A DNA stretch of 64,000 nucleotides from Candidatus Micrarchaeota archaeon. GTDB taxonomy: Archaea; Micrarchaeota; Micrarchaeia; Anstonellales; Bilamarchaeaceae. Made by a program: the position numbers and the translations under genes. This document shows, piece after piece, positions 1 through 64,000 of this stretch; positions within the stretch are counted from its first letter, which is position 1, and every line of letters starts with the position of its first letter. The notes beneath the pieces are model-generated. The model was not told the origin of the DNA. It made no database searches and saw only the letters and a program-made list of their open reading frames with translations. The stretch spans positions 74,440 to 138,439 of the forward strand of contig JBFMEZ010000025.1 of assembly GCA_040753215.1 (NCBI GenBank). Direction: 5' to 3'.

Positions 1-261
1 CGTGGTGGGGTAGCGCGTGTGCGCAATCCCGGCGCTCCCGTTCATATCCATATCCTTCTCAGAGAATATGCGCGAGACCAGCCCAATCCCCCTCTTCTCC
101 TCCAGTTTTTTACCGTTGTAGACCGCCATGCCCGCGGCATCCTGGCCCCTGTGCTGGAGCGCGAGCATGCCGTTGTAAACGTAGTTAGCCACGGGCTTGC
201 CGGTTTTGGACAGCACGGCGACTATGCCGCAGCTCTCCCGTTTTCCGTTCCCGGTTTTCAT
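1..261 (-). CDS. purF: Amidophosphoribosyltransferase (PurF-like class II glutamine amidotransferase), N-terminal part; the gene continues beyond the window start
   Basis: Reverse-complement translation reads MKTGNGKRESCGIVAV...YNGMLALQHRGQDAAGMAVYNG. It has a propeptide followed by a nucleophile Cys and an LQHRGQDAAG motif, as in PurF. The six-frame track only lists ATG-containing ORFs, so this partial gene is not in it. Confidence 0.55.
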   Translation of the reverse strand, partial: MKTGNGKRESCGIVAVLSKTGKPVANYVYNGMLALQHRGQDAAGMAVYNGKKLEEKRGIGLVSRIFSEKDMDMNGSAGIAHTRYPTT

Positions 262-443
262 ATCTCTGCGGAGATAACTTGCAGAAACCTGCCGGTTTCC
301 GCAATCCGGTTTCCAGTGCGCCGGCTCGTTTTCCATATCACATCTTTGCCGTTGATGTTTTAAAAACATCGTTTTGCCCTGCTGAATTGTAACCATGGTT
401 ACAAACCAGTTCTCAGTTTCCAGTTCCCTGTTTTCGAAACAGG

Positions 444-1631
444 CTAGAAAAACTCGCCCAGCCTTCTCTGCCTGAGGATTTTGCTCCTCTTCACATATTC
501 CGAAATCCCCTTCCTCAGCCGGCTTCCAGCGGAAGCCAGCGCCTCAGAGAGAGTAGAATATTTCCTCACGTTCAGCGTCGCATCCCTCACGTTCTCCCGT
601 ACCTGGAACACTCCAACAGGAATCTGGTACCCTTCATAAATTTCCCGTATGGAAACCACCCGCGCCTGCCTCCTTATCCTGTCCAAAAACTCCAGAACCC
701 CTATGCGCACAGCGTAATATCCGCCCGCCTGCGCGTCCGCATAAGCGGTCCTCCCCCCGAACGGCTCGTATTCCCCGCTCACCCGGAAATTATCGCTCCC
801 GGGCGTCCATATTGTCCCTGGCGCCCATGCCTCAAAGTTCTCAAATTCCCATTTTCCCGGCATCACAATTATCTCAAAATGATTGGATAGCGATTCATTG
901 CTCAGCACATAGAAATCCGGAACCTCCCCATACCCCCGAACCCTCTCCATCAGGTGCTTCCCGAGCATGTCATCCGTCGCAGTGATGCTCCACCGCGTGG
1001 GCACCATCTTCCTGTTCTCCTGCATCCCAAGAAGCCCTGCAGACAAAACCTTTGTGATATAATAGTTATCCAGCCCCGTCTCAAACATCTCCGTGGCAAT
1101 CTCCCTCGCCTTCGCCCTCTCATGCAGCAATTCATCCGCCTTCTTCGGCACCTTCGGGTTCTCGCAAAGCCTCACATCCTTCATCGTCCCTGAAGCCCCT
1201 ATGGGCTGCGCAACGGAAGAAAAAGTGGGGCTGAACACCGGCTCTTTCGAGAATCTCATCTCCACATCCACCGGCCGCACGCTCATCGCCACATCCTGCG
1301 TCTCTTCCGCCATCCTGCCTTCCGGCCTTATCCCCCCATACCTTTTCCCGCGTACAACATTCACCCTGTGCTCTATTATCTTCTCATAACCCATCTCATA
1401 CATTTCCCGCTCGCCCGCGTATTCTTTAAGTGGCAGCACCGGCCCCCAGGAAACCGAAGGATAGCCGAAGCTGCCCACAAAAACCTCCGCGCTTTCTCCG
1501 AAAATATCCTTCTTCCCCAGGCTCTCCTGCCCCCTTCTCATCGCGCCCAGTTTGCTGAGCAGCGGGCAGTAGTCCAGCCCACACATCTTCCTTGTGCCTT
1601 TGCAGATGTGGCAATAGTTGTCCGGTCTCAT
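444..1631 (-). CDS. NreA-like archaeal DNA-repair protein (Nre family, N-terminal Cys4 zinc motif)
   Basis: 395 aa. The N-terminus reads CHICKGTRKMCGLDYCPLL, a Cys cluster typical of the archaeal Nre family. Size and overall architecture are consistent with that family. Confidence 0.45.
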   Translation of the reverse strand: MRPDNYCHICKGTRKMCGLDYCPLLSKLGAMRRGQESLGKKDIFGESAEVFVGSFGYPSVSWGPVLPLKEYAGEREMYEMGYEKIIEHRVNVVRGKRYGGIRPEGRMAEETQDVAMSVRPVDVEMRFSKEPVFSPTFSSVAQPIGASGTMKDVRLCENPKVPKKADELLHERAKAREIATEMFETGLDNYYITKVLSAGLLGMQENRKMVPTRWSITATDDMLGKHLMERVRGYGEVPDFYVLSNESLSNHFEIIVMPGKWEFENFEAWAPGTIWTPGSDNFRVSGEYEPFGGRTAYADAQAGGYYAVRIGVLEFLDRIRRQARVVSIREIYEGYQIPVGVFQVRENVRDATLNVRKYSTLSEALASAGSRLRKGISEYVKRSKILRQRRLGEFF

Positions 1632-1798
1632 GTAGTTCTCGGTCTCCGGTTTCCAGTTTCCAGCCCGGGTAGCATACTGTTTATTCCGTTTGCCTTCTAA
1701 TAAACCTTCGCACGCCTCAGCCCGGTTTTCCCTGCATACATTCCTTACGCCGTCGGCTCCCAGATAGGTTTATATAACATTTCCGAGTAAATATAGAA

Positions 1799-2533
1799 GT
1801 GGTAATGATGGCGCATAAAGCCAGACGTCATTCTAAAGAAAAAAAGAGGCCGAGCGCAAGGAAGCCCTCCCGTGCGGCAAAGCGCGCTAAGGCAAAGCCC
1901 AGCCGCAAGGCCGTGCGTAAGCGCCTGCCCCACGTAAAATCCTGGCCGAAGTCCATGGTTAAGCTCAGGCCAAAATCCGCACAAAAAACAAAAAAGGCCG
2001 CGGAGGCCCCCGCAAGGAAGGAGGCGCCGCCAAAGCCGAACACGGAGCTCCTCACACTACTCGGAGATGCGCGCATCCGCCAGCTTCTCGTGGATGCGGG
2101 CGGCGAGCACACTCTGGAGATAGTAAAATCCTTCTCAAAGGAGCTGAGCGACGATGACCTCGCCAAGAAGCTCAAGATAAAGATAAGCGATGTCCGCGCC
2201 ACGCTAAACCGGCTCCACAACATAGGGGTTGTCCAGTACAACCGCTACAAGGATGCGGAGACGGGCTGGTTCTCCTATTTCTGGTCCCTCAACATGGATA
2301 AGACAAAGGGATGGGTGGAGGAGCAGCTCATGAAGGATTCCGCGCCCGGCGACATCTCCAGCTCGGAATACTATTTCTGCCCCAAGTGCGGCTCAGAGAG
2401 CATCTATGAGTTCGCAGCCGCTTCTGACTACTCCTTCAGGTGCCCGCTCTGCAACCGCGCCCTTGAATTCGTGGACGAGGATGCAGCGAAGGATTTGTTC
2501 CCAAGGGGCCCGAGGCGCCCGTCCACCCCGTAA
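1799..2533 (+). CDS. tfe: Transcription factor E (TFIIE-alpha homolog) with an unusual ~80-aa Lys/Arg/Ala-rich N-terminal extension
   Basis: The protein has a winged-helix region (LLTLLGDARIRQLLVDAGGEHTLEIVK...ATLNRLHNIGVV) followed by a C-terminal zinc ribbon (CPKCGS...CPLCNRAL). A TATA-like TTTATATAA box lies about 25 nt upstream of the ATG. Confidence 0.75.
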   Translation: MVMMAHKARRHSKEKKRPSARKPSRAAKRAKAKPSRKAVRKRLPHVKSWPKSMVKLRPKSAQKTKKAAEAPARKEAPPKPNTELLTLLGDARIRQLLVDAGGEHTLEIVKSFSKELSDDDLAKKLKIKISDVRATLNRLHNIGVVQYNRYKDAETGWFSYFWSLNMDKTKGWVEEQLMKDSAPGDISSSEYYFCPKCGSESIYEFAAASDYSFRCPLCNRALEFVDEDAAKDLFPRGPRRPSTP

Positions 2534-2600
2534 TCGGTTCTCTGTCTCCGGTTCCCAGTTTCCCCGCACGCTTTTATCCCTTTCCTCCTAATCCATAGCC

Positions 2601-3005
2601 ATGGGGAAGGAAAAGCATGAGAAGCGCATACAGGAGATTAACGCCTACTTAGTCCCATCCTTCCAGGGCAAGTTCCTTATCCTACGCAGGAGGGGCTCCA
2701 GCATCTGGGAATTCCCCGGAGGCGGCGTGGACTGGGGCGAGGACCCTTATGCAGCAGCCATACGCGAATGCAGGGAAGAGATAGGGCTCGCGCCCCACTC
2801 CGTAAAATTAGTAGGGATAACCTCCGCCACTTATGAGAAAGATGGAACCGAAAAGCACTCCATCTACATCGTCTATAAGGGAGAAATAAGCTCGGACAAA
2901 TACGAATTAGGATTAGAGCATGAGGAGGGAAGGTGGGTTTCCCTCACCGAATTACAGTTCATGCACCTCGGGCTGAATGCGCAGGACGTGCCCCAAATGC
3001 TTTAA
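2601..3005 (+). CDS. NUDIX hydrolase
   Basis: The Nudix box GGGVDWGEDPYAAAIRECREEIGL is present. Confidence 0.8.
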   Translation: MGKEKHEKRIQEINAYLVPSFQGKFLILRRRGSSIWEFPGGGVDWGEDPYAAAIRECREEIGLAPHSVKLVGITSATYEKDGTEKHSIYIVYKGEISSDKYELGLEHEEGRWVSLTELQFMHLGLNAQDVPQML

Positions 3006-3770
3006 TCAGTTTTCGGTTCCCTATTTCCAGTTCCGCCCGTTCCCTTCCTCTTCTTCAGGAAAAATATGTACTTCTCCGCCCTCTCCAATCTGCCCTTCAG
3101 CCTTCTCACTTCCGCATCCCTCGCCACCTCCCCAACCCGCGCACTCCTTGCCCTTCTCAGCTCCGCCTCCAGCCCGTCCGCCCTCGCCTTCTCGTATTCC
3201 AGCGCCTTTCTAAGATTTGCATTCTCCTCCGCCAGTCTTGCAACCCGTTCGTCCCTCCTGCCCGATGCCCCCTCTCTTTTCACTTCCTTCTCTTCTTCCG
3301 CCACCCTCTTCTCCTCCTTTCTCGTCAGCATCAGTTCCGCATTGTGCAGAGAATACCCCTGCACAACCATATGCTTCAATAAATCCCTGTCCAGCGCAGT
3401 ATCCATCCCCTCAATCTGCCTCAGCCGGTTCTCATACGCGTGGTAGGCCTTCATCGCGCCTGCGTATGCATCCCTTATGTGCACATCATCAATGAACCTG
3501 CCCATTTCCTTCTTCTCCTCCTGCGTGAGGCTCCGCTCAGGATAAGACAACCGTACATTGAACCTTGCAGCCACCTTCTGCACAAAGCTGGGAGGCGGAT
3601 TCACATCGCTCGCAATCAGGGAAGGAACGCCCACCTTCCTTATGATTTCCACAACCCTCTCGTCGCTTGCCTCCTTCTCGCATCCAGAGGCAACAAGCTC
3701 GCCTTTCAAATTGAGTGCCGCAAAAGCCGTATACACGCCCGGGTCAATGCCAACAATGAGGTGTTGTATC
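3002..3770 (-). CDS. RNase H-like (RuvC/YqgF-fold) domain protein with C-terminal coiled coil (DUF460-like)
   Basis: The IGIDPGV motif lies just upstream of the first GTG/ATG, and the C-terminal half is an E/R/K-rich coiled coil. No canonical start codon precedes the catalytic motif; the in-frame candidates are ATT/CTC. Confidence 0.4.
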
Positions 3771-3781
3771 CAATCCCCTTC

Positions 3782-4999
3782 CTATCCAGTTATAACGTAA
3801 TCCTGCTTCAAAAGGACCTTCTGCCCAGGGCGGAGGTTCCTCGTAACCGTAACCCCGCTCCCAACCCAGCAATCATTTCCAATAAGCTTTCCAGGCATCG
3901 TGCAACTAAGAACCCCGAACTTCACATTATCCCCAATCAGCGCCCCAAGCTTCTTCCTCCCGGAATTCACCCACCCCTTCTCCACAAGCACGACCACATT
4001 GCTAGCGTCAAACCTGTAATTTGCAACCTGTGTCCCCGAACCGAAATTAACCCCCTGCCCGACCACGCTATCCCCAATATACGATAAATGCTTCGCCTTC
4101 ACATCATCAAATAGAATACTGTTCTTCACCGTAGTGGATTCACCAATCTCGCAGTTCTTCCCAATTGAATTGAACCCTCTCAAAAGTGCATGAGGCCCAA
4201 TCCTGGTTCCGGCCCCGATATACGAAGCCCCCTCCACAAAGCTATCCACGACCTCCGCCCCCTCCTCCATTATCAGCTTCCCCTTCACAGTGGAATTCTC
4301 GACAGTCCCTGCGTTTGCCTCCATCTTATCCAAAAGATACTGATTCAAATCGAAAAGGTGCCACGGATACCCCACGTCCATCCAGAACTCCTCCGTCTCC
4401 ACCACGTGCGCGCCCTTCAGCACATCCGTAATCTCATACTCCCCCCGCGGTGAGGGCGCGAGTGCCCTGATCTCATCAAAAATCTTCTTATTGAACGCAT
4501 AAACAGAGATGTTCGCAAGGTTTCCCTTCGGGTGCTCCGGCTTCTCCTCCATGCCCACGAGCACCCCATCCTTCACTTCCGCAATCCCGTACCTCTGCGG
4601 CTCATCCACTTTTTTGAGCGCAACCGTCTTCTTCCCGTCATATTTCTCAATCACGTCCCTGTAAATCTCCGGGCTGCACACATTGTCCGCAGCCACCACC
4701 AGAAACTCCTCCACCGCCTTCTCCCTCGCATCATAAATCGCGGCAGCAGTCCCGTGCCTTTCCCCCTGCACCGCAAACTCAATCGCCATCCCCAAATTTT
4801 CTTCCTTCAAGTAATCGATAATCTGCTCCTTCCTGTACTTCACCACCACTACCGCTTCCTTCACCCCCGCATTCTTCAGATTGGACAGCACATTCCACAC
4901 AAGCGGCTTCCCGGCCACCTGCAGCATCGCCTTTGGCCGCGTATAGGTAAGGGGGCGCATCCGTTCGCCTTCCCCGCCCGCCAAAACGATTGCTTTCAA
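3782..4999 (-). CDS. Bifunctional sugar-1-phosphate nucleotidyltransferase / acetyltransferase (archaeal GlmU-like, UDP-GlcNAc synthesis)
   Basis: The N-terminal nucleotidyltransferase fold reads MKAIVLAGGEGERMRPLT. The C-terminus is a left-handed beta-helix hexapeptide-repeat domain. Confidence 0.75.
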   Translation of the reverse strand: MKAIVLAGGEGERMRPLTYTRPKAMLQVAGKPLVWNVLSNLKNAGVKEAVVVVKYRKEQIIDYLKEENLGMAIEFAVQGERHGTAAAIYDAREKAVEEFLVVAADNVCSPEIYRDVIEKYDGKKTVALKKVDEPQRYGIAEVKDGVLVGMEEKPEHPKGNLANISVYAFNKKIFDEIRALAPSPRGEYEITDVLKGAHVVETEEFWMDVGYPWHLFDLNQYLLDKMEANAGTVENSTVKGKLIMEEGAEVVDSFVEGASYIGAGTRIGPHALLRGFNSIGKNCEIGESTTVKNSILFDDVKAKHLSYIGDSVVGQGVNFGSGTQVANYRFDASNVVVLVEKGWVNSGRKKLGALIGDNVKFGVLSCTMPGKLIGNDCWVGSGVTVTRNLRPGQKVLLKQDYVITG

Positions 5000-5064
5000 G
5001 TTTCCACCCGATTTACTCTCTGCGCAAGAGAATAAGAAATTAACTAACGCCTACACACTAACGC

Positions 5065-6402
5065 CTAAACAGCCTTCCTTATTATTTCCCTCGCCTTCCC
5101 CGCAACCTTGTCCAGCAATTCCTTATTCTTCGCTTCGGCCGTCAGTCTGATTATGCTTTCAGTTCCGGAAGGCCTAACAAGAACCCAATACCCTTCTCCA
5201 TCTATCCGTATCCCGTCCCCGGTTTCCAGTTTCCAGTTGCCGGTTTCCCGTTTCCAGCCTGATTCAAGCTCCGGCATTATCCTTTCCATCGCCTTTTTCC
5301 TGTCCGCAGTCTTATACTTCTCCCTGACCATTGGATTGGGTTTAAACCGGGCCGCAAGCGCACTGAATTTCCCTTTCTCACAGAACATCTCCACAAACTT
5401 CGCGGCAGCCATTACCCCATCAGGCACAAGCACTCCCCCCCTAAAGATGTACTCCCCAGCCGGCTCACCGCCAAAGACCCCCTCGCTCTTCACCATCTCC
5501 TCGCTCACATGCACGCTCCCCACAGAAGTCAAAACAAACTCCACCCCATTCTTCTCAACCGTCTCCTTCACAATGAGCGAGCTCTCCACCGTGCTCACCA
5601 CCTTCCCCTTCTTCTTTGCCAGCTCTTCCTCAATCATAAGCGCAAGTTGCACATCCGCATTCAAAAGCTCCCCTCTCTCATCCACAACTGCGCACCTGTC
5701 CGCATCCCCATCATGCGCAATGCCCAAATCCGCCCCGCATGCCCGTACCGCAGCAGAAAGCCAGGGCAGATTCTCCTTATTCGGCTCAGAAGGCCGGTTG
5801 AACCCCCTGGTTTCGCAGTTCAAGGATACAACCCTGCACCCCAGCTCCCTAAGAAGATAGGGCGTAACCACCGCCCCTGCCCCATTGCAGTCCACAACAA
5901 CCTTCGGCTTCTTCTTCGCAATCAGTTTCGCATCCACATTCCTCTTCACAAGTTCAACATATTCAGGAATTACATCCTCAACCCTCCTTCCCCCTGGAAA
6001 AGCCCCGTATTCCATCCCCTTTTCATATCTTTCCAGAACCCGCTTCTCTTCGTTTCTGCTTATCTCCCGCCCTTTTCTCATGAATTTCAAGCCATTATAC
6101 TCGGCCGGATTATGGGAAGCCGTAACCATCATCCCCCCGCACCCGAATTTCATGCTCGCAAAAGCCACTAAAGGAGTAGGCACAATCCCCAGCCCGATCC
6201 CATCATGCCCCGAACCCAAAACCCCACTCATGGCCGCAAAAGCCAGCGGAACCCCGCTCTCCCGCGTATCCCTTCCTATGCAGACATCTGATTCGGCAAA
6301 TGCATTTGCCATCCTTAACGCTAACTCAGGCGTAATCTCCTTTCCATAGATTCCCCTTATCCCCGAAGTCCCAAACATCGGTTTCCTATTCCCCAAAAGC
6401 AA
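5065..6402 (-). CDS. glmM: Phosphoglucosamine/phosphohexose mutase (GlmM/ManB family)
   Basis: The TASHNP phosphoserine motif, GIRG, and a C-terminal LVRPSGTE motif are present. A GTTTCC heptamer array is inserted in frame near the C-terminus (WKRETGNWKLETG). Confidence 0.8.
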   Translation of the reverse strand: MLLGNRKPMFGTSGIRGIYGKEITPELALRMANAFAESDVCIGRDTRESGVPLAFAAMSGVLGSGHDGIGLGIVPTPLVAFASMKFGCGGMMVTASHNPAEYNGLKFMRKGREISRNEEKRVLERYEKGMEYGAFPGGRRVEDVIPEYVELVKRNVDAKLIAKKKPKVVVDCNGAGAVVTPYLLRELGCRVVSLNCETRGFNRPSEPNKENLPWLSAAVRACGADLGIAHDGDADRCAVVDERGELLNADVQLALMIEEELAKKKGKVVSTVESSLIVKETVEKNGVEFVLTSVGSVHVSEEMVKSEGVFGGEPAGEYIFRGGVLVPDGVMAAAKFVEMFCEKGKFSALAARFKPNPMVREKYKTADRKKAMERIMPELESGWKRETGNWKLETGDGIRIDGEGYWVLVRPSGTESIIRLTAEAKNKELLDKVAGKAREIIRKAV

Positions 6403-6475
6403 ATATAAAGATAAGTTTGTGCATTTTGGTGTTTAAAAGTGTCTTTTAAAACCCTTCGCAACCCTATATTATTGA

Positions 6476-8341
6476 ATGGCAGGCCAGAACGGAGATTCAA
6501 AAGCCCCACGGCAGGCAGTGGTTCCCCCAGAGCCGGGGCCGCCGGCCAGGAGGCTCGAATCCCGTGTCCCCACGCTCCCGCCCCAGGCTCCAGCACAGCC
6601 CAAGCCCCTGGTCGCAGGAATAGACAGGGCAGCAGGAATAAAGCCCTCTCAATCAACGGTTCCAGGGAGAACGCGGCCAAGGATTACCCGCATTTCCGAG
6701 TATCTCGCCGAGCTTAGGAGGATGGAAATGGCGCAGTCCCCCCCGCCCGCCGCGAGATTTGACAGGGACACGTACGAATTCATGCAGGGGTTGCGCGGAA
6801 AGGTTCAGGAGAGAAGGGAGCCGATGGACTGGTCCGGCATAGGCTGCGTAAAAGAAGCGCCTGCCCCGCATTCGCTCGTGGATACGCTCACAAACGGTTT
6901 CCCGGCAGCCGCGGAAGTGCCGGCCGGGGCTCCGCCAGGCACCGACGGGCTGCTTTCAAAGGAGCTGTGGGTTGAAGCCGGCCTCCCGCGCCTGCGCAAG
7001 AAGAAGCCGGCATCCATTGATGAGCCCCCTGACATCAAGAAGCGCCTTGACCAGTGGTGCCTTTCGCTTGACCATCCCGCAAAGGAGGTCCTGCTCAATT
7101 CCCTCATAGAGGACGCGGTCTCCGAATTCTCGGCCCTGAAGCGCGCGTCAAAGGGCCTGGTGACCGTCTGCTCCGGAGGAAGGCCCGACTACCTTCTCGA
7201 AGCCGAGGTCGGCGCACCGGTCGGCAACATCTCAGCCCAGTTCCTCAGGAAAATGAACACAATGAGAAAGCATGGCATTCTCCCGGAAGCGGACGCAAAG
7301 GCGCTGGTTGAGCAGCTCGTCCGCTTCGTCTTCCACAATCCCGGCCCGGTGGAGGGCCCCGGCATAACAGAGGCCGGCATGAGGAACGGCTTCTTCCGCG
7401 CTGTCACATGGTGCATATGCACGTGCACGAACCCCTCCCTGTTCCAGGAATTCTTCTCGAAGAACAACATACTGCTCATAGATGCGGTCGGGATAGCGGC
7501 AGGCCTCAATTCAGACGAGGCCAGGGCAGTTATGGGCGATGCGGGCGTTCGCTCCGCGCTTTACAGGCTCCTGAAAAAGAGGTGGGTGGCCACAGGTTTC
7601 GAGCACCTCAAGGAGACGCTAAGGGCGGACAGCGCCAGGGGGTTGCTCGACCCAAGGGCTGCGTTCCACTTCACCACGGTCCTTTTCAGGGAGGCCGGCG
7701 AATACCAGCGCATCGTACAGTCCTACTCCATACTCGCAAGGAACATGAGCAACCTTAAGGTAGTATCCCCCTCGCGCGGCATTCTTTACCTAAGCGAGAG
7801 GGAGTTCATCGCCTGCCTCAGGTCTAGGGGAAACCTGCAGCCCAGGCTCAGGGCCGGGATAGACAGGATGCACGAGTTCATAGCCGGGCTTTTCGCAGGC
7901 AGGGCAAAGGGTTCTGGCCAGGAGGAACACCAGTATGCGGTGGGCAGGAGCCCGGCGGAGATATCCGGGATATTCAACACGGTCCTTGAGGGGCTGGATT
8001 TTTTCATCGGAGACCCCAAGATGCGCAGGATGGCCCTGGAGGCGATACAGCACTATGGGATAGGGGGCGGGGAGGGCCAGCCGGCTTCCTTCAAGAAGAT
8101 ATTCGCGCTCTGCCTCTTCACGCGCTACAGGGACGTGCAGGATTACGGCAGGCTCTTCAGGCTGCTCTTCGACTATTCTGACCCAATAGTCTCGGACCTG
8201 GCCCTGGACCATGCCGCGTGGCTTCTGGCGCAGGAGGCAAACTTCATCCTGCTGCGCGAGGAAAAGCCGCGGGAGTCCGCCGCCACCCTAAGCCCGGAGG
8301 ACCTCGCGCAGATACTCGCGGAAGGGGATTCCCCGTTCTGA
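6476..8341 (+). CDS. Hypothetical protein with Pro-rich N-terminus and no recognisable domain
   Basis: 621-aa ORF with coding-like composition. A TATA-like sequence lies about 27 nt upstream. Confidence 0.45.
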   Translation: MAGQNGDSKAPRQAVVPPEPGPPARRLESRVPTLPPQAPAQPKPLVAGIDRAAGIKPSQSTVPGRTRPRITRISEYLAELRRMEMAQSPPPAARFDRDTYEFMQGLRGKVQERREPMDWSGIGCVKEAPAPHSLVDTLTNGFPAAAEVPAGAPPGTDGLLSKELWVEAGLPRLRKKKPASIDEPPDIKKRLDQWCLSLDHPAKEVLLNSLIEDAVSEFSALKRASKGLVTVCSGGRPDYLLEAEVGAPVGNISAQFLRKMNTMRKHGILPEADAKALVEQLVRFVFHNPGPVEGPGITEAGMRNGFFRAVTWCICTCTNPSLFQEFFSKNNILLIDAVGIAAGLNSDEARAVMGDAGVRSALYRLLKKRWVATGFEHLKETLRADSARGLLDPRAAFHFTTVLFREAGEYQRIVQSYSILARNMSNLKVVSPSRGILYLSEREFIACLRSRGNLQPRLRAGIDRMHEFIAGLFAGRAKGSGQEEHQYAVGRSPAEISGIFNTVLEGLDFFIGDPKMRRMALEAIQHYGIGGGEGQPASFKKIFALCLFTRYRDVQDYGRLFRLLFDYSDPIVSDLALDHAAWLLAQEANFILLREEKPRESAATLSPEDLAQILAEGDSPF

Positions 8342-8462
8342 GTTTCCAGTTTCCGTGTCTCTGCGGAGACAACTCCATGTTGCTTCGGCAACAACTGGCG
8401 AAGTTCTGCGGAACTTCACCATGGCAGAAACCCGCGGGTTTCCGCCATCGGGTTTCCAGTCA
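8341..8462 (+). repeat. Family A structured repeat (copy A1), flanked by GTTTCC heptamers
   Basis: A core of four consecutive hairpins: gtctctgcggagac, ttgcc-tc-ggcaa, gaagttc-tgcg-gaacttc, and atggcagaaacc...ggtttccgccat. It is near-identical to copies at 40809-40900 and 59453-59544. Confidence 0.8.
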
Positions 8463-9446
8463 TCTTTCTACGGTCGCGTTGTACCTCATCCCGTTCCAGA
8501 CTATCTTCACGTCCTCCCCTAGATAGTTCTCAATCACCGTTATGTTCCTCACGGTACCCAGGACCGCTGCGTTCTTCAGCGACTGCCTTGAATTTGTCCA
8601 GTCGGTTGCGCTCCCGCTTATCACAATCAGCTCCGGCTTCGTCTGGTCCATCATCCAGTTTATCTCAGTCAGCCCCGCGCCCATGCCGTGGTTCGGCCAC
8701 TGCACTATCTGGCACGGCCCGCTGAGCTGCGCGACCCTCTGCTGCGAGCCCAGTATGTCGCCCGTGAGCAGCACGCACAGCCCGCGGTCTTCAACCTTAA
8801 GGACAATCCCGTCATTATTCACGTCAAAGAACCTGTCCTCCCCCTTTATCGGGTTGAGCACGGTTATGTTTATCCCGTTCAGCACCGCACGGTCCCCTTC
8901 GCCAACAATCTTCAGGCTCTCTTCCCCAAGGTTCGCCAGGTAGGCGGCGTATTCCTGGCCCCCCTCCTCCGGCCTCCACACCTCCCCGAACCTGAACCTG
9001 TTGGACACGTACTCCAGCCCCCCATAGTGCTCAGGGTCATCGTGGGTTGAAACCACAAGCTCAAAATCGTCCACGCCCTTCTCCAGCAGCATGTTCACGA
9101 GTTTCTGCTGGCTTACAGAAGGCCCCCCGTCCACGAGTATGTCCGTGTCCCCTTTCTTTATGAGGACCGCATCCCCCTGCGTGTCCCCGGAGCCCACGTT
9201 GAAGAAATACACGTACAAATCCGTATTCGGCGTGCTCACGTACTCCGTGGCGCTCGCCTGCGGCGGGGTTGCGTTGCCCTGCGTGACCACAGTCCCCTCG
9301 CCCTCCCTTATCACAAGATAGCCGCCGGAAGCGTTTCCGGTTTCCGGTGTCCTGTTTCCGGTTTCCTGTTCTCCGGCAGGCGGCTGTCCGCCGCCGATGC
9401 AGCCCAAAACAAGCAAAAGAACCAGCCCGAATGCGATCCACTTCAT
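8460..9446 (-). CDS. Secreted metallo-beta-lactamase-fold lipoprotein (ComEC/Rec2-type MBL domain)
   Basis: Signal peptide with a lipobox-like LGCIGG. The MBL motifs LIDGG and HxHxDH-like STHDDPEH are present. An in-frame heptamer array after the signal peptide encodes ETGNRTPETGN. Confidence 0.6.
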   Translation of the reverse strand: MKWIAFGLVLLLVLGCIGGGQPPAGEQETGNRTPETGNASGGYLVIREGEGTVVTQGNATPPQASATEYVSTPNTDLYVYFFNVGSGDTQGDAVLIKKGDTDILVDGGPSVSQQKLVNMLLEKGVDDFELVVSTHDDPEHYGGLEYVSNRFRFGEVWRPEEGGQEYAAYLANLGEESLKIVGEGDRAVLNGINITVLNPIKGEDRFFDVNNDGIVLKVEDRGLCVLLTGDILGSQQRVAQLSGPCQIVQWPNHGMGAGLTEINWMMDQTKPELIVISGSATDWTNSRQSLKNAAVLGTVRNITVIENYLGEDVKIVWNGMRYNATVER

Positions 9447-9891
9447 ATTCTACACCAACAACCTCTTGGGTAATTCTTTTTATAAACATGCGCCGAATCC
9501 GTCCGGAATAATGCGGCAGAGAATAACACAACGGGCTTAAAACTCCCGCATCACCAGACTCCACATGGTTTCCAGACTTAGTTTCAGGTCAGAGGCAGAG
9601 CTAGGCAGGTATGTGGAACAGTAGCAGGGCAAGCTGGTCCCTGGTCGAAACGGCTTCAGGAAGATACTCGACCCCGAGGGCATGATAAGGGCCAACGTAA
9701 TACAGAATACGGACGGCTCCATCAGCGGGACCCAGTTTGCGACCCCGTTCCACACCCGGCGGGCATACGAAGAGAGAAAGGGCCATATCGGCCAGCCGGT
9801 GGAAAGGAGGGCTGGAGGGCTGCGCAGCGGATTCTGGCCGCAGGAGTGCATGCTGGATTAGAAGTTTCCGGTTTCCAGTTTTTTCTTATTC

Positions 9892-10437
9892 CTACTTTAT
9901 TAACTTCCCCCGCGCGTCCTCTAACTGTACCCTGCCGACGTCTTGCTTCCTCCGCAATTCCGGCATCAGCGCACCGGAGAAATGCAAAGGTTCAACTTCC
10001 ATGAATATCTTTTCCATAAACCCGAAAATCCGCTCCGCCTCCTTCCTTTCCCCCTTCCTCAGGTGGTCGAACATCCTCCTTTTCAGCTCGCCCATGCAAT
10101 CCAGCAATCCATCCAGATAGGACTCATCTCCCACCCCGACCTCCTTCTGCGAAAGCACTTTTCCGTCCCTCGCAATCCCGAGGTAAACCATTCCCTCGGT
10201 GTATTCCGCCTTAGGGTGCTCCAGCCGCCACTCCAATCCCGTGGCATTCTTCTCCATTTCCCCGAGCACCTTCTTCGCCTCCCCGAGCAATTTCTCCGCC
10301 TCTTCAAAATTCCCCAGGTGCGTTTCCTTTATGGATTTTGAGCAGAGCCGCACGGCCTCCCTCTCCTTCACGATGAGCGAATCCAGCCGTTTCTCCTTCT
10401 CAAGCATCCTCTTCTCAATCTCAGAAACAAGTTCCAT
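9892..10437 (-). CDS. All-helical hypothetical protein, possibly translin-like
   Basis: 181 aa, charged and helical. It has a GEL(K/R)R-like segment (LLDCMGELKRRMF) reminiscent of translin. This is a weak call. Confidence 0.3.
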   Translation of the reverse strand: MELVSEIEKRMLEKEKRLDSLIVKEREAVRLCSKSIKETHLGNFEEAEKLLGEAKKVLGEMEKNATGLEWRLEHPKAEYTEGMVYLGIARDGKVLSQKEVGVGDESYLDGLLDCMGELKRRMFDHLRKGERKEAERIFGFMEKIFMEVEPLHFSGALMPELRRKQDVGRVQLEDARGKLIK

Positions 10438-10523
10438 GCCTTATTCTCTCACTCCTGCTTAAAAAACTCTTTCCAAAACCCGCAGTCCCCGGTTTTAAAA
10501 CATTTCCTATCATAAATAATAAC

Positions 10524-11537
10524 ATGGCTGAAACCACCTACCAGCCGCAGACACAGCAAAGAATCCTGCAGGTGCCCGCCGCTGAGCAAAAAGACGCATT
10601 GTTCCGCAAGCATCCGTTCCTCAAGCACTTCGGCACCAGGCAGCGCAACAAGGCCGGGGAGTGGCTGATGGTGCTGGCAGAACGTGAAAAGCTTGTTTCG
10701 TCGTTTGTCCAGTGCATTGTGGATGAACTTGCAAGAAAGGATGCACGCGAGAAGATGTGCTCTCTGGTGGCGGGTCCTTCTCCCGAAGCAATGGATAAGT
10801 TCATAGAAGCCGCGAAGGCAAAGGCCGAAGACTATGGCATCGAAACAGATGGCTTGAGACACGAATCTGTGCTAGAGAAAATAAGGCGGAGCCCCTTAGA
10901 TGCGGTCGAGATAACAGTATTGGCAGATGTGCTTCGTGCCAACGGAATCTTCTTTGGCCGTTATGGCCACAATATAGTTGACGCCTTTATCGCGGACATA
11001 ATCAAATATGCATCGTTCCCCTTCATGACTAAGCCGGCGGCGTATGTTCTTTGTAAAGATACCATGTTGTTTTTTGGGAGGGTTGTCGAGCCAGGGTCCC
11101 CCCTCTTCTTTTTTATGCCATCCGCATGGGCTGACGGGCACCAGTTTGTAATACCCCACTCACGGTGGTATAGATCCGAAGCGCTTTGCCCCGAAGCCAT
11201 ACAGCACGAAGCACAACACATGTTCGATGCTAATGCAGGGATTATTTTCGAGAATATTGAATACACACCATACCTTGCTGGATTTGCATTTGCACCGGAA
11301 GTACGCGTCTATCCTCAGTTGCCAGACCCAGGGCCTCATTCTTCAGCCCGTTTGCGCATCCACAACGAACTCATGGCGCTATTCGATTTCGGCGATGCCA
11401 TCAGGCTAATTTCTTTGTCTCCAGAGCAGGTTAATGCAGCCGCGCTCGCGCTGTTGAATGCCGAATACAAGAGGAAGATTGGCTTCACCTACGATGAGCT
11501 GGTCGCACCGTTCAAAGAATTGCAACCCGTCATCTAG
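10524..11537 (+). CDS. Hypothetical protein with an HExxH motif (possible zinc metallopeptidase-like)
   Basis: The motif reads AIQHEAQHMF. The gene is lower in GC than its neighbours, and no other domain was recognised. Confidence 0.4.
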   Translation: MAETTYQPQTQQRILQVPAAEQKDALFRKHPFLKHFGTRQRNKAGEWLMVLAEREKLVSSFVQCIVDELARKDAREKMCSLVAGPSPEAMDKFIEAAKAKAEDYGIETDGLRHESVLEKIRRSPLDAVEITVLADVLRANGIFFGRYGHNIVDAFIADIIKYASFPFMTKPAAYVLCKDTMLFFGRVVEPGSPLFFFMPSAWADGHQFVIPHSRWYRSEALCPEAIQHEAQHMFDANAGIIFENIEYTPYLAGFAFAPEVRVYPQLPDPGPHSSARLRIHNELMALFDFGDAIRLISLSPEQVNAAALALLNAEYKRKIGFTYDELVAPFKELQPVI

Positions 11538-11577
11538 TTTTTAATCCGTTCCCTCCATTACTGCACATGGTGCTCTA

Positions 11578-12228
11578 ATGATAGTCCTCAATCTTAAGAA
11601 TTATTCCGCCTCCTTCACCCGCTGCCTCGCCCTCACGGACGCGGCCGCGAAGGTCTCCCATGATTCCGGCATGCGCATAATCGTGTGCCCCCCTCCCACC
11701 CACCTAAACTGTTCCGCCTCCATGTACAAGGACGTCTTCGCCCAGCACACGGATGCGTTCGAGCAGGGCGCGCACACAGGTTTCCTCATTCCGGAGGCGC
11801 TCAAATCCATCAACGTAAAGGGCTCATTGGTAAACCATTCCGAGCACAGGATAGGCACGGAGAATGTAGGAAAAACCGTTTCCCTGCTCAAAACCCACGG
11901 ATTGGAAACCGTGGTTTGCGGAGAAAATGCGACAGAATGCGCAGAATTAGCCAAGTTCGGCCCGGATTACATCGCGGTTGAGCCACCCGAACTCATCGGC
12001 TCAGGCATTTCAGTTTCCACAGCGAAGCCCGAAGTGATTACTTCTACAGTAGATGCAGTAAAAGCAGCCAACCCTTCCGTCCGCGTCCTCTGCGGCGCCG
12101 GAGTCTCCACAAAGGAGGATGTAAAGAAATCCCTGGAATTGGGCGCAAAGGGAGTCCTGCTCGCCTCCGCATATGTGAAGGCAAAGGACCCGGTCAAGTT
12201 TTTGCAGGAGTTCGCCGGGGCGTTCTGA
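11578..12228 (+). CDS. tpiA: Triosephosphate isomerase (archaeal type)
   Basis: The NHSEHR active-site motif is present and the protein is ~216 aa. Confidence 0.85.
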   Translation: MIVLNLKNYSASFTRCLALTDAAAKVSHDSGMRIIVCPPPTHLNCSASMYKDVFAQHTDAFEQGAHTGFLIPEALKSINVKGSLVNHSEHRIGTENVGKTVSLLKTHGLETVVCGENATECAELAKFGPDYIAVEPPELIGSGISVSTAKPEVITSTVDAVKAANPSVRVLCGAGVSTKEDVKKSLELGAKGVLLASAYVKAKDPVKFLQEFAGAF

Positions 12229-12344
12229 AAAAATGTGCCAGTCCGTGTCCGTTTAAATATTTCAGTACATAATACAACCATGAACTCAAGACGTTTGCAA
12301 TTTGTTCAGTTGGGACTGCCCATTCGTACCCGGAAGCAAGGAGA

Positions 12345-12947
12345 ATGGCTGCAAGCCGGGACATGGAACTCCCCGCTTACAAGTTGCTTGACAGATATTT
12401 CCTGAACCATGCTGGTTCCGGAATGGCCAAAGAACTCCTTGCCCACCCGGAAAAGGACGGCGTTTTCCAGAGAGGAAGGGACATCAGGGATTCCTTATCA
12501 GACCTCTCAATCCCGGCGTCTGAAGTGCCTCCGCAGGCATTCGGAAGGAAAGGAATCGGGATGCTGGTGGTGCCGAGGGATGGGGAAGAGGGACTGGAGG
12601 CAAGCAAAGGGCGGACATACGTCCATCCGCAGCCCATAGCAATTTTCAATGGAATGGTACAGACCTCCGGTAGATGGGTGTACGGATGCATGCCGCATGG
12701 CAACTTGGGGTTTCCAGTCGCAATGTCAATCTACGATACGTGTGCAGAAGATACGAAGAGGTCGCTTTTACGGACTGCGGGCGAGGGCATTAGGCCTGTC
12801 AAGTGCGGGTGCGTCATCGTAAAGGGCGCATGGTACAACAAATTCGTCTACCTGGGCGGCAGTCCGTCGTATGGTCTTAGAGTGGTTGGAGTGCTTCCCT
12901 CCAGCGAAAGCGCCCCGCAGCACTATTATGGACTAGGCGGCAGGTAG
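12345..12947 (+). CDS. Hypothetical protein inside an inserted island
   Basis: 200-aa ORF with no recognisable motifs. Confidence 0.35.
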   Translation: MAASRDMELPAYKLLDRYFLNHAGSGMAKELLAHPEKDGVFQRGRDIRDSLSDLSIPASEVPPQAFGRKGIGMLVVPRDGEEGLEASKGRTYVHPQPIAIFNGMVQTSGRWVYGCMPHGNLGFPVAMSIYDTCAEDTKRSLLRTAGEGIRPVKCGCVIVKGAWYNKFVYLGGSPSYGLRVVGVLPSSESAPQHYYGLGGR

Positions 12948-13142
12948 CGTTTTAGGGGAATGCCTTAGGCCAATTATGGAACTTATCTGGGCAGCCCAAA
13001 ACTTTAGCCGTAGAATATCTGCCTTAGTGAAAGGTCCTTGGGCAAACTGACATGCACCCACTTCTTTCTTTCAACCCATCGTCTTTCCATATCTGTTAAT
13101 AAACATATCGCACGTAATATACATATCAAACAGGTGAAAGAA

Positions 13143-13364
13143 ATGGTAAGCATAACACTGTCCGTCCCTCTGGAGCTGAAGAAGGAGATGGAGGTCTTCC
13201 CGGAGATGAACTGGAGCGAGGTCGCGAGGCAGGCGATAATCAGGAAACTGCAGATGCTCAAGAAGTTCAGGGAATTCTCGAAGGAGAGCAAGCTCACAGA
13301 AGATGATGCGCTGCGGCTCGGCCAAGAAGTCAGCGCGGCGGTTTCAAGGCGCCACAAGAGATGA
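13143..13364 (+). CDS. vapB: VapB-type antitoxin (RHH/CopG-like)
   Basis: The protein begins MVSITLSVPLELKKEMEVFPEMNWSEVARQAI, typical of archaeal VapB antitoxins. It sits immediately upstream of a PIN-domain gene. Confidence 0.6.
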   Translation: MVSITLSVPLELKKEMEVFPEMNWSEVARQAIIRKLQMLKKFREFSKESKLTEDDALRLGQEVSAAVSRRHKR

Positions 13365-13368
13365 AGGG

Positions 13369-13764
13369 ATGCAGCTCGTGGTGGATGCGAACATCCTTTT
13401 CGCTGCCCTGATAAAGGACAGCAAGACAATCGAGCTTCTTTTCAGCGATTTTGCGATGTTCTTCGCCCCGGAATTCATACTTGAGGAATTCCAAAAGCAC
13501 AGGGACGAAATCCTGCAAAAGACCAGCAGGAGCCCGGAGGAGTTTGATTCCGTATTCGAAATCCTTAAGGAAGTCATCATCGTTGTGCCAAAAGAGGACT
13601 ACGAAGGCATGCTTCCCGCCGCGGATAAAATCGCCCCGGACCCTAAAGACGCCCCCTATCTCGCCCTTGCGCTCAAGTTGAACATTCCGATATGGAGCAA
13701 CGATAAGAGGCTAAAAACCCAAAACGAAGTGAACGTATACAGCACAAAAGAGCTTTTGGGATAA
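13369..13764 (+). CDS. vapC: VapC PIN-domain toxin
   Basis: The protein begins MQLVVDANILFAAL, with a conserved Asp in the first strand. It is ~130 aa and lies directly after vapB. Confidence 0.65.
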   Translation: MQLVVDANILFAALIKDSKTIELLFSDFAMFFAPEFILEEFQKHRDEILQKTSRSPEEFDSVFEILKEVIIVVPKEDYEGMLPAADKIAPDPKDAPYLALALKLNIPIWSNDKRLKTQNEVNVYSTKELLG

Positions 13765-13999
13765 GCAAAGGACCCGGTCAAGTTTTTGCAGGAGTTTGCG
13801 GCGGCATTCTGAAAAGTGTGGTAATAGCTTCTTAAATATTCCCATATACTAATACCTTTATGAACGCTACAATTCATGCAGCAAGATTGATCCGCGGCCC
13901 GGCGCTGGAAGTGCTCGTCCCCAGGAGCAGGGGCGTGCCTTTTGACGAGGCGCTCGGGGTTGCGGAGCGGGGAAGGATGTTATTGCTTCAAACCTGAGA

Positions 14000-14563
14000 T
14001 TGCACAGGGCACAAACAACCGGGGAGTGGAGGGCCATTAGAGAAGTTTTTGCATGCTGGACGGGTACAATGGTGGGCTTCGTGGAGCCGGGCGAAAGGCT
14101 TGGGGAGGCAATTGTGTGGAACGAGCCCGGAACAGCCATTGAAAGGGTTTTCCCGGTTCCAAAGAGGTTCAGGGAGCTGAGGGATTGCGCCCTTGTTGTG
14201 GAACATCCATATTACACTATTGAGCCAAAGGGGAATGAAAGGATTGTCAGGGCAGAAAGGGGAAAGGTGGAAGTTGTAGAGGAATTGCCACCTGAGGATG
14301 GCTTTTATCTTATAGACCCGAAGCACGGCATCCCGCAGGGAAAAAAAGTGGAGCCAGAAGGTCGGGTGGATTTGGCAAATCTGTCTAGGATTGCGAAAAG
14401 GGTGGGCCTTGTTGCCTGCGGCAACAACAACTGGGGCGGCTACGTCAGGCGGTACGTCGACGCGGTCTACCAGGTGTCCTGCAGGCTCGGGGTGGCAGTG
14501 GAAGCCCCCGGAGGGGGCGCGCCGAAAATGCACCGCCAACACAGAGGAGAAGCGCTGGAATAA
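14000..14563 (+). CDS. Hypothetical protein
   Basis: 187-aa ORF within the island. No motif was recognised, and the start is uncertain. Confidence 0.35.
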   Translation: MHRAQTTGEWRAIREVFACWTGTMVGFVEPGERLGEAIVWNEPGTAIERVFPVPKRFRELRDCALVVEHPYYTIEPKGNERIVRAERGKVEVVEELPPEDGFYLIDPKHGIPQGKKVEPEGRVDLANLSRIAKRVGLVACGNNNWGGYVRRYVDAVYQVSCRLGVAVEAPGGGAPKMHRQHRGEALE

Positions 14564-14860
14564 GCCAAGCGCCTCGCGCAAGGCGCGGCATCTGCAGTTG
14601 AGCATCTAGGCACGGTGGTCGCAGCCGAGCGCCTAGAAGAGATAAGGGCGTTGATTGCGGCAGTTGAAATTGAGCATTCCACCCATCTCTGATGGGTGGT
14701 GGGGGGTGGAATGCAGCTGTCAAAATGCTCCCAGTGCGAGCGCCCTTGCAAGCCACCGGCCTGCGGCCGGTGGTGGCGCGAGCATTTTGACAATCTCTAG
14801 CCCGCCAGCGCGAAAACATATAGTCCAAACTATGCAAATATCATAGCCGGGACTATATTT

Positions 14861-16297
14861 CTATCTGACCGGCAAGGAGTCAAACATCCGCGTTATATCT
14901 TTCAACTCCAGCCCAACCACCCCCCGCTCTTCCATGTATCTTTTCGCAGATGGCGTAAATCCTGCCTTCGCAACGACCAGCATCCTTACGTTTGAGCGCT
15001 GTTCATGCGTGCAGGAAAGGAAGGAAATCCTGCTCTCAAGCTCCGCCACAACCTGCGCGTCAGCAGGCGTGTTCTCCCACTTCACCTCGCCCACGAGCAT
15101 GGATTTCTTCCCAAGCGCTACGATATCCATGTCTCCCTCCTTGCGCCCCCACCAGCTTCCAAGCTCGTAGAACTCCAGAACCGCGTCCCCAAGCTTTTTG
15201 CCGTTCCATTTCGCCAAAAGCTCCTTCACCACGCTTTCAAACACGCGCCCTTCGAAAGCAGGCATCTCCGCCGCAATCCTTTCCTTGACATAATTGTAGT
15301 TCTCTATCTCAAGCGCGGAAAGGTTCCTGAACACGAAATTGTACCAGAAGGCGAAGAAATTGTCCTGGAAAACATACTGCGGCCGGTGCTTGCCGCAGAG
15401 GGGCGTAATCTTTTTTATGAGCTCAAGGTACTTCTCCAGCTTGTTCAGGTAAAAACCCATCTGGCCTGCGCCAATCCCGGTCTGGTCAGATATTTCCTTC
15501 GGATTCCTGTGCCCGCCAGCAATTGCTGCCAGGATGGAATTGTACCTTCCCGTATTCTTCAGCTCCATCCGCAGGAGCGCCTGCGGCTCGTCGCGCAGAA
15601 GCCCGTCCTTCTTCAGCATTGCCGCCTCCACAACCCCCATGTACTTTGAAGCGTCGGTGCACTGCTCCGCAAAGCGCAGGTAGCTCGGCATCCCGCCGTA
15701 AGTTGCATAAAGCTTCATGAGCATCCCTTCATCAATCCCCGGAAGCGCCTGCCTGAACGACTGGTAGTCAAAAGGGCGAAGCTTTATCCGTGCGGTCGCC
15801 CTCCCAAAGAGAGGCGATTTGCTGCTTATCGCTATGCGTTGTATCGCGCCAACCGCTGAGCCGAGGAAAACAACCATTATCGGCACATCTTTGAGCTTGG
15901 TGTCCCATAATTTCTGGAACCTAGTGAAGGCCCTCGGGTCCGTGCGCATTCTCTGGAATTCATCAATCACTACGACGGTCTTCCTTTCCCCCGCCCTCTC
16001 ACCGAGAAATGAGAAGAAAGACTCCCACGCCCTGAAGTCTGCCCTGACCTCCGGCCACGATATGGATACATCTTCGGATATTGAACGGAGCATGTCCGCA
16101 GGAGCCCTCTCGTCCACGAGAATGTAAGCTCCTTCGTCCTTGGGAACGTTGTCGGCGAGGAATTTCCTTACAAGCTCGGTTTTCCCAACCCTCCTCCTGC
16201 CATACAGGATGATTAGTTCCCCGCGGCGCAGGTTCTCAAACCTCTGCCTGAAAGTTTCCAGCTCCTCTTTTCTGTCGGTGAATTTTACCATGCACAA
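14861..16297 (-). CDS. Archaeal ATPase family protein (AAA+ Arch_ATPase with C-terminal DUF234-like domain)
   Basis: Walker A reads GRRRVGKT and Walker B reads VVIDEFQ. The C-terminal winged-helix/DUF234-like region is of a type common in archaeal accessory regions. Confidence 0.65.
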   Translation of the reverse strand: MCMVKFTDRKEELETFRQRFENLRRGELIILYGRRRVGKTELVRKFLADNVPKDEGAYILVDERAPADMLRSISEDVSISWPEVRADFRAWESFFSFLGERAGERKTVVVIDEFQRMRTDPRAFTRFQKLWDTKLKDVPIMVVFLGSAVGAIQRIAISSKSPLFGRATARIKLRPFDYQSFRQALPGIDEGMLMKLYATYGGMPSYLRFAEQCTDASKYMGVVEAAMLKKDGLLRDEPQALLRMELKNTGRYNSILAAIAGGHRNPKEISDQTGIGAGQMGFYLNKLEKYLELIKKITPLCGKHRPQYVFQDNFFAFWYNFVFRNLSALEIENYNYVKERIAAEMPAFEGRVFESVVKELLAKWNGKKLGDAVLEFYELGSWWGRKEGDMDIVALGKKSMLVGEVKWENTPADAQVVAELESRISFLSCTHEQRSNVRMLVVAKAGFTPSAKRYMEERGVVGLELKDITRMFDSLPVR

Positions 16298-16363
16298 TAC
16301 TTATAGTTCAAACTATATAAATGTTATTGTTTCGGCTATAACTTAGAAAACCAGCACAAGTAG

Positions 16364-18268
16364 TCATCCGTAAAATATCGGCCTCAGAGACAATTCCTTG
16401 GGCATGCTGAGCTGCTCAAATGGTTTATCCGCAGTTTTCTTCTTAATCTCCGCAGCCAGCTCCTCAGCCTTCATCTCTTTCTTTTCCCCGGTCTCACGAA
16501 CAGTAACAGAAAGCTTGCCGCTCTCCATTTCCTTGTCCCCAACCACAGCAACATAAGGAACCCAGTCCTTTTCCGCCTGCCTTATCTTCTTTGCGAGGCT
16601 TTCCTGCGTATCATCGATGTCCGTCCGTACCCCCTCAAACTTTGCAAACAGTTTCCCTGCATATTCCAGATGCCTGTCTGCAATAGGAATAATCCGCACC
16701 TGCGTTGGAGAAAGCCAGAGCGGAAGCATCGCCTTCTCCCCCTTCTCCATCCTCATCGCTTCCTTCTCCAAGAGAGCATAGACCACCCTTTCCAGGCTCC
16801 CGGAAATGGATGCATGCGTAATCACGGGCTTCTTCCTGCTTCCATCCTCATCCACATAATGGATTCCGTACGTGCCTGCATTCTCCACATCAATCTGCAC
16901 CGTAGTAAGTGCAGAAGCCTTGTCCATCGAATCCAAAAAGTTGAACTCAAATTTCGTAATGAAGTACGCATACCTCTCATCAAACATCTCCACAAGCACC
17001 GGCTTTCCAATCCTCTTCACCATCCTCGCATACCATTCCTTATTTTTCTCATAGAAATCCGTCTCTATGCGGAAGCCCACCTCCGCCTTCTCAAACAACC
17101 CAACCGAAGAAAGCCAGGAAATCCCAAGCCCAAGCTGCCTCTCAAACTCCTCCTGCGCCTGTGGAATGTCCCTGCAGAGGGCGTGCATATCCGGCATCGT
17201 GAAAGCCCGCAATCTCTTCAGCCCGGCGAGCTCCCCTCCCTGCTCGCGCCTAAATGAATAGCGCGTCAATTCATACATTTTCAAAGGAAGGTGCCTGTGC
17301 GAAATCACCATTCCCGTGGCCATCAAAAACTGCCCGAAGCAGGCGGAGAACCGTAAAAACAGCTTCTTCTCGTCCGAAAGCACCACATACTGCCTCGCAG
17401 GGAAGCGGTCAAGGTATTTCTTCAGCGTCGGGTGCTCAAAATCATACATCACGGGCGTCTCCACCTCCATCGCCCCATAATCCACGCAGAAATCCGTTAT
17501 GTCCTTCTCAAGTATTCTTTTGATCAGCCGCCCGTTCGGGTACCAGCGGAAGTTCCCCTGATCCGTCCCAGGCTCGTAATCCACGAACTCGTGCTCCTTC
17601 ATTATCTTCACGTGCGGCGGCTCCTTCTCATACGCCCGCACCTTCTTGGCCTCATAGGTCATGAACTTATGCAATCCCTCATGTCCCTTGTAATTGAACT
17701 TCTCATGCTCAACCAGCTTCCCTTCCGGAGTAAGCACATAGAACCTGCTCTGCAGCCCCGCCTCCTTTTTTAGGGATTCCGAAACCCTCTCTTCGCTCTC
17801 CACGCCCTTTATCTTCATCTCCTTTTTCTCTGCCTTCATTCCCGGAGTGAAAACGCGCGAAAGCTCACTAAGCGGATGGCCTTTTGCCTCCACCTTGAAT
17901 TTTTTATAATAGCCGAAAGGCGCCCTAAGCACCGTAAACCCGTTCTCCTTCAGCGCCCCCTCGATATCCTTGAGCAATTGTATCGCCGCTTCCGGAGAGG
18001 ATGGCGTGCTCCCAAAAAGAAGGTGCGCATACGGATAAAGCATCACATTCCTGCATTTCACCTGCTCGGAGACAGACAAAAGGTCATCCACGGCCTGCTG
18101 CGCAATCCCGTTCAGGTCCTCCTCATCGCTCTTCTCCACCGCAATCCGGACCCAGATTACGTCCTTCATCTCGCCTTTTTCCATTTCCTTGGGAATAGCT
18201 TCCGCAAACTTGGTCTTCCTGGTGGTCTCGTACGAAACCCTGTCCGCATGGATGATAAGCTCCTTCAT
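16364..18268 (-). CDS. thrS: Threonyl-tRNA synthetase, archaeal type with N-terminal editing domain
   Basis: The protein has an N-terminal archaeal editing domain, class II aaRS core motifs, and a C-terminal anticodon-binding domain. Confidence 0.9.
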   Translation of the reverse strand: MKELIIHADRVSYETTRKTKFAEAIPKEMEKGEMKDVIWVRIAVEKSDEEDLNGIAQQAVDDLLSVSEQVKCRNVMLYPYAHLLFGSTPSSPEAAIQLLKDIEGALKENGFTVLRAPFGYYKKFKVEAKGHPLSELSRVFTPGMKAEKKEMKIKGVESEERVSESLKKEAGLQSRFYVLTPEGKLVEHEKFNYKGHEGLHKFMTYEAKKVRAYEKEPPHVKIMKEHEFVDYEPGTDQGNFRWYPNGRLIKRILEKDITDFCVDYGAMEVETPVMYDFEHPTLKKYLDRFPARQYVVLSDEKKLFLRFSACFGQFLMATGMVISHRHLPLKMYELTRYSFRREQGGELAGLKRLRAFTMPDMHALCRDIPQAQEEFERQLGLGISWLSSVGLFEKAEVGFRIETDFYEKNKEWYARMVKRIGKPVLVEMFDERYAYFITKFEFNFLDSMDKASALTTVQIDVENAGTYGIHYVDEDGSRKKPVITHASISGSLERVVYALLEKEAMRMEKGEKAMLPLWLSPTQVRIIPIADRHLEYAGKLFAKFEGVRTDIDDTQESLAKKIRQAEKDWVPYVAVVGDKEMESGKLSVTVRETGEKKEMKAEELAAEIKKKTADKPFEQLSMPKELSLRPIFYG

Positions 18269-18361
18269 CTGTAATACCTCTATAATGTAACCATGGTTAC
18301 ATGCCAGTTTTCAGCTTCCGGTCTCCAGTTTCCAGAACGGGAAACCCGAAACAGGAAACCA

Positions 18362-20008
18362 TCAATCCCCAACCCCCTCTATAATAGCGGCATAAGCCGG
18401 CCTGGATATCAGCAATCCAAGCAGCGCACCCAGTATTGTCGAAATCGCGAACCCGATAATCTCCACCATTCCGGAGAAAAGCAAAGGAACCATCGCAAAC
18501 ACAGCCACCGTAACCGTAGTCGTCACAATCTCGAACGCCTTCGCCAGCTTCTCCTCCCTCGTCCCTTCCTTCTTCAGCAGCTCATCCGTAATCACGATCT
18601 GCGAGTCCACTCCCACCCCAATCGCCGCAATAATCCCCGCCATCCCGGCCAGATCAATAGTGAAAGACCCTATCACCGAAAGAAGTATCACCATCTCAGA
18701 GACGCTTATCGCAATAATGGGCAGGAGTATGCTCACCTTCCTGTACCTCAGCGAAACAAGGATGGAGATAGCCACAAGCGCCAGCCCGAGCCCTATTATG
18801 CTCAGCCTCAGGAACTCTTCTCCCAAAGGTGCGGGAACCACGGTCTTGGAACCGATGGAAATCTGCACAGGAAGCGCCCCGCCCTTCAGGATGGATTCTA
18901 TCTTCCTCTCGCTCTCATAAGCATTCCTTGTCTTGTCCGCTCCCGTCCCCTGCGCAGCCCCGCCTATCTGGAACCCATAATTAGGTATCCCCGTAGTAAT
19001 AGAAGGCGAAAGCCGCGGCGATGAAAGCAGCCCGACCGCCTTCCACTCATCCACCGTAGTCCCCTGCACATCCTCCGAATACTGGAATTTTGGGGAAATC
19101 TCCCCATCCTCCACAACACTTAGCACGAACCCCTTCGCTTCCAGCTGGCTTCCAATCTCCCCAGCCAGCGAGCTTGAAACAATCGCCTTCGTCCTGTTTG
19201 TTTTCGGCGTAAGGTTTCCCAAACCCCCATCATAAACATACAGCCCAATATCATTCCCATCCAGCCGCAGCGCCTCCTCCATCGCGGATAGAATCCCCTC
19301 CCTGTCCGCAACCTGCGCATTCCTGCCCAGCTCTTCCCATGCAGCCACCACAACCGCATCGTTCGGCCTGTCCAGGAACATGTATATGGGATAATTCCCC
19401 TTTCCCTTCACCGCTTCCGCAAAATGCTCCGCCCCCTCCCTGTTCACCGAGAACGCGACCCCCCAGTCCTCCCCCCTTAGCGCTGAAGGCGGCACCCTGT
19501 AAATAGTTCCCGGGAGTATATACTCCCCCCTCATCGCCTCCTTCCCGTCCACAACCCCGGTATACACCCCCTGGTGGGCAAGCACGTCCTCAACTGATTT
19601 TATGAAACCCGGGTCCGAGCTCGGCACCTCCACGTTTATCTGCGATTCACCGACCGCCCTCACCTTCACTTCCGTAAGCCCAAACGCGGATGCCCTTTTC
19701 TTTATCGTATTCACCATCTCGTCCATAAGGCTCGATGGCACAGGCTGCTCCAGTATTACCGGAATCCTCGTCCCCCCGCTGAAATCTATCCCGAACTTCA
19801 GCCCGTGCAGCCCCATGTTGAAAAGCGCAAGGAGTATTATCGCCCCCAGCCCCATCATCTTCAGCTCTTTCCCGTGCCAGAAGTGCGTGAGTGCCCCGAA
19901 CACGATTAGCGCGAGCATGAGGAAAAGTCCGGAGAAAACCGGATAGAGATAAATGGCAGCAGCGAAAAGGAGGACAAGCGCAGCCAGCACTTTCTTTGCG
20001 TCTATCAT
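18362..20008 (-). CDS. secD: Protein-export membrane protein SecD
   Basis: The GIDFSGG motif, a large periplasmic domain, and six C-terminal TM helices are present. The start is assigned to MIDAKK. Confidence 0.75.
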   Translation of the reverse strand: MIDAKKVLAALVLLFAAAIYLYPVFSGLFLMLALIVFGALTHFWHGKELKMMGLGAIILLALFNMGLHGLKFGIDFSGGTRIPVILEQPVPSSLMDEMVNTIKKRASAFGLTEVKVRAVGESQINVEVPSSDPGFIKSVEDVLAHQGVYTGVVDGKEAMRGEYILPGTIYRVPPSALRGEDWGVAFSVNREGAEHFAEAVKGKGNYPIYMFLDRPNDAVVVAAWEELGRNAQVADREGILSAMEEALRLDGNDIGLYVYDGGLGNLTPKTNRTKAIVSSSLAGEIGSQLEAKGFVLSVVEDGEISPKFQYSEDVQGTTVDEWKAVGLLSSPRLSPSITTGIPNYGFQIGGAAQGTGADKTRNAYESERKIESILKGGALPVQISIGSKTVVPAPLGEEFLRLSIIGLGLALVAISILVSLRYRKVSILLPIIAISVSEMVILLSVIGSFTIDLAGMAGIIAAIGVGVDSQIVITDELLKKEGTREEKLAKAFEIVTTTVTVAVFAMVPLLFSGMVEIIGFAISTILGALLGLLISRPAYAAIIEGVGD

Positions 20009-20144
20009 TTTTTCTCCCCACCCATGTGCTCCTTGTAATACAACACCATCACCGCTCTCCTTTTTTCTCGCTCCAGCTCGCCAGTGGCTCGCTTCCGCTC
20101 TGTGCGGCAAATAGGCAAAAAGGAGACCAAAAACCCCAGACTAT

Positions 20145-21251
20145 TCATCCGCCCACCTTCGCCGCATGCTCCTTATACCACAACACCATCACCGCATTTA
20201 ATCCCCAGGTCGCAAACACGTCCCCAACCAGCCCCGCGAGCGCAACCGCCGAAATCTCATAATAAACCGCTATGTGCGTAATCACCGAGACCGCAAACAG
20301 CACCAGGAAGGCAACCATCGCCGAGAAGCTCATCGTCATCCCGGTCTTCATCGCATCAAACGCGTTCTCCCTCGGGTCGCCCCTCCTCTTCACCAGCCGC
20401 GTGGTCAGCAGCACATCCGTGTCCAGCGAGAACCCGACAAGCATCAGCAATGCCGCAAACGAAGGCAATGTAAGCGGTATTCCGAAAATGCTCATCGCGC
20501 CCAGCGCTATTACCACATCGCTCGCAGCGCCCGTAAGCACCGCAAGGCTCGGCACGAGCGTCCTGAAGAAAAAGAACACCAGGATAGTGCTGAGTATTGC
20601 GGAGAAAACAACAACATTGAACGCCTGCTCGAGGAAGTGCGTGCTAAGCGCCGGGCTCACGGTCACCGCCGACCTGCTCGTGTATTCCACGCCCCTGTCC
20701 ACAACCCCCATCACCTGCTCCATCTGCAGGTCGCTCATCCTCATGTAGGCCTCGTTGAATGCGCCCCTGAGCGCATTCAGGTTGGTGTAAAGCCTCGCCT
20801 CTGTATTCGACCCCGCGAGCTCAAACATCCTGTCCGCAATCCCATCCAGCTTCTCCCTCTCCGCCTCATACTCCGCCTGCACCGATGCGTTCTGGTTCGC
20901 CTCCGCCTCCAGCCGCGCCACCTTATCCAGCTGCGTGCCGAACTCCGCCTTCAGGTCGTCCGCCTCATACATCTGCTCGGTCTGCGACACCTCTATCTCC
21001 ATCTTCCTCCCCAGCTCGCTCTCGTACATCTTCACGTTCGCATCAAAGCCGGCAGCCCTCAGGTCCTCCTGCAGTGCGGCCGCATCCGGCTGGTTCGTCA
21101 CTTCTAAAGTTATGAGCGTCCCCCCCCTGAAATCCACGCCCAGCTTCAGGTTGGGCAGGTAGTATATGGATAAGATTATGAGTATGAGCGGGAATATGAG
21201 CAACAGCCGGTAATCTCCCTTATATATATTAGGAATCATCTTATACCCCAA
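20145..21251 (-). CDS. secF: Protein-export membrane protein SecF (with extended periplasmic coiled-coil insert)
   Basis: The GVDFRGG motif and an RND-like TM bundle are present. The secF-secD gene order matches archaeal secFD. Confidence 0.75.
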   Translation of the reverse strand: MGYKMIPNIYKGDYRLLLIFPLILIILSIYYLPNLKLGVDFRGGTLITLEVTNQPDAAALQEDLRAAGFDANVKMYESELGRKMEIEVSQTEQMYEADDLKAEFGTQLDKVARLEAEANQNASVQAEYEAEREKLDGIADRMFELAGSNTEARLYTNLNALRGAFNEAYMRMSDLQMEQVMGVVDRGVEYTSRSAVTVSPALSTHFLEQAFNVVVFSAILSTILVFFFFRTLVPSLAVLTGAASDVVIALGAMSIFGIPLTLPSFAALLMLVGFSLDTDVLLTTRLVKRRGDPRENAFDAMKTGMTMSFSAMVAFLVLFAVSVITHIAVYYEISAVALAGLVGDVFATWGLNAVMVLWYKEHAAKVGG

Positions 21252-21278
21252 AAACCTGTCTGTATTATCCGATAATGT

Positions 21279-21318
21279 TTATAAAATACCGACTTTGTTT
21301 ATAAAATACCGACTTTCA
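21279..21318. promoter_or_regulatory. Tandem direct duplication of a TATA-box promoter element (gtttataaaataccgacttt x2)
   Basis: The 20-bp unit contains TTTATAAAAT and is repeated head-to-tail. It lies in the divergent intergenic region between secF and the sigma-like gene. Confidence 0.6.
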
Positions 21319-21378
21319 GCATCTCCTTCTCCGTCCTATGCGCGGGTTTTTAAAAACGAATCATTATAATAAATAGTT

Positions 21379-22452
21379 ATGCATGGTTCTATCACAGCCA
21401 GCGCCAGAGTGGTGCCTTCCCGCAATAGGAGCCTTCGCGGCAGGCCTCCGCTTGAAAATGTGGTCGCCGCGATCCTAAAGCCGGCGGGCCGCACGAAAGA
21501 AGAGGTGGCTTCCGCAGAGCAGGAGCTAGTCCAGAGGCGGGATTCCGGCAATTTGGGTAAAATCCGGCTTTGCTTGGCAATAAGGGCGATGGGGGCTGAG
21601 CCCTGCGACGCAAAGAAGGGACGCCTCGGCACCATTGTCCCGGATCACCTCCCGGACAGGACATTTGCAGAAGCTTGGGAGATGGTCCTCAAAAATATCC
21701 GCCTCATCGGGAAGTTTCTCTCCAGAATTCAAAATTTGCTAAAGAAATGCAACATCCCTGAAAAAGACGCCGAGCAGATACTCACCGAAAACATGTTCTG
21801 GGCCGCGCTTTTCCACGACGGCTCGAGAGCCGCATTCTCCACATACGCCATGGAATGGTTCAAGAGGGGCCGCACGGGAATCGTTGCAGAAGCAGGCCTC
21901 ATCACATTCCCGCACCACATAGTCACAGAGATGATAATGTTGGAGCGGTTCCGCGACAGGCACCCCCTCATGCCAGCGCACAGGATTGCAGATTGCCTGG
22001 ATATGGCTCCTGTGCGCGTAGAGAGGCTTATGCGCCTCCGCGGGCTCCGCGAATCATCCATACGCCCCTTAAATGCAGATACGCTTTTCAATTCCGACAC
22101 CCCTACCTTCAGGATGCACGAAACCCCGGACGAAACCCGCGGGGTGGTGCCCATAACGAGCTTCCCGCATGATGTGGTCGAGAAGATGAGGCCGCACCAG
22201 GAAGACGCTATCCTCAGGGAACAGCTCGACCAGAGCATGCGCAACGCCCTGCTGGTCCTGACTCCAAGGGAATCGCGGGTCCTGAAGATGCGCTTTGGGT
22301 TTGGAACGGGGGAAGGTGACACCTTCGAAGAAGCCGCCCGAAAGATGAACGTAACCAGGGAACGCATCCGCCAGATAGAAGCCAAGGCGCTGCGCAAGCT
22401 GTGGCACCCATCGCGCAGGTCTTTGCACCATTTCTTAGAGGATGATGATTAA
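21379..22452 (+). CDS. Bacterial-type sigma-70 (RpoD-like) homolog with degenerate region 2 and near-canonical region 4.2
   Basis: The C-terminus LTPRESRVLKMRFGF...VTRERIRQIEAKALRKLWHPSRRSLHHFLEDDD matches RpoD region 4.2 and even its C-terminal FLDD ending. Region 2.4-3.0 reads FSTYAMEWFKRGRTGIVAEAGLITFPHHIVTEMIML (compare FSTYATWWIRQAITR...RIPVHMIETINKL in RpoD). Region 2.1 reads EMVLKNIRLIGKF (compare EMVEANLRLVISIA). The first ~100 aa are unrelated to sigma factors. Confidence 0.65.
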   Translation: MHGSITASARVVPSRNRSLRGRPPLENVVAAILKPAGRTKEEVASAEQELVQRRDSGNLGKIRLCLAIRAMGAEPCDAKKGRLGTIVPDHLPDRTFAEAWEMVLKNIRLIGKFLSRIQNLLKKCNIPEKDAEQILTENMFWAALFHDGSRAAFSTYAMEWFKRGRTGIVAEAGLITFPHHIVTEMIMLERFRDRHPLMPAHRIADCLDMAPVRVERLMRLRGLRESSIRPLNADTLFNSDTPTFRMHETPDETRGVVPITSFPHDVVEKMRPHQEDAILREQLDQSMRNALLVLTPRESRVLKMRFGFGTGEGDTFEEAARKMNVTRERIRQIEAKALRKLWHPSRRSLHHFLEDDD

Positions 22453-22507
22453 TCCTGCTTATTATGCAGGCAGGTAAATTGGCAGACAGCATACTGCTGA
22501 CAGCAAA

Positions 22508-22530
22508 TGCGGCCGCCGGGATTCGAACCC
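22508..22530 (-). other. Displaced 23-nt copy of the tRNA-Gly(TCC) 3' end (T-arm plus acceptor), an att-like duplication
   Basis: Identical to positions 23141-23163 of the intact tRNA. It is separated from the tRNA by the cdd cassette. Confidence 0.8.
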
Positions 22531-22534
22531 TCCC

Positions 22535-22629
22535 AAAAACGCGGAGGGGAGCGCCCCTCCCCATTTTTAGGGTTCATTCTGACCCTCCCCCAACTTCTCT
22601 TTGCAACCCTTTGCCAGTACTCCTTACGC
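22535..22629 (+). repeat. Family B repeat, copy B1
   Basis: It contains aaaacgcggaggggagcgcccctcccca (a near-palindromic hairpin), then ttctgaccctccccc, ctttgcaa, and ...actccttacgc. Nine other copies are present in the window. Confidence 0.8.
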
Positions 22630-22634
22630 AAGGT

Positions 22635-23024
22635 TCAATATGCCTTATCCCAAGGATATGGAAGCAGCTCCCTGAGTTTGGCTACTTTATTTTTTCCAAT
22701 AATAACTTCTGTATCCAGGTTTTCTTCACTAATCTGGCTCATGAACTCTCTGCACGCTCCACACGGAGGGATAATTCCATATTCCGAAACTGCCACTATT
22801 TTCTTTATTTTGTACTCCCCGTTCGTAACCATGGCAGCGATGGCACCCTGTTCTGCACAGAAACCCATGCCAGAGGCGGTGTCTATACTTACGCCCGAAT
22901 AAATAGTGCCTTTATTTGAAATTAGCGCACATCCAACATCCCCGATTGTGAATCCGTGTTTTATCTTTCTCGGCTTCAATATGGATTTGGCCTTCTCAAC
23001 CAGTTGCTCATCCGTTATTTGCAT
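22635..23024 (-). CDS. cdd: Cytidine deaminase
   Basis: The zinc-binding motifs CAEQGAI and PCGACREFM are present. The protein is ~129 aa, starting at MQITDEQL. The gene is markedly AT-rich (~40% GC) relative to its surroundings. Confidence 0.8.
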   Translation of the reverse strand: MQITDEQLVEKAKSILKPRKIKHGFTIGDVGCALISNKGTIYSGVSIDTASGMGFCAEQGAIAAMVTNGEYKIKKIVAVSEYGIIPPCGACREFMSQISEENLDTEVIIGKNKVAKLRELLPYPWDKAY

Positions 23025-23099
23025 GATTATTGCTCTTTCATCAAATTTTAAAGCCTTAATTCCACCGGTCTTTGACCAGCGGTAGTTCACAAACAAAGC

Positions 23100-23140
23100 A
23101 CGGATACCGAAAACCCAAAACGGGAAACAGGAAACTGTTT
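23100..23140 (-). terminator. T-rich GTTTCCN heptamer array immediately 3' of tRNA-Gly(TCC)
   Basis: On the transcribed strand it reads aaaacagtttcctgtttcccgttttgggttttcgg, with several oligo-T runs. An equivalent array follows tRNA-Gly(GCC) at 38521-38559. Confidence 0.5.
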
Positions 23141-23211
23141 TGCGGCCGCCGGGATTCGAACCCGGGTCGTTGGCTTGGAAGGCCAAAATCCTACCGCTAG
23201 ACTACGGCCGC
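23141..23211 (-). tRNA. tRNA-Gly (anticodon TCC)
   Basis: Cloverleaf: acceptor GCGGCCG/CGGCCGC, D-arm TAGTCTAGCGGTAGGA, anticodon stem ttggc/gccaa with loop cttCCaa, and T-arm GGGTTCGAATCCC. CCA is not encoded. Confidence 0.85.
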
Positions 23212-23287
23212 TCTCCTTTTTACATCGTGAAGCTCGCCATAGCTCGCTTCACTCTGCCTTTGGGTTGCCTCGCTCATGCTGCAGCAT

Positions 23288-23334
23288 TCTGCATCGCTGC
23301 GGCGATGTCTGGCGAAGTTCTGCGGAACTTCACC
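23288..23334 (+). repeat. Family A repeat, partial copy A2
   Basis: It contains the gcatcgctgcggcgatg hairpin followed by tctggcgaagttctgcggaacttcacc. Confidence 0.6.
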
Positions 23335-23396
23335 ATCGCTCGGCGCAAAAAGGAGCCCAAAAACCTCAAGCTCCTTTACCTCATTTCTCTCTACGT

Positions 23397-23448
23397 TTCT
23401 GACCCCCTCCCACTTCACTTTGCAACTCTTTGAACGTACTCCTTACGC
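23397..23448 (+). repeat. Family B repeat, partial copy B2, upstream (on the minus strand) of tRNA-Gly(TCC)
   Basis: Reads ttctgaccccctcccacttcactttgcaactctttgaacgtactccttacgc. Confidence 0.7.
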
Positions 23449-23500
23449 GTGGGGTTCAGTATTTATATTATGGCAAGAGAAGAAAATTAAAAGACCGCGC

Positions 23501-24817
23501 TCAGAGCACGGGCAGATACTCCTTAACTTCCCACGGCGTGACCTGCGTCCTGTACGCGTCCCAGTGCATCCTCTGGGCATCCAGCAGATTGGAATAGATA
23601 TGCTCCCCCAGCGTCTCCCTGATTAAGGAATCCTTCTCCATCTCCTCCATCGCCTCCCCCAGGGACCCCGGCAGCGTCTTCAGCCCTTTCGAATGCTCCT
23701 CTTCGTACACATCCTCCTCAACCGGCTCCGGCGGCTCCATCTTCTTCTCTATTCCATCCAGCCCCGCAGCAAGCATCACCGCAAAAGCCAGATAAGGATT
23801 GCAGGAGGGGTCCGGGCACCGAAGCTCGCACCTCGCAGCCCCGCCCCTCCCCTTCTGGTGCCTAGGAACCCTTATGAGCGCAGAGCGGTTCACCTGCCCC
23901 CAGCATATGTACACCGGCGCCTCATACCCCGGAACAAGCCTCTTATACGAATTCACCGTTGGCGCAACCACCCCTGCGAATCCCCTCGCATGCGCCAGCT
24001 GCCCTGCAATGAAATTCCTCGCAGCATCCGAAATCCCGAACCTCCCTCCCCCATCCGCAAACGCATTCCCCCCGTCCTTCCACAGGCTCTGGTGTACATG
24101 CATCCCGCTCCCGTTAATCCCAAACACAGGCTTAGGCATGAAGGACGCAAAAAGCCCGTATTTCTTGGCTATGATTTTCACCGCATCCTTGTAGGCCATA
24201 ACAGAATCCGCAACCCCCAGCGCATCCCCATACCTGAAATCTATCTCGTGCTGCCCGGGCGCGACCTCATGGTGCGACATCTCTATGGAGAGCCCCATCG
24301 CCTCAAGCGCAGGCACAAGCTCCCTCCTCATGCCCGCCGCAAGGTCCATCGGGCTCAGGTCGAAATACGCACCGCTGTCATGCGGCTCCGGGGAAGTGCT
24401 AAGCCCATCCTTCCCCTGGAAGAGGAAGAACTCCAGCTCAGGCCCGGTCTTATAAGAATACCCCATCCCCTCCGCCTTCTTCAGCACCCTTTTCAGAACC
24501 CCCCTCGGGTCCCCCTCAAACGGCTTCTCCTCCGTAGTATACACATCGCACATCACCCTCGCCACGCTCGGCTCCCACGGGAGCACCGCAAAGGTCCCGG
24601 GCTCCGGCTTAAGGAGCATGTCGCTCTCGCAGATCCTCGCAAACCCCTCTATGGAGCTCCCGTCAAACCACATCCCGCTCTCCAGTGCATCCTCCAGCCG
24701 CCCCACGGGAATCTCGCAGTTCTTCGCAGTCCCAAGCACATCCACGAACCTGAGCTGCACGAACCTCACTCCCTTCTCTTCCGCCTCGGATAGAACTTTT
24801 TTTGCCTCCTCTTCCAT
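23501..24817 (-). CDS. glnA: Glutamine synthetase type I
   Basis: GS catalytic-domain motifs are conserved. The start is assigned to MEEEAKKVLSEAEEKGVRFVQLRFVD. The longer ORF upstream only covers a heptamer array. Confidence 0.85.
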   Translation of the reverse strand: MEEEAKKVLSEAEEKGVRFVQLRFVDVLGTAKNCEIPVGRLEDALESGMWFDGSSIEGFARICESDMLLKPEPGTFAVLPWEPSVARVMCDVYTTEEKPFEGDPRGVLKRVLKKAEGMGYSYKTGPELEFFLFQGKDGLSTSPEPHDSGAYFDLSPMDLAAGMRRELVPALEAMGLSIEMSHHEVAPGQHEIDFRYGDALGVADSVMAYKDAVKIIAKKYGLFASFMPKPVFGINGSGMHVHQSLWKDGGNAFADGGGRFGISDAARNFIAGQLAHARGFAGVVAPTVNSYKRLVPGYEAPVYICWGQVNRSALIRVPRHQKGRGGAARCELRCPDPSCNPYLAFAVMLAAGLDGIEKKMEPPEPVEEDVYEEEHSKGLKTLPGSLGEAMEEMEKDSLIRETLGEHIYSNLLDAQRMHWDAYRTQVTPWEVKEYLPVL

Positions 24818-24959
24818 AAACTCAACCCCCTTCAGTTTCCGGTTCCCTGTTCTCAGTTCCCCGAATTTGGTTCCAACCTTTGTTTCCGCCCATTTATTAC
24901 CCTTTCCCGCATTCCGCGATACAAATGCCTTAAATATATTCCTATTCCAATACAAATGC

Positions 24960-25439
24960 ATGAAAAAATTCTCAAAATTGATTAAAAATGAACAAATGAT
25001 GCTCGACCATCTGGACGAGGAGCTCCTGGATGCGCTCTGCCAAAACCCCCGCCGCTCCTCCCGCGAGCTCGCGAGGGAGCTCAACTCCTCCCCCTCCACA
25101 ATCCTCAAGCGCCTCTCCTCCCTGGAGAAATCAGGAATAATCCGCGGCTATTCAATAGAGCGCAACTGGGAATCCCTCGGCTACGATTTCATGGCCCTCA
25201 TCGAAGTTACCATCCGCAAGGGCGCGCTGCTCGAAGTGCAGAAGAAAATCTCACAGCTCCCCGGAGTGGTTTCAGTGTACGATGTGACTGGCCAGGCCGA
25301 TTCCATGGTGCTCGCCCGCTGCAGGAACCGCAGGGAATTCAGCGGGCTCGTGAAGAAGATACTCGCCATGGAGCAGGTTGAGCGCACCAACACCCACGTG
25401 ATTCTCAATACAATAAAAGAGAACTACCGCATGCTCTAG
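24960..25439 (+). CDS. lrp: Lrp/AsnC family transcriptional regulator, divergent from glnA
   Basis: An HTH_AsnC domain (RRSSRELARELNSSPSTILKRLSSLEKSGII) is followed by a RAM domain. A TATA-like TTAAATATATT lies about 25 nt upstream. Confidence 0.8.
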   Translation: MKKFSKLIKNEQMMLDHLDEELLDALCQNPRRSSRELARELNSSPSTILKRLSSLEKSGIIRGYSIERNWESLGYDFMALIEVTIRKGALLEVQKKISQLPGVVSVYDVTGQADSMVLARCRNRREFSGLVKKILAMEQVERTNTHVILNTIKENYRML

Positions 25440-25473
25440 ATTTCTTTTTATTTCTAACCTCCCAAATCCCCGC

Positions 25474-25854
25474 ATGGAATCCTTTACAATCCGCACTTCC
25501 AGGAAGGTGGAGGTCCTGGACATCACTTCCGAAGTCTCCAAAAGAATGAAGGGCGGTTCCCTCTGCGTGCTCTTTACCCCGCACACCACCGCCGCGCTGA
25601 CCGTAAACGAGTTCGAGCCCCTCCTCAAATCCGATTTGGAGAGATTCTACTCCTCCACGATACCGGAGAAAAACTGGAAGCACAACTCCATAGACAACAA
25701 CGCTGAGGCGCACCTCCTCTCATCCATTATTAAGCCTTCCGTCGCAATCCCAGTAAAAGGCGGTTCCCTTTCCCTGGGAACATGGCAGAAAATCCTTTTC
25801 ATAGAGCTGGACGGCCCGCGTACCCGCACCGTCCACATGCAGGTGTTGGAATGA
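25474..25854 (+). CDS. YjbQ/UPF0047 family protein (secondary thiamine-phosphate synthase-like)
   Basis: The length and the pattern VLFTPHTTAALTVNE...AHL match the YjbQ family. Confidence 0.6.
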   Translation: MESFTIRTSRKVEVLDITSEVSKRMKGGSLCVLFTPHTTAALTVNEFEPLLKSDLERFYSSTIPEKNWKHNSIDNNAEAHLLSSIIKPSVAIPVKGGSLSLGTWQKILFIELDGPRTRTVHMQVLE

Positions 25855-26549
25855 GGGCAAAAGTCCTGTACAACAAAACGAAGGATTGGGCGGTGAAAAC
25901 CGCGAAGGAGGTTTCGGAATTCCTGAAATCCGCAAAGGTCCAGCAGGTGGAAAAGGGCGCGGACTTCACCATAGTAATCGGGGGGGACGGCACCATCCTC
26001 TATCACAAGAATGAGCTGGAGGGCGCAATCTTCGGGGTTGGGAGCGAGCGCAGCTACGTATGCCAGTCAAGGCAGGAGAACTGGAGGGAAAAGCTCCGGT
26101 CCTTCCTCAAAAACCCCCGCGCAGAGGAGCGCATCCTCCTCTCTGTTTCCATGGAGGGAAAGGAAATCGGCTTCGCGATAAACGATGCCGCCTTCCTCTC
26201 AAGGGACCACAACATGCTGCACATTTCCATCTCCGTGGATGGGGGTTCCTGCACCTTCCCAGCGGACGGCCTCATAATCTCAACCCCCACCGGCTCCACC
26301 GCCTACTGCTATTCCGCTGGCGGGGTGAAGCTGGATGCGCCCCTTGATGCGGTCGAGCTCGTCCCCATCGCCCCCTTCAAGCACTGCTTCGACCCGATGG
26401 TCGTCTCGGCCCAGCGGGAAATAAGGGTGAGCACCGAAGAGCCCTGCCACCTCCTTATAGATGGCCAGCAGCTCATCCAGCTCAAGGAGAAAACCCCGGC
26501 CGCTATCCGGAAGCACAAAAGGAAAATCGCATTCGCGGAGGTCCCCTGA
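25851..26549 (+). CDS. nadK: NAD kinase
   Basis: The GGDGT motif and the NE/D short motif are present, with a conserved C-terminal domain. Confidence 0.8.
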   Translation: MRAKVLYNKTKDWAVKTAKEVSEFLKSAKVQQVEKGADFTIVIGGDGTILYHKNELEGAIFGVGSERSYVCQSRQENWREKLRSFLKNPRAEERILLSVSMEGKEIGFAINDAAFLSRDHNMLHISISVDGGSCTFPADGLIISTPTGSTAYCYSAGGVKLDAPLDAVELVPIAPFKHCFDPMVVSAQREIRVSTEEPCHLLIDGQQLIQLKEKTPAAIRKHKRKIAFAEVP

Positions 26550-26806
26550 TGGGCATGGAAATAGTGAAGAAGGGCTACACGGAAGCCCACATCCGCATCG
26601 CAGGAATCCTCCAGCTCCACAGGTTCATTGTAGTGAAGGAGAAAACCGCTTTCGGTGAAATCCCCGTCTTGGTCCCCGAGAGAAAAATCGCCCTTCCGCT
26701 AACCGAGGCCCTCAAGGTGGCGAACGAATCCGGCCTGCCCGCCCGCTCCTCCTCAGGCCTGGTTTTCCCGCCCGGAAAATTCGCGAAGGATTTCGCCCGG
26801 AAGTGA
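26549..26806 (+). CDS. Small hypothetical protein
   Basis: 85-aa ORF whose start overlaps the nadK stop. Confidence 0.3.
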   Translation: MGMEIVKKGYTEAHIRIAGILQLHRFIVVKEKTAFGEIPVLVPERKIALPLTEALKVANESGLPARSSSGLVFPPGKFAKDFARK

Positions 26807-26810
26807 TCCC

Positions 26811-28175
26811 ATGCCGGAGATGCGCATCTACCCCCTGAAGAACGTCCCCGAAGAAATAATCGCAGCCGCCTTCGCAAAAACCAGCCGCTCCCCCGAGCCC
26901 TTCGACAAGATAGCGGCAGAGCTGAGCGCCGAATCATCTTCAAAATTCCACGAGAAATGGGTAGTGGGCTACGGCCACTCCAGCGTAGCCGAGCATTCTG
27001 TCGCCCATCTCGCAGCCGAAAACATCTCCCGCCTCGCGATAGAAACGATAGAATCCAACCGCCTCGGCTCCTACACCGAGAAATCCACCCGCTACCAGCA
27101 ATTAGATGAGGAGCATACCCATCTTCCTGAAGAAATCAAGGGAACCTCCCTCGAGCGCAATTACAAGGATGCCCTGGACATTCTCTTCTCCACCTATGAA
27201 AAGTCCCTCTCAGCCCTTGTGGATTACTACTCCTCCCAATCAAAGCCCGAACCAGGAAAGGAGAAGGCCCACGAAATCAAGCTCAAAACCATGGCAATGG
27301 ATTCTGCCCGCTTCCTCCTCCCCAACTCCACCCTCGCAAACGTTGGAATAACGATGAACGCCCGCTCCCTCGAGCACGCGCTCGTAAAGATGCTTTCCCA
27401 TCCCCTTGCAGAAGTAAGAAGGGCAGGCCTTCTCCTGAGGGATGCAGGGATGCAGGCATTCCCGACTCTTCTCAGGAAGGCGGAGGAAAACACAGCGCTT
27501 GCCGGGTTCCAGGAAGAATCCAGAAAACAATTCAGCCCGTTCTCCTCCCCCGCAGGAAGCAAGCACGCCTCCCTCATCCACTACGATAAAAATGCCCTCG
27601 AAAACCTCTCCGCCTCCATCCTATACCGCTGGAGCGGCCTCTCCTATGAAGATGCACTGGAGCATGTGCGCTCCTCCAGGCCTTCCAGTCCGATGGAAAT
27701 ATTCAGGTCCGTAACCGCCCGCTTCCCCGAAGGCCTCAAGCCAATCCGCGAGTTCGAGCACATCACCTACACCTTCGATTTGCTGATGGACCAGGGCGCC
27801 TACTACGAATTCAAGCGCCACCGCATGCTCACCATAAGCGCCCAGGAGCCCACAATCTCCCTCGGCTACAGAATCCCCCAGGATATAGAAAAATGCGGAA
27901 TGAAAAAAGAATTCGCAGAAGCGATGAAGGAGAGCGAGGGATGCTTCCGGGAAATAGAAGAAACCCATCCCTTTGCAGCCGGCTACATCGCCACGAATGC
28001 CCACCACCGCCGCGTCCTCGCAACCATGAACCTCCGCGAGCTCGCAACCTTCATAAAGCTCAGGAGCGCCCCATTCGCCCACTTCACCATCCGCGAGCTT
28101 GCCCTTGAGATGCTGGAGGAATTGAGGAAAGTCCACCCGGAATTCGCGGAATCCATAGGGCCCGGAGTGGTTTAA
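26811..28175 (+). CDS. thyX: FAD-dependent thymidylate synthase ThyX-like, tandem two-domain form
   Basis: The N-terminal half reads GHSSVAEHSVAHL...RYQQL. The C-terminal half carries RHRMLTISAQ, the ThyX RHRxxxxxxxS-type motif. At 454 aa it is about twice the usual ThyX size. Confidence 0.55.
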   Translation: MPEMRIYPLKNVPEEIIAAAFAKTSRSPEPFDKIAAELSAESSSKFHEKWVVGYGHSSVAEHSVAHLAAENISRLAIETIESNRLGSYTEKSTRYQQLDEEHTHLPEEIKGTSLERNYKDALDILFSTYEKSLSALVDYYSSQSKPEPGKEKAHEIKLKTMAMDSARFLLPNSTLANVGITMNARSLEHALVKMLSHPLAEVRRAGLLLRDAGMQAFPTLLRKAEENTALAGFQEESRKQFSPFSSPAGSKHASLIHYDKNALENLSASILYRWSGLSYEDALEHVRSSRPSSPMEIFRSVTARFPEGLKPIREFEHITYTFDLLMDQGAYYEFKRHRMLTISAQEPTISLGYRIPQDIEKCGMKKEFAEAMKESEGCFREIEETHPFAAGYIATNAHHRRVLATMNLRELATFIKLRSAPFAHFTIRELALEMLEELRKVHPEFAESIGPGVV

Positions 28176-29053
28176 TGGTCTCAGGAAAGCACCTGCAAAG
28201 GGAGTTCATGCTCTTTATACTCCTCTCCGCCTTCATATTATTGCTTGAGCTTGCAGGCGGCCTTTTCACCAACAGCCTCTCGCTTTTGGGAGATGCGGGC
28301 CATGTTTTCGTGGACTTGCTCGCACTCCTGCTCGCATATTTTTCAATGTGGCTTTCTCAGAAGAAGGCCGGCAGGGAATTCACATTCGGCTACCACCGCG
28401 CAGAAATAGTAGCCACCATCGCAAACGGCCTAATCCTCTTACTCATAACAGCATACATCTTCTACGAATCATACATTCGCCTCATTTCTCCCCCACCGGT
28501 TAAAGGGCCCGAGATGCTTGCAATCGCGCTTATCGGTCTTTTCGCGAATGCCTACGTGCTGTTCAGAATGAGGCATTTTGCAGAAAAAAGCATCACAGTC
28601 AAAGGTGCATACCTCCATGTACTGAGCGATGCGCTCACCTCTGTTGCGGTAGTGCTCTCTGGCCTCCTCATCATATACACGGGCAATTATGTATTCGACC
28701 CAGTTGCAGGCGCATTAATCGGCCTTTTTATACTTGGCGGCTCCCTGCGCCTTCTTCGGGATTCGTTGCGGATAATAATGGAGGCGTCGCCCCGGGGCAT
28801 AGATTTGGAGGCGGTTTCAGCAGACATATCCGGGATAAGCGGCGTAAAGGATGTCCACGACCTCCATGTATGGACAATAACCTCTGGCTTCTTTGCCCTG
28901 ACCGCGCACGTGCTCGTGGATGCAGAAAGCACGAGAGACATGAACAGGATAGTTGCGGAAATAAAAAAGATGCTCAGGAAAAAGTACTCAATAACCCACG
29001 CGGTGATACAGGCGGAGTGCCCAACCTGCATAGATACCGAGCACCCGCATTAG
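28175..29053 (+). CDS. Cation diffusion facilitator (CDF) family metal efflux transporter
   Basis: Six TM helices with HxxxD motifs are followed by a C-terminal cytoplasmic domain. Confidence 0.8.
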   Translation: MVSGKHLQREFMLFILLSAFILLLELAGGLFTNSLSLLGDAGHVFVDLLALLLAYFSMWLSQKKAGREFTFGYHRAEIVATIANGLILLLITAYIFYESYIRLISPPPVKGPEMLAIALIGLFANAYVLFRMRHFAEKSITVKGAYLHVLSDALTSVAVVLSGLLIIYTGNYVFDPVAGALIGLFILGGSLRLLRDSLRIIMEASPRGIDLEAVSADISGISGVKDVHDLHVWTITSGFFALTAHVLVDAESTRDMNRIVAEIKKMLRKKYSITHAVIQAECPTCIDTEHPH

Positions 29054-29080
29054 AGCTGCTTCATAAACAAGGGAAAACCC

Positions 29081-30055
29081 ATGAAAATAATTTCCTTCTC
29101 CAACGGAACGCTCACCATTCTCGACCAGAGGAAGCTCCCGCGCAAAATCCAATATGCAAAATGCCGCAATTACTCAGAAATCTCATCCGCCATAAAAAAC
29201 ATGGCAGTCCGCGGTGCCCCTGCAATCTCAATAGCCGCAGCCTACGGATACGCGCTCGGCGCCCTCTCCGGAAAAGAAAAGGAGGCATGCTCCGCTCTCC
29301 TCTCCTCCCGCCCAACCGCGATAGACCTGAAAAATGCCCTAGATTTCATGAAGAAAGGCAAAGGCAATCCTATTTCACTCGCAAGGAAGTGGGAACAATC
29401 CGTATATGAAAACTGCCGCCTCCTCGGAATCCATGGCCAGAAACTAATCCCAAGAAATGCGAAAATAATGACACACTGCAACACAGGCCCGCTTGCAGTT
29501 GGAAAATACGGCACCGCCCTCTCCGCAATATTCTTCGCCCACAAAAGCAAAAAGCGCCCGTTTGCATGGGTGAAGGAAACCCGCCCCCGCTTCCAGGGCG
29601 CCCTCACTTCCTGGGAGCTTAAGCGCTGGGGCATCCCGCACAGGGTGATAGTCGATTCTGCCGCCGCCTTCCTGATGCAAAAGGGCGAGGTGGGCCTCAT
29701 AATTCTCGGCGCAGACAGGATTTGCAGGAACGGCGATTTCGCAAACAAGATAGGCACCTATTCCCTCGCAGTCCTTGCAAAGGCCCACAATATACCCTTC
29801 TACGTATCCGCCCCCAGCTCAACCCTCGACCATTCCTCCAGCTCAGGCAAAGACATCCCAATAGAATACAGGGATGAAAATGAAATACTGAAAACAAATG
29901 GAAAGCCTGCCTATGCAAAAGGCACAAAAGCCCTCAACCCCGCATTCGACATAACCCCCGCCTCCCTCGTAACCGCCTACATAACCGAAAAAGGGGTATT
30001 CCGGAGCTTGGATGCGCTATGGAAGAGTATGAAGGCCCGAAGTTCAGGGCAATAA
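29081..30055 (+). CDS. eIF-2B alpha/beta/delta family protein (methylthioribose-1-phosphate / ribose-1,5-bisphosphate isomerase family)
   Basis: The motifs AVRGAPAIS and THCNTG are present, giving the typical e2B2 fold signature. Confidence 0.75.
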   Translation: MKIISFSNGTLTILDQRKLPRKIQYAKCRNYSEISSAIKNMAVRGAPAISIAAAYGYALGALSGKEKEACSALLSSRPTAIDLKNALDFMKKGKGNPISLARKWEQSVYENCRLLGIHGQKLIPRNAKIMTHCNTGPLAVGKYGTALSAIFFAHKSKKRPFAWVKETRPRFQGALTSWELKRWGIPHRVIVDSAAAFLMQKGEVGLIILGADRICRNGDFANKIGTYSLAVLAKAHNIPFYVSAPSSTLDHSSSSGKDIPIEYRDENEILKTNGKPAYAKGTKALNPAFDITPASLVTAYITEKGVFRSLDALWKSMKARSSGQ

Positions 30056-30555
30056 AAGTCCCCGGGGAGGTTCCGCTCCGTTGCGCAGAGCGCCTCCTCA
30101 GCCTCGATGCCCAGCCCGGCGCATTCCTGCCGCCCTCCACAAACGGAAACCTGAGCATCCTCTGTGAAAAGGGCTTCCTGATAAAAGGTACAGGCGCCAC
30201 CCTCACCCTCCTCGCAATCGAAGACCTATCCTACGTTTTCTCCCTTGATGAGCGCTCATTATCCGTAACCTTTGCGGGTGCAGCCCCATCCTCGGAGTCC
30301 TTCATGCACCATCTCATCTACCGCTCCGTCCCCGCCTCCTCCATCCTCCATTTCCATGGCGAAGAACTGCTCTCGCGCAGCCTTCCATTTCCATCCGTTC
30401 CCCCTCTCCCATACGGCTCCCTGGAGCTCGCAAAGGCGGTTTCCCTGGAGGCGAAAAGAAGCAAAACCATAATCCTCAGGGAGCACGGCTTCGTCATCTG
30501 GGCAGAGAGCGATGGAGAGCTCCTTTCCCTGCTCCGGAATCTTCTGCAGAAATAG
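30019..30555 (+). CDS. Class II aldolase/adducin-like protein (possible MtnB-type dehydratase)
   Basis: His-x-His metal site candidates and the neighbourhood with the e2B2 isomerase support this. It is a weak call. Confidence 0.35.
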   Translation: MEEYEGPKFRAIKVPGEVPLRCAERLLSLDAQPGAFLPPSTNGNLSILCEKGFLIKGTGATLTLLAIEDLSYVFSLDERSLSVTFAGAAPSSESFMHHLIYRSVPASSILHFHGEELLSRSLPFPSVPPLPYGSLELAKAVSLEAKRSKTIILREHGFVIWAESDGELLSLLRNLLQK

Positions 30556-30942
30556 CTACCCGATGGTTATTTTCCCGTTCGAATTCCCCACCCTTATCTC
30601 TCCCGAATACTCCCCGCCATCGCATTCCACCCCGCAGCCCGAAACGCTTGCGTTCGCCTCAGCCCCGGAAACCGAAACAAATATCGCATTCCCCCCGCAC
30701 GCGATTTCCGCCCTCTCCATAGAATAAGCCCTTGAATTCCCATCCCCCAGCGCGCAAATCTCATTTCCAATCGCAGCAATATCATTTGCGACAATCCGCG
30801 CCTTCTCCCTCGCATAGACCTGCGCCTCTGCCCCTTTGATTGAAGTCAGCGCAAACAAAGAAACAGCAAGCAAAGATATCCCTACCGCAACCAAAAGCAA
30901 ATATTCAGCAGTCACCTGCCCTCTCCTTTTTGCTTCCTGCAT
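30556..30942 (-). CDS. Archaeal type IV pilin-like protein (class III signal peptide)
   Basis: The N-terminus reads MQEAKRRGQVTAEYLLLVAVGISLLAV, a class III signal with an R-G-Q cleavage context and a hydrophobic stretch. Confidence 0.55.
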   Translation of the reverse strand: MQEAKRRGQVTAEYLLLVAVGISLLAVSLFALTSIKGAEAQVYAREKARIVANDIAAIGNEICALGDGNSRAYSMERAEIACGGNAIFVSVSGAEANASVSGCGVECDGGEYSGEIRVGNSNGKITIG

Positions 30943-31011
30943 TTGGGTATCCTCGCTCGCTGCTGCTCGCTCGGAAGCAAAAATGAGCCCAAAAACCTCA
31001 AGCATCGATGC

Positions 31012-31254
31012 TTACCTGCAATACCCATACTGGCAAAGCCCGGAGAGGCAGTCGGAATTCACGTCGCACGGGTCCCCCGCCTGCCCGGTCCCTCCCTGCG
31101 CATCCCCGCTCTCCGCCAATACCTCCCCGACCCGGCTCTCCACCGCTTCCCCTCCCTGCCTCGCGGCGTTCATCAGGTATACAGCAGCAATAGCAACAAT
31201 CGCAATCACGACCGCCAGCAGTATCAGCATCTCAGCGCTTACCTGTCCTCTCAT
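31012..31254 (-). CDS. Small archaeal pilin-like protein (class III signal peptide)
   Basis: The N-terminus reads MRGQVSAEMLILLAVVIAIVAI. Confidence 0.55.
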   Translation of the reverse strand: MRGQVSAEMLILLAVVIAIVAIAAVYLMNAARQGGEAVESRVGEVLAESGDAQGGTGQAGDPCDVNSDCLSGLCQYGYCR

Positions 31255-31258
31255 AGGC

Positions 31259-32008
31259 TCACCGTATATACGTGATCTCTTTCTTCTCCCCCACGGCCTG
31301 CCTCTCTATCTCGCTTTCAATCTTTTTAATCACTTTCTCCCTCTCCTTCGCCTCCTGCTCAAGCTGCGCAAGGTCCAGCTTGAAGCCGAAGAGCTTCTGC
31401 AGCTTCTCCAGCACCGCCGTAGCCGCAGAGGCATCCACGTAGCTCCCGTGCGTCTCGCCCATGATGCACATCGCATCCATCCCCCTCACGCGCGCAAGCG
31501 CAGGAAGCAGCCCCGCCACCCCCACGATGGAGCCCTTCGTTTCCCCGAATATGAAATGCTCCTTGTACCGGTCCCTTACGCGCTCGCTGTTCGCGGCCGC
31601 AAAAACCTTCTTCGGCCCGCCCATCTTCCCGGAGCTGTACCCGCCGATTGTGATTATCGCCCTGATTTTGTGCTTCTCCGCATAATCTAGGATCTTTCCC
31701 GCCACCTCGTACTGCCCCTGCCCCGTGATCGCCTGCACGTCCCCGACAACCAGCACAAGGTCCCTGTCCTTGAGCCGGATGAGGTAAAACTTGTTCTTGA
31801 GCAGCCGCATCCCGCCCTTCTTCGTCATCAGAACCTGGTGCGGGAAGTGGGGCGAGTACAAATCCGCAATCTTCTTCCCGCCCATCTTCTTTATCATGTA
31901 TTTTGCAACGACCTGCCCGACCAGCCCTATCCCCGGAAGCCCTGTAATCAATACCGGGTTCCTCAGCTTCCCTGCTCCTTCCTTCTCAATTATGGTGGTT
32001 TCAATCAT
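31259..32008 (-). CDS. PAC2-family proteasome assembly chaperone / ATP-grasp superfamily (COG1938)
   Basis: The protein matches the family, and it sits in the conserved S27e-aIF2a-Nop10-COG1938 neighbourhood. Confidence 0.6.
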   Translation of the reverse strand: MIETTIIEKEGAGKLRNPVLITGLPGIGLVGQVVAKYMIKKMGGKKIADLYSPHFPHQVLMTKKGGMRLLKNKFYLIRLKDRDLVLVVGDVQAITGQGQYEVAGKILDYAEKHKIRAIITIGGYSSGKMGGPKKVFAAANSERVRDRYKEHFIFGETKGSIVGVAGLLPALARVRGMDAMCIMGETHGSYVDASAATAVLEKLQKLFGFKLDLAQLEQEAKEREKVIKKIESEIERQAVGEKKEITYIR

Positions 32009-32154
32009 TCTAACCCCTTCTCCTTCCTCCTGTACCTAGCATAACGGTCGTTAATATTATAAGGCGGAGGGTGCACGGGCTTCGCCTTCCTGCCGCAGTG
32101 CTCCTCCAGCATCGTATAAGCGCCGCACGAAACGCACCTCCCCATCTTTTTCAT
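32005..32154 (-). CDS. nop10: H/ACA RNP protein Nop10
   Basis: Translates to MKKMGRCVSCGAYTMLEEHCGRKAKPVHPPPYNINDRYARYRRKEKGLE, a zinc ribbon plus the Nop10 tail. At 49 aa it is below the ORF-track size cutoff. Confidence 0.7.
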   Translation of the reverse strand: MKKMGRCVSCGAYTMLEEHCGRKAKPVHPPPYNINDRYARYRRKEKGLE

Positions 32155-32198
32155 CAGTCTTCAGTCCCCAGCTCCCGGTTTCCAGCCGGATGCTTTCC

Positions 32199-32942
32199 CT
32201 ACTTGTTTTCCTCGACAGAAAATGCGCAGTCCTTCCCCTTGAGCGCCTTCTCGACCCTCGCCGCGGTCCTGTCCATCTCCTTGTCCGCGGCCTTCGGGTC
32301 CTCGCTCTCCACCTTCATCCGGTACCTCCCGGCCCCGAGGTAATGCGCCGGAACCCCTTCCAGCGCCTTCTTTATCACTTCAATGCCGTCCGGCTCGTAG
32401 CACGTTATCTTGAATGTCCTCGAGATCTCGACCACTGGCTTCTTCACGTATTTCGCGACAAGCTCCTCTATCTCCTTCCCCAGCTCATCCGGGATGTCCA
32501 GCCCTTCAAAGGCGGAGCCCCCCTCATCCCTCACCGACTCGAAGAAGGAGAAAAGCTCCCCGTGCTTCTCCTCTATCTCGCTTCTCAGCTTCTCGAAGGG
32601 CTTCCTTGATTTCGCATTCTTAAGCGCAACCTGCAGCAGCTTGGCGGCCCGCGTCTCCCTCCTCATCGCCTCGAGCTTGCCCACCCTCTCGCTCTCGCTC
32701 ACCCTCTTGAGCGAGAGGTCCACCTGGTTCTTCTCCCTGTCCACCCTGTGCACCTTCAGGACAAGCTTCTGGTTTTCGGAAAGGAATTCGCGTATGTTCT
32801 TTATCCAGCGGGGCGCGACCTCGGAAACGTGCATGAACCCCTCAAGGTTCCCGTATTCGGTGAGGGAGCAGAACGCCCCGTATGGCATTATCTTCTTCAC
32901 GACCGCAAAAACCAGTTCGTTTTCTTTTGGAAGCGCAACCAT
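32199..32942 (-). CDS. eif2a: Translation initiation factor 2 alpha subunit
   Basis: An S1 domain (MPYGAFCSLTEYGNLEGFMHVSEV) is followed by helical and C-terminal domains. The start overlaps the rps27e stop (ATGA). Confidence 0.85.
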   Translation of the reverse strand: MVALPKENELVFAVVKKIMPYGAFCSLTEYGNLEGFMHVSEVAPRWIKNIREFLSENQKLVLKVHRVDREKNQVDLSLKRVSESERVGKLEAMRRETRAAKLLQVALKNAKSRKPFEKLRSEIEEKHGELFSFFESVRDEGGSAFEGLDIPDELGKEIEELVAKYVKKPVVEISRTFKITCYEPDGIEVIKKALEGVPAHYLGAGRYRMKVESEDPKAADKEMDRTAARVEKALKGKDCAFSVEENK

Positions 32943-33106
32943 CATTCCATCTCGGATACAATTGTCCCTCCGACCACTATGCACTTCCCGCCCCTCGGCT
33001 CAACCAGCCTCTTGTTGCACACCCTGCAGCCCACGCGGCTTGAGGCGCTCTCGAAAATGACCTGCTCGTTCCCGCACTCACACTTAACCTTCATGTACCT
33101 GCTCAT
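32942..33106 (-). CDS. rps27e: Ribosomal protein S27e
   Basis: Translates to MSRYMKVKCECGNEQVIFESASSRVGCRVCNKRLVEPRGGKCIVVGGTIVSEME, with the C4 zinc-finger pattern of S27e. It is below the ORF-track cutoff. Confidence 0.75.
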   Translation of the reverse strand: MSRYMKVKCECGNEQVIFESASSRVGCRVCNKRLVEPRGGKCIVVGGTIVSEME

Positions 33107-33112
33107 AAATCA

Positions 33113-33394
33113 TCATCTCTTCAATTCCACTTTCTTCTTCGTCCTCCCCCGCAGGACCTTCTCAACGCTCTTCTTGCACTCCGGGCAGGTGAGCATCAGC
33201 TTCTGCCTCTTCCCCTGCTTCTTCACGGCCTTCTTCCCCTTCCTCTTTCCCCCGTGCCCCAGAAGGCTCCTCTCGTGCCTCCTCGTCCCGTGGGCGAGGC
33301 TCCTCGCCCTTCCCTTGCTGGCAATCTTCACCTTCATCCTCTGGTGCCTGCTGCACGTGGGGCAGTATGTCCTGATCTCCTTTGGAAATTCCAT
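33113..33394 (-). CDS. rpl44e: Ribosomal protein L44e
   Basis: The N-terminus reads MEFPKEIRTYCPTCSRHQRMKV and the C-terminal region carries a CPECKK zinc ribbon. Confidence 0.75.
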   Translation of the reverse strand: MEFPKEIRTYCPTCSRHQRMKVKIASKGRARSLAHGTRRHERSLLGHGGKRKGKKAVKKQGKRQKLMLTCPECKKSVEKVLRGRTKKKVELKR

Positions 33395-33460
33395 CCTAAA
33401 TCACCTTAAATTACTGAAGCAGCTCCACCATCTTTTCCTTAAGAAGCCACTGCGCTCCGA

Positions 33461-33561
33461 ACCGCGGGGAGAGCGCTCCCCCCATTCAGTTTCCTGTTTC
33501 CAGCCTCCAGTTTCCCTAAACCCTAAACGGGAAACCGGGAACTCTCTGACCCCCTCCCACT
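33461..33561 (+). repeat. Family B repeat (copy B3) fused to an inverted GTTTC-heptamer hairpin, flanked by a ~50-bp duplication of the upstream gene's 3' end
   Basis: The displaced copy 33411-33460 encodes AQWLLKEKMVELLQ*. The current gene end 33562-33611 encodes EEAQWLLKEKMAELLQ*. Confidence 0.7.
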
Positions 33562-34119
33562 TCATTGTAGGAGCTCTGCCATCTTCTCTTTCAGAAGCCA
33601 TTGGGCCTCCTCACCAGGCAGCTCCGCCTCGTCCCCCGTCTTGAAGGGCCCGTAGACCTTCTCGTCCAGCCCTTTGTAGGGGCTTATATCTTTTACGAAC
33701 TTAATTCTTTTAATGTTTGCCTTCCCGCCCCCGACCACAACCGCATCCGTCCCTGAGACGGAAATACTGCACTTCTCCGCGTCCACGAGCCCGTGCATAG
33801 CTGCCTCGTTCCTGTCCACGACCTCCCTGAGCCGGGCCAGGAACTCCTTCTCCTCCGGAGTCAGCCCCTTCACCTCGCTCTTCCCGCGCAATGAAATGAG
33901 CACAATCTTTTCCATCCTCTTGTTGATGATGCCTTTCGCAATCCTCTTCACGTTCTCGCATTCCTTTATCACGAGCAAATTCTGCGAAGAAAGCGCCTCG
34001 CTCTTCCTCGCTTCGAGAAAAGCCCTCAGCTCCGGGTAGAACCCCTCATCAAGGGCCGCGAGCTCCGCGTTCTGCATCTCGGAGCGCTGCAACTCCCTCA
34101 GCCTTGAGTACGTGAGCAT
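33562..34119 (-). CDS. Hypothetical protein, possibly GINS (Gins51-like) by size and conserved neighbourhood
   Basis: 185 aa with a helical N-terminal half and a beta-rich C-terminal half. It is located upstream of rpl44e, as gins51 is in many euryarchaea. Confidence 0.3.
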   Translation of the reverse strand: MLTYSRLRELQRSEMQNAELAALDEGFYPELRAFLEARKSEALSSQNLLVIKECENVKRIAKGIINKRMEKIVLISLRGKSEVKGLTPEEKEFLARLREVVDRNEAAMHGLVDAEKCSISVSGTDAVVVGGGKANIKRIKFVKDISPYKGLDEKVYGPFKTGDEAELPGEEAQWLLKEKMAELLQ

Positions 34120-34173
34120 AAGATTCCTTCCCCACTTACTTTACCGGAAAATGAATATAAACCGGTAAGTTTG

Positions 34174-35076
34174 CTATCCAACATACTCCCAGTACTGCTT
34201 CACGAAAACCGAGAACAGATACCGCACGAAATGCGCGCTCCGTTTCGAGTAGTCCACCTTCCGCAGCACAAGATAATAGAGCATTTTTTCTGCATCAAAT
34301 ATATTCAGCAGCGGATACCCGTTCCTCAGCAGCACCAAGTTCATGAGCAGCCTGGACATCCTTCCATTCCCGTCCCTGAACGGGTGTATGCGCACAAACT
34401 TGAGGTGCACGAGCGCCGCCAGCTCAAAGGGGTTCAGCTTCCCCTTCGCCTCCGAGTACCACCTGAAGAACTTTCCCATCAGCTCCGGCACCTCCTCGTG
34501 CCTCGGCGCAAAATAGCCTCCCACCCGCACATCCACATCCCTGTACCTGCCCGCATCCCGCATGGAACCATCCATCTGCATCCTGTGCAGCTTCAGCACC
34601 AGCTTCTCAGAAATATCTTCTCTGTTGCTGAAGAGGAAATCGACGCACTTCTTCATGTTCCTCGCTTCCCGCGCGTACTCCCCCTTTCCCTTCACTCTTC
34701 TCCCCAGCAGCGCCGCCTCCGTCTCCTCCAGCGTGAGCGTGCTTCCCTCAATCGCATTCGTGTTGTAGATGAAGCTTACCAGCCGCTCCCTCTCTTCCTT
34801 CCAGAGGTTCTTTCCTATCCTGTGCTTTTTCGAGTAATTTTTCCTTATTTTTTCCAGCACCTCCGTTTCCTCTTCTGAAAGAATGGGCTTCGGGCGCTCC
34901 CGCCTCGGCTTCTCAAAGCCGGCCGGCGTATGCACGCCGAGGTATTTCCGCACCTTCTTCGTCTTCTCCCCAACTCTCTTCGTCTCCGTAAGATAGTAGT
35001 AAGTCTTTCCCGCGATTTTTTTCTTCTCTATGTATCCCGCCATACATACATTTAGGGGGCACGCCATTTTAAACAT
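34174..35076 (-). CDS. Fic family protein (AMPylase-type Fic/Doc domain)
   Basis: The Fic motif HPFRDGNGRMSRLL is present. The start is uncertain: MACPL or MAGYIEKK. Confidence 0.8.
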   Translation of the reverse strand: MFKMACPLNVCMAGYIEKKKIAGKTYYYLTETKRVGEKTKKVRKYLGVHTPAGFEKPRRERPKPILSEEETEVLEKIRKNYSKKHRIGKNLWKEERERLVSFIYNTNAIEGSTLTLEETEAALLGRRVKGKGEYAREARNMKKCVDFLFSNREDISEKLVLKLHRMQMDGSMRDAGRYRDVDVRVGGYFAPRHEEVPELMGKFFRWYSEAKGKLNPFELAALVHLKFVRIHPFRDGNGRMSRLLMNLVLLRNGYPLLNIFDAEKMLYYLVLRKVDYSKRSAHFVRYLFSVFVKQYWEYVG

Positions 35077-35214
35077 TTAGGGGGCACAGTTCCAGTTTCC
35101 TGTATCCGGTTTTCAGTTTCGATTGCTTTATGGCTATGCTTTCCATTTTTGTAGTCCCATCCAATCGGGAAAGTGGAGACTGAAAACCTGTTGCTGGAAA
35201 CCGAAGACTGATTT

Positions 35215-35238
35215 AGCCCCGGAGGGGGATTGAACCCC
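35215..35238 (-). other. Displaced 24-nt copy of the tRNA-Thr 3' end (T-arm plus acceptor)
   Basis: Matches positions 35871-35894 of the intact gene. It is followed directly by B-family copy B4 (35241-35333). Confidence 0.75.
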
Positions 35239-35240
35239 TC

Positions 35241-35333
35241 CAAGAAGAAGGGGGAAGGCGTTCCCCCCTCTCTTTAGGGTAATCATACCCCCCTTCCACT
35301 TCACTTCGTCACTCTTTGCACGTGCTCCTTACG
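35241..35333 (+). repeat. Family B repeat, copy B4
   Basis: Reads aagaagaagggggaaggcgttcccccctctctttagggtaatcata...cttcacttcgtcactctttgcacgtgctccttacgc. Confidence 0.75.
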
Positions 35334-35375
35334 CCCGACCGAAAGAGATTAAATCCACGCCCCAGAACATCTCGT

Positions 35376-35867
35376 ATGCAGATAATCATAAGGAAAGCCC
35401 GCCCGGGCGACATCGAACTGCTCGCGCCCATGTGGAGGGAACTCACCAATTACCATACTATTCTCGCAGCCAGAAATCCGGCAAGAAAAGAGTTTACCGC
35501 AATGGTCGGAAACGCAGAATCACTATGGAGAAAGTGGATTCTGAAATGGATTCGCTCGCCCAACGGGCTCGTGCTGATAGCGGAGCATGCCGGCAAGCCA
35601 GTCGGTTATTCCTTCAATTTCATCAAGAAATCCAATCCGGTGTATCGCGTAAATAAGATGGGCTGCATGAGCGACCTTTACGTCGCACCCGGCTACCGCA
35701 ATAAAGGAATTTCCTCACGATTCAGGGACGAAGCATTCAAGTGGTTCAGAAAGAAGGGCTTGAGGCACGCTTGCATAGGCGCCCACGGCTCCAACAAAAG
35801 AGCCCTGAGCATTTATCGGAAATGGGGTTTCTTCGACTTCTCAGTTGATCTAAGAAAGAGGATATAA
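35376..35867 (+). CDS. GNAT family N-acetyltransferase (cassette cargo)
   Basis: Acetyl-CoA binding motif region GYRNKGISSRF. The protein is ~163 aa starting at MQIIIRKARPGD. Confidence 0.7.
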   Translation: MQIIIRKARPGDIELLAPMWRELTNYHTILAARNPARKEFTAMVGNAESLWRKWILKWIRSPNGLVLIAEHAGKPVGYSFNFIKKSNPVYRVNKMGCMSDLYVAPGYRNKGISSRFRDEAFKWFRKKGLRHACIGAHGSNKRALSIYRKWGFFDFSVDLRKRI

Positions 35868-35870
35868 CCA

Positions 35871-36078
35871 AGCCCCGGAGGGGGATTGAACCCCCGACCT
35901 CTCGCTGTCCCGTTTCCGGTTTCCGCATCTCTGCGGAGATGACTCCGCTTCTCTGCGGAGAAGACTGGCAGAATCCTTCGGGATTCCGCCATGGCAGAAA
36001 CCTGCTGGTTTCCGCCATCCTGTTTCCAGTTCCGAACCGGATTACGAGGCGAGCGCTCTACCGCTGAGCTACCGAGGC
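35871..36078 (-). tRNA. tRNA-Thr (anticodon CGT) with ~136-nt intron (about 35906-36041) in the anticodon loop at or near position 37/38
   Basis: Exon 1 reads GCCTCGGTAGCTCAGCGGTAGAGCGCTCGCCTCGTAA and exon 2 reads GCGAGAGGTCGGGGGTTCAATCCCCCTCCGGGGCT. The anticodon stem is ctcgc/gcgag with loop ctCGTaa. The intron contains a family-A repeat copy. Confidence 0.7.
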
Positions 36079-36080
36079 GC

Positions 36081-36174
36081 AAAGAGGAAGGGGGAAGCGT
36101 TCCCCCTTCTCTTTAGCGTAATCATAACTCCCTTCAACTTTGCTTAGGGGATGCTTTGCTCGTACTCCTTACGC
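36081..36174 (+). repeat. Family B repeat, copy B5, directly upstream of the tRNA-Thr 5' end
   Basis: Reads aaagaggaagggggaagcgttcccccttctctttagcgtaatcataac...ctttgctcgtactccttacgc. Confidence 0.75.
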
Positions 36175-36304
36175 ATTTCTTTGCTCCCCAACTTTTATTA
36201 AATTGAGGAGAACGCCAGGAGCAGGATTTGAACCTGCAATCCCTTGCGGGACTCGTTTTCGAGACGAGCGCGTTCACCGGGCTCCGCCATCCTGGCAGCA
36301 ATTA

Positions 36305-36982
36305 TTATACTCCGCTTATTTTCTTAAACCTGATTGCATCCTCGCCCATAGTAATGTTGTTGAAGAATACGTACTCCGCTCCCCTCGTTTTCTTTGCAAT
36401 TTCCTTTAGCTCCGCATCGCTGAATGTATAATAATACATCATCCTTTCTCCCAATCCGTGCAATCTGTAATACCCAATTTTCCGATGAAAACTCTCCTGC
36501 CTCAAAGGGTCCACAATATGCTCCAGCTCTAGTTCTTCAAATAGGGGCTCCGCAATCTCCCGTGTCCAGTCCTTGCTCCATCTCACCTCCCACCCCAGCC
36601 TAAACTCTTCCCGCTTAATCTTCCCGAAGAATTTCCTCGCCCTCGCAATATTCTCCTTCGTAGGCTTAAATGAAGCAGGAGATTGGAAAACCAGAAAGTC
36701 CGCCCTCAACAATTCCGCAACTTTCTTCGTCTCCCAAAATGCCTTCACCGATTCCGCTCCTCTAAACCTGTCAAAATGCGTCACAGTTCGCAAAACCTTC
36801 AGCGTAAACTCAAACTCCGGATTCACCGAATCCGCCTTCGCCCTCCACTTCTCCGCGGTCTTCAGCATAGGCAGTTTATAGAAGGTGGAATTCACCTCCA
36901 CCGCAGGAAATGCATGCACATAATTCAGCAGCCTGTCTCCCCTCTCAGGAAAAGAAGACCATCCGCAGGTTCCTATTTTCAT
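36305..36982 (-). CDS. DUF72 family protein
   Basis: The N-terminus reads MKIGTCGWS and a YRLHG motif is present. Confidence 0.7.
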   Translation of the reverse strand: MKIGTCGWSSFPERGDRLLNYVHAFPAVEVNSTFYKLPMLKTAEKWRAKADSVNPEFEFTLKVLRTVTHFDRFRGAESVKAFWETKKVAELLRADFLVFQSPASFKPTKENIARARKFFGKIKREEFRLGWEVRWSKDWTREIAEPLFEELELEHIVDPLRQESFHRKIGYYRLHGLGERMMYYYTFSDAELKEIAKKTRGAEYVFFNNITMGEDAIRFKKISGV

Positions 36983-36987
36983 AGCAC

Positions 36988-37494
36988 TCACAAGAATTTG
37001 CTCATCACGCACACATCCTTGCCGCCCCAGTGCTTCCTCAGCCTCGCCTCTTCCTTATAACCCCTGCTCTTATAGAATTTGTACGCATTAATCGTGGGCA
37101 AAGTCCAAAGATAAATCTTCACGCACTTGTTCTTTCTCGCCATCTCCTCGCACTTTTCCAGCAATTCCGTGCCTATCCCGCTTCTCCTGCGTCCCTTCGC
37201 AACAGCAAAAGCGCCCACGCTAGCGACCTTCCTCCCCACACGCAGCGAAATCGCCCCGACTATCCTGCCCCCTTCCTTGGCGGATAAAAAGTACCTTTTT
37301 TCCTTATTAGAAAATGTCTTGTAATAATCCGCCCCGGCCTTGGGCCCGAAGAAATCCATGAAAAAGCCCTTCATCTCCCTGCCTACGAATTTTCTGTACG
37401 CCTTTTTGGAAACAGGAGCTATTCTCATGCTGGGCTTACGAAGCCAAAGGCTAAAAATCAGATTGCGGTTCCGGGTAGTCCACGCCCGCCGCAA
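36988..37494 (-). CDS. GNAT family N-acetyltransferase
   Basis: The acetyltransferase fold shows in AFAVAKGRRRSGIGTELL. The start is uncertain. Confidence 0.65.
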   Translation of the reverse strand: MRRAWTTRNRNLIFSLWLRKPSMRIAPVSKKAYRKFVGREMKGFFMDFFGPKAGADYYKTFSNKEKRYFLSAKEGGRIVGAISLRVGRKVASVGAFAVAKGRRRSGIGTELLEKCEEMARKNKCVKIYLWTLPTINAYKFYKSRGYKEEARLRKHWGGKDVCVMSKFL

Positions 37495-37549
37495 TTCCCT
37501 ATTGTGTCATATTATGTATTTTTATATTCTATCAGGCATAAATCAACTA

Positions 37550-38533
37550 ATGGGCGATTATGTTTCCCGCAATGCCAATCCTGTCCTTAAGAGCATAGCG
37601 CCGGTTGTCGAACGTTCGGTGCATGTCCGGATAGACTGGGACCGGTTAAAGCAATTTGCCAGCCGGTTCATGGAAGGCAACATAAGGCACTGGGTGGCAG
37701 CCTCCCACGTCGACCTCTCAGGCATGGGCGCCGATGAGAAACTAGCTTTCCTATTCGTCTTCAATTCGATCAGCTTCAGCTACTGGGGCAGCCCGAAATG
37801 GTCGGTTCCGCTCGAGGGCGTGCCCCAGCGCGGAACCCTCTACATGCTCCACTGCCTGCGCAGGGCGGTGGCCGAAGGGAAGCCCATCCTGAACCCAGAC
37901 TACCTCGCCACAATCCGCAGGGAGGAACTCGCGGAAATCCTGAAAGGAACCCCTGAAATCCCTCTTCTCGACGCGCGCAACAATATACTCCGGCAGCTGG
38001 GCAGCGTGACCGCCACCGGCTGGGGCGGCAAATTTTCAAATTACCTGGAAGCCGCATGTGGGGATGCGGTGGACCTCCTACTGGTCATTGAACACGCCCT
38101 GCCGTCTTTCTGGGATGAGCCATGTTACGGAAATGATGGCGTGAGGGTTTTCTTCTACAAGCGCGCCCAGCTTCTGGTTTCAGATATCCATGCAGTATTC
38201 AACGGCGAGGGATACGGTGATTTAGTGCGCACCGAAAAACTGACCGCATGCGCCGACTATATTCTCCCCATGGTTCTCAGGCACCATGGCATACTCGTGT
38301 ACAGCCCTGTTCTCGCGGATGTTGTCGATAACGGAGTTGAGGTCAAAAACGGCAGCGATGAAGAAATCGAGATAAGGGCCAACACCGTATTTGCGGTAGA
38401 ACTGCTAAAGAGCGAGCTTCTTGGGAGGTTTCCGGGCATAACCTCCATGCAACTGAACGATTATCTCTGGCTCTCAAGAACAAGGCTTCCAGAAGGCGTG
38501 AAACATCATCTCACAAGGACAACTGCCTACTGA
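37550..38533 (+). CDS. DUF2419 / Qng1-like protein (queuosine 5'-phosphate N-glycosylase/hydrolase family)
   Basis: Several segments align to human C9orf64/QNG1: VFFYKRAQLLVSDIHAVFNGEGYGD, ADYILPMVLRHHGILVYS, EEIEIRANTVFAVELLK, and LNDYLW. A TATA-like TTTTTATATT lies about 25 nt upstream of the MGDYV start. Confidence 0.65.
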   Translation: MGDYVSRNANPVLKSIAPVVERSVHVRIDWDRLKQFASRFMEGNIRHWVAASHVDLSGMGADEKLAFLFVFNSISFSYWGSPKWSVPLEGVPQRGTLYMLHCLRRAVAEGKPILNPDYLATIRREELAEILKGTPEIPLLDARNNILRQLGSVTATGWGGKFSNYLEAACGDAVDLLLVIEHALPSFWDEPCYGNDGVRVFFYKRAQLLVSDIHAVFNGEGYGDLVRTEKLTACADYILPMVLRHHGILVYSPVLADVVDNGVEVKNGSDEEIEIRANTVFAVELLKSELLGRFPGITSMQLNDYLWLSRTRLPEGVKHHLTRTTAY

Positions 38534-38559
38534 AACTGGAAACCGAGAACTGGATGCTG
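38521..38559 (-). terminator. T-rich heptamer array 3' of tRNA-Gly(GCC)
   Basis: The transcribed strand reads aaatcagttttcagcatccagttctcggtttccagtttca. Confidence 0.45.
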
Positions 38560-38630
38560 AAAACTGATTTGCGGCCGCCGGGATTTGAACCCGGGTCGCC
38601 AGATTGGCAATCTGGAATCCTACCGCTAGA
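38560..38630 (-). tRNA. tRNA-Gly (anticodon GCC)
   Basis: Reads GCGGCCGTAGTCTAGCGGTAGGATTCCAGATTGCCAATCTGGCGACCCGGGTTCAAATCCCGGCGGCCGCA. The anticodon stem is ccaga/tctgg with loop ttGCCaa. Confidence 0.85.
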
Positions 38631-38633
38631 CTA

Positions 38634-38768
38634 CGGCCGCTCCAAGAGGAAGGGGGAGCGCCCCCTTCTCTCTAGGGTACTCATAACCCCCCATCAATTG
38701 CGGGGCTGTGAATTCATTCTGACCCCCTCCCACTTCACTTTGCAATGCTTTACTCGTACTCCTTACGC
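38634..38768 (+). repeat. Family B repeat, copy B6 (long form), upstream of tRNA-Gly(GCC)
   Basis: Reads aagaggaagggggagcgcccccttctctctagggtactcataa...cattctgaccccctcccacttcactttgcaatgctttactcgtactccttacgc. Confidence 0.75.
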
Positions 38769-38853
38769 ATAGGGGCGTGCATCTCTTCTAACCGAAGAGC
38801 ATTCCTATTTTCCAATAAAACCTTTTATTAACTTTCTTGCAGCAATTTGCTCC

Positions 38854-39924
38854 GTGAATTCTGTCCATATAATCGGCGCAGGGCCTGCTGGCGCAGTCGC
38901 CGCAATCTCAGCCCTCCGCGAGGGTCACAGAGTAGAAATGAGCGAGGAGCACCCTACTCCCGGCTTTCCTGTTGACTGCTCCGGCCTTGTTTCTAGGGAA
39001 GGCCTGGAATCCCTCTCCGGCCTGGTTGATTACAGGAACCACACCATCAACCCAATTCACGGCGCAATCCTGGATTTCTCCGGCCACACCCTCAGGATAG
39101 ATGCTAGGAAGCCGGTCGCATTCGTAATCAACCGCGCTTCCTTCGACCTCTCCCTCTCCAAAAAGGCCGAATCCGAAGGCGCAAGATTAATCTGCAATGA
39201 GCGCATCTCCTCCCAATTCCGCGGCGATTCCATAATAGGCGCAGACGGCCCCAATTCATCAGTCGCTTCCCATTTCCAATTCCCGCAAATCCGCCGCTTC
39301 GTCCTCACCGCCCGCTGCACCGTAAAATATGATGGGGAAAATCCCCATTCCATCCGCGCCTACCTCTCCAACAAGCTCTCTCCCGGCTTCTTCTCCTGGC
39401 TCATCCCCCACAATGAGGAATACGCGGAAATGGGAACGGGTGTCCTCCTTCCCAAAAACCCACTCCCGTCCCTCCATTCCCTCTCCAGAAGAACAGGAAT
39501 CCCGCTCCCAAAGGAAATCCGCTTCGCCCTTATCCCTCTCGAATGCAGGAAGAAAACCTCCCTCCGCTCCGCAGGAAAATCCGTCCTTCTCGCAGGAGAT
39601 GCAGCCGGCCAGGTAAAATCCACCACCGGAGGAGGGGTCTTCTTCGGAACCTCCTGCGCCCGCCTCGCGGGAAGGCATGCATTCTTCCCCGAAGTATACG
39701 AGAAGGAATGGAGAGCCCTGCACGGGAAAGACCTGCGCCTCCACAAATTTGCCCATCGCCTCTACGGCCTGCTCCCCGACCCGCCCATGAACCTCGCAGG
39801 GAAAGCCCTCTCTTTCTTCAAAGTGGAGAGATACCTGGAGGAAAGGGGGCAGATGGACAGGCCGACGGAAATCCTCCGCCCTTCCCTCCTGGGGCACACC
39901 TTCTCCTCGCTGATGCAAAAATAG
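38854..39924 (+). CDS. FAD-dependent oxidoreductase, geranylgeranyl reductase family
   Basis: The N-terminus reads HIIGAGPAGAVAA (Rossmann FAD motif), and the GDAAG motif is present. Confidence 0.7.
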   Translation: MNSVHIIGAGPAGAVAAISALREGHRVEMSEEHPTPGFPVDCSGLVSREGLESLSGLVDYRNHTINPIHGAILDFSGHTLRIDARKPVAFVINRASFDLSLSKKAESEGARLICNERISSQFRGDSIIGADGPNSSVASHFQFPQIRRFVLTARCTVKYDGENPHSIRAYLSNKLSPGFFSWLIPHNEEYAEMGTGVLLPKNPLPSLHSLSRRTGIPLPKEIRFALIPLECRKKTSLRSAGKSVLLAGDAAGQVKSTTGGGVFFGTSCARLAGRHAFFPEVYEKEWRALHGKDLRLHKFAHRLYGLLPDPPMNLAGKALSFFKVERYLEERGQMDRPTEILRPSLLGHTFSSLMQK

Positions 39925-39973
39925 CAATATTTATAAACAACCTCGAACCCACTATTCCCGCACAAGGTGGCGT

Positions 39974-40474
39974 ATGATAATCCGGTATGAACAGACGAAA
40001 TCAAAGGAAGAGCAGCCGGAGCACAACGGCTTCCCCCACCTTCCGCAGTATACGCTCCCGATGCTGCCCCACCACTACGAAGAGCTCCCGCGCCACCACA
40101 AGGACCAGGTCGTCTGGTCCTACGTCCCCTGGATAAGGGAATCGCGCACAGATTTCTACGAAATCCTCGCCCTGCCGCAGGAGGAGCGCCTCAGGATATA
40201 CGAGCGCATAGTGCTCGGCCACAGCGTGAACATAGCCGGTGAGGTCGCCCGGGTCGAGCTGAAGAGCCCCAAGACAGGCAGGGTAACCCGCTCCACGGAG
40301 AGGGACGTGAGGAAGGTCATCTCCTATATAGAGGAAAACCCGGACATAAAGGCCGAGCAGCTCGTCGGCTACGTCCAGCCTAAGGTTTTCAGCCGCCTCA
40401 TGCTATACATAAAATTCTCCGGGAACAACCAGGCGTCGCTCAGGAAATTCTTCGAAGGGCTCCTGAAGGAATAA
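39974..40474 (+). CDS. Hypothetical protein
   Basis: 166-aa ORF with no recognised domain. Confidence 0.35.
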   Translation: MIIRYEQTKSKEEQPEHNGFPHLPQYTLPMLPHHYEELPRHHKDQVVWSYVPWIRESRTDFYEILALPQEERLRIYERIVLGHSVNIAGEVARVELKSPKTGRVTRSTERDVRKVISYIEENPDIKAEQLVGYVQPKVFSRLMLYIKFSGNNQASLRKFFEGLLKE

Positions 40475-40511
40475 GTAGCTTTCTCTTCAAATCAATCCAT
40501 CTGGTGCATCT

Positions 40512-40790
40512 ATGGAATATATCATACTCTCACCCTGCACAACCGCAAAGACCCGGGAACTCCGCATGCGCGGCAGGATAGACATCCGCAAGGCGGAGAA
40601 AGCCCTCCCCCCGGAAGCTGATATCCTCGCGTTCACAGAAGTGTTCCTTTCCCTCGCCTACAAGGGAAAACCCTTCTCCCTCTACCCCTCCGGAAAGATA
40701 ATAGTGAAGGATTCGGAGGCGGAAGAGGCGAAGTCCCTTCTGAAGGAGATGTTCTCCCTTTTAGAGAGAAAAGGGTGCCTGAGTGAGTAG
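40512..40790 (+). CDS. Small hypothetical protein
   Basis: 92-aa ORF. Confidence 0.3.
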   Translation: MEYIILSPCTTAKTRELRMRGRIDIRKAEKALPPEADILAFTEVFLSLAYKGKPFSLYPSGKIIVKDSEAEEAKSLLKEMFSLLERKGCLSE

Positions 40791-40808
40791 CCAGTCCCCC
40801 GTTTCCAC

Positions 40809-40900
40809 ATCGCTTCGCGATGACTCCATGTTGCCTCGGCAACAACTGGCGAAGTTCTGCGGAACTTCACCATGGCAGAAACCTTCCGGGTTTCCGCCAT
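40809..40900 (+). repeat. Family A repeat, copy A4, overlapping the 5' end of the PHP gene
   Basis: Reads atcgcttcgcgatgactccatgttgcctcggcaacaactggcgaagttctgcggaacttcaccatggcagaaaccttccgggtttccgccat. Confidence 0.8.
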
Positions 40901-41538
40901 CCAGTTTCCCGAAGCTAAACATTGACTTCCACGTGCACACCTCCTTCTCTTCGGATGGAAGGATAAAATTAGCTGAACTCGCCTCCCTTTCCAAACAATT
41001 CGGAATAATCCCCGCCCTCACCGACCACAACAACATGGATGCCTGCTCCCCCTTCAAAAAATTCGAAATCCCCTTCATCCCCGGAGAGGAAATCCGCGTT
41101 GCACAGGGCGATTTCATAGGCCTCTTCCTCTCCGAGCCGATTCCTGAAGGGATAGATTTCTACGAAGCCCTCGACTTAATCCGTGCGCAGGGAGCCCTCG
41201 CTTATGTCCCGCACATGTTCGACGCACTCCGCCCCGGAGTAGTAAAGGAGGAATACGGAAAAGCCGCAGACATAATAGAAGTATTCAACGCCCGCTCCTT
41301 CGCCCGCTTCGACAGGCAGGCAGAAGAATTCGCCAAAAGGGAAGGCAAATTAATGGCGGCAGGAAGCGACGCCCACTTCCCGTTCGAATTCGGGCACACT
41401 TATACCGAATTAAGCCTCACCCCAGACCAACTGGAACCCAAATCTCTTCTCCGCGCTTTAAAGAATGCGAGAATAGCAGGAAAGCGCACTTCTTTTCTCA
41501 AGAGGAAAATAGCGAAATATACCGGAATCTACATCTAA
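40828..41538 (+). CDS. PHP-domain phosphoesterase; the only in-frame ATG lies inside repeat A4
   Basis: The PHP motif begins at LNIDFHVHTSFSSDG, with a later GSDAH motif. No ATG/GTG/TTG lies between the repeat and the first His motif. The annotated N-terminus MLPRQQLAKFCGTSPWQKPSGFPPSSFPK is therefore repeat-encoded. Confidence 0.6.
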   Translation: MLPRQQLAKFCGTSPWQKPSGFPPSSFPKLNIDFHVHTSFSSDGRIKLAELASLSKQFGIIPALTDHNNMDACSPFKKFEIPFIPGEEIRVAQGDFIGLFLSEPIPEGIDFYEALDLIRAQGALAYVPHMFDALRPGVVKEEYGKAADIIEVFNARSFARFDRQAEEFAKREGKLMAAGSDAHFPFEFGHTYTELSLTPDQLEPKSLLRALKNARIAGKRTSFLKRKIAKYTGIYI

Positions 41539-42509
41539 AGGAACTCCCTAATCGGGTTCAGCATCCTCTCTTCTATCGCAGAAATATATTTGTGGTTCCC
41601 AATCACATGCCCGAATTTGGTCTTTACCCCGCTTATGAACCTGTGCAGCTCAGCCGTATTCTCCACAATCACATCCACCTCAATGTCCCAGCTCCCTATG
41701 CACTTGTTCAGGAACACCACATTATCATGCTCAAGGCAGAAGCCCAGGAACTCCTTCTCCTTTTCTCTCGTAATGCTTCTAAAGTTTATCAAAATCTTAT
41801 AGTACTCAAACCCCATCCTCTTCGCATCAAACCACGCCGTATACCCAAGTATGAACCCCTCTCTAGTAAGCCGGTCCATCCTATACCTCACCGCATCAGG
41901 GGTGAGCCCAACCTTCCCAGCCAAATCCACCGTCGTCGCCCTCGCATCCCCATACAATGAAGCCAGTATCTTCATATCCGTTTCATCCCGCTTCTCTGCC
42001 TCCACCACCCTCTCCAGCGGGAACTCCGGGTGCCTCTCCCCTCCCACCGCCCTGTTCCACGATAAATATGTCTGGTACGTAGTAGTGACGACCGTCTTCT
42101 CCACAATCCTCGCCCCAAACCTTTCCGTCATCATATTTATCGCATCCTCCACCTCCTTCTCGTCCCTCGCTACAATCCTCCACAGCACGTCATACGCCCC
42201 CTCGCATACCACCCCCCAGAGCGTCCGCTTGTAGGATTCGAACAGCGCCACCACCTCCTTCTCCGCCTTCTCATCGAACACGTCAAATCTCAGGTAAATC
42301 CTGTATGCCTTGAAGCCCAGCTTCGCAAGGTTGACGTCAGCAAACAGCAGCGATATTGTGCCCGCCTCTCTGAGCTGCCTCATCCTCCGCTCCACTGCGC
42401 TGCTGCTCATCGGGGCGGTAATCCAGATGCTTTGACATTTTCTTTCTTTTATTTTTTCTGCATTATAATGCATAAAAATATGCAAAATTGTTTCGATGCT
42501 TTCCACCAA
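41535..42509 (-). CDS. Tandem-duplicated Lrp/AsnC family transcriptional regulator (two HTH_AsnC plus RAM units)
   Basis: Two HTH_AsnC segments (SSSAVERRMRQLREAGTI and ARATTVDLAGKVGLTPDAVRYRMDRLTREGFILGY) are each followed by a RAM-like domain. Confidence 0.65.
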   Translation of the reverse strand: MVESIETILHIFMHYNAEKIKERKCQSIWITAPMSSSAVERRMRQLREAGTISLLFADVNLAKLGFKAYRIYLRFDVFDEKAEKEVVALFESYKRTLWGVVCEGAYDVLWRIVARDEKEVEDAINMMTERFGARIVEKTVVTTTYQTYLSWNRAVGGERHPEFPLERVVEAEKRDETDMKILASLYGDARATTVDLAGKVGLTPDAVRYRMDRLTREGFILGYTAWFDAKRMGFEYYKILINFRSITREKEKEFLGFCLEHDNVVFLNKCIGSWDIEVDVIVENTAELHRFISGVKTKFGHVIGNHKYISAIEERMLNPIREFL

Positions 42510-42613
42510 TTGATACGCATTCTATTAAATCAATTTGAACAAATGACCATCAAAATATGAAATCAATTTTATAAAATGCATATATTTAAAAGGAATTAGC
42601 CCGTAATACTTAC

Positions 42614-43816
42614 ATGGACCAGGAACTCATTGAACTCAACAACGAAGCAAAAAAGGAAGGCAAAAAATACGCAAAAAAAAGGTTCATCTACCCGAAAATA
42701 GCCGCAGGGCTGGCGGAGCGCGAACACACTGCCCTCGTTGGCCCGAGGGGCGCGGGGAAGACAATCCTGCTTAAGCAGCTTCTTGCGGGCAACGAAAGCG
42801 CATTCTATGTTTCACTGGACACCTCAAGGATAGAAGGCGGGCTGTTCAGGCTTGCAAAAGAGCTATCGGATTCCGGCATCAAGCTGCTCCTTCTGGACGA
42901 GATACACGGCTATCCCGGCTACGATTTGGAGCTCAAGAGGATTTACGATTTCCTGGGAATCAAGATTGTCTTGACCAGTTCTTCTGCCCTTACCCTCCAC
43001 GAGCTGGCGGCCGACCTCTCCAGGAGGATGCGCATCATAAAAATCAGGCCGTTCTCCTTCAGGGAATACCTGTTCTTCCAGAACGATGAGCTGCTGGAGC
43101 CCCTCAGCTTCGTGCAGTTATCCGATGAGAAATCTTCACGGGAATATCTGGGCAGAGCCCTCCATGCTGAACCCCGCCTGGAAGAATACATGAAGGGAAG
43201 GAATTATCCGCTGGCGCTCGGGAGGCAGGATTTCCTGCCGTTGTTCAGGAACATCCTTGAAACAGTCATAAACAGGGACCTGATCAGGACAGGGAAGGTC
43301 AGCCACGACGAAACCCTCCATATCGCCAGGCTCGTGGCATATCTCGGCAAATCCCATCCGGAGGATATGAACTACACATCCATTGCAAAGAACATAGGCA
43401 TAAGCAGGCATATGGCCGAAAAATACGTGGGTCTGCTGGAAAAGGCATTCGTGTTGCATGTGGTGCCGCCGGAAGGGCAGGGCGTCATGAAGGAGCCCAA
43501 GGTGCTCATTGCCCTCCCGTACCGCCTCCTCTATCGCCCATACGAGGAGTGCATCGGAGCCCTGCGCGAGGACTTTTTCGTCGATTCTGCCGTCTGGCTC
43601 GGCTTCGGCCCAAAATATCTCAAAACCAACCGTGGGGAAAAAACCCCGGACTATGCGATTGACGATACGGTTTTTGAAATAGGAGGACCAGGCAAGGGGC
43701 ATTCCCAGTTCAAGGGGTTCGCACTGAAGAGGAAGATAATACTGACACATCCCGGAATGCTTGATGCAATGCGCCGGCCACTATTCTTCATGGGCTTGCT
43801 GGAAGAAGGGCAGTGA
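42614..43816 (+). CDS. AAA ATPase of the AAA_14/DUF4143 family (COG1373)
   Basis: Walker A reads GPRGAGKT and Walker B reads LLLDEIH. A C-terminal DUF4143-like domain is present. Confidence 0.7.
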   Translation: MDQELIELNNEAKKEGKKYAKKRFIYPKIAAGLAEREHTALVGPRGAGKTILLKQLLAGNESAFYVSLDTSRIEGGLFRLAKELSDSGIKLLLLDEIHGYPGYDLELKRIYDFLGIKIVLTSSSALTLHELAADLSRRMRIIKIRPFSFREYLFFQNDELLEPLSFVQLSDEKSSREYLGRALHAEPRLEEYMKGRNYPLALGRQDFLPLFRNILETVINRDLIRTGKVSHDETLHIARLVAYLGKSHPEDMNYTSIAKNIGISRHMAEKYVGLLEKAFVLHVVPPEGQGVMKEPKVLIALPYRLLYRPYEECIGALREDFFVDSAVWLGFGPKYLKTNRGEKTPDYAIDDTVFEIGGPGKGHSQFKGFALKRKIILTHPGMLDAMRRPLFFMGLLEEGQ

Positions 43817-43920
43817 CCAGGGAAGATATCCGCAGATTTGCAGCCTCAGATTGTCGGTTATGGAAGGAAAAAATCCGCAAAAGTTTCCTTCCATGTTAGA
43901 CGCCTTATAGCATCGTTTTT

Positions 43921-44122
43921 CACTGAACCTCCACGGCTCGGTCACACCTTGTAGTCGCCTGCGTGGCGGCGATAGGTCTGCCTAGCCATTGGGTGCGGCT
44001 ACAAGGTGTGAGGAAGCCTCGGCATTTATGCCGGGGAGGAGAGCCGAGGCTTCCTCTAAAGGCAGCAGGAATACATCTGCCCTTTATCTACGAAGAAGCC
44101 ACGGCCTTTAGTGGAGGTTCAC
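43921..44122 (+). repeat. Family C ~200-nt structured repeat, copy C1
   Basis: 99% identical to 46120-46325. The ends (cactgaacctccac...gtggaggttcac) are inverted-repeat-like and can pair. It has internal hairpins (gaggaagcctcggc/gccgaggcttcctc and caccttgtag/ctacaaggtg). Confidence 0.8.
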
Positions 44123-44186
44123 AAAACGCTTATTTAAGAAGATACCATTAATCGCAAAAACGATAAATGACTCGGTCCGACGATGA

Positions 44187-44882
44187 CTATTTTTCTCCAA
44201 CCACAATCGCAAAATTAGCTAAAGGTGGCACCAGCACCCGTGTTTTTCTGAACCCAAACCCATCCATAATCTTCTTCAGCTCAAGTGGGCAGATAGGGTA
44301 TTCCTTCGGATGCTTTTCCTGGTACTCCTTGCTCATGCCTTTCAGCGCCTGCGCCCAGCTCCGGTCGAATTCTCTTGCCCTTTTTGGATTCTTCTTTCTT
44401 AATCTCCAAACTTTTTCCTTATACTCGCTACTGGGCTTAAACCAGTCCCCTATCACCAGTCTTCCGCCTTCACGAAGAGACTTCCGTATCCGGGAAATAA
44501 CAGCCGCCTTATTCTTCACGTGATGAAAAGCGAGGTTGGAAACCACATAATCTGCACGCCCGCCGAACCCCTCTATCGGAGAAGCTTTGAATTTCATATT
44601 CTTAATTCCAGCAACCCTAACCTTCCCCATTGCTACCTTCATCATGCCTTTGGAAACATCCACGCAAGTTACCTGCGCCTTCGGCTTCCTCTCCGCAAGC
44701 CTTATGGCAAGCCCTCCACTCCCGGCTCCCAGGTCCGCCACCCTGCATTTCCGGTCCGGAACCTCCCTTATTATGTTGTCCACAAGCCATCTGTAAAACA
44801 AGTATTGGTACCTGTCCTGCTCTTCGTACTCTTTCGCGTATTTATCGAAGAACTCCTTTGCCTTTTTCACAATCAAAACCAC
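44187..44882 (-). CDS. Class I SAM-dependent methyltransferase
   Basis: SAM motif I reads VADLGAGSGGLAI. The start is a GTG that overlaps the stop of the displaced fen-1 tail. Confidence 0.75.
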   Translation of the reverse strand: MVLIVKKAKEFFDKYAKEYEEQDRYQYLFYRWLVDNIIREVPDRKCRVADLGAGSGGLAIRLAERKPKAQVTCVDVSKGMMKVAMGKVRVAGIKNMKFKASPIEGFGGRADYVVSNLAFHHVKNKAAVISRIRKSLREGGRLVIGDWFKPSSEYKEKVWRLRKKNPKRAREFDRSWAQALKGMSKEYQEKHPKEYPICPLELKKIMDGFGFRKTRVLVPPLANFAIVVGEK

Positions 44883-44945
44883 TTATCCAAAGTCCGCTGG
44901 CTCCGCGTCTCCTTCACGTTGCTCATCATCCCTTCCAGCGCCTTC
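44876..44945 (-). other. Displaced duplicate of the fen-1 3' end (last 22 codons, ending in a canonical PIP box)
   Basis: It encodes ALEGMMSNVKETRSQRTLDKWF*. The current gene end is EGMLSNVKETRSQRTLDKWL*. Nucleotide identity over 70 bp is about 70%. Confidence 0.75.
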
Positions 44946-44951
44946 TCCCGG

Positions 44952-45020
44952 AAAAACGCGGGGAACCCAGGTTCCCCCCATTTTTACCGTTTATTCTGAC
45001 CCCCTCCTAACGGTTTTCAG
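44952..45020 (+). repeat. Family B repeat, short copy B7, lying between fen-1 and its displaced 3' end
   Basis: Reads aaaaacgcggggaacccaggttccccccatttttaccgtttattctgaccccctcc. Confidence 0.7.
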
Positions 45021-46054
45021 AGCCACTTATCCAATGTTCGTTGGCTTCTTGTTTCTTTTACATTGCTTAGCATTCCCTCTAAAGCTCTTTCTACCCTCTC
45101 CCTTGAGAAATCGTGCTCCTCCACCAACAATTCTATTACTCCCTCCCTGCTCGCCTTCCCCCACCCCAGCTCTCCGACCTCCTTCACTGGCGGGCTCATG
45201 AAAAAACCGAAAATCGCCTCCACATCCTCAGGAAACTCATATCCCTTCTCCTTCTTCAAATATGCCCTCACCTTCTCCAGCGTATCATTCTCTTTCACAA
45301 TCTTCAGACCGGTTTTCGGCCCAATCCCCCGCACCCCTTCATTGAAATCCGTTCCCACAAGAATCCCAATCAAAATCAATTGCTCCCTCTTCAGCCCAAG
45401 CGCCTTCAGCGTCTCTTCCAGCTCCACCCTCTCAATCTCTATATCTATGAACCTATTCTGCTTCGGCACCTTCCTTTTCCCGGTAATGGACAAATTCCTC
45501 AAAAGCACCGGCGACCCAAATAGAACCGAATCATAATCCTGCGATGCGGCCGCATAGCAAAGCCCTGTCCCCACCATCCACGCTGCCTGCGCCTCCCCTT
45601 CAGAGGGCGCCTGCACCCAGGGAATCCCCATCAGTGAAAGCAGCCTCTTCCCCTCATCCACCATCTCCTTGGTGAGCCGCGAGCTTGCCTGCGCATATTT
45701 CCTCGCCTCCTCAATTTTCTCCTCCGCAAGCGCCTTCTTCCATTTGTGCTCCGCCTCCCTCCGCACCTCTATCCTTTCCTCTATAGTTTTCCTCTTGAAT
45801 TCCGGCGGAGGCCCGTCAAACACATAAATAGGTTTTATCCCAGCATTCACCAATCTTATGCTCCTGTAAAATAGCCCAGATAAATGCCCGGTCACCCGCC
45901 CCTTCATATCCATTAAGGGCGTCCCGTCCTCCTGCCTTATGGAAGCCAAAAATTGATAGAGTATATTCATCCCATCTATCGCTATGCTCTTTCCCGCAAG
46001 CTCCTCCAGCTCGACCTTGTGCTTAATTGCAAGGTCGCCCAAATCTACTCCCAT
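45017..46054 (-). CDS. fen: Flap endonuclease 1
   Basis: The XPG-N and XPG-I motifs and the N-terminal sequence MGVDLGDLAIKHKVELEELAGKSIAIDGMNILYQFL are present. The C-terminal PIP-like box reads QRTLDKWL. Confidence 0.9.
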   Translation of the reverse strand: MGVDLGDLAIKHKVELEELAGKSIAIDGMNILYQFLASIRQEDGTPLMDMKGRVTGHLSGLFYRSIRLVNAGIKPIYVFDGPPPEFKRKTIEERIEVRREAEHKWKKALAEEKIEEARKYAQASSRLTKEMVDEGKRLLSLMGIPWVQAPSEGEAQAAWMVGTGLCYAAASQDYDSVLFGSPVLLRNLSITGKRKVPKQNRFIDIEIERVELEETLKALGLKREQLILIGILVGTDFNEGVRGIGPKTGLKIVKENDTLEKVRAYLKKEKGYEFPEDVEAIFGFFMSPPVKEVGELGWGKASREGVIELLVEEHDFSRERVERALEGMLSNVKETRSQRTLDKWL

Positions 46055-46119
46055 CCTAATCCTCGCTTACCTATAATCAGGCATACTTTTATTTCTCTGC
46101 CTGCCGCAGCCGGCAGACT

Positions 46120-46325
46120 CACTGAACCTCCACGGCTCGGTCACACCTTGTAGTCGCCTGCGTGGCGGCGATAGGTCTGCCTAGCCATTGGGTGCGGCTA
46201 CAAGGTGTGAGGAAGCCTCGGCATTTATGCCGGAGAGGAGAGCCGAGGCTTCCTCTAAAGGCAGCAGGAATACATCTGCCCTTTATCTACGAAGAAGCCA
46301 CGGCCTTTAGGCCGTGGAGGGTCAC
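46120..46325 (+). repeat. Family C repeat, copy C2
   Basis: See copy C1. This copy ends in the perfect hairpin gccacggcc-ttta-ggccgtggag. Confidence 0.8.
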
Positions 46326-46567
46326 AGAACAAGGAACTTCGTTTTAGCCAGCACTTCATGCACTGCTGCAATCTCCATCCTTGACTCTATTGCCTCTATT
46401 TTCTTCCTAATTCTCTCGTACTCCTCCTCTTCTATGAACTCCTCCCCGCATTTGCCGCACACAAACAGGGTCGTGTCCGAAATAACATACCTGCCAAGAA
46501 ACATCCTATTTACTCCGCTAACCTTCTTCATGGAATGCCTGCATTTTGCGCATTTTATGCCGCTCAT
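46322..46567 (-). CDS. Zinc-ribbon protein (YgiT/MqsA-type antitoxin-like), downstream partner of the DUF4258 gene
   Basis: Two CxxC pairs are present (CAKCRH...CGKCGE). The gene overlaps the upstream gene by 4 nt. Confidence 0.45.
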   Translation of the reverse strand: MSGIKCAKCRHSMKKVSGVNRMFLGRYVISDTTLFVCGKCGEEFIEEEEYERIRKKIEAIESRMEIAAVHEVLAKTKFLVL

Positions 46568-46872
46568 CTTTTCTTCACCTTATGGTACTGTTCCACCTGC
46601 CATCTCGAAGATTCGTATCCTGTGATTATTATAATCCTGTCCTCTTCCTCTTCCAGCACCAATGTATAGTACTTGTCCGCCTTTTGTTTATAAACGCATA
46701 AGGTCGCCCCGCTCACCTTGTCCTCCAGCCGGACGCCCTTCTCAACGATCGCTCTCACTTCCGCTATCGGCATCTTCCTTTCCAAGAGCCTGTCAGCCGC
46801 ATGCTTCGTCATTATCATTCGCTTGTTTCTCATTCTATCCGTCATGAACTTTCTGCCCCAGAATAAAAACAT
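46564..46872 (-). CDS. DUF4258 family protein (toxin-like)
   Basis: The conserved DUF4258 N-terminal region MTKHAADRLLERKMPIAEVRAIVEKG is present. The start is either MFLF or MTKH. Confidence 0.5.
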   Translation of the reverse strand: MFLFWGRKFMTDRMRNKRMIMTKHAADRLLERKMPIAEVRAIVEKGVRLEDKVSGATLCVYKQKADKYYTLVLEEEEDRIIIITGYESSRWQVEQYHKVKKR

Positions 46873-46932
46873 TTGCCAGGTGCGATGCCACTAATCGGTT
46901 CTCAGTTTCCGGCTCCCAGTTTCCAGAACCAT

Positions 46933-47469
46933 CTACTCGTTCTTCTTTTTCTTCTGCATTTCCAACATATCCAGGAGAGTAAGCTCAGTCTTCCCCCCTC
47001 CGCCTTTAGGGGTAGGTGAAACCGAGACCTCCACCTTCTCCACTAATTTTATTCCCAAGGCCTTCTCCAGTTTCCTCGCCTCCTCCAGGCTGGGCGCAAC
47101 CCTCTCATTCTCAATCTTGTCCAGCCAGGAGGCCTTCACATTCACTTTCCGCGCCAGCTCCTCAATCGTCATCACGCGCGTCTTCTTCTCCTTCTTCCCG
47201 TATTCGTTCACTTCCTCAAAAGTAATCTTTACATTCTCCCGCGCCCTCCTGATTTTCCGCCCGTACCCGTCCACCACTTCCTCTTCCATCCGGAACTGTT
47301 TCGGAGTAGTATAGTCCACTTTAACGGGCGCTTCCTCTTCTTCCCCGCTCCCCAAAGAATGCAGAATCTTCCCGTGGTAGGCGCAGCGGGGGCACACCGC
47401 CATCTTCGCGCCCTCCACCGCGATTATGAAGGCAACCCCCTTCCTCCCGCAGATGTCGCAATCCACCAT
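46933..47469 (-). CDS. mbf1: Archaeal multiprotein-bridging factor 1 (aMBF1: zinc ribbon plus HTH_XRE)
   Basis: An N-terminal CDICGRK...CPRCAYHG zinc ribbon is followed by a C-terminal HTH (MTIEELARKVNVKASWLDKIENE). Confidence 0.7.
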   Translation of the reverse strand: MVDCDICGRKGVAFIIAVEGAKMAVCPRCAYHGKILHSLGSGEEEEAPVKVDYTTPKQFRMEEEVVDGYGRKIRRARENVKITFEEVNEYGKKEKKTRVMTIEELARKVNVKASWLDKIENERVAPSLEEARKLEKALGIKLVEKVEVSVSPTPKGGGGKTELTLLDMLEMQKKKKNE

Positions 47470-47518
47470 AAGCTAATTTTGCAGTTATTCTTATAAGCTA
47501 TGCCTCCCCTACCCAACC

Positions 47519-47938
47519 ATGAAAACAATCTCCAACCTCCAGGAGCTTCTCAAGAACATGAAGCCAACCCTCTCAAAGGGAAAATTCTACATGGCTTCAA
47601 TAGATGAATCCGAACTTATGGCTCTTGCCGGCTATGCAGATTACATAACCGACATATTCCGCGAGAAGGAGGGCCTGAGCATCGTGTTTTCCGAAGAAAT
47701 AAAGGAAGAGATGGAAAGCTTGACTGAAAAGAAGATATTCGGCCCCTTCGCCCTCATAACCCTAAATGTATACTCCGACCTCATGGCAGTGGGCTTCCTT
47801 GCAAAAATAACAGAAACCCTTGCGAAGGAAAAAATAAGCGTGAACGCCTTCTCCGCCTACAACCACGACCATCTTTTCGTCCCATACGAAAGGAAGGAAG
47901 ACGCCCTAAAGGCACTTCAGAAGCTCCAGAAAAGCTGA
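47519..47938 (+). CDS. ACT-domain containing protein
   Basis: Small beta-alpha-beta-beta-alpha-beta-like regulatory domain of 139 aa. This is a weak call. Confidence 0.35.
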   Translation: MKTISNLQELLKNMKPTLSKGKFYMASIDESELMALAGYADYITDIFREKEGLSIVFSEEIKEEMESLTEKKIFGPFALITLNVYSDLMAVGFLAKITETLAKEKISVNAFSAYNHDHLFVPYERKEDALKALQKLQKS

Positions 47939-47995
47939 GGCAAAATCCCGCACAAAGGTAAAGTGTTTTAATCCCGCCCCTCCAAATCCCTCCCA

Positions 47996-49348
47996 ATGGA
48001 CCACGTCAAGCTCTTCGCAGTAATACTCCTCACGGCAATCGCTATCTGGGCAATAGTCCAGACCGACCTACCGCCCACTGCAAAGTTCATCTCTTCGATA
48101 ATAATCCTCGCCATCTCCGGAGAGATAATCGCCCGCATCGCAAAGCTCCACAGCGACTGGGGCCTCATCCTTCTCCGCACCCAGAAGGGGATAGACATGG
48201 CAAGGGATTTTGCAAAAAGGGAAAAGTTCTGGAACCTCTTCTCTGATTTCGGCCTCGCCCTTTCCTATGGAATCCTCTCCTTCTTCGTAATAGAGAGAAG
48301 GGGCGCAAAAGAGAAGGCAGGCATAATCGCAGCCGCCCTCCTCACCATAACCTTCCTCCTCTTCTTCGTCTCGCCGCTCATCCTCCCCTTCCTTTCCTAC
48401 ACGCTCGGGATGCCGATAGGTGGAGGAAGGGCCGCGCATATAGACCCGCTCAGCTCCCTCCTCATTCTCGCCCTGGTCTATGTCGGCGGCTTCGTGTTCT
48501 TCATAACCGCCAGCCTCCTAATGTACGCGTTTGTGGTGATAGGCGCGGTCGCATCCACCCTTTTATGGGGAACAACCGCAATCTCAGAGACCGCTCCCGG
48601 CCTCACCCTTATTCTCCCGGGCATAAACATCCCGCTTTTCGAGGGCCTGCTCGCCCTCATAATCATCCTTCTGGTCCATGAAGGCGCCCACGCGGTCCTC
48701 GCGGTAATAGGGAAAATCCCCATCCTCTCCTCAGGAATCGCATTCTTTGGGATAGTCCCAATAGGAGCATTTGTGGAGCCCGATGAGAAGCGTCTTGCCA
48801 CCAAATCCCCAGAAGTGCAGAAGCGCGTAATAGTCGCGGGCTCCACTGCCAATCTAACCACCTCCATCCTCTTCTTCATCCTCCTCATTGCTTTCCTCTC
48901 CCTTTCCGCACCGTTCAAGGAAAAGGGATGGTATGTGCTCAGCGGAATGGACAACGGGACCATAATTTATGCGATAAATGGAATCCCGGTGGAAAACCTT
49001 CCGGAAAATTATGCTGCCCCGAACACCACCATAAACCTCACCACCAATCGCGGAATAATCGAACGCACCGCCAATTCCACCGGAGGCTACGACATCTCAT
49101 ACATCCCGATGGACTACGCACCCTTCACCCAATACGCGAACCCGATCCTTTCCTTCATCTTCAAAACTTTAGTCCTCGCATTCGCCCTCAATTTCATCAT
49201 AGGAGTAGTCAACCTCCTCCCGCTCCCCTTCTTCGATGGGATGCGTTTGCTGGAATTGTCCGTAAACAATAAGCGCTTCACTGATTTTGTAATGTATCTC
49301 ATCCTGGCGGCTTTTCTGTCCAATTTACTCCCCTGGTTCTTCAGATAA
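47996..49348 (+). CDS. Site-2 protease (M50 family intramembrane metallopeptidase)
   Basis: The HEGAHAV (HExxH) motif lies in a TM helix. Multiple TM helices and a PDZ-like insert are present. Confidence 0.75.
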   Translation: MDHVKLFAVILLTAIAIWAIVQTDLPPTAKFISSIIILAISGEIIARIAKLHSDWGLILLRTQKGIDMARDFAKREKFWNLFSDFGLALSYGILSFFVIERRGAKEKAGIIAAALLTITFLLFFVSPLILPFLSYTLGMPIGGGRAAHIDPLSSLLILALVYVGGFVFFITASLLMYAFVVIGAVASTLLWGTTAISETAPGLTLILPGINIPLFEGLLALIIILLVHEGAHAVLAVIGKIPILSSGIAFFGIVPIGAFVEPDEKRLATKSPEVQKRVIVAGSTANLTTSILFFILLIAFLSLSAPFKEKGWYVLSGMDNGTIIYAINGIPVENLPENYAAPNTTINLTTNRGIIERTANSTGGYDISYIPMDYAPFTQYANPILSFIFKTLVLAFALNFIIGVVNLLPLPFFDGMRLLELSVNNKRFTDFVMYLILAAFLSNLLPWFFR

Positions 49349-49467
49349 TTTTACCGCATTCATCCAACATTGATTACTGGCATTACTGGAACCGAGGTCT
49401 CCTTTTATTTAAAAATAGCCCCATATAAATACATATACAATAGAACATATATGGGGTTCTGAAAAAG

Positions 49468-49782
49468 GTGAAGAAAATGGAGGAAAGATTGGAGGAGTTT
49501 GAGGAAATAGAGGAGCCAAAAAAGGGGAGAAAGCCAAGTTCTGATGAGTCCGAATCCGCACCGAGCGAAAGCGTTGGCGCGAGGCCGGACTTCCGCGTGG
49601 TCCAGACCGAAAGGGATGCGGAGGGCAAGACAATATACAAGAACGTGGGTGGGCTCTGGAAGCGCACGAGCAAGAATGGAAACACATACTACAGCATGAG
49701 CATAGGCCGATTGAGGCTGCTCGTATTCCCTAACGACAGGGATGGTGGTTCTTATGGCAGAGAAGACAGAGAAGAAATATGA
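49468..49782 (+). CDS. Hypothetical acidic/basic small protein
   Basis: 104-aa ORF with a strong Shine-Dalgarno-like sequence (aaaaggtgaag) about 8 nt upstream. Confidence 0.4.
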   Translation: MKKMEERLEEFEEIEEPKKGRKPSSDESESAPSESVGARPDFRVVQTERDAEGKTIYKNVGGLWKRTSKNGNTYYSMSIGRLRLLVFPNDRDGGSYGREDREEI

Positions 49783-52252
49783 GCTCCCGAAGGAGCTGGA
49801 GGACCTTCCTGGAATAGGGGAGGCGACCGCGGAGAGGCTGCGCAAGGCCGGTTATACATCTATGGACCAGATTGCGGCCGCGATGCCCCACGAGCTCGCG
49901 GAAGCGGGTGAATTCGGGGCGGAAGCCGCAAAGAAGGCCATCGCAGTTGCGCAGGAAGCTGTGGAGACCGGCTACGAGACCGCGGACCTGATATTCGAGC
50001 GCAGGAAGGAAATCAAGAGGATTCCAACCGGCTCCAAGAACTTCGACGATTTGATTGGAGGCGGAGTGGAGACCCAGGCAATCACCGAGTGCTTCGGAAA
50101 GTTCAGTTCTGGGAAATGTGTTTCCGGGGATACCCCGCTGGTCTTCTTCAATTCCAGCTCCCCGCACATTCGCTCCTTTGAGGACGTATATAATACATAC
50201 AAGACCGAAGAGTTCGAGCAGGATGGCGGCACATTCTCCGTTCCCTCAAAGGAACTGCACGTGCTCAGCCTCGGGGATGACTGCCAATTGAGGAAGGAAA
50301 AGGTCCAGCACCTCTACAAGGAGAAAGTAACTTCGATACAAGAGATGGAAACCTCCCGCGGCTCGGTCATAAAGGCGACGAAGAGGCACCCGCTCCTCGT
50401 TTTCTCAGAAGAAGGGATGGAGTGGAAATCTTCTGGCCTTCTTTCCGAAGGGGCGTACGTTGCGGTGCCAAAAGAGATAAGGACAGAATCAGAGACGGAG
50501 ATAAGCGCAGAGGATGCATATTTCCTCGGCCTCTTTGCCGCTGAGGGTACAGCCAATCCATTCAGCATAACCAACTACGATGAAAAAATAAACGCAAAGC
50601 TGCACGACTACATACGAAAGAGGTTCGGCAGGGAGCCGTCCTTCAGGAAGGAGAGGGGCCTCACGCTCCTTTTCAAGGACGCAGAACCTTTGCTCGGGGA
50701 GCTCGCCTCTTCCAATTCCGGGACGAAGTTCATACCGGACAGCGTGCTCAGCGGAAGTGATGAGATTGCTGCCTCATTCCTGTCGGGCTACATAGATGGC
50801 GACGGCTTCGTCTCCAACTGCCCCGAGCTTTGCACGAAATCCGCAAAACTCGCCTCCCAGCTGACCTACCTCCTTTCCCGCTTTGGGATAGGCTGCTCGG
50901 TCAGGCACAAGAAGGTGGAGGAGAGCAGGTTCTACAGGATTTTCATAACCGACGCAGGAAGCAAAACGCGCCTCATGAAAATCCTGGGCCAGAGCACGAA
51001 GGGCCTGGATGCGCTTTCCTGCGAAGGCAAGCACTCGGAATACGGGATTCCGTCCAAACCATTGCGCACAATCCTGAAGCGGCTGCACGGGAAGCTCTCA
51101 GGCACGCACAGGAGGGACATCTCGGCCAAGAAGGCGGAAATAGCGGAGGGAAAGTTCTTCAGCCTCTATTTTAACTACCTTGCAAGGACTCCCGCGACCC
51201 GCGTGGCCACGGAAGAAACCGTGAAGCTTGCCCTGGATTTCTACAGGGAGAGGGTAGGGAAGATGCGCGGGCACGAGGCGCTCCTCTCGGAGCCAACAAG
51301 TGAAAAAATCCTCAACGCGCTTAGGGACATTCTGTTCAAGAGCACTGCCCTTGTGCAGAGGCTCGGGATAAAGAGGCCGACCTTCCAGAATTTCGTAACC
51401 AGGAAGAAAGTTCCGGAGGAAAGGGTTGCGCAGGTCGCCTCGGCTATCCGCACCCTTATTGCGGAGACTCTCTCGGACCCAGCCCTTGCAAAAGACCTCA
51501 AGACGCTGGAACTGCTCGCAAACGGGAACATGCGCTGGGAAAAGGTCATAAGGATGGAAGAGAAGCCCTACGACGGATATGTGTACGACCTGGTCGTTCC
51601 GGGGGCGCACAACTTCGTCGCTGGCTTCAAGCCGATGCTGATGCACAACACGCAGGTCGGCTTCCAGCTCGCGGTGAACGCCCAGAAGGCCCTCTCAGCC
51701 AACGGAACGCCCGCAAGGGTCCTCTTCATAGACACGGAAAGCACCTTCCGCCCGGAGAGGATAATCCAGATTGCGGAGGCGCAGGGGCTGGATCCGCAGG
51801 AGGTCCTGAAGAACATCCTCGTCGCCAAGGCTGAGAACTCAGACCACCAGCTGATTCTCGTGGAAAAGGCCGGCAACGTAATCGAGAAGGAGAACATTAA
51901 GCTGATAATAGTCGACTCCCTCACCTCCCACTTCCGCGCTGATTACGTAGGCAGGGGCGCCCTTAGCGAAAGGCAGCAGAAGCTGAACAAGCACATCCAC
52001 ACCCTGCAGAAGTATGCGGACAAGTACAACATCGCAATCTATGTGACCAACCAGGTCATGGACAACCCGGGGATTCTTTTCGGGGACCCGACCATGCCGA
52101 TTGGAGGCCACATTTTGGCGCACGCAGCGACCTACCGCCTCTACCTGCGCAAGAGCAAGGAGGAAAAAAGGATTGCGAGGCTCGTGGATTCGCCCAACAT
52201 GCCCGAAGGCGAGACGGTCTTCAAGGTCACGAAGGGCGGCGTAATCGATTAG
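49757..52252 (+). CDS. radA: DNA repair and recombination protein RadA, interrupted by a 511-aa intein with LAGLIDADG homing endonuclease domain (intein approx 50117-51649)
   Basis: The N-terminal HhH reads LPGIGEATAERLRKAGY. The Walker A motif is split GKFSSGK|CVSGDTPL...MLMHN|TQVGF. The intein carries LAGLIDADG motifs YFLGLFAAEG and LSGYIDGDG. The exteins total 325 aa, typical of RadA. Confidence 0.9.
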   Translation, partial: AEKTEKKYELPKELEDLPGIGEATAERLRKAGYTSMDQIAAAMPHELAEAGEFGAEAAKKAIAVAQEAVETGYETADLIFERRKEIKRIPTGSKNFDDLIGGGVETQAITECFGKFSSGKCVSGDTPLVFFNSSSPHIRSFEDVYNTYKTEEFEQDGGTFSVPSKELHVLSLGDDCQLRKEKVQHLYKEKVTSIQEMETSRGSVIKATKRHPLLVFSEEGMEWKSSGLLSEGAYVAVPKEIRTESETEISAEDAYFLGLFAAEGTANPFSITNYDEKINAKLHDYIRKRFGREPSFRKERGLTLLFKDAEPLLGELASSNSGTKFIPDSVLSGSDEIAASFLSGYIDGDGFVSNCPELCTKSAKLASQLTYLLSRFGIGCSVRHKKVEESRFYRIFITDAGSKTRLMKILGQSTKGLDALSCEGKHSEYGIPSKPLRTILKRLHGKLSGTHRRDISAKKAEIAEGKFFSLYFNYLARTPATRVATEETVKLALDFYRERVGKMRGHEALLSEPTSEKILNALRDILFKSTALVQRLGIKRPTFQNFVTRKKVPEERVAQVASAIRTLIAETLSDPALAKDLKTLELLANGNMRWEKVIRMEEKPYDGYVYDLVVPGAHNFVAGFKPMLMHNTQVGFQLAVNAQKALSANGTPARVLFIDTESTFRPERIIQIAEAQGLDPQEVLKNILVAKAENSDHQLILVEKAGNVIEKENIKLIIVDSLTSHFRADYVGRGALSERQQKLNKHIHTLQKYADKYNIAIYVTNQVMDNPGILFGDPTMPIGGHILAHAATYRLYLRKSKEEKRIARLVDSPNMPEGETVFKVTKGGVID

Positions 52253-52254
52253 TT

Positions 52255-53580
52255 ATGTCTTTTGATTTTTCCCCCTTTTTGGAGGCATGCGCCGAGGCGA
52301 AGCGCACTGCCTTCTCCTTTTCCAATCCTTTAATCGTACATCACCTTGACGCCGACGGGGTATCGGCCGGCGCAATAATCGAATCCGCATTCTGCGCCGA
52401 ATGGAGAAAGCACAGAAGGATTTGCATAAAGAAATTGGGCGATACGGAATTAGACCAGATAAAAGATGAAAAAGAAATCATATTCGTGGATTTGGGCGGA
52501 GGCAATCCCCGCGTGAACGAGTTGCACGATGTCCTGATAATAGACCATCACCAGACCAAAGGCGTTGCGAAGCACCAGATTAATCCCCTCCTTTACGGAA
52601 TAGATGGCGGGGACGAGCTCAGCGCAGCCGGAACCGCAGCACTGGTCTTCAATACCCACTACGACCTCGGAGTTGTTGGTGCGGTGGGCGACATGCAATA
52701 CCCCCTCCGCGGGGCCAACCGCCTCCTAATCGAGCGCGGGCAGAAGAAAGGCGAAATAGAACTCGCAAACGAGCTCCGCATGTTCGGCCGTTACTCCCGC
52801 CCCCTCACCCAATTCCTCGCCTACTCGGATGAGCCCTACCTTCCCGGCATCTCCTTCAATGAATTGAATGCGGAAAAATTCCTCTCGGATTTGCAAATCC
52901 CTCTCCAGAAAGGAGAGAAATGGCGCACCTACTCAGACTTATCCGGATCTGAAAAGAAAAAATTAGTTTCCGCCCTTTCCGACCTCCTGGTGGAGAAAGG
53001 AAAGCCCTTCCTCGCTGAAAATCTCATCGGCGAGACCTACCTCCTCACGAAAAGGGAAAAGAGGAGCGAGACCTTCGATGCTTCCGAATTCTCCACAATG
53101 CTCAACGCATGCGGAAGGCACGGCAGGCCGGATGTCGGGGTAGCTGTCTGCCTCGGCGAAAAATGGGCAGAAGAAGAGGCAGCGCAGCTCCTCCGCCTCC
53201 ACAAGACAAGAATCCGCGAGGGAATTCTCTTCGCCCGCGAATCAATCGTGGATTTCGGCCCCTTCCTCTTCCTGGACGCACGGGACAAAATAGAGGATTC
53301 GGTGCTCGGGATAGTGTGCGGGATGGCAATAGGCGGCTCGCCCAAGCCGATTCTCGGAATCGCATCTTCCGAGGAAGGAAAATCCATAAAGGTCTCGGCT
53401 CGTGGAACCCGCGGCCAGGTGGATGCAGGCCTAAACCTCGGGAATGCGATGGCTGCAGGCGCAGAAGCGTCGGGAGGGGTGGGCGGCGGCCACAAAATCG
53501 CCGCAGGAGCAAACATCCCTTCCGGGAACCTAAATCTTTTCCTTACGGCAGTCGCCGGTTACTTACGTCAAAAGCCGTAG
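52255..53580 (+). CDS. DHH/DHHA1 family phosphoesterase (archaeal RecJ-like / NrnA-like)
   Basis: The DHH motifs HHLDADG and IIDHHQ and the DHHA1 GGGH motif are present. The gene lies immediately downstream of radA. Confidence 0.75.
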   Translation: MSFDFSPFLEACAEAKRTAFSFSNPLIVHHLDADGVSAGAIIESAFCAEWRKHRRICIKKLGDTELDQIKDEKEIIFVDLGGGNPRVNELHDVLIIDHHQTKGVAKHQINPLLYGIDGGDELSAAGTAALVFNTHYDLGVVGAVGDMQYPLRGANRLLIERGQKKGEIELANELRMFGRYSRPLTQFLAYSDEPYLPGISFNELNAEKFLSDLQIPLQKGEKWRTYSDLSGSEKKKLVSALSDLLVEKGKPFLAENLIGETYLLTKREKRSETFDASEFSTMLNACGRHGRPDVGVAVCLGEKWAEEEAAQLLRLHKTRIREGILFARESIVDFGPFLFLDARDKIEDSVLGIVCGMAIGGSPKPILGIASSEEGKSIKVSARGTRGQVDAGLNLGNAMAAGAEASGGVGGGHKIAAGANIPSGNLNLFLTAVAGYLRQKP

Positions 53581-53614
53581 CTATATATGGCACATAGCAA
53601 CTTTTATATACCTT

Positions 53615-54202
53615 ATGCGGAAATACAATCCTATGGGTCCGTATTCTGGCGGCAGGTTTCTGCGCACCAGCGCGATGCCGCCAAACGTAATAAAATTCAC
53701 GCCTGAGAGGCGGAAGAGGGACGTTCTCCCGCCAGACCGGCTTATGCCGGCAAAAGTAATCGATATTGCAGGGGCGCTGACAGCCAGGCGCAGCAAGGAG
53801 CTGGCCTCCGTAGCGTCTTCCCTGCAATCCGGCTGGAACATCCTGAGCGATGCCGTATTCCACGGAAAGGGCAGGCACTCCATCAATCAGGCGGTGGAAT
53901 CAATGGCCGTAAGCCTCTCCAGGATAAGCGAGATAATCAAAAGGGACCCGCACGTGCTTTTTCTCCCGGCAAATGGACGCAGGCACCTCATGTCGGACCT
54001 TGCGCAGCTCATAAAGGAGTTCACGCAGCAGAAGGACAAGGGCGCATTCAGGCGCGCGGCAGAGCCGCCCAGCGACCACTGGCTCCTCGCCTGGGTGGTA
54101 TGGAACTTCTATGTAATCGCCATGCTCACACACGGGCTGAAGATAAGCGAGGATGCAAAGCGCTATGAAGAATTCCACCAGAAGGCAGCCACCCGGCATT
54201 AG
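53615..54202 (+). CDS. Hypothetical protein
   Basis: 195-aa ORF that overlaps the ksgA start by about 50 nt. Confidence 0.35.
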   Translation: MRKYNPMGPYSGGRFLRTSAMPPNVIKFTPERRKRDVLPPDRLMPAKVIDIAGALTARRSKELASVASSLQSGWNILSDAVFHGKGRHSINQAVESMAVSLSRISEIIKRDPHVLFLPANGRRHLMSDLAQLIKEFTQQKDKGAFRRAAEPPSDHWLLAWVVWNFYVIAMLTHGLKISEDAKRYEEFHQKAATRH

Positions 54203-54929
54203 GAAAAGCAGGAGGCTGGGCCAGCATTTCCTCAGCAGCCCCCAAATCCTGGAATTCGAAGCCGAAGCCGCAGGGGTGGAGGGCAAAACCGTAGTAGAAA
54301 TAGGCGGGGGGGACGGAAGGCTCACAGAAAAGCTGCTTGCAAAAAGCCCGAAGAAACTGACCGTGGTGGAAAAGGATTCCCGATGGGCAGATTTCCTCGG
54401 GCACAAGTTCGGAGACAGGATAGAAGTCCTTCAGAAGGATTTCCTGGACACGGAGCTTGATGCGGAGATATTCGTGGGCAACATACCATACTACATCTCC
54501 TCCCCCATCATTTTCCACATCGCAAAAAGGGATTTCTTGCGCGCCCTCCTTATGGTCCAGGAGGAATTCGCGGAGAGGATGGCCGCGAAGCCCCACACAA
54601 AAGAATACGGGCGCCTCAGCGTCACCTCCCAGCTCCTCTTCAGGATAAAACTCCTGAAAAAGGTGAAGAGGGGCGCCTTCTCGCCCCCTCCGGAAGTGGA
54701 TTCCGCGATAATCCTGCTCGAGAAAAGAACATCCTCCCTGGACCCGTGGACAGAGAAGATAATCCTCGCCCTCTTCCAGCACAAGAACCAGATGGTTTCA
54801 AATGCCCTCAGGCATGCGGGCATAGCCCCGAAGGCATGGCTCCCGAAAAAGAGGCCCAGGGAGATGGGCCCCGAAGAAATAGTAAAACTTGCGGAGTCTA
54901 TCCGGCCTTCAGGTGCTGCTCGAGCGTGA
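54153..54929 (+). CDS. ksgA: 16S rRNA (adenine1518/1519-N6)-dimethyltransferase KsgA/Dim1
   Basis: The N-terminal LGQHFL, SAM motif VVEIGGGDG, and NIPY motif are present. Confidence 0.85.
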   Translation: MQSAMKNSTRRQPPGIRKSRRLGQHFLSSPQILEFEAEAAGVEGKTVVEIGGGDGRLTEKLLAKSPKKLTVVEKDSRWADFLGHKFGDRIEVLQKDFLDTELDAEIFVGNIPYYISSPIIFHIAKRDFLRALLMVQEEFAERMAAKPHTKEYGRLSVTSQLLFRIKLLKKVKRGAFSPPPEVDSAIILLEKRTSSLDPWTEKIILALFQHKNQMVSNALRHAGIAPKAWLPKKRPREMGPEEIVKLAESIRPSGAARA

Positions 54930-55239
54930 AATTCTCCTCCCCCTCAACCGTAAGCTTCACCGGGCCCTGGGAGAGCGGATAAAAAAACTCGACCCTGTCC
55001 CCCGGCTTAAGGTCCTCTTTCACAAACACTATCGGCTCCTCGCCCACCACGTCCTCTATCACGGCCCTCTTTATCGGGATGAACGTCTGGAGGAACACCC
55101 TGCTCTTCCCCTCGTACGCGGTCTTCTCGAATTTGACGAGCGATGAGAACCTCCGCCACAGGAAGAAGAGTATTATCAGGAATACTGCCAGCCCGAAGAA
55201 CGCAAACAAGCCCAGGAGTATCAGCTTTATGTCCATCAA
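54898..55239 (-). CDS. Small membrane protein (one N-terminal TM helix)
   Basis: The N-terminus IKLILLGLFAFFGLAVFLIILFFLW is a hydrophobic helix. 113 aa. Confidence 0.4.
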   Translation of the reverse strand: MMDIKLILLGLFAFFGLAVFLIILFFLWRRFSSLVKFEKTAYEGKSRVFLQTFIPIKRAVIEDVVGEEPIVFVKEDLKPGDRVEFFYPLSQGPVKLTVEGEENFTLEQHLKAG

Positions 55240-55625
55240 ACCATCCCAAGCCTCGCCCTGGAACGCAGCACAATGACCTTTACTCCCGCATTTTTTAATT
55301 TATGCCTGAGCGCGGCATCGTTCGTCGCCACAACCGCGCCCTCCTTTTCGGCGTATTCAGCAATCCAGCCGTCCACATCCCCGGCGCTCCTCACCCTCCT
55401 TACTTTATGCGCCTCCAGGAACTTCAGCGCAAACCTCGCTGCCGCCCCCTCCTTCCCCCTGCCCTTCGCGAGCTTCCCAAGCTCCGCGGCCACGCCATCG
55501 GGCACGACAAGCTCGTGCGGCGCCTCCAGCAGCCCCTCAATCTGCTTTGCGATGTCCACTCCGAACTGGTAGGGGAGGAGCAGGAAGTTCGTGTCCAGGA
55601 CAACCTTCTTCAGGATAGAATCTCC
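55236..55625 (-). CDS. PIN-domain protein downstream of ftsY; start codon unclear
   Basis: The PIN first strand with catalytic Asp (KKVVLDTNFLLLPYQF) lies upstream of the first in-frame ATG/GTG. Only ATC/CTG codons are available. The reading frame stays open across the ftsY stop. Confidence 0.45.
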   Translation of the reverse strand, partial: GDSILKKVVLDTNFLLLPYQFGVDIAKQIEGLLEAPHELVVPDGVAAELGKLAKGRGKEGAAARFALKFLEAHKVRRVRSAGDVDGWIAEYAEKEGAVVATNDAALRHKLKNAGVKVIVLRSRARLGMV

Positions 55626-56710
55626 CCTATAATCCTGTCGGGGTCGAACGGCTCGATGTCCCCGTACCCCTGCCCGGTCCCCACGTATATCACCGGCAGC
55701 CCGGTCACCTTTGACACGGAAACAACCGCCCCTCCCTTCGCATCGCAGTCCAGCTTGGTGAGTATCACGCCGTCAAGCCCTATCTCCTTATGGAAAACCG
55801 AAATCTGCTCCACAATCGCGTTCCCCGCGATGCTCTCCCCGACATAAATCTTGAGCTGCGGCGCGATGACCCTGTCCATCTTCTTCAGCTGGTTTATGAG
55901 GTTTATGTTCGTGTCCTGCCTTCCCGCAGTGTCTATGAGCACTGCATCCGCCCCGTGCGCCTTCGCGTATTCCACCGCGTCGAACGCGAGCGCGGTCGGG
56001 TCCGAGCCGTAGGCGCCCGAGACGACCTTCACCCCGAGCCGGTCCCCGTGGTGCCTAAGCTGCTCCACTGCAGCAGCCCTGAAGGTGTCCGAAGCCGCAA
56101 TCACGACCGATAGCCCCTCATTCTGCAGCATCTTCGTTATCTTCGCTATCGTGGTTGTTTTCCCTGAGCCGTTCGGCCCCATGATCATTACCTTCGCAGG
56201 CTTTTCCGTTTCCCTCACCCTCTCCGGGATGGAAAAGCCCTTCACGCCCACAAGCCCGATGAGCGTCTCCCTGAGCTGCCCCTTCACGAATTCCGCGGTC
56301 TTTCCCTTCGGGATTTTCGCCCCCACGACCCTCTTCCTGAGCTCTTTCTTCACGTCCTCGGCAACCTCAAGCGCCACATCGCTCTCTATGAGCCCGAGCT
56401 CCAGTTCGTCCAGCAGCTCCCCGACCTCGGATTCCTTTATCTCCGATGCGCCGGTGATGGTCTCCTTTACGGCAGAAAAGATATCCTTCCTTACCTTCCT
56501 TTCCAGCTCCGCGGTTTCCTGCCCCGCAACCCTTCCGGTTTCCAGTTTCCGGCTCCCAGTTTCCCGGGCGCGTTCCTCCCTCCTTTCCATAATTGGGGCG
56601 GCTGCCTCCGCCGCCTTTTTCTCTTCAAAAACAGCCTCCGGCTTCCTCTCCTCCTTCCCGGCTATGCTCTCCACGAAACCCGAAATCTTCTTCTTCAGGA
56701 GCTCAAACAC
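55610..56710 (-). CDS. ftsY: Signal recognition particle receptor FtsY
   Basis: The NG domain motifs GPNGSGKTTT, DTFRAAA, and DTAGR are present. The N-terminal acidic region contains an in-frame heptamer array (ETGSRKLETG). Confidence 0.9.
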   Translation of the reverse strand: MFELLKKKISGFVESIAGKEERKPEAVFEEKKAAEAAAPIMERREERARETGSRKLETGRVAGQETAELERKVRKDIFSAVKETITGASEIKESEVGELLDELELGLIESDVALEVAEDVKKELRKRVVGAKIPKGKTAEFVKGQLRETLIGLVGVKGFSIPERVRETEKPAKVMIMGPNGSGKTTTIAKITKMLQNEGLSVVIAASDTFRAAAVEQLRHHGDRLGVKVVSGAYGSDPTALAFDAVEYAKAHGADAVLIDTAGRQDTNINLINQLKKMDRVIAPQLKIYVGESIAGNAIVEQISVFHKEIGLDGVILTKLDCDAKGGAVVSVSKVTGLPVIYVGTGQGYGDIEPFDPDRIIGEILS

Positions 56711-56750
56711 TCAATACCCTCTCCCTTCCGGCATCGTGCGCACCTGCGCA

Positions 56751-57155
56751 TCAGCCAGCCTCCTCATGGGCCCTTCCCCCCTTTTCCCTGTATGCCTTTT
56801 CAAGCCTCGCGAACTCCTCGTCAGCCTTCCTGAGCTCGTTCCTGAGGTTCTGGATTGCGGCCTCAGTCATCTTCATGCGCGCATCTATCTCCTTCTTCGC
56901 GCCCTCCGCATCGTATTCCATTATGTAGTTCGCGCCTACCGGGATGTACACCTTCTTCGCCTCAAGCCTCGCCTTTATGAACGCCCCGCCGCCCACGGGC
57001 ACGAGCCCCTGCTCCTCCTTCATCTGGGCGATTGTGGTGAGCGAATTGTTCAGGTCCAGCATGGAGAGCATCATCCTCTCCACCTCCCTCTCTATGTAAT
57101 TCCTCTGCTGCCCCACAAGCCTTGCCCGCGAAACGATCTCTTCCCTCTCCATCAT
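56751..57155 (-). CDS. pfdA: Prefoldin alpha subunit
   Basis: Coiled coil - beta hairpin - coiled coil architecture with motif YIPVGANYIMEY. The conserved position between rplX and ftsY also supports the call. Confidence 0.75.
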   Translation of the reverse strand: MMEREEIVSRARLVGQQRNYIEREVERMMLSMLDLNNSLTTIAQMKEEQGLVPVGGGAFIKARLEAKKVYIPVGANYIMEYDAEGAKKEIDARMKMTEAAIQNLRNELRKADEEFARLEKAYREKGGRAHEEAG

Positions 57156-57171
57156 CCCACCTTTTCCAGAG

Positions 57172-57262
57172 AAAACGCGGGGGAAGCGTCCCCCCCATTT
57201 TCTTCTATCTCTCTGACCCCCCTCAACTTCGCATCAAAATTCTTCTGACTTCTTCTTACGCT
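57172..57262 (+). repeat. Family B repeat, copy B8, inserted between rplX and pfdA
   Basis: Reads aaaacgcgggggaagcgtcccccccattttcttctatctctctgacccccctcaacttcgc...cttcttacgc. It is flanked by similar ~11-18 bp segments ggagaaggtggtctagatga / ggaaaaggtgggatgatgg. Confidence 0.7.
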
Positions 57263-57274
57263 CCTAGCCGTCAT

Positions 57275-57450
57275 CTAGACCACCTTCTCCACGTTCTCGA
57301 CCTTTATCATGCTCCTCGGTATCCCGTTCGCCGCCCCGAGCAGCATGTAGGCCTTCTCCACCGCGAATTTCTCGGTGCCTGCCTCGACCTCCTTGGCGAA
57401 CTTTCTCCACTCCCTTCCAAGCCTCATCGTCCCGCTTACCCTGAATTTCA
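57275..57450 (-). CDS. rplX: Ribosomal protein LX (L18Ae)
   Basis: Translates to MKFRVSGTMRLGREWRKFAKEVEAGTEKFAVEKAYMLLGAANGIPRSMIKVENVEKVV. At 58 aa it is below the ORF-track cutoff. Confidence 0.7.
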
Positions 57451-57487
57451 TATTTTCACCCTATTCCATCTATGAATCACTATTTCC

Positions 57488-57808
57488 TCATCCCACCTTT
57501 GCCCCTTCGCCCACATCCCTGTCCACCGTCAGCAGCACAACCCCTTTATCGTCCCATGCCGCCAGCAGCATCCCCTGCGATTCCAGCCCCATCATCTTTT
57601 TCGGCTCCAGGTTTGCTAGCACCACTATCTTCTTCCCCACAACCTCCTCAGGCGCATAGTCCTTCCCGATTCCGGCGACCAGCTGCCTCCTTTCCGTTCC
57701 GAGGTCCACATCCATCCTCAGGAGCTTCTCCGAGCCCTGGACCCTCTCCGCGGCGGCCACCCTCCCGATGCGCATCTCCAGCCTGGCGAAATCCGCATAG
57801 CTTACCAT
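57488..57808 (-). CDS. tRNA-binding domain protein (Trbp111/CsaA/EMAP-like OB fold)
   Basis: The protein starts MVSYADFARLEMRIGRV and continues ...LVAGI...ESQGMLL. 106 aa. Confidence 0.7.
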   Translation of the reverse strand: MVSYADFARLEMRIGRVAAAERVQGSEKLLRMDVDLGTERRQLVAGIGKDYAPEEVVGKKIVVLANLEPKKMMGLESQGMLLAAWDDKGVVLLTVDRDVGEGAKVG

Positions 57809-57812
57809 AGCC

Positions 57813-58487
57813 CTACCCCAGGAAGCCCAGCGCCTCCTCGGCCCTACCCATCTCAAAGGCGCTGGTGCCCTCTCCGGCCACATATCCCCGGTCGTTGGCG
57901 AGCATGCACACCGAAACGAACCCCGTCCCCATGTTTGCGGTGCCTTTCGCACCCTTCACCCTGAAGATCCTTTCCAGTTCCCCCACTTCCTCCTCATTCG
58001 CCCCGTAGTGCACAAGGAATCCCCTGTTGGTGGCAACGCAGAGCGAACCGACGGTGGCGTATCCTCCGATGTGCATCGGCACCAGCTCCACCCCGAGGCA
58101 TTCCTCCATCCTTCTCCTCTCCGCCGCATGCACGTGCACGCTGATTATCCCGCCCCTGTCGTTCACGGCGATGTTGTTCCCGTGCGCGTTCAGCTTCTCC
58201 CCGCTCGCGTAAACCTCCAGCCCGGTTTCAACCCTGAGCTTTCCCATGAGCGCCCCGTCAAACCGCGGCATGACAATCCCGCGCGAATTCATCGCCGCGT
58301 AAATACCGTTCAGGCTGCTCCCCCCCATGCCGCAAACCACCCCCCTGGTCCCGAGCGCGCCGCATACCCTGTGCACAAAGTTCGCGGAAGCGCCCTCCGG
58401 GAATATGGTGTGCGAGTTGTTCGTGGCCGCGAATATGCCGATGAACGGGTTTCCGTAGTAGGCGGCCTTCCTGTGCTCGAGCGTCAT
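57813..58487 (-). CDS. eif6: Translation initiation factor 6 (aIF6)
   Basis: Five-fold pseudosymmetric repeats with characteristic GNxxxxN/D motifs. 224 aa. Confidence 0.85.
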   Translation of the reverse strand: MTLEHRKAAYYGNPFIGIFAATNNSHTIFPEGASANFVHRVCGALGTRGVVCGMGGSSLNGIYAAMNSRGIVMPRFDGALMGKLRVETGLEVYASGEKLNAHGNNIAVNDRGGIISVHVHAAERRRMEECLGVELVPMHIGGYATVGSLCVATNRGFLVHYGANEEEVGELERIFRVKGAKGTANMGTGFVSVCMLANDRGYVAGEGTSAFEMGRAEEALGFLG

Positions 58488-58882
58488 TTCTTCTCTTCCT
58501 TCTCCGGCCCTTTTTTGGATGCCTCCTTCCCTTTTTCCGGCGCTTCCTTCCCGTGCGCCTCTTTCGGGGCTTCCTCGGGCTCCTTCCCCTTTTTCTCTTC
58601 CTTCTTCGCCTCCTTCTTTTCCTCCGGCTTCTCGTCTATGAGGTAGGCCCTCACAACCCCCGCCTCCTTCACAGCCCTCATCTTCACCTTCCTGGGCGGC
58701 TTCTGCATCCCCCTCCGGAAAAGCAGCTCATTCGCCTTTTCGCTTATCTTCACGTCCTCCGCCTTCATGTGCCTTGAGAGGAATGAGCGCACGATCTTAA
58801 CGGCCCTCCTTGCCCTCCTCACCCTGGAGTAATCGTACGCCTTTCCCAGTGGTATCGTATAAATCCTTTCAAGCTCAGCCAT
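58484..58882 (-). CDS. rpl31e: Ribosomal protein L31e with Lys/Glu-rich C-terminal extension
   Basis: The protein begins MAELERIYTIPLGKAYDYSRVRRARRAVKIVRSFL and continues ...VKISEKANELLF. The tail is KEAKKEEKKGKEPEE.... Confidence 0.8.
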   Translation of the reverse strand: MAELERIYTIPLGKAYDYSRVRRARRAVKIVRSFLSRHMKAEDVKISEKANELLFRRGMQKPPRKVKMRAVKEAGVVRAYLIDEKPEEKKEAKKEEKKGKEPEEAPKEAHGKEAPEKGKEASKKGPEKEEKK

Positions 58883-58888
58883 GCTCTC

Positions 58889-58978
58889 ACTCCTCCCTAA
58901 AACGCGGAGGGGAGCGCCCCTCCCCATTTTGAGGGTTCATTCTGACCCTCCCCCATCTCCCCTTTCCATTGCTTTGCA
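58889..58978 (+). repeat. Family B repeat, copy B9, inserted between rpl39e and rpl31e and flanked by a 15-bp direct duplication (catgctctcactcct)
   Basis: The duplicates at 58870-58884 and 58977-58991 contain the rpl31e RBS/ATG and the rpl39e stop region respectively. Confidence 0.75.
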
Positions 58979-58983
58979 TGCTC

Positions 58984-59142
58984 TCACTCCTTAATCCTCA
59001 GCTTGCTGGTCCTCCATTCCCTTCTCCTGTTGTTCCAGAGGACCTTCCTTTTGGTCCTCACGGTGACGAATATCGGCATCCTCCTGTTCTGCCTGCCCGC
59101 CTTCGCGAGCCTTCTCTTTTTCAGTCCGCTCTTCTTTCCCAT
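58984..59142 (-). CDS. rpl39e: Ribosomal protein L39e
   Basis: Translates to MGKKSGLKKRRLAKAGRQNRRMPIFVTVRTKRKVLWNNRRREWRTSKLRIKE. It is below the ORF-track cutoff. Confidence 0.75.
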   Translation of the reverse strand: MGKKSGLKKRRLAKAGRQNRRMPIFVTVRTKRKVLWNNRRREWRTSKLRIKE

Positions 59143-59151
59143 ATGAACACC

Positions 59152-59433
59152 CTACTTGAACACGATCTTCGTTTCCCTTTCGCCCCCGCGCATCATCCGC
59201 AGAAGGGCAAGCACTTCCGCATCCCCGAGCTTCTTCCCGCCCCTCTTCGCGTACGCGAGAACCTGCCTCGCGGCAGCGGCATACAGCTCCGGCTTCGCAA
59301 GCCTCACGTTCATGAGCCGCTCATACGCTTCCGGGGTGAGGCAAAGGCGTAGCGCCGCTTTCAGCTGCGCCTCCATCCTTTTCGCTTCCAGGAGCCTTTC
59401 CTCTTCGCTCCCGGCTCCCTCCTCTTCGCCCAT
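59152..59433 (-). CDS. PDCD5/TFAR19-like double-stranded DNA-binding protein
   Basis: The segment LTPEAYERLMNVRLAKPELY matches the family. The position between rps19e and rpl39e is conserved. Confidence 0.7.
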   Translation of the reverse strand: MGEEEGAGSEEERLLEAKRMEAQLKAALRLCLTPEAYERLMNVRLAKPELYAAAARQVLAYAKRGGKKLGDAEVLALLRMMRGGERETKIVFK

Positions 59434-59452
59434 ATAAGTCCCCAGTTTCTAT

Positions 59453-59544
59453 ATCGCTTCGCGATAACTCCATGTTGCCTCGGCAACAACTGGCGAAGTT
59501 CTGCGGAACTTCACCATGGCAGAAACCCCCCGGGTTTCCGCCAT
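59453..59544 (+). repeat. Family A repeat, copy A5 (between rps19e and the PDCD5-like gene)
   Basis: Reads atcgcttcgcgataactccatgttgcctcggcaacaactggcgaagttctgcggaacttcaccatggcagaaaccccccgggtttccgccat. Confidence 0.8.
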
Positions 59545-59570
59545 CCGGTTCCCAGTCCCCGGTTCCGCGC

Positions 59571-59984
59571 TCAGCCGCCCTTTATCGCGGTTGCTGCTTT
59601 GTCAAGCAGCGCCCTCCCTTTCGGGGTCAGTTCCCTCCCTTTCCTGGCCTTCCTCATGAGCCCGGCCTTCTCAAGCGCCTGCATGGCCTTCCTTATCGTT
59701 GAGCCCCCGGCGGGCCTGTGCTTCTGCGGCTTCACGCCCCTTCCCTTCCTTCCGCCGTAGTGCCTCCTCAGCCTCTGCACCCCGGTCCCCGGGTTCACGT
59801 ATGCCTGCCTCATGACCGAGGCGCACCTCACAAACCAGAAGTCAGGGTCCTCGGGGGGCCTCTCGGCGTGGGCGCCGCTCTTCACTATTCCCACGAACGC
59901 GGGCCTCTCTATCCCCATCTCCCTGAGCCTTCCGGCCACTTCCTTCACGAGCCTGTTCGGCTCCACGTCATAAGCTCTGACCAT
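59571..59984 (-). CDS. rps19e: Ribosomal protein S19e
   Basis: The protein begins MVRAYDVEPNRLVKEVAGRL and continues ...PAFVGIVKSG. 137 aa. Confidence 0.75.
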   Translation of the reverse strand: MVRAYDVEPNRLVKEVAGRLREMGIERPAFVGIVKSGAHAERPPEDPDFWFVRCASVMRQAYVNPGTGVQRLRRHYGGRKGRGVKPQKHRPAGGSTIRKAMQALEKAGLMRKARKGRELTPKGRALLDKAATAIKGG

Positions 59985-60077
59985 ATATCCACCTTATCCT
60001 GTATCGCAACTCTCTAATAAGCTGGAATTGTAAGTCAATATATTCTGTCGTTTCCTATTTAAACCTTACAGATTCGC

Positions 60078-61994
60078 TCAGATGAATTCCGAGAGCCCGT
60101 CCACCGTGGTAATGGTGACCTTCCCGTTCTCCAGCTTCAGGTCCATCTCCGCCCTCGAGAGCGGCTCCATGGAATCCAGGAACCTCCTCTTCTCCTCCTC
60201 GTCCTCAAAAACGAGTATGAGGTGCTTGTCCGTGTTGAAATATTCGGTGCTCACCACGAACCTGTCAAGCTCGAACCCTCCCCACGCGTCCCTGAACTTC
60301 TCGCCCGAGAGGACCAGCGCATCCCTCGCCTTCCTCTTCATTACGTTCTTCCTCACGTCCCCCCATCCGCGCAGCTGGTAGTAGTCCCCGTACCTCTCCA
60401 CGAGCCCCCGCTCCTCCATCTTCTTCATCAGGCTCTCCACGTCCCCGTCATACATGTCCGCACCGTCGGTCATGTTCTTCTTGAAGCTCTGCATCAGCTC
60501 CTTCAGCGAAACGGGCACGTCCTTCCACCCGCAGCTCTTCTCCACGTCCCGTATCGCATCCACCACCTGCCCGGGCGCAACCCACACCGTGTTGGCCTTC
60601 TTCTTCCCCATCTTCTCTATCCTCAGCGTATAAACCGGCCTCCTCCTGATGCTCGCATAAACGTAAACCCCCGCGATTACCGCGAGCCCTGGCACCAGCC
60701 ATTTGAGGTAAACGTCGAACAGCCCCTCCTCCTTCTGGCTGTACGGTATGGTCTCCACATACTCGAGGTACCTTACCCTGAAGTTGTTCTCCCCCGCCCT
60801 GAGCCTCGCGGGGACCGCCATCTGCCCGTCGGCTATTGAGAATTCCCTCTCCTCGTCCCCGTCCATCGAGACGGCCGCCCTGCCGCTCTTGACCGGTACG
60901 CCGTCCACAGTCACGTTGAATATCACCCGCACGTCCCTCACGTCGACTATGCTTACGTCTATCCTCTTCACGTGCATGTGCGCGGAGCCCAGCATCCCGG
61001 AGCTATCGTAAACCCAGAATATGTAGTCCCCCGGCTCCTCAAACTCGAACGTATAGTAGAACACCTTCTCGCTCCCCACGTACCCAAGCTCCTCCGCGGC
61101 TATCTGGTCGCCTTCCCTCTCCAGGGTGTAGAGCACCTTCCCCGCGCTCTGGTTGACCGTGAAGAAAAGCTCCGCCTTCTCCCAGGGGTATATGCTCGGC
61201 GTTACGGTCACCTCTATCGGCTCCATCGGCATCCTCTGGGAGTCGATTATGCCCTTCTGCCCGCCCGCCTCGTAGATGAACCTGTAGTATCCCCCGTGCC
61301 CGAGCGGGACGAACAACGTTTTCCTGCCGGAGAACGAGGAGAATGCGAAATCCGACTCCGCGCTCTCAGCCCACTCGTTCTTCAGGATCTCCTCCGCCAG
61401 CTCCTCCGGCTCCCCGCGCGCGTCCAGGAAGTCGCCCAGCTTCATCTCCCTAACCACGAGCTTCTCCCTGCTCTCGTTGTCCAGCTGCGCGAGCCAGTAG
61501 TCCTGCCTTAGTTCCCTCGACAGGACGAAATCCGTCTTCCCTATGTACACTATCCTGTTGTCGCGCGAATGCAGCGCGCCCAGGTCGTCCAGCACATACC
61601 TGGGCATCGCCCCGCTGGGTATGATTATGACGCTCTCCCTGATGGCCCTCAGGTCCGCGGCGCTCACCACCTGCACGCTCATCCCGTACTGCTCAAGCCC
61701 GCTCATCCTCTCAACGAATTCCCCGAACCTGTTCGTCGTCTCATCGTCTATCCCTTCCTCGCTTAATACCGCAACAGAGGTTTTCGGCTTCTCTCCCAGC
61801 GCGACGAGCCTCGCGCTCCCGCTCCCGTTGGCCAGGAAAAGGTAGTATGCGTCCACTCCCGCCCTGCCCCCCTTTATGGGCTGCACGAACCCGGTGGGCG
61901 CCTGCTCCTCCTTCGTGCCGAGCAGCGTCATCGCTATTGTAGCCGCAAGGAAAAGCGCAACTATCCCCAGCATTATCAGCTTCCTGCCGGCCAT
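60078..61994 (-). CDS. Hypothetical membrane-anchored protein (N-terminal TM, large extracellular domain, second TM, cytoplasmic tail)
   Basis: 638 aa with hydrophobic segments at the N-terminus and near residue 440. No domain was recognised. Confidence 0.45.
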   Translation of the reverse strand: MAGRKLIMLGIVALFLAATIAMTLLGTKEEQAPTGFVQPIKGGRAGVDAYYLFLANGSGSARLVALGEKPKTSVAVLSEEGIDDETTNRFGEFVERMSGLEQYGMSVQVVSAADLRAIRESVIIIPSGAMPRYVLDDLGALHSRDNRIVYIGKTDFVLSRELRQDYWLAQLDNESREKLVVREMKLGDFLDARGEPEELAEEILKNEWAESAESDFAFSSFSGRKTLFVPLGHGGYYRFIYEAGGQKGIIDSQRMPMEPIEVTVTPSIYPWEKAELFFTVNQSAGKVLYTLEREGDQIAAEELGYVGSEKVFYYTFEFEEPGDYIFWVYDSSGMLGSAHMHVKRIDVSIVDVRDVRVIFNVTVDGVPVKSGRAAVSMDGDEEREFSIADGQMAVPARLRAGENNFRVRYLEYVETIPYSQKEEGLFDVYLKWLVPGLAVIAGVYVYASIRRRPVYTLRIEKMGKKKANTVWVAPGQVVDAIRDVEKSCGWKDVPVSLKELMQSFKKNMTDGADMYDGDVESLMKKMEERGLVERYGDYYQLRGWGDVRKNVMKRKARDALVLSGEKFRDAWGGFELDRFVVSTEYFNTDKHLILVFEDEEEKRRFLDSMEPLSRAEMDLKLENGKVTITTVDGLSEFI

Positions 61995-61996
61995 CT

Positions 61997-63511
61997 TTAC
62001 CCCTTCCCTATTCGGCTACCCCTCAGCCAGTCCAGATCATTCTTATAGAACGTCCTTATATCCGCAAGCCCTTCCATGAGCATCATCGGCCTTTCCAGGC
62101 TCAGCCCCCACGCAAGCACCGGATAAACGCCGCAGAGCGGCTTCGTCATCTCGGGCCTGAATATCCCGGCCCCGCCAAGCTCCATCCAGCCCCCGGTTCC
62201 CGGCGAACCAAACCTCCGCTCCTCCTTCCCTTCAGTTGCTCTGGAGGTTTGGTTCGGTTCCCCGTTTCCGGCTTTCCGCTCAAAAAATACCTCTATCTCC
62301 AGGCTCGGCTCCGTGTACGGGAAATAGCTCGGCCTGAACCTTATCTTCTCAAACCCCAGCCTGCTGTAGAACTCCTTCAGCAATCCGAGAAGGTGCCTGA
62401 AGTTCGCCCCGTCCCACGCCACTATGCCCTCCACCTGGTGGAATTCCGCAAGGTGCTTGAAGTCCGTCGCCTCGTTCCTGAACACCCTTCCCACGCAGAA
62501 GTATTTTTTCCCCTTCCCCCCGCTTTTCCTGAGCGTCTCATCCAGCTTCGCGAGGTACCTCGCGCTCACCGCGGTCGTGTGTGTGCGCAGAACCATCTTC
62601 CGTGCCTCTTCCGCGCTCCATGGGCATTTCCATCCTTCCTCATGGCTCTTCTTCACCTTCTCTACTATTTTCCTGTCCGGCAGCTCCCCGTCCATTTCCA
62701 GATAGAAAGTGTCCGCCAAATCACGGGCAGGGTGGTCCTGCGGCTGGAACAGGGCATCGAAGTTCCAGAACGCGCTCTCGACCATGGGCCCCTCCATCTC
62801 CTCGAATCCCATCTCTATGAAAATCCTCCTTATCCTTTCCGTCATCCGCGTCAGCGGGTGCATCTTGCCCACCGGCTCATCAGCCGCCGGCGCGACCGCA
62901 TATGGGCTGAACTCCGCGCCCTTCCACTTCCCGCTCACGATAATCCCATGCGTCAGCTCGCCGATCTCCTCCCCCATCCCGCCGATTCCCTTCGCCTCCC
63001 CCTCGCCCTTTTTTGTGAGCGCCACGAGCATCTTCCTGTGTTCGCTCTCCAGGAGCAGCCCCCTCCCCACGAGGGTTTCCAGTTCCCGGTTTCCCGTTTC
63101 CAGCTTCTCCGGCTCCCTCGCCGCCTTCTCAAGCGCATACTCCCCCGGCTTCCTGACCGCCTTTACCCTCCCGTTCTCAATCGCAATCCAGCCGTTCTTC
63201 TTCGCCCACATCACCCCTATTCTTTTTTCTTCTTCACTCAGTTCCCCCACCGCCTTCCCGCCCTTCGCCGCAACCCTCACTTCCGGGAACCCTTCCCTCA
63301 AAAACCGTTCGCACTCCGCGCTCCTCGCATATTCTTTCGCGGCCCTCTCCTCCACTTCCACAAGCCCCTTCTCCTGCAGCCAGAGCGCCGCCCTCCTGAA
63401 CGCGTCCAGCTCTCCGGGCCCCTTCGCAAGGGCTTCCAGGCCGTGGCTGCCGGCTCCGGCATCCAGAAGCCTCTTCAGCAGAATCTTTTCCGTCCTGTGG
63501 AGTATCATCAC
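61997..63511 (-). CDS. pheS: Phenylalanyl-tRNA synthetase alpha subunit (archaeal type)
   Basis: The class II core motifs FRNEATD...EFHQVEG and the C-terminal motif 3 are present. Two in-frame heptamer-array insertions are present (PEKLETGNRELETLVG and ERKAGNGEPN). Confidence 0.85.
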   Translation of the reverse strand: MMILHRTEKILLKRLLDAGAGSHGLEALAKGPGELDAFRRAALWLQEKGLVEVEERAAKEYARSAECERFLREGFPEVRVAAKGGKAVGELSEEEKRIGVMWAKKNGWIAIENGRVKAVRKPGEYALEKAAREPEKLETGNRELETLVGRGLLLESEHRKMLVALTKKGEGEAKGIGGMGEEIGELTHGIIVSGKWKGAEFSPYAVAPAADEPVGKMHPLTRMTERIRRIFIEMGFEEMEGPMVESAFWNFDALFQPQDHPARDLADTFYLEMDGELPDRKIVEKVKKSHEEGWKCPWSAEEARKMVLRTHTTAVSARYLAKLDETLRKSGGKGKKYFCVGRVFRNEATDFKHLAEFHQVEGIVAWDGANFRHLLGLLKEFYSRLGFEKIRFRPSYFPYTEPSLEIEVFFERKAGNGEPNQTSRATEGKEERRFGSPGTGGWMELGGAGIFRPEMTKPLCGVYPVLAWGLSLERPMMLMEGLADIRTFYKNDLDWLRGSRIGKG

Positions 63512-63537
63512 TGCTCCCTCTTTTTCCTCGCCAAGAC

Positions 63538-63650
63538 AAAACGCGGAGGGGGGCGCCCCTCCTCATTTTTTCCTGGATGGTGAAATTCCGCAGAATTTCG
63601 CCAGACATCGCCGCAGCGATGCAGATTTTCTGATCCTCCCCCCACTTCAC
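63538..63650 (+). repeat. Family B repeat (copy B10) with a nested inverted partial family A copy (A6, 63579-63624)
   Basis: Reads aaaacgcggaggggggcgcccctcctca, then rc(tggcgaagttctgcggaacttcacc...), then cctccccccacttcac. It is flanked by ttttcctc-containing direct repeats. Confidence 0.7.
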
Positions 63651-64000
63651 TCATCCTCCGCTTTTCCTCTTCCTCGCTTGTAGATAGAAATACGAGCCCG
63701 CCACTATCAGCACGAGCAGCAGCGCGGGTACCCCCTGCGGGCCGCGCAGGAAACCGTAAAGTTCCGTCCTCGCGCCTATGAAGAAGCCGACCACCTCCTG
63801 GTCCAGGCTCTCCTCCTTCTCGAATATGAGCGAGAAGTGCGCGAGCACCTCGTTCTGCCAGCTCATCTGCACCCTCCCGCCACTCTCGGCGCTCTCCTCC
63901 GGCAGCGGGCTCACGTAGAGCACCTTCGCCCCCTGCGGCAGCTCGAAGGTGATCCTCTGGTTCTCCCCCAGTATGACATCCCCGAGCTCGCTCGTCTCGA
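63651..64000 (-). CDS. C-terminal part of a protein with C-terminal TM anchor and basic tail (gene continues beyond window end)
   Basis: The ORF ends ...ALLLVLIVAGSYFYLQARKRKSGG*. Its upstream sequence runs off the window. Confidence 0.4.
   Translation of the reverse strand, partial: ETSELGDVILGENQRITFELPQGAKVLYVSPLPEESAESGGRVQMSWQNEVLAHFSLIFEKEESLDQEVVGFFIGARTELYGFLRGPQGVPALLLVLIVAGSYFYLQARKRKSGG

Follow-up and report, generated by a model that had tools for sequence, protein, structure and literature searches.

The question raised by this locus is whether a tRNA-Thr(CGU) gene whose anticodon loop is interrupted by 136 nt of repeat DNA is spliced and functional or has been inactivated, and how the repeat and the intron are related to each other. 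The window, i.e., the whole stretch of DNA that was analyzed (64,000 nt), belongs to an archaeal chromosome encoding L44e, S27e, GINS, ThrRS, SecDF, GlnA, ThyX, RadA, FEN1, eIF6, and S19e, and its closest named relatives are Candidatus Micrarchaeota/Micrarchaeia MAGs. From the predicted structures and the comparisons described below, we consider it probable that the gene is functional and that its intron, which is at the canonical position and predicted to be spliced, is one copy of a lineage-specific modular repeat that inserts as DNA. The best reading is that the intron is evolutionarily recent and made of mobile repeat DNA.

The gene was matched end to end by the Rfam tRNA covariance model with 46 bits (the gathering threshold of this model is 29 bits), whereby the alignment opens a 138-nt gap inside the anticodon loop. 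ARAGORN missed the gene when applied to the window, and the covariance model was needed for its detection. On the minus strand, it reads GCCUCGG UA GCUC AGCGGUA GAGC G CUCGC CU-CGU-A, followed by the 136 nt of the intron and A GCGAG AGGUC GGGGG UUCAAUC CCCCU CCGGGGC U, with the anticodon stem CUCGC/GCGAG and the anticodon loop CU-CGU-AA. A one-genome-per-species scan with a 31-nt exon-1 pattern gave eight DPANN/Micrarchaeota MAGs, six of which (L006, L008, L009, L010, L012, and L013) are intronless at tRNA-Thr(CGU), and the joined exons (72 nt) are 100% identical to these six genes. As the cluster of tRNA-Gly, tRNA-Ser, and tRNA-Thr genes and their neighbor genes are kept at several of these relatives' loci, the intronless loci can be regarded as orthologues. 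The joined exons thus form the complete cloverleaf that an endonuclease-spliced tRNA would have, and the intronless orthologues score 68 bits. A preliminary description of this DNA had recognized a tRNA-Thr(CGT) with an intron of about 136 nt, whose exons reconstitute a canonical cloverleaf with the stem ctcgc/gcgag and the loop ctCGTaa, and the covariance score as well as the boundaries and exon sequences given by the six orthologues bear this out in full.

The gene also retains the conserved upstream block that is found before other tRNA genes, a region of roughly 100 nt that we infer to be a promoter or leader. A second tRNA-Thr copy lies about 630 bp downstream of the intron-bearing gene and is 5'-deleted, and the heptamer trailer and the Fic gene that follow it correspond to the arrangement that L006, L010, and L011 show at the native locus without an intron. 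Since this second copy is dead, the locus retains no intact tRNA-Thr copy other than the gene with the intron. The features of the locus and of the repeat family are compiled in Table 1.

Table 1. Coordinates of the tRNA-Thr(CGU) gene, of the parts of its intron, and of the family A repeat copies in the window.
Feature	Position	Strand	Basis or remark
Intron-containing tRNA-Thr(CGU) gene, 208 nt	35871..36078	(-)	Rfam RF00005, 46 bits, full-length; spliced sequence equals intronless orthologues
Exon 1	36043..36078	(-)	tRNA positions 1-37, ends ...CUCGC CU CGU A; identical in 9 related loci
Intron, 136 nt, canonical position 37/38	35907..36042	(-)	Boundaries set by intronless orthologues
Exon 2	35871..35906	(-)	Positions 38-73, A GCGAG...GGGGCU; CCA not encoded
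Family A repeat copy in intron	35908..36033	(-)	nhmmer E = 3e-36; ~126/136 intron nt
5' strand of outer helix h' (UCCGGUU), right after the 5' splice-site bulge UA^A	36035..36041	(-)	MFE and constrained folds, in-register test
5' heptamer units GGAACU GGAAACA GGAU	36017..36033	(-)	
Hairpin HP1: GGCGGAAACC-AGCA-GGUUUCUGCC, 10-12 bp stem, conserved G.U pair	35993..36016	(-)	Folds; all 10 pairs kept in 5/5 copies
Hairpin HP2: GGCGGAAUCC-CGAA-GGAUUCUGCC	35967..35990	(-)	Compensatory paired changes versus other copies
Hairpin HP3: UCUC-CGCA-GAGA	35950..35961	(-)	3/5 pairs changed on both sides versus other copies, pairing kept
Hairpin HP4: UCUC-CGCA-GAGA	35928..35939	(-)	
3' heptamer units GGAAACC GGAAAC GGGAC	35907..35924	(-)	Include h' 3' strand AACCGGA (35915-35921) and CGGG (35909-35912)
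Conserved tRNA upstream block, ending in hairpin GGGGGAACGCUUCCCCC and CUUCCUCUUUGC	36079..36190	(-)	Common to other tRNA genes
Dead second tRNA-Thr copy	35215..35340	(-)	Full upstream block fused to last 24 nt of tRNA (35215-35238), then heptamer trailer and Fic gene
Family A copy c8342, full, between convergent genes	8337..8462	(-)	nhmmer, repeat finding
Family A copy c40793, full	40788..40918 (nhmmer 40789-40914)	(-)	Insertion defined by empty orthologous sites
Family A copy c59437, full, just downstream of S19e gene	59433..59559	(-)	nhmmer, repeat finding
Short family A copy, HP1 and HP4 only, with heptamers	242..319	(-)	nhmmer
HP2-HP4 sub-module in upstream region of tRNA-Gly(UCC)	23286..23339	(-)	
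HP2-HP4 sub-module	63575..63626	(+)	

Repeat finding and an nhmmer profile located four full copies of the repeat family (family A) in the 64-kb window, one of which is the intron, as well as one short copy, all five on the minus strand, and two sub-modules. In the order of the minus strand, a copy consists of GGAAACN heptamers, HP1 (GGCGGAAACC/GGUUUCUGCC), HP2, HP3, HP4, and again heptamers, with C(GNA)G as the prevailing hairpin loop. The copies differ in which and how many hairpins they contain, as seen with the short copy, the sub-modules, and duplicated HP3/HP4, and the copies other than c40793 end in heptamer arrays of variable length. Heptamer arrays also stand alone: GGAAACNGGAAAC with at most one mismatch was observed 29 times versus 0.30 times expected, and 24 of these 29 matches are on the minus strand, which is the G-rich strand that also carries all five family A copies. 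One heptamer array is in frame within PGM. The hairpin pairing is preserved throughout, with 98.5% of cells paired in the five family A copies (7 of 30 pairs changed on both sides) and 99.3% in nine distinct HP2-HP4 modules (6/15 pairs changed on both sides), compared to 30-51% in slid controls. Owing to conserved G.U pairs, the minus-strand fold, which is the tRNA-sense fold, is 5-10 kcal/mol better in four of the five copies, and most copies lie in sense orientation, either downstream of a gene or in the region upstream of a tRNA. Both the heptamers and the HP2-HP4 modules also occur widely outside the window, namely in relatives whose tRNA-Thr lacks an intron and in 20 metagenome contigs, in which the HP2-HP4 sub-module typically lies 45-100 nt upstream of various tRNA genes. 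Family A and its sub-modules break metagenome assemblies, and many of their matches are at the ends of contigs. A scan of viral contigs with the HP2 core found nothing.

The preliminary description had noted that the intron contains a family A repeat, and this can be refined, as about 126 of the 136 nt are one copy of it. The intron ends outside the 126-nt copy also resemble the ends of the inserted element c40793, for which empty orthologous sites define the insertion, and the 3' end pattern GGAAACGGG(G)GAC of the intron recurs there. The intron copy is the most divergent family A member (76% identity to c8342), and its HP2 and HP3 differ from those of all other copies. It folds strongly, with z = -7.9 as RNA and z = -7.7 as DNA. 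Apart from the tRNA itself, no Rfam match was obtained down to E = 1 in the region 35700-36400, and no Rfam family matches the repeat. Neither C (RUGAUGA) nor D (CUGA) boxes were found in the intron sequence, which is therefore no recognizable C/D-box sRNA, and H/ACA boxes were also not found. The possibilities that the intron is a C/D-box RNA, a group I or group II intron, or another known RNA were rejected, as there was no Rfam match.

The comparison of orthologous sites showed that family A is a unit of about 130 nt that inserts as DNA. The copy c40793 lies antisense between two protein genes of an operon, and in L006, L012, and L014 the orthologues of these genes directly adjoin or overlap each other (4201/4206, 3943/3948, and 1849/1853, respectively) and are not separated by hairpins or heptamers. 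The window has a unit of about 131 nt at this place, from which the upstream gene obtains a new stop codon (TAG). Three empty sites versus one filled orthologous site therefore indicate that heptamers, hairpins, and again heptamers were inserted as a single DNA unit. We used this site for the filled/empty comparison because the corresponding comparison at tRNA-Gly(UCC) was uninformative, the upstream regions being too rearranged between the window and L001/L034. The ends of the c40793 unit (5' ...GCTTCGGGAAAC and GGAAACGGGGGAC... 3') are similar to the ends of the intron (5' ...GGTTCGGAAC and GGAAACGGGAC 3'), and the CGGG that contributes to the splice motif is thus element sequence. As is the case with MITEs, family A is multi-copy, short, and non-coding, with presence or absence at orthologous sites. 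A search for terminal inverted repeats and a target-site duplication at c40793 gave ends (TTAGC.../...GGCTA) with a 4-nt inverted match only and no clear duplication, which is not what is expected of a MITE. Among the 50 ORFs of the window, there was no transposase, integrase, or Y1 transposase, and no recombinase was found nearby.

Free and constrained folds of the pre-tRNA agree on the structure of the exon-intron junctions. In this predicted structure, the 5-bp anticodon stem h is followed by the 3-nt bulge AC^A on the 3' strand and then by the 4-bp helix H, in which the anticodon-loop nucleotides 32-35 (CUCG) pair with the CGGG near the 3' end of the intron (4/4 pairs), and the 5' site UA^A is in a 3x2 internal loop that is closed by the 7-bp helix h' (UCCGGUU/AACCGGA). 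The 3' bulge is clean, and opposite the 5' bulge two A residues remain unpaired. A strict hBHBh' motif, which requires two 3-nt bulges on opposite strands, exactly 4 bp between them, and directly flanking helices, is therefore not formed, but there is a relaxed hBH/BHL motif in register with both exon junctions. The bulge-helix-bulge (BHB) motif envisaged in the preliminary description is thus present in exact register, albeit in a relaxed form at the 5' site. Because BHB-like patterns arise frequently by chance if no register is imposed (a register-free scan for relaxed patterns found 5,829 in the 64 kb and is non-discriminating), we used an in-register shuffle test together with a bracket test that included random segments as a control. 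When shuffled introns were placed between the same exons, 197 of 200,000 passed (0.1%), even at the weaker criterion of an h' of at least 4 bp. In the bracket test, the intron copy alone among six family A copies and sub-modules had BHB-like flanks, and such flanks were found with 3.2% of random segments.

With this predicted structure, an alpha4 or alpha2 endonuclease that depends on the strict motif might not cut the 5' site. The epsilon2 endonuclease of Ca. Micrarchaeum acidiphilum, an organism in which 56% of the tRNA genes are disrupted, cuts strict hBHBh' as well as relaxed hBH/BHL motifs in vitro (PMC3239211), an epsilon2-type endonuclease is also present in Ca. Mancarchaeum (PMC5829648), and these two organisms are the only ones for which epsilon2 is documented in the literature (PMC3239211, PMC5829648). 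Relaxed motifs can be cut by endonucleases of the epsilon2, (alpha-beta)2, or loop-bearing alpha4 type. EndA was not found among the 50 window ORFs or in the gene tables of the loci examined. As modeled here, the intron works like a canonical-position BHB intron with a relaxed 5' site, in a phylum known to process relaxed motifs.

We propose that a repeat unit, or initially a heptamer array, inserted at 37/38, either directly into the gene or into a short intron already present there. According to the in silico folds, the 3' CGGG of the element would then pair with loop nucleotides 32-35, giving the succession of anticodon stem, AC^A bulge, and 4-bp helix, and the UA^A would be placed in the internal loop, whose closing helix h' is partly built from the terminal heptamers. 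If the published findings on Ca. Micrarchaeum and Ca. Mancarchaeum can be transferred, a broad-specificity endonuclease would cut both sites and an RtcB-type ligase would join the exons, resulting in a mature tRNA identical to that of intronless relatives, and the hairpin-rich intron of 136 nt would be released, probably as a circle. As splicing erases the insertion at the RNA level, a tRNA intron would be a tolerated location for the element. The earlier idea that these elements can sit in a tRNA intron as in a safe harbor holds insofar as the intron is one DNA-inserting unit with BHB-like junctions in exact register, and its second part, the removal by splicing, is a prediction. One may tentatively go further and ask whether the tRNA introns of this clade arise de novo by insertion of heptamer/hairpin repeats into the anticodon loop. 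Such insertions would already be spliceable on arrival, because the terminal ...GGAAAC-GGG... pairs with loop nucleotides 32-35 and the heptamers supply the outer helix. We regard this extension as possible, with the odds somewhat against it.

The orthologous tRNA-Thr genes of relatives, whose comparison had been suggested beforehand, proved informative, as they are intronless or have either a heptamer-only intron or an unrelated one. L011, whose GINS is 91% identical to that of the window, has a 56-nt intron of unrelated single-copy sequence at the same site, the genes of L013 (90%) and L010 (89%) are intronless, and L001/L034 (86.5%) have a 42-nt heptamer-only intron, A GCCCGCGCC GGAAACU GGAAACC GGCAACA GGAAAC GGGUA, which is present in two independent assemblies and has none of the hairpins. 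This short intron forms the same H helix as the window intron, with a clean 3' bulge and without an adjacent h'. The full element could have developed from this short intron, or the short intron could have arisen from the full element by deletion. The tRNA-Arg(UCU) gene of the metagenome contig L023 is interrupted by a 70-nt intron consisting of inverted heptamer arrays, which folds into a strict hBHBh' motif with 5 bp in h, 4/4 pairs in H, and 9 bp in h'. The heptamer-array introns of tRNA-Thr(CGU) (window, L001/L034) and tRNA-Arg(UCU) (L023) thus have a common repeat unit in different genomes, with no long alignable sequence. Near relatives differ in their intron state at tRNA-Thr, tRNA-Ser, and tRNA-Arg, and the tRNA-Thr intron site turns over rapidly among them. 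In a neighbor-joining tree of GINS and L44e, the intron-bearing genomes were grouped with a bootstrap of only 139/300, and the window and L001 were not sisters (13/200). Two scenarios are therefore compatible with the tree, namely a single ancestral gain with turnover of the intron content, or repeated gains. Two further sets of sequences did not contribute to this comparison, as L005, the nearest named Micrarchaeia contig, is not syntenic with the window and the tRNA locus is absent from L035-L037 (56% identity in GNAT).

Other explanations of the locus have to be weighed against this. The gene could be a pseudogene, recently inactivated by a family A insertion in the anticodon loop and unspliced, with another tRNA-Thr reading ACG. 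Family A does insert into new DNA sites, as c40793 demonstrates, the BHB has an imperfect 5' half, tRNA decay has also occurred elsewhere at the locus, as in the truncated copy at 35215-35238, and undecayed, identical exons would also be expected after a very recent insertion. Moreover, tRNA-Thr(UGU) could read ACG codons, and a loss of the tRNA-Thr(CGU) gene might therefore be tolerated. We nevertheless consider a pseudogene unlikely, as the insertion is exactly at 37/38 with both junctions in the 3-nt bulge register around a 4-bp helix (p ~0.001 in the shuffles), the relative L001/L034 has an intron at this site whose H helix is the same, and the tRNA-Arg intron of L023, which is built from heptamers, forms a strict BHB. 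Furthermore, the upstream block is intact, and it is the other local tRNA-Thr copy that has decayed. Together, the in-register motif and the status as sole intact copy at the locus favor a spliced, functional gene. An assembly artefact, i.e., a repeat-induced chimera that places a family A copy between the halves of an intronless tRNA gene, might be suspected with repeats that interrupt metagenome assemblies and often match at contig ends. This is extremely improbable, as both junctions are at a single tRNA nucleotide position and create an in-register BHB, the sequence of the intron copy is unique, with HP2 and HP3 unlike those of all other copies, and two independent assemblies of a relative have an intron at the same site.

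The intron could also host a functional small RNA, with family A being a multi-copy structured RNA gene for which splicing is one route of production and the stable, possibly circular intron having a role of its own, which would be compatible with our main explanation. The strong fold (z = -7.9), the compensatory changes that preserve all four hairpins, the G.U pairs that favor the tRNA-sense fold in 4/5 copies, and the predominantly sense orientation downstream of genes or in tRNA upstream regions point in this direction. However, palindromic mobile DNA also keeps its pairing, and the fold is equally significant as DNA (z = -7.7). Hairpin content and number vary between copies, c40793 is antisense between two operon genes, all hairpins are missing in the intron of the close relative L001/L034, and there is no Rfam match and no C/D or H/ACA box, so that a small RNA function appears improbable. 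The preliminary description had also raised the converse possibility that family A was born from this intron and spread by splicing or circularization, which would involve reverse splicing or retro-insertion. Archaeal introns are typically circularized, and the intron copy is a complete element. In addition, introns of Thermoproteales are thought to have been transposed between tRNA genes, according to the summary of Fujishima 2010 in PMC4090602. For family A, however, such an origin is very improbable and is not supported: heptamers and HP2-HP4 are widespread in relatives and metagenome contigs with intronless tRNA-Thr, BHB-like flanks are missing from all five other copies, the intron copy stands furthest from the other members instead of resembling a consensus-like source, and the defined insertion c40793 is between protein genes, without a BHB.

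In comparison to known systems, the intron of the window resembles canonical archaeal BHB introns, which are cut by EndA at 37/38, in its position, the pairing of the loop with the 3' end of the intron, the 4-bp helix between two 3-nt bulges, and the normal cloverleaf of the tRNA. It differs in that it is long (136 nt), consists almost wholly of a dispersed genomic repeat, and has a relaxed 5' bulge instead of the strict 3-4-3 hBHBh' arrangement. The tRNA-Trp intron of euryarchaea encodes a C/D-box sRNA, and the intron described here is likewise a long, structured intron at the canonical position that could yield a stable RNA, but it has no C/D boxes and no Rfam match. REP/BIME and Rickettsia palindromic elements are short, non-coding, hairpin-forming, multi-copy, mostly intergenic, and mosaic, and they are sometimes tolerated inside genes. 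Family A is similar to these and to MITEs (reviewed for prokaryotes in PMC10969869), including the in-frame heptamers in PGM, the stop codon provided by one copy, and the strand-biased orientation. It differs by the lack of terminal inverted repeats and a target-site duplication at c40793, by its variable heptamer flanks, by its archaeal host, and by the fact that no RAYT or transposase was seen among the 50 window ORFs.

Ca. Micrarchaeum acidiphilum (ARMAN-2) belongs to the same phylum and combines a tolerance of relaxed hBH/BHL motifs with a high turnover of tRNA introns (PMC3239211, PMC3488258, PMC5829648). Introns with sequence in common with intergenic repeats, such as that of the window, are not described in these papers. 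In the case of the Thermoproteales, the transposition of introns was inferred from intron sequence similarity, and its mechanism is explicitly given as unknown in the summary of Fujishima 2010 (PMC4090602). As far as that summary goes, the systems are alike in that a gain at the DNA level is inferred, and they may also be alike in that related intron sequences are found in unrelated tRNA genes, here the heptamer-built introns of tRNA-Thr(CGU) and tRNA-Arg(UCU). The similarity there is among tRNA introns, whereas here the repeat family is mostly intergenic and its insertion is documented at a non-tRNA site. At the tRNA-Thr(GGU) of Caldiarchaeum subterraneum, there is also intron heterogeneity at the population or species level, with a tRNA fragment nearby, but the intron gain and the scattering of tRNA fragments are due to a 1.8-kb element that encodes a recombinase (PMC3293823), whereas the element described here is non-coding and only about 130 nt long.

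Our search of the open-access literature yielded no earlier case of a dispersed, intergenic repeat forming a tRNA intron in archaea. The locus bears on the way in which archaeal tRNA introns are gained, and here an intron can be tied to a specific repeat family whose insertion as DNA is seen at a filled/empty site. As this tRNA gene varies among closely related genomes, being intronless or containing an intron of heptamers only, of the full element, or of unrelated sequence, a defined and testable system is available. It opens the questions of whether the element brings its own BHB-forming end, whether there is an endonuclease that tolerates the imperfect 5' site, and what mobilizes the repeat. 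Standard tRNA finders such as ARAGORN, which was used here, miss such genes, and the tRNA complements of DPANN archaea will therefore be undercounted. If the de novo origin of these introns is true, this would be a directly observed gain of an archaeal tRNA intron with a donor family, an empty-site control, and intermediate states among relatives. The locus thus gives an unusually direct view of selfish repeat DNA that occupies, and possibly creates, an archaeal tRNA intron.

Heptamer repeats also form an intron in another tRNA gene: on the metagenome contig L023 (positions 148-292), tRNA-Arg(UCU) is interrupted at the canonical position by a 70-nt intron that is composed of inverted heptamer arrays, (GTTTCCN)x4 and (GGNAACN)x4, and that forms a strict hBHBh' motif. 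Among the loci of related assemblies, the anticodon loop of tRNA-Ser(CGA) at L009:2856-2974 holds its own insertion of ~37 nt, which is absent in the window and in L013, and tRNA-Thr at L007:6896-7120 has a 73-nt intron that is unrelated, with what appears to be a further interruption in the T arm.

Repeats are likewise found in the flanks of tRNA genes. Many different tRNA genes have the HP2-HP4 sub-module of family A on their own strand, 45-100 nt upstream, in the window as well as on the metagenome contigs L015, L016, L018, L022, L023, L024 and L025. In the Ga0068707 contigs, an outer stem, GCCCCGCC/GGCGGGG, surrounds the sub-module, and the identical copies located at contig ends number at least 15. 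Ahead of every tRNA gene, in the window and in relatives, there is a second repeat family of ~100 nt, in which GCGTAAGGAGTRCG...GAAGTGAAGTGG...TTATGATTACCCTAAAGAGA is followed by a G/C hairpin and then by TTCCTCTTKG; it is probably a promoter/leader module, and certain copies have no tRNA behind them. In the tRNA 3' trailers, sense-oriented, T-rich GTTTCCN arrays occur, often followed by an inverted GGAAACN array to give a hairpin, and these trailer arrays may be terminator or processing signals.

Repeat-associated and other features of the window
Feature	Window position	Strand	Remark
Heptamer array	5207-5263	-	within phosphoglucomutase gene (5065-6402)
HP2-HP4 sub-module	23286-23339	-	
Trailer GTTTCCN arrays	23100-23140, 35160-35210	-	also in L006 and L011, directly downstream of tRNA-Thr
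Truncated tRNA-Thr copy	35215-35340	-	exact 24-nt tRNA-Thr 3' end joined to upstream block
tRNA upstream repeat	22529-22635, 23397-23454, 35283-35340, 36090-36190, 38717-38774, 44946-45031, 58892-58977, 63538-63570		
RadA/Rad51 recombinase gene with intein	49742-52252	+	
192-nt direct repeat pair	43920-44111, 46119-46310		99% identity

The array in the phosphoglucomutase gene is in frame within conserved coding sequence and codes for WKRETGNWKLETG, a translation of the heptamer in each of its three frames; compared with solved homologues, the insertion in this region amounts to only ~5 residues. At 40788-40918, the gene upstream of an inserted family A copy ends at a TAG stop codon that the copy provides. 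One reading frame of the copy stays open and runs on into the PHP-domain gene downstream; in relatives, this PHP-domain gene and its neighbour overlap. Throughout the window there is a very strong, uniform GC skew (-0.19 overall; -0.04 to -0.33 per 4 kb) that does not depend on gene orientation and is also seen in L001, L010, L016, L022 and L034; the G-rich strand carries all five full copies of family A and 24 of the 29 heptamer hits. The RadA/Rad51 intein contains a LAGLIDADG homing-endonuclease domain, and the ~2-kb segment between the 192-nt direct repeats harbors a methyltransferase gene and a FEN1 gene.

The truncated tRNA-Thr is a second, 5'-deleted and dead copy of the gene, in which a complete upstream block abuts the tRNA 3' end without any gap. 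The remnant is followed by the heptamer trailer and then the Fic gene, an order that exactly matches L006, L010 and L011, where the tRNA-Thr locus is intact and intronless. This dead copy implies a past duplication or rearrangement, which introduced the GNAT gene.

Follow-up and report, generated by a model that had tools for sequence, protein, structure and literature searches.

Family C, a probable gene-less mobile repeat found on both sides of fen-1 in a Micrarchaeota genome

Introduction

Two nearly identical, structured elements of about 200 nt lie in direct orientation on either side of fen-1 and a SAM-dependent methyltransferase gene in a contig of a Candidatus Micrarchaeota archaeon, and the arrangement raises the question of whether the repeats are the ends of a unit that moves the genes between them or are insertions in their own right. 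We analyzed the surrounding 64,000-nt stretch of the contig (the window), together with genome, viral, plasmid, phage, and metagenome sequences. Mobile repeats without genes are familiar from Sulfolobus and haloarchaea, and a full-text search identified no papers naming both Micrarchaeota and miniature inverted-repeat elements. We conclude that the repeat, family C, is most probably a non-autonomous, gene-less transposable element of ~200 to 212 bp, of the MITE or small-mobile-repeat kind, and that its two copies in the window (C1 and C2) are separate recent insertions, a reading of mobility that draws on the dispersal of seven copies across two lineages.

Results

Two near-identical direct repeats in the window

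A repeat search of the window identified a direct repeat of 192 nt with 99% identity, its copies 2199 nt apart (43920-44111 and 46119-46310), and a MAFFT alignment showed that the shared unit is longer, spanning 43921-44122 and 46120-46325. Both analyses bear out the initial annotation, which described two ~99% identical, ~200-nt direct repeats around fen-1 and a SAM methyltransferase, and a chance origin is impossible for a repeat of this length and identity. The main features of the locus are as follows.

43921 to 44122, + strand: C1, copy of repeat family C, 202 nt, lacking 4 nt of the 3′ hairpin (private deletion)
44187 to 44870, − strand: SAM-dependent methyltransferase gene (Pfam Methyltransf_31/25/11), in a 3.4-kb stretch absent from relatives
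44873 to 44948, − strand: remnant duplicate of the final 25 fen-1 codons
45017 to 46054, − strand: fen-1, context outside the element, native and at its usual gene-order place
46120 to 46325, + strand: C2, copy of repeat family C, 206 nt, with a private T>G in the 3′ terminal repeat

In the MAFFT alignment, C1 and C2 are separated by two substitutions and one 4-nt indel. One substitution is in a loop (G/A at 44035/46234); the other, a T in C1 where C2 has G, falls in the 3′ terminal repeat. The indel is a GGCC near the 3′ end that is absent from C1 and present in C2. The last bases of C2 (TCA) form the stop codon of an 81-aa open reading frame (ORF) on the − strand (46322-46567). Searches by blastn, an nhmmer profile, and the terminal repeats found no third copy within the 64-kb window.

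Dispersed copies in a second lineage

A scan of JGI metagenome contigs with the pattern of the terminal inverted repeats (TIRs) returned 38 loci, five of which are full-length copies of C, with the pattern matching on both strands. These five align with the window copies over their full length at 84-86% identity and are 98.6-100% identical to each other, with no similarity outside the element. The seven copies range from 202 to 212 bp and occupy at least six different contexts. Those in the metagenomes are single, neither in arrays nor in pairs, and sit among unrelated archaeal housekeeping genes: one lies between DNA ligase/methyltransferase and AP endonuclease genes, another between genes for PurP and ribosomal protein L3, and further copies adjoin genes for an OB-fold protein and a Na/H exchanger. 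Orientation relative to the neighboring genes varies, with convergent, divergent, and tandem arrangements all seen. One contig (L049) stops exactly at the C boundary, which a repeat that breaks assemblies would be expected to cause. Another (L064) includes a segment of repeat family A, 92% identical to that in the window, and its host is therefore a related organism.

Several other matches were set aside. The remaining 33 of the 38 metagenome loci, and 26 further loci with the TIR pattern in genome contigs (Thermus, actinomycetes, and others), are chance matches, none of which aligns to C. A methyltransferase gene beside C in contig L043 might suggest a pattern shared with the window, but its product has 26% identity to that in the window, over the SAM-binding fold, and we regard the juxtaposition as a coincidence. 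A viral match to a 21-mer from hairpin H1 (L011) is a bare 21-nt chance match within GC-rich coding sequence.

No intact copy of C was found in 185,579 species-representative genomes, viral contigs, or plasmid or phage records, and the family is therefore rare. A 23-mer from hairpin H2, whose last base differs in the other lineage, had no match in species-representative genomes or viral contigs, and a 22-mer from the 3′ linker, a variable region, had none in metagenomes. Segments that both lineages conserve gave no match in two viral scans, nor did blastn find any in plasmid and phage records, and an nhmmer profile built from all seven copies detected no diverged or partial copies in the window and 76 loci.

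C has no ORF conserved between the lineages and is non-coding: one reading frame is open through the metagenome copies, and every frame is broken by indels in the window copies. A protein search with the concatenated open translation frames of C, which could have revealed spurious ORFs called on further copies, gave no match. Among the 28 larger window ORFs scanned, all housekeeping or accessory genes, there is no transposase or integrase.

Termini and insertion junctions

All seven copies have 14-15 bp TIRs, TGAACCTCCACGGC...GCCGTGGAGGTTCA, in agreement with the complementary termini reported previously. In C1, the termini TGAACCTCCAC/GTGGAGGTTCA show perfect complementarity over 11 bp, and in C2 the pairing extends over 14 bp with one mismatch. 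The terminal features of the two window copies are listed here.

43920 to 43923, + strand: left-junction motif TCAC at C1 (YYAC across all seven copies)
43924 to 43937, + strand: 5′ TIR of C1 (TGAACCTCCACGGC)
44111 to 44121, + strand: 3′ TIR of C1 (GTGGAGGTTCA), shorter because of the 4-nt deletion and followed by a final C at 44122
46119 to 46122, + strand: left-junction motif TCAC at C2
46123 to 46136, + strand: 5′ TIR of C2
46311 to 46324, + strand: 3′ TIR of C2 (GCCGTGGAGGGTCA), with one mismatch

With a slash marking the junction, the family ends can be written as YYAC/TGAACCTCCACGGC on the left and GCCGTGGAGGTTCAC on the right; the boundaries are shared by 7/7 copies, which start (Y)YAC/TGAACC and end GGTTCAC, and the flanks diverge directly outside. 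The left flanks read TCAC in three copies (plus CAC at the start of contig L047), TTAC in one, and CTAC in two, and positions −3 and −4 are pyrimidines at 13/13 bases, a small sample of six to seven flanks. At the right end, a TCAC is encoded by the element itself in 7/7 copies. The empty sites would read ...CGTTTTTCAC/AAAACGC... for C1 and ...GACTCAC/AGAACAAGG... for C2.

A systematic search of the flanks of the seven copies (offsets ±8, lengths 2-10) found no target-site duplication; its only matches, AC and YYAC against TCAC, extend into the element itself. The initial annotation had offered a third MITE family as its fallback reading, and it is this reading that gains support, from the five dispersed copies, their unrelated flanks, the TIRs, and the common junction motif. 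It had also allowed that C might be a simple local duplication with no TIRs; copies exist beyond the pair, and the TIRs are present.

Conserved fold on a favored strand

The + strand of C folds with a minimum free energy of −112 kcal/mol (z = −8.0; 0/200 shuffles fold as well), and the − strand with −103 kcal/mol (z = −7.0). The + strand has an advantage of 5-9 kcal/mol in both lineages, and folding z scores range from −8 to −9 across them. Extended internal helices, another feature claimed at the outset, are evident as the 17-bp and 14-bp stems of hairpins H1 and H2 plus a 3′ hairpin.

43943 to 44010, + strand: hairpin H1 of C1, with a 17-bp lower stem invariant across lineages and a variable tip; begins 19 nt past the left junction
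44010 to 44056, + strand: hairpin H2 of C1, with a perfect 14-bp stem and GGAGGAG in the loop
46142 to 46209, + strand: hairpin H1 of C2
46209 to 46255, + strand: hairpin H2 of C2
46298 to 46317, + strand: subterminal 3′ hairpin of C2 (CCACGGCC-TTTA-GGCCGTGG), 8 nt from the right end, competing with the closing stem

The columns that diverge between the two lineages are in loops and hairpin tips, and the stems are nearly invariant: 4/88 stem and TIR columns differ compared with 29/121 (~24%) of the other columns (Fisher p = 9e-5), and three of the four stem differences are the private deletion of C1. Pair columns of the consensus structure contain G.U in nine cases versus A.C in two, and the G.U-type pairs favor the + (top) strand. 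Among the seven copies from two lineages there is one compensatory pair, in the H1 tip, plus several one-sided G.U changes. The left hairpin H1 and the right hairpin have a single stretch in common, the heptamer CCACGGC. On the − strand, the subterminal 3′ hairpin of C2 has a terminator-like score.

Could C then be a multi-copy gene for a structured non-coding RNA, read from the + strand and spread by duplication, with its stems under selection as RNA? The very strong folding in both lineages, invariant stems with diverged loops, the strand preference of the G.U pairs, and the compensatory and one-sided changes in the H1 tip all fit such a gene, as does the best sub-threshold Rfam match in both lineages, to the archaeal HgcC RNA. 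An Rfam scan, however, assigns C to no family at threshold, RNase P and SRP included, which also disposes of the suggestion that it might belong to a known non-coding RNA family: at the gathering threshold, the whole window contains four tRNAs only, and with E ≤ 10 nothing in C2 or the L043 copy reaches threshold. The HgcC matches reach 19.8 and 20.8 bits, where the gathering score is 50. HgcC (Rfam RF00062) is a structured archaeal RNA whose function is unknown, the part of it that aligns to C is limited to GAGGAG and a hairpin whose loop is UUUA, and the two lineage matches are not independent; C is not an HgcC member. The stems themselves, almost perfectly Watson-Crick paired over 12-17 bp, are typical of DNA palindromes or young repeats and not of folded RNAs, the orientation of C to its neighbor genes is inconsistent, and the TIR, sharp junctions, and junction motif are hallmarks of transposons. 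An RNA gene with a function would not usually be missing altogether from close relatives, as C is. We therefore consider an RNA gene distinctly unlikely. We note that the RNA-gene and mobile-element readings are compatible, as a mobile element can also be transcribed.

Native fen-1 between two copies of C

The window FEN-1 is 100% identical to NCBI MEW5996874.1. In relatives (L001-L010), FEN-1 is 83-89% identical, fen-1 DNA is 78-84% identical, and the gene has the same neighborhood without C; its ancestral position there is between HTH_3/M50 and PHP, and the regional gene order in the window (PHP ... fen-1 ... HTH_3, M50, RadA) agrees. Because its place is kept in relatives without C, fen-1 is native and not cargo. 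The locus has nonetheless been rearranged, with a 3.4-kb insertion between fen-1 and PHP and a second copy of the fen-1 3′ end. The duplicated 3′ ends are 71-75% identical, compared with 99% for C1 and C2, and the C pair is therefore much younger than that rearrangement. Homologues of the window methyltransferase have at most 57% identity to it. The region upstream of fen-1 does not align with relatives, and when the five metagenome loci were compared by tblastx with the window and relatives, they showed no orthologous flanks. These comparisons yielded no empty site.

A rearranged locus, and the junction bases that C1 and C2 have in common (TCAC...TCACA-AAC), would be consistent with a pair made by local duplication or gene conversion during rearrangement of the fen-1 locus, with C itself not mobile. 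The five copies with identical boundaries in unrelated contexts of another lineage already largely refute this explanation, which is also at odds with the difference in identity between the C pair and the fen-1 3′ ends; we regard it as very unlikely.

The initial annotation saw the pair as a functional bracket able to circularize or mobilize fen-1 and the methyltransferase, and C1 and C2 might accordingly be att-like or LTR-like ends of a cassette, or integron attC sites. The direct orientation, the 2.2-kb spacing with two genes enclosed, and the location of the methyltransferase in DNA absent from relatives are as expected of a cassette, and the termini loosely resemble attC core sites (ACTGAAC versus RYYYAAC). 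Integron attC sites are typically 57-141 bp, with an R″ of RYYYAAC, an R′ of GTTRRRY, an unpaired central spacer, and extrahelical bases as hallmarks, and form cassette arrays, usually near an integron integrase. C is longer than attC sites, and its closing stem is continuous, without an unpaired central spacer or extrahelical bases; compared by eye with the consensus, ACTGAAC has one mismatch and the right end, GTTCACA, misses GTTRRRY at three positions. The 28 ORFs scanned include no integrase, each of the five other copies stands alone among unrelated housekeeping genes, and fen-1 occupies the same gene-order place, with 78-84% DNA identity, in relatives without C. A mobilizing bracket is thus unsupported, since fen-1 is ancestral where C is absent, and a cassette or attC origin is highly improbable.

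An artefact of assembly of the metagenome-derived genome, with one repeat placed twice, is scarcely credible: repeats are error-prone spots in metagenome assemblies and one metagenome contig does break at an element boundary, but C1 and C2 carry different private mutations, regional gene order agrees with relatives, and assemblers are more prone to collapse repeats than to create them.

Comparison with known repeat families

TIR-bearing repeats without target duplication, and gene-less elements derived from IS605, have been described in archaea (PMC3119063). Family C resembles the Haloquadratum walsbyi small mobile repeats SMR-A/B (Dyall-Smith et al. 2011, PMC3119063), which are likewise short, gene-less, and archaeal, with prominent TIRs, no target duplication, no known transposase partner, highly identical copies, and too little length for a transposase. 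The SMRs are ~80-110 bp, unlike C with its 200-212 bp and long internal hairpins, and there is no sequence similarity; SMR-A prefers insertion into other mobile elements, whereas C lies between housekeeping genes, and the hosts belong to different phyla.

C is also like MITEs in being small, non-coding, TIR-bearing, and dispersed in intergenic DNA, with a stable hairpin fold; MITEs normally share their TIR with a known DDE transposon and are flanked by a target-site duplication, and C shows no duplication. With PATEs, which derive from IS200/IS605 elements and carry no genes (PMC3119063; PMC10055086), it shares the lack of target duplication, insertion by a short conserved motif (YYAC) with a similar TCAC at its end, a subterminal hairpin (in C, 8 nt in from the right end), and one favored strand. 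By definition, PATEs and IS200/IS605 elements have no TIRs and have similar palindromes at both ends, and C differs in both respects; the stem is 17 bp in its left hairpin H1, 19 nt from the junction, and 8 bp in its right hairpin, 8 nt from the end. In the window and the loci examined, no element carrying tnpA or tnpB was found to share its ends with C.

A further possible resemblance is to bacterial REPIN/REP and enterobacterial ERIC-type repeats, which are likewise extragenic, palindromic, structured, and multi-copy, and lie near gene ends; these families are tied to RAYT transposases. The GTAG...CTAC pair in H1 recalls REP heads, although no RAYT was seen, and there is no sequence similarity to REP or ERIC.

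Discussion

We propose that C1 and C2 would have inserted independently into variable intergenic DNA flanking a native fen-1, and that the 14-15 bp TIRs would form a closing stem around two long, near-perfect hairpins and a 3′ region with alternative folds. Lacking a conserved reading frame, C must depend for its movement on a transposase encoded elsewhere. A tentative candidate is single-strand "peel-and-paste" transposition by an IS200/IS605-type Y1 (HUH) enzyme, suggested because the junction features, strand asymmetry, and subterminal hairpins fit; in such a process C would insert 3′ of a short target motif, with a similar motif at its own right end. IS200/IS605 elements are present in >65% of Micrarchaeota genomes (PMC13343696), gene-less derivatives of them adjoin TnpB elements (PMC10055086), and TCAC is the motif reported for AmaTnpB (bioRxiv 10.1101/2023.03.06.531077). 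The clear 14-15 bp TIR of C and its unlike left and right hairpins are contrary evidence. Alternatively, C may be a TIR element that inserts without target duplication and uses another mobilizer, like the Haloquadratum small mobile repeats.

C could also be an IS200/IS605-type derivative that still encodes an omega-RNA-like guide-RNA scaffold on its top strand, which we think rather unlikely. Each copy would then be transcribed to a structured RNA with its 3′ end running into the flank, and a TnpB-like nuclease encoded elsewhere in the small DPANN genome would cut the empty site (TCAC plus flank). Such a system would account for the strand-specific conserved stems and for the TCAC junction motif. 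In a variant of this reading, C would represent a new class that combines single-strand transposition with terminal inverted pairing. Effects of C on neighboring genes, through its terminator-like hairpin or promoter-like TTTA/TATAAA stretches, would be incidental.

As a probable mobile element, family C is selfish DNA of an ordinary sort that is new for Micrarchaeota. Exactly bounded, marked by a junction motif, and known from two diverged lineages, it is defined well enough to aid annotation, and it accounts for contig breaks. It also cautions against reading the fen-1/methyltransferase pair as a cassette. The movement of the Haloquadratum small mobile repeats has been left open (PMC3119063), and if a partner enzyme for C is found, the way in which "orphan" repeats of this sort transpose could be learned from C, with its TIRs, TCAC-type junction, and lack of target duplication. 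For the host, two direct copies around fen-1, described in the initial annotation as an essential replication gene, constitute a latent deletion hazard, as loss of fen-1 by recombination between C1 and C2 is physically possible.

C1 and C2 are near-identical structured repeats

A repeat search of the window identified a 192-nt direct repeat (43920-44111 versus 46119-46310) with 99% identity and a spacing of 2199 nt, and pairwise alignment of the shared unit extended this to the two copies of the structured family C:

43921-44122, C1, 202 nt
46120-46325, C2, 206 nt

The copies differ at three places: a loop substitution, a 4-nt indel (C1 lacks GGCC), and a substitution in the C2 3′ terminal repeat. 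The termini pair, with TGAACCTCCAC(GGC) complementary to (GCC)GTGGAGGTTCA, and enclose two long helices and a 3′ hairpin. Folded as RNA, the + strand reaches -112 kcal/mol (z = -8.0) and the - strand -103 kcal/mol (z = -7.0), with 0 shuffles as good. A SAM methyltransferase and fen-1 lie between the copies, and alignment, folding, and gene content thus confirm the initial annotation of ~99%-identical structured direct repeats around these two genes. No third copy was found in the window by blastn, an nhmmer profile, or a terminal-repeat search.

C is dispersed in two lineages

Exact scans with words from the C interior returned nothing useful, and the terminal-repeat pattern TGAACCTCCACGGC-N(160-190)-GTGGAGG matched 26 genome loci and 38 metagenome loci. 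Five metagenome loci are matched on both strands, i.e. both terminal repeats are intact, and exactly these (JGI contigs L043, L047, L049, L054, and L064) give full-length blastn alignments to C, at 85-86% identity; the others are chance matches, as none of them aligns. Identity among the five copies is 98.6-100%. They have nothing in common outside the element, lie at loci with a GC content of 0.51-0.56, and sit between archaeal housekeeping genes:

Genes neighboring the metagenome copies of C
ATP-dependent DNA ligase, methyltransferase, AP endonuclease
aIF5B, PurP, ribosomal protein L3
OB-fold protein
Na/H exchanger

L064 also contains a fragment of family A, another dispersed repeat family of the window, at 92% identity, and the host is therefore a related archaeon. 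The L049 contig stops exactly at the last base of C, as expected where a multi-copy repeat breaks an assembly. C is thus a dispersed family, known from two lineages and no fewer than six insertion contexts, with ~99% identity within a lineage and ~85% between them. It is absent from the viral contigs and plasmid/phage records in the collections searched.

Ends and fold of C

Similarity among the seven copies begins at ...YYAC|TGAACC, with pyrimidines at positions -3 and -4 (13/13 bases), and stops at ...GGT TCAC; the next base is A in five of six copies and G in the sixth.

Tetranucleotide to the left of each copy
TCAC: C1, C2, L049
CAC at contig start: L047
TTAC: L043
CTAC: L054, L064

No target-site duplication emerged when boundary offsets and duplication lengths were varied systematically; the only repeated words at the ends are AC, or YYAC versus TCAC, of which the right-hand one is constant and part of the element. 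One frame is open throughout the metagenome copies, every frame of the window copies is broken by indels, and the frames of the ORFs listed over C differ from one lineage to the other; C is therefore not coding.

The lineage consensuses differ in 4 of the 88 columns that form the closing stem, the lower stem of H1, and the stem of H2 (H1 and H2 being the two long hairpins), versus 29 of 121 elsewhere (Fisher p = 9e-5); three of the four stem differences are C1's private deletion. The differences concentrate in the H1 tip, H2 loop, third hairpin, and linker. Pairing in the H1 tip is partly kept: one change there is compensatory, and several others are one-sided, involving G.U. In each lineage the + strand gives the better fold, and pair-columns with G.U number nine versus two with A.C mismatches. 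The 3′ part has competing folds: GCCGTGG has two possible partners, the 5′ end and the adjacent CCACGGCC.

fen-1 is flanked by accessory DNA

The window FEN-1 matches MEW5996874.1, which comes from a Candidatus Micrarchaeota MAG (151,904-bp contig), at 100% identity. Ten contigs of relatives (L001-L010; FEN-1 83-89% identical) all carry an M50 protease, an HTH_3 regulator, variable small genes, fen-1, and PHP, which faces fen-1 and usually abuts it. The window keeps this order:

40783-41538, PHP
45017-46054, fen-1
46933-47469, HTH_3
47996-49348, M50

The fen-1 DNA is 78-84% identical between the window and these relatives, and DNA comparison shows that all of them lack C. From the common gene order, this identity, and the absence of C, we conclude that fen-1 is native and not cargo. 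C is therefore not a cassette boundary, and the initial proposal that the repeats could act as a bracket that circularizes fen-1 and the methyltransferase is unsupported.

The window has two stretches that the relatives lack. The first (41536-44948, ~3.4 kb, between PHP and fen-1) contains an Lrp-like regulator, an AAA_14/DUF4143 ATPase, C1, the methyltransferase, and a fen-1 remnant; PHP and fen-1 abut in three of four related lineages examined, and the L010 spacer is 103 nt. The second lies upstream of fen-1, where DNA similarity to relatives ends exactly at the start codon, and contains C2 along with a DUF4258/zinc-ribbon pair resembling a toxin-antitoxin module. Both being extra relative to the relatives, the two C copies lie in variable, accessory DNA.

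The last 25 codons of fen-1 are present twice, 144 nt apart:

44873-44948 (-), downstream 74-nt remnant in the 3.4-kb stretch, encoding EKALEGMMSNVKETRSQRTLDKWF*
45017-45090 (-), live end, encoding ERALEGMLSNVKETRSQRTLDKWL*

Their DNA is 71-75% identical, with nearly all differences synonymous, and the remnant is closer to relatives than the live end is (81% versus 61%, to L009). The final 75 nt of the live copy and the hairpin that follows therefore look like an import, through illegitimate recombination, from an L010-like lineage. C as a mere by-product of local rearrangement was rejected, as the duplicated fen-1 ends are 71-75% identical versus 99% for C1 and C2.

Directly downstream of fen-1 in both the window and L010 is a member of an A5-hairpin-T5 repeat family (GGGGAACCCAGGTTCCCC between A and T runs; 44949-45016, 22529-22614, 58892-58977, and L010 7039-7100), with 89% identity to the 22529 copy. 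The repeat looks like a two-way terminator.

Other repeats and genes in the window

A tRNA gene at 35871-36078 (-) (Rfam, 46 bits), missed by ARAGORN, has the anticodon loop CU-CGU-AA and is thus tRNA-Thr CGU. Its ~138-nt intron, at the canonical 37/38 position, is a copy of family A, which is also found at 8342, 40793, and 59437, with partial copies at 263, 23296, and 63576. The predicted fold is a cloverleaf whose anticodon helix is extended and whose bulges loosely resemble a splicing motif. GTTTCC runs flank family A copies and resemble a GTTTCC-rich 40-mer (CAGTTTCCAGTTCCC...) present eight times (401, 2529, 18299, 24820, 33481, 35890, 46890, and 56530); the 46890 copy lies near C2, between the toxin-like gene and HTH_3. 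A 58-nt repeat (TTCTGACCCCCTCCCACTTCACTTTGCAAC...; 22578, 23397, 35283, and 38717) near tRNA genes could be a promoter or flank module common to them, and a 51-nt direct repeat (GCAAAGGACCCGGTCAAGTTTTTGCAGGAG...) occurs at 12181-12231 and 13765-13815 (92% identity, 1.6 kb apart).

RadA/Rad51 (49742-52252, +; 836 aa) is interrupted by an intein carrying a LAGLIDADG endonuclease domain; the relatives' RadA proteins are 321-323 aa and intein-free. A 357-aa protein encoded by this archaeon (21379-22452, +) has a match to bacterial Sigma-70 region 4 (PF04545, E = 4e-17). The 90%-identity cluster of MEW5996872.1, to which the window's AAA ATPase belongs, also includes two unrelated 54-aa ENA peptides, a database clustering artefact.

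C as a mobile element

Dispersal, sharp conserved ends, terminal inverted repeats (TIRs), the lack of an ORF, and near-identity within a lineage make a non-autonomous transposable element the most likely reading of C, with C1 and C2 as two recent insertions; the alternative first offered, a third MITE family, is supported. No transposase was found among 28 window ORFs scanned.

We speculate that C moves by the "peel-and-paste" transposition described for IS200/IS605 (PMC10055086, PMC3119063), in which a Y1 transposase works on single-stranded hairpins and places the element 3′ of a short target motif. The resemblances are four: the absence of target duplication, the conserved YYAC to the left with TCAC at the element's own right end, a hairpin in subterminal position (8 nt from that end), and one favored strand. 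TCAC is a reported TnpB-adjacent motif (bioRxiv 10.1101/2023.03.06.531077), and IS200/IS605 elements occur in >65% of Micrarchaeota genomes (PMC13343696). Under the same model, C2 would have inserted without altering the stop codon of an 81-aa ORF, its TCAC end taking the place of the target TCAC. However, IS200/IS605 is defined as lacking TIRs, which C has, and the two end hairpins of C are dissimilar to each other. Given these mismatches, the closest descriptive match is the Haloquadratum "small mobile repeat," which likewise has TIRs, no target duplication, and no known mobilizer (PMC3119063). That C is a gene-less IS200/IS605-type element still supplying a guide-RNA scaffold seems improbable.

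A known noncoding RNA family, which the initial annotation had named as a possible refutation, was not found: a whole-window Rfam scan reports only four tRNAs, and nothing over C reaches threshold. The best match, archaeal HgcC (RF00062), scores 19.8 and 20.8 bits in the two lineages (gathering score, 50); it covers 46151-46253 of the window and 3430-3539 of L043, a UUUA-loop hairpin then GAGGAG. An integron attC site was dismissed on its poor core-site fit, a stem without unpaired spacer or bulged bases, single copies elsewhere, and no integrase among the ORFs scanned.

A non-autonomous element of this kind is not surprising; recognizing C is helpful in annotation and provides a lead to its mobilizer.

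Follow-up and report, generated by a model that had tools for sequence, protein, structure and literature searches.

Long target duplications of variable length have been known since the 1990s, from IS1549/IS1634 and from restriction-modification (RM) insertions, and a mechanism for them is still lacking. Insertion of IS1634 or IS1549 yields long direct repeats of 8–514 bp, for which no mechanistic model was proposed (PMC2266710). In the "insertion with long target duplication" of restriction-modification genes described by Nobusato, Furuta and Kobayashi, the repeats measure ~30 to >100 bp, some of them overlap gene 3′ ends, and no other mobile element is involved (PMC2853133).

DPANN archaea, including Micrarchaeota, have tiny, tightly packed genomes in which DNA movement is little known. 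Here we analyzed a 64,000-nucleotide stretch of a Micrarchaeota contig (the window), in which a hairpin-forming repeat of 60–115 bases, termed B, lies between an attached copy of a gene's 3′ end (X1) and a displaced copy (X2). Our leading interpretation, with about even confidence, takes B for a structured, non-autonomous mini-element of Micrarchaeota whose insertion creates a long duplication of its target, the attached copy then being recoded in place.

The fen-1 site and other B loci in the window

The gene for flap endonuclease 1 (fen-1; 45017–46054, all strands and coordinates of this site being read on the minus strand) is an intact ORF of 345 aa, and its product matches, at 100% identity, a protein from a Micrarchaeota MAG at NCBI that has XPG_N/XPG_I domains. 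Directly behind its TGA stop codon (45019–45017), as the original prediction had stated, sits a 69-nt B element of the short form (AAACCGTTAGGAGGGGGTCAGAATAAACGGTAAAAATGGGGGGAACCTGGGTTCCCCGCGTTTTTCCGG; 45016–44948, profile match E=3e-13). This element consists, in order, of filler, the G-run GGAGGGGG, TCAGAA, the outer stem, A5, the GC hairpin, U5 and CCGG; its sense strand has a predicted fold of −33.8 kcal/mol (z=−2.9), and both strands show a terminator-like pattern. The second fen-1 3′ end claimed to lie beyond B is real, but it spans 24 codons plus the stop and not 22. Thus, X1 (45017–45091) comprises the last 24 fen-1 codons and TGA, 75 nt in all, synonymously recoded as judged from third-position A and from the changes on its branch, and X2 (44873–44947; EKALEGMMSNVKETRSQRTLDKWF and a stop) is a 75-nt displaced copy that aligns as near-ancestral sequence. 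The reported difference in the PIP box also holds, with the displaced copy ending in the canonical SQRTLDKWF and the attached copy in SQRTLDKWL. The two copies gave local alignment scores of 46–64, the 99th percentile of mismatched-flank controls being 27, and when the alignment was inspected, ~13 of the 17 X2 codons for the same amino acid agreed exactly with those of L005, a relative with an empty site. A methyltransferase gene (44187–44882, minus strand) starts at the X2 end and belongs to a ~3.5-kb block not present in relatives, where fen-1 adjoins a convergent PHP gene.

The fen-1 site is empty in at least five relatives (loci L001–L006, L156 and L157; P0005 by gene table). It is filled in the window and in the relative L007, with duplications of 75 nt and 45 nt, respectively, and with different B subtypes; the L007 fill is independent of that in the window. 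The search for empty sites likewise succeeded for GINS and for ~12 further orthologous pairs, in which the size difference equals B plus filler plus duplication, although some filled/empty pairs are replacements or tRNA inversions and not clean insertions.

Duplications were claimed at several other protein genes of the window, all on the minus strand. At the GINS-like gene (33411–33606) the claim was borne out, as X1 (33606–33562) and X2 (33455–33411) enclose a B split by heptamer repeats (33561–33456), and the L005 ortholog is empty. The same is true of rpl39e/rpl31e (58880–58991), where an exact 15-nt repeat, AGGAGTGAGAGCATG (58991–58977 and 58894–58880), surrounds a 5′-shortened long B. 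The rplX/pfdA case (57150–57505) is ambiguous: a long B (57267–57168) is followed by GGAAAAGGTGGGATGA, yet the region holds three copies of an (A/E)KV(G/V)-stop gene end, including the rplX stop and that of the preceding gene, and the best match of X2 (15/16 nt) is to the gene before rplX. Upstream of pheS (63505–63690), tails around a B split by a family-A repeat (63652–63622, 63573–63533) are weakly similar over ~27 nt, with identity in the first 8 nt only.

Both tRNA loci that were said to carry cargo genes do so. At tRNA-Gly(TCC) (22508–23211, minus strand), the tRNA (23211–23141) is followed by heptamers, a cytidine-deaminase gene (23024–22635, minus strand), a long B (22639–22533) and a 23-nt tRNA 3′ fragment (22530–22508) that repeats 23163–23141. 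At tRNA-Thr(CGT) (36078–35871, minus strand, with a ~130-nt insert at position 37/38; within 35215–36180), one long B variant adjoins the tRNA (36180–36090) and a second (35339–35251) precedes the tRNA 3′ fragment that forms X2 (35238–35215), both on the minus strand, while a GNAT gene (35316–35867) lies on the plus strand, opposite to the tRNA. The same GNAT insertion occurs at L127 with a 36-nt repeat. A further long variant (38776–38641, minus strand) lies directly upstream of tRNA-Gly(GCC) (38640–38570). Cargo sits between X1 and B, and the largest X1-to-B insert is ~1.3 kb.

Structure, distribution and boundaries of the B family

Ten copies of B lie in the window, and we retrieved 127 non-redundant copies by exact pattern and 187 profile matches. 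In the genome and metagenome loci searched, the family is confined to Micrarchaeota MAGs, of which ~20 show the arrangement of gene end, B and displaced 3′ copy; dozens of copies of B exist, orthologous sites in related genomes may have or lack one, and near-identical cores are found in unrelated contexts. No match was obtained in viral contigs (IMG/VR). B matches no described Rfam 15 family at the gathering threshold (the best long-B match is below it, E=0.3), only tRNAs pass that threshold in the window, and full-text literature searches on Micrarchaeota/DPANN repeats or on long variable-length duplications yielded no description of the family.

The right end of B is sharp. The left ends fall into two main classes, long (60%) and short (29%), with 9% intermediate, and a continuous series of 5′ truncations as in LINEs is ruled out by their being mostly of two kinds. 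By reading, the left end (GCGTAAGGAG... or GGGGGAGGG...) is not an inverted copy of the right end (...CGCGTTTTTNNN). Two head-to-head copies occur at only one locus (L025, L091 and L123 being the same), flanked by a 21-nt repeat.

The sense strand folds as an A5–GC hairpin–U5 structure lengthened by a covarying outer stem. In the stem, 94.9% of cells are paired, and 84 cells are changed on both sides versus 28.7 in shuffles, none of 500 of which reached 84; slid controls collapse. Folding is more stable for the sense than for the antisense strand, with a U-G pair in 29 of 34 sequences, and a pattern scan for intrinsic terminators (a GC-rich stem-loop, then a T run) identified B on both strands. 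With this A5–GC hairpin–U5 stem and its strong covariation, B resembles a terminator, and we infer from the predicted fold that it may act as a terminator or insulator RNA hairpin. Separately, the G-run at the 5′ side of B and the purine strand of the hairpin covary in the manner of a mirror repeat, under the rule d = b+1, which hints at an unusual recognition structure, perhaps triplex-like or read by a protein.

The claim that no integrase is in view also held. Neither an integrase nor a transposase is encoded among the 40 window ORFs, Cas1 is likewise missing there, and the 2.5 kb around B, compared over ~150 loci with ~130 B copies, show enrichment of no gene family. The ten commonest neighbor families are without a recombinase, and the commonest neighbors include aRF1, FttA, topoisomerase VI A/B and permeases. 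The window ORFs and these families yielded no integrase gene in or beside the element and no autonomous DDE-transposase relative, and the scanned ORFs no reverse transcriptase. Nor did the scanned ORFs and neighbor families contain a candidate nuclease for reading a guide RNA. As these searches yielded no enzyme, the case for a mobile B is a comparative one.

A duplication was called where the score of a flank pair exceeded the 99th percentile of mismatched-flank controls. By this measure duplication recurs well beyond the window, as had been predicted: in 21 of 62 B copies in genome loci and, with metagenome loci added, in 33 of 127, at lengths of 15–101 nt; three quarters of the copies have none. 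The duplications are not short and fixed, since they cover this range and, in some filled/empty pairs, ~0–20 nt. In every flagged pair X2 begins 1–7 nt (mostly 3–7) past the CGCGTTT of B, and this boundary is alike across unrelated targets. At their 5′ edges the duplications have neither a consensus nor a core common to all targets, and no conserved motif adjoins the targets. In at least 8 cases the end of X1 coincides exactly with the last sense codon, and the stop codon changes to TGA, partly overlapping the element's own GTGAAGTG motif. The duplicated block contains a stop codon, a tRNA 3′ end or a stop/start junction, so the upstream gene stays whole and the signals of the downstream gene are kept. 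Since both neighbors are preserved, gene boundaries are tolerated sites in these compact genomes.

Recoding of the attached copy and competing explanations

X1 and X2 of fen-1 differ at 22 positions, and outgroups place 17 of these changes on the X1 branch, almost all of them synonymous and G-to-A, and 4 on the X2 branch (11 versus 1 at L007). Third-position A reaches 0.52 in X1 versus 0.09–0.30 in the rest of the gene. Across eight coding pairs, 86 differences fall on codon positions 3, 1 and 2 in the ratio 70/12/4, and in the direction from X2 to X1 they include 34 G>A and 11 A>G changes. The direction is not universal, the downstream copy being the odd one in L152 and L120. More broadly, the A content of the 60 nt upstream of B is 31% against a baseline of 23.5%, with no enrichment in the 60 nt downstream, and third-position A in the last 20 codons is 0.35 with a diverged duplication, 0.24 without a duplication and unraised with an identical one; further upstream in genes ending at B it is 0.11–0.16. 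In both fen-1 cases the recoded block starts exactly at the start of the duplication, which a pure effect of distance from B does not predict.

It had been proposed that the replacement 3′ end comes ready-made with the element. As it stood, this was not supported. Many pairs are identical, like target-site duplications (window rpl39e and tRNA-Gly, L016, L029, L032, L040, L058, L059, L077, L127 and L134, all taken as young); at both fen-1 fills X1 bears residues specific to its host lineage, X1 and X2 having lineage-specific residues in common, and outgroups date the changes after insertion; and A-ending codons also rise in the last 20 codons of B-ended genes without a detectable duplication. 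Given the identical pairs, the host residues, the changes on the X1 branch and the rise of third-position A, the divergence looks, from these sequences, as if it arose mostly by subsequent recoding in place, with some introgression of alleles. The comparison of L038 with L040 illustrates the latter: identity is 80–86% in the flanks but 95–100% from the gene tail through X1 and B to nucleotide 17 of X2, and the remainder of X2 differs at synonymous sites only. The L038 high-identity tract opens ~55 nt upstream of X1, like a homologous-recombination tract, and filled alleles probably spread among related lineages by homologous recombination.

Four other sources of the divergence were rejected. 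A tail from a distant or low-GC donor does not fit fen-1, where the closest protein relative of X1 is the window X2 and the nearest relatives have an empty site. Plain synonymous saturation fails, as 31–44% of same-amino-acid codons differ between orthologs versus 16 of 19 between X1 and X2 of fen-1 (hand count). Symmetric selection against repeat identity, whether to avoid deletion or antisense pairing, is rejected because it would be served just as well by changes in the non-coding X2, whereas those observed are on X1 and at third positions. A single error-prone or deaminase G>A burst is at odds with a hand count of 12 of 17 third-position G changed versus none of ~14 first- or second-position G.

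According to our leading interpretation, insertion would be a polar event anchored at the right end of B, one that may bring upstream donor DNA along (fillers, GNAT, cytidine deaminase) and that would use target breaks 15–100 nt apart, or a trans-acting recombinase; the enzyme would be encoded elsewhere. X1 and X2 would be identical at insertion. X1, co-transcribed with B, would then be quickly recoded at synonymous sites, mostly from G3 to A3, the likely cause being that G/C-rich upstream sequence competes in pairing with the G and C runs of B, and X2 would meanwhile drift slowly. Several observations count against it: the tRNA starts described next suit a site-specific integrase better than random staggered cuts, and the exact X1 end, with its TGA overlapping GTGAAGTG, is easier to explain if X1 belongs to the element. 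The reversed direction in L152 and L120, the coincidence of the recoded block with the start of the duplication, the many copies without a duplication, the replacements and tRNA inversions among the filled/empty pairs, and the failure to find an enzyme in the loci scanned weigh against it as well.

In a model along the lines of the original prediction, B would be the conserved arm of small integrative elements that a tyrosine or serine recombinase mobilizes in trans. Such an element would carry X1 with its TGA and integrate at a short core at the 5′ edge of X, and X2 would be the displaced host end. We consider this unlikely, if still the strongest rival. The tRNA duplications start at the anticodon loop (position 38; L127 and L063) or the T arm (twice in the window, L025, L048 and L059), which are classic integrase sublocations, in line with the predicted likeness to an integrase footprint. 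Cargo genes between X1 and B fit as well, and so do the identical 5′ blocks of 13–51 nt that open several diverged pairs and resemble a core. X1 is more derived and AT-richer, as element DNA would be, X1–B units are near-identical between genomes with diverged flanks, and a replacement 3′ end that has diverged is known from the insertion of e14/phage 21 into icd of E. coli. Nevertheless, neither the 40 window ORFs nor the B neighborhoods provide an integrase, no insert found exceeds ~1.3 kb, units of 75–200 bp are too small for duplex circularization, and no core is conserved across targets. The host-lineage residues of X1, a divergence far above ortholog level, the many identical pairs, the upstream opening of the L038 tract, as by homologous recombination, and the lack of B in viral contigs also argue against it.

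A rather improbable proposal is that B is the cis element of an undescribed DPANN insertion system, in which an enzyme of the host copies or recombines a structured sense hairpin with one active end into the boundaries of genes and tRNAs, 15–100 nt are duplicated so that core genes survive, and the attached copy is then driven to new synonymous coding.

We give little credence to a non-mobile B, that is, a conserved terminator or tRNA leader around which duplications arise locally by slippage, unequal crossing-over or recombination among dispersed copies. Such a B would account for the 26% of copies that adjoin tRNA termini, for B–tRNA units that are present or absent as blocks, with one tRNA inverted beside a B, for the strong structural constraint, and for the copies without a duplication. 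It sits poorly with clean filled/empty pairs at protein-gene ends that differ in size by B plus the duplication, with two independent fen-1 fills of different subtype and duplication length, with one X2 boundary across unrelated targets, and with near-identical cores in unrelated contexts.

A "home-and-rescue" drive is more doubtful again. Here, the RNA of B and X2 would serve as scaffold and guide, a nuclease encoded elsewhere would cut naive alleles, and repair would copy B together with a recoded, cut-resistant X1. The recoded X1 beside a near-ancestral X2, a predicted structured sense-strand RNA with a sharp 3′ boundary at X2, and targets among core replication and translation genes and tRNAs suit this idea; fen-1, GINS, ribosomal-protein genes and tRNAs are essential. 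We disfavor it, as many pairs are identical, including all tRNA cases, the B-adjacent block is identical in X1 and X2 in several diverged pairs, where the guide seed would be, and third-position A also rises at B genes without a duplication; neither a nuclease candidate nor a conserved target-adjacent motif was found in the loci scanned. Finally, chimeric joining of strains at a repeat is hardly credible even though all sequences are MAG or metagenome contigs, as the X1–B–X2 unit spans only 150–220 nt, ~1–2 assembly k-mers (k=141 in contig names), and the same architecture recurs in independent assemblies from different assemblers, some cross-sample contigs being 100% identical through the unit.

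Comparison with described systems

No known enzyme or mobile-element class yet explains B insertion. The original prediction that the combination would fit no nameable class stands insofar as none accounts for B, but long variable-length duplications as such have precedents (PMC2266710, PMC2853133). The family marks many gene and tRNA boundaries, apparently moves between orthologous sites, at times brings small accessory genes with it and also rearranges tRNA loci. It offers a clean natural case of long variable target duplication, and the very fast one-sided synonymous recoding beside a structured element bears on how RNA structure or local mutation affects codon choice. Annotators of these genomes should take tRNA fragments and short pseudo 3′ ends as B footprints and not as decayed paralogs.

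Two classes were rejected outright. A diversity-generating retroelement (VR/TR) does not match mismatches that are mostly G in X2 and A in X1, with 70 of 86 at third positions and the protein conserved. A casposon is excluded by the lack of Cas1 in the window ORFs, by ends that show no inversion and by a duplication that is variable rather than fixed at 14–15 bp.

Other systems share some properties with B. Integron attC and CTX-type folded single-strand att sites are also hairpins whose structure is conserved while the sequence covaries, and there, too, small promoter-poor cargo genes (GNAT, for example) have the site at their 3′ end; B, in contrast, has no array, intI or attI and consists of dispersed copies with target duplications. 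LINE/SINE retroposons, which use target-primed reverse transcription, resemble B in their precise 3′ end, shortened or extended 5′ side, variable-length target duplications and co-mobilized upstream sequence, whereas B shows no reverse transcriptase, two left-end classes instead of a continuum, and no A-tail. MITE, REP and BIME elements are, like B, short non-coding multi-copy hairpins at gene ends, mobilized in trans and often terminator-like, and the presence/absence variation of many short non-coding copies is found in B as well (~12 filled/empty pairs). However, the ends of MITEs are inverted and their duplications short and fixed, and REPs make no duplication, while B has duplications of 0–101 nt and one sharp end and adjoins tRNA termini.

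Tyrosine-integrase elements share with B the order of gene end, insert and displaced 3′ end, the anticodon-loop and T-arm sublocations, and synonymous differences between the attached and displaced copies. They differ from B in having an integrase; B forms inserts of 60 nt to ~1.3 kb at most, has many targets for one element family, and is preceded by an X1 from the host's own lineage. IS1634 and IS1549 generate long direct repeats of variable length as B does, but they are autonomous, with a DDE transposase and terminal inverted repeats. B, at 60–115 nt, has no inverted repeats seen at its ends and no transposase nearby, comes in two left-end forms and sometimes brings upstream DNA along. RM insertions, in turn, are single events that carry RM genes without a shared structured repeat at the junction, whereas in the B family one conserved hairpin marks the right junction of many insertions in many genomes.

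Duplicated gene ends and empty sites at B

The window is part of a Candidatus Micrarchaeota MAG, and its FEN-1 protein shares 100% identity with an NCBI MAG protein encoded on a 151.9-kb contig. The gene, fen-1 (45017-46054, minus strand), ends in ...SQRTLDKWL with a TGA stop at 45019-45017. Directly after this stop lies a 69-nt copy (45016-44948, minus) of B, a hairpin-forming repeat found after gene ends, followed at 44947-44873 (minus) by the last 24 codons and stop of fen-1 a second time, coding for EKALEGMMSNVKETRSQRTLDKWF. The gene-attached copy (X1) and the displaced copy (X2) are 79% identical, and their local alignment score of 46-64, against a 99th percentile of 27 in mismatched-flank controls, bears out the original observation of a gene end, a B copy and a second, diverged tail (45017-44873).

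Five relatives (loci L001-L004, L005/L006, L156, L157 and the P0005 gene table) are empty at this junction, with fen-1 abutting a convergent PHP gene without B. In L007, whose FEN-1 is 83% identical, B is of another subtype and the displaced copy measures 45 nt. Because the empty L001 (89%) is a closer relative of the window than the filled L007 is, the two fen-1 fills are independent. The comparison with relatives that had been proposed also showed L005 to be empty where the window has the GINS insertion and, through a flank-pairing search, yielded about a dozen further filled/empty pairs in which the size difference equals B, filler and duplication (121 nt beside the topoisomerase VI B gene; ~230 nt at L040-484). 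This search also returned pairs with little or no duplication, and intergenic replacements. A ~225-nt block of B and tRNA-Asn, present as a unit at a site in one genome, is absent there in five others (L021 2152-2240 compared with L117/L015/L064), and a tRNA-Leu gene beside B is inverted between genomes (L028 670-774 versus L095). The STC_97 genome is empty at fen-1, yet has B at other places.

When the 200 nt before B were compared with the 90 nt after it, 21 of 62 genome-locus copies had a direct repeat above the 99th-percentile control, as did 33 of 127 with metagenome loci included; the 3′-end duplications noted originally recur, anchored at the right end of B. In every flagged pair X2 starts 1-7 nt (mostly 3-7) past CGCGTTT, and the duplications span 15-101 nt. 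The gap from X1 to B is zero, a filler of 10-40 nt or a stretch of 0.3-1.3 kb, which holds a small gene in locus L127 and in two window cases (a cytidine deaminase and a GNAT acetyltransferase). The GNAT insertion at tRNA-Thr(CGT) is shared with L127, where the repeat is 36 nt long and starts at tRNA position 38; other tRNA repeats begin in the T arm. The right end of B lies within a few nucleotides of a tRNA terminus in 34 of 131 copies, 16 at the 5′ end on the same strand and 18 at the 3′ end on the other strand. Within the window, the GINS, rpl39e/rpl31e and both tRNA-with-cargo cases hold up. The duplication at the gene upstream of pheS is weak, and rplX/pfdA is ambiguous because three similar gene ends occur there.

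Several side observations accompany these junctions. The (A/E)KV(G/V)* end is present three times at 57150-57510: it closes both a 154-aa ORF of unknown function and a 58-aa ORF, which we take to be rplX, and it is found again after B, where the next gene is presumably pfdA; a 40-codon ORF passes through B, and the triple ends suggest nested or repeated events at one junction. In two related genomes (L091 8481-8568 and L120 577-634, compared with L025), two tail alleles of one gene end, GAGAGGCATTAG and GAA(A/C)GGCACTGA then TTATAG, lie on opposite sides of B and a third genome is empty, which suggests tandem hits followed by alternative deletions. The X1 stop is TGA in 9 of 10 coding cases by our own count (window 45019-45017 and 33564-33562, L007, L026, L038, L040, L053, L121 and L152 were considered), displaced native copies ending in TAG, TAA or TGA; in several short forms this TGA coincides with B's own GTGAAGTG motif, and other X1 TGA stops come from a small deletion creating a TGATG stop/start overlap.

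Around fen-1, a ~3.5-kb block (41535-44882) with an Lrp/AsnC-like regulator, an AAA_14/DUF4143 ATPase, one copy of a 192-nt repeat and a methyltransferase separates the displaced tail from the PHP gene, which directly adjoins fen-1 without this block in every relative examined. The two copies of the 192-nt direct repeat (43920-44111 and 46119-46310, 99% identical) flank the methyltransferase and fen-1 pair; the repeat holds nested inverted repeats (CACACCTTGTAGTCGCC.../GAGGAAGCCTCGGC...), has partial matches in L074 and L107 and matched nothing in Rfam. T-rich heptamer arrays (GTTTCCN on the plus strand) occupy 12-13 window sites, immediately downstream of tRNA genes and at the ends of many genes (1634-1669, 5207-5263, 18306-18341, 23100-23140, 38530-38569 and 46897-46932, for example); one sits within the GINS B copy. 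The tRNA-Thr(CGT) gene (35871-36078, minus) has a ~130-nt insert at the canonical 37/38 intron position, missing from its L127 ortholog. The insert consists of GGAAAC-type heptamers and a copy of family A, another dispersed repeat (copies at 8342-8460, 40793-40911, 59437-59555 and, in part, 23288-23337), so a dispersed repeat occupies the place of a tRNA intron. An intein bearing a LAGLIDADG homing-endonuclease domain lies within the window RadA (49742-52252, 836 aa) and is absent in L001-L007, given that the orthologs there have 321-323 aa.

Distribution and fold of the B family

A search with a two-gap pattern derived from the window copies yielded 59 loci in GTDB contigs (one genome per species), all but four chance matches being Micrarchaeota, Bilamarchaeaceae or 'ainarchaeum' MAGs, together with 89 metagenome loci and no match in IMG/VR. 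The family is restricted to Micrarchaeota and, as far as full-text literature searches show, undescribed. A profile gave 187 matches in ~1 Mb of loci; in the 64-kb window it recovered 10 copies, every one of them on the minus strand. Among profile matches, 60% are of a long form (~110 nt, starting GCGTAAGGAGTACG...CAAAGTGAAGTG), 29% of a short form (~60 nt, starting at the G-run) and 9% intermediate.

The core starts with a G-run containing a single A or T, followed in order by TCAGAA, 3-5 variable nt, A5, U, a GC hairpin whose loop varies, GCG, U5 and lastly the complement of those 3-5 variable nt. Across 34 diverse copies, 94.9% of cells are paired, falling to 62-67% when partners are slid by one column; both sides changed in 84 cells, a number that none of 500 shuffles reached (28.7 ± 4.6), and CG, GC, AU and UA are all seen at the three outer pairs. 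On the opposite strand, a U-G pair found in 29 of the 34 copies and several G-U pairs would become C-A mismatches, and the sense strand folds better (-33.8 versus -24.9 kcal/mol); the folded strand is therefore that with the sense of the upstream gene, and the folded form is most simply RNA. B fits the intrinsic-terminator pattern in both directions and matched no Rfam family. In every variant checked by eye in the family alignment (window copy 45010-44958), the stretch from the A/T of the 5′ G-run to TCAGA has one more G than there are C's between the T of the hairpin 3′ strand and GCG. The 5′ G-run is a mirror repeat, not the Watson-Crick complement, of the hairpin purine strand, a symmetry that fits either a purine-motif triplex or a protein contact that is itself symmetric.

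Recoding of the gene-attached copy

Nearly all differences between X1 and X2 are synonymous, and most lie on X1. Of 86 differences in 8 coding pairs, 70 affect codon position 3, 12 position 1 and 4 position 2; a hand tally of real-frame aligned pairs plus two window pairs gave ~71 differing codons with the same amino acid and ~9 with another. With three outgroups, 17 of 22 fen-1 differences in the window are derived on X1 and 4 on X2 (11 versus 1 in L007). The last 23 codons of fen-1 have A at the third position (A3) in 0.52, against 0.09-0.30 elsewhere in the gene, and 69-93% of same-amino-acid codons there differ from relatives, against 31-39% over the whole gene. The exceptions are L152 and L120, where the downstream copy is the odd one.

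The suggestion that the element supplies a replacement 3′ end is not supported as it stands: X1 shares with X2 residues found in no relative (SN...T in the window, S in L007). From X2 to X1, G>A changes number 34 against 11 A>G. By hand count, none of about 14 G's at first or second positions changed, against 12 of 17 at third positions, a pattern that looks like stepwise change under protein constraint and not like a single burst of mutation.

Identical X1/X2 pairs exist, with no A3 rise. Over 119 copies, the 60 nt upstream of B are rich in A (0.31 versus 0.235) and poor in G and C, and the 60 nt downstream are not A-rich. Genes ending at B with no detectable duplication (n = 33) have an A3 of 0.24 in the last 20 codons versus 0.16 further upstream (crude ORF control, 0.18-0.21 versus 0.156). 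Together, these three observations point to recoding in place near B. A is the sole base that pairs with neither the G-runs nor the C-run of B, and selection may keep upstream RNA from disturbing its fold; the alternative is a strand-specific local mutation bias. Recoding in place does not fully explain that in both fen-1 cases the recoded block begins exactly at the duplication boundary. Filled alleles also appear to spread horizontally between lineages: L038 and L040 are 80-86% identical in their flanks, and identity rises to 95-100% from the gene tail through X1, filler and B to nucleotide 17 of X2. Beyond that point X2 has four differences, each of them synonymous in the former reading frame. 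Such spread would account for the pairs that have an identical 5′ block and a diverged remainder.

Mode of insertion and comparison with known elements

B insertions have one sharp end and a variable left side that may take in foreign filler or a gene; their target repeats span 0-101 nt and are identical when young, and B prefers gene and tRNA boundaries. No enzyme was seen in cis. The original remark that no integrase was in view stands for the 40 window ORFs scanned against Pfam, which include no integrase, transposase, Cas1, RT or TnpB. In the other loci, 378 ORFs lie within 2.5 kb of B; no family among them exceeded 5 members, the ten commonest including aRF1, FttA, topoisomerase VI A and B, and permeases.

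We give about even credence to a transposition-like insertion of B with long target duplication and later recoding. A trans-acting enzyme would act on the right end of B, and an insertion would survive only if the repeat spans a stop codon or tRNA end. Insertion by a site-specific recombinase seems less probable to us but stays a live alternative: the sublocations of repeats within tRNA genes and the way X1 joins precisely to a TGA stop speak for it, but an integrase element is at odds with the missing integrase and the lack of a common core among targets.

That B matches no nameable class is correct insofar as it differs from MITEs in having no inverted ends (none seen) and no fixed short duplication, from integrase elements in the two respects just given, and from DGRs, casposons and integron cassettes in failing the defining tests of each. 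The claim goes too far in that precedents exist, the closest being IS1549/IS1634, whose 8-514-bp repeats lack a mechanistic model (PMC2266710), and the 'insertion with long target duplication' known for restriction-modification genes (PMC2853133). B insertion belongs to a known but unexplained kind, and the family itself is undescribed as far as full-text literature searches show.
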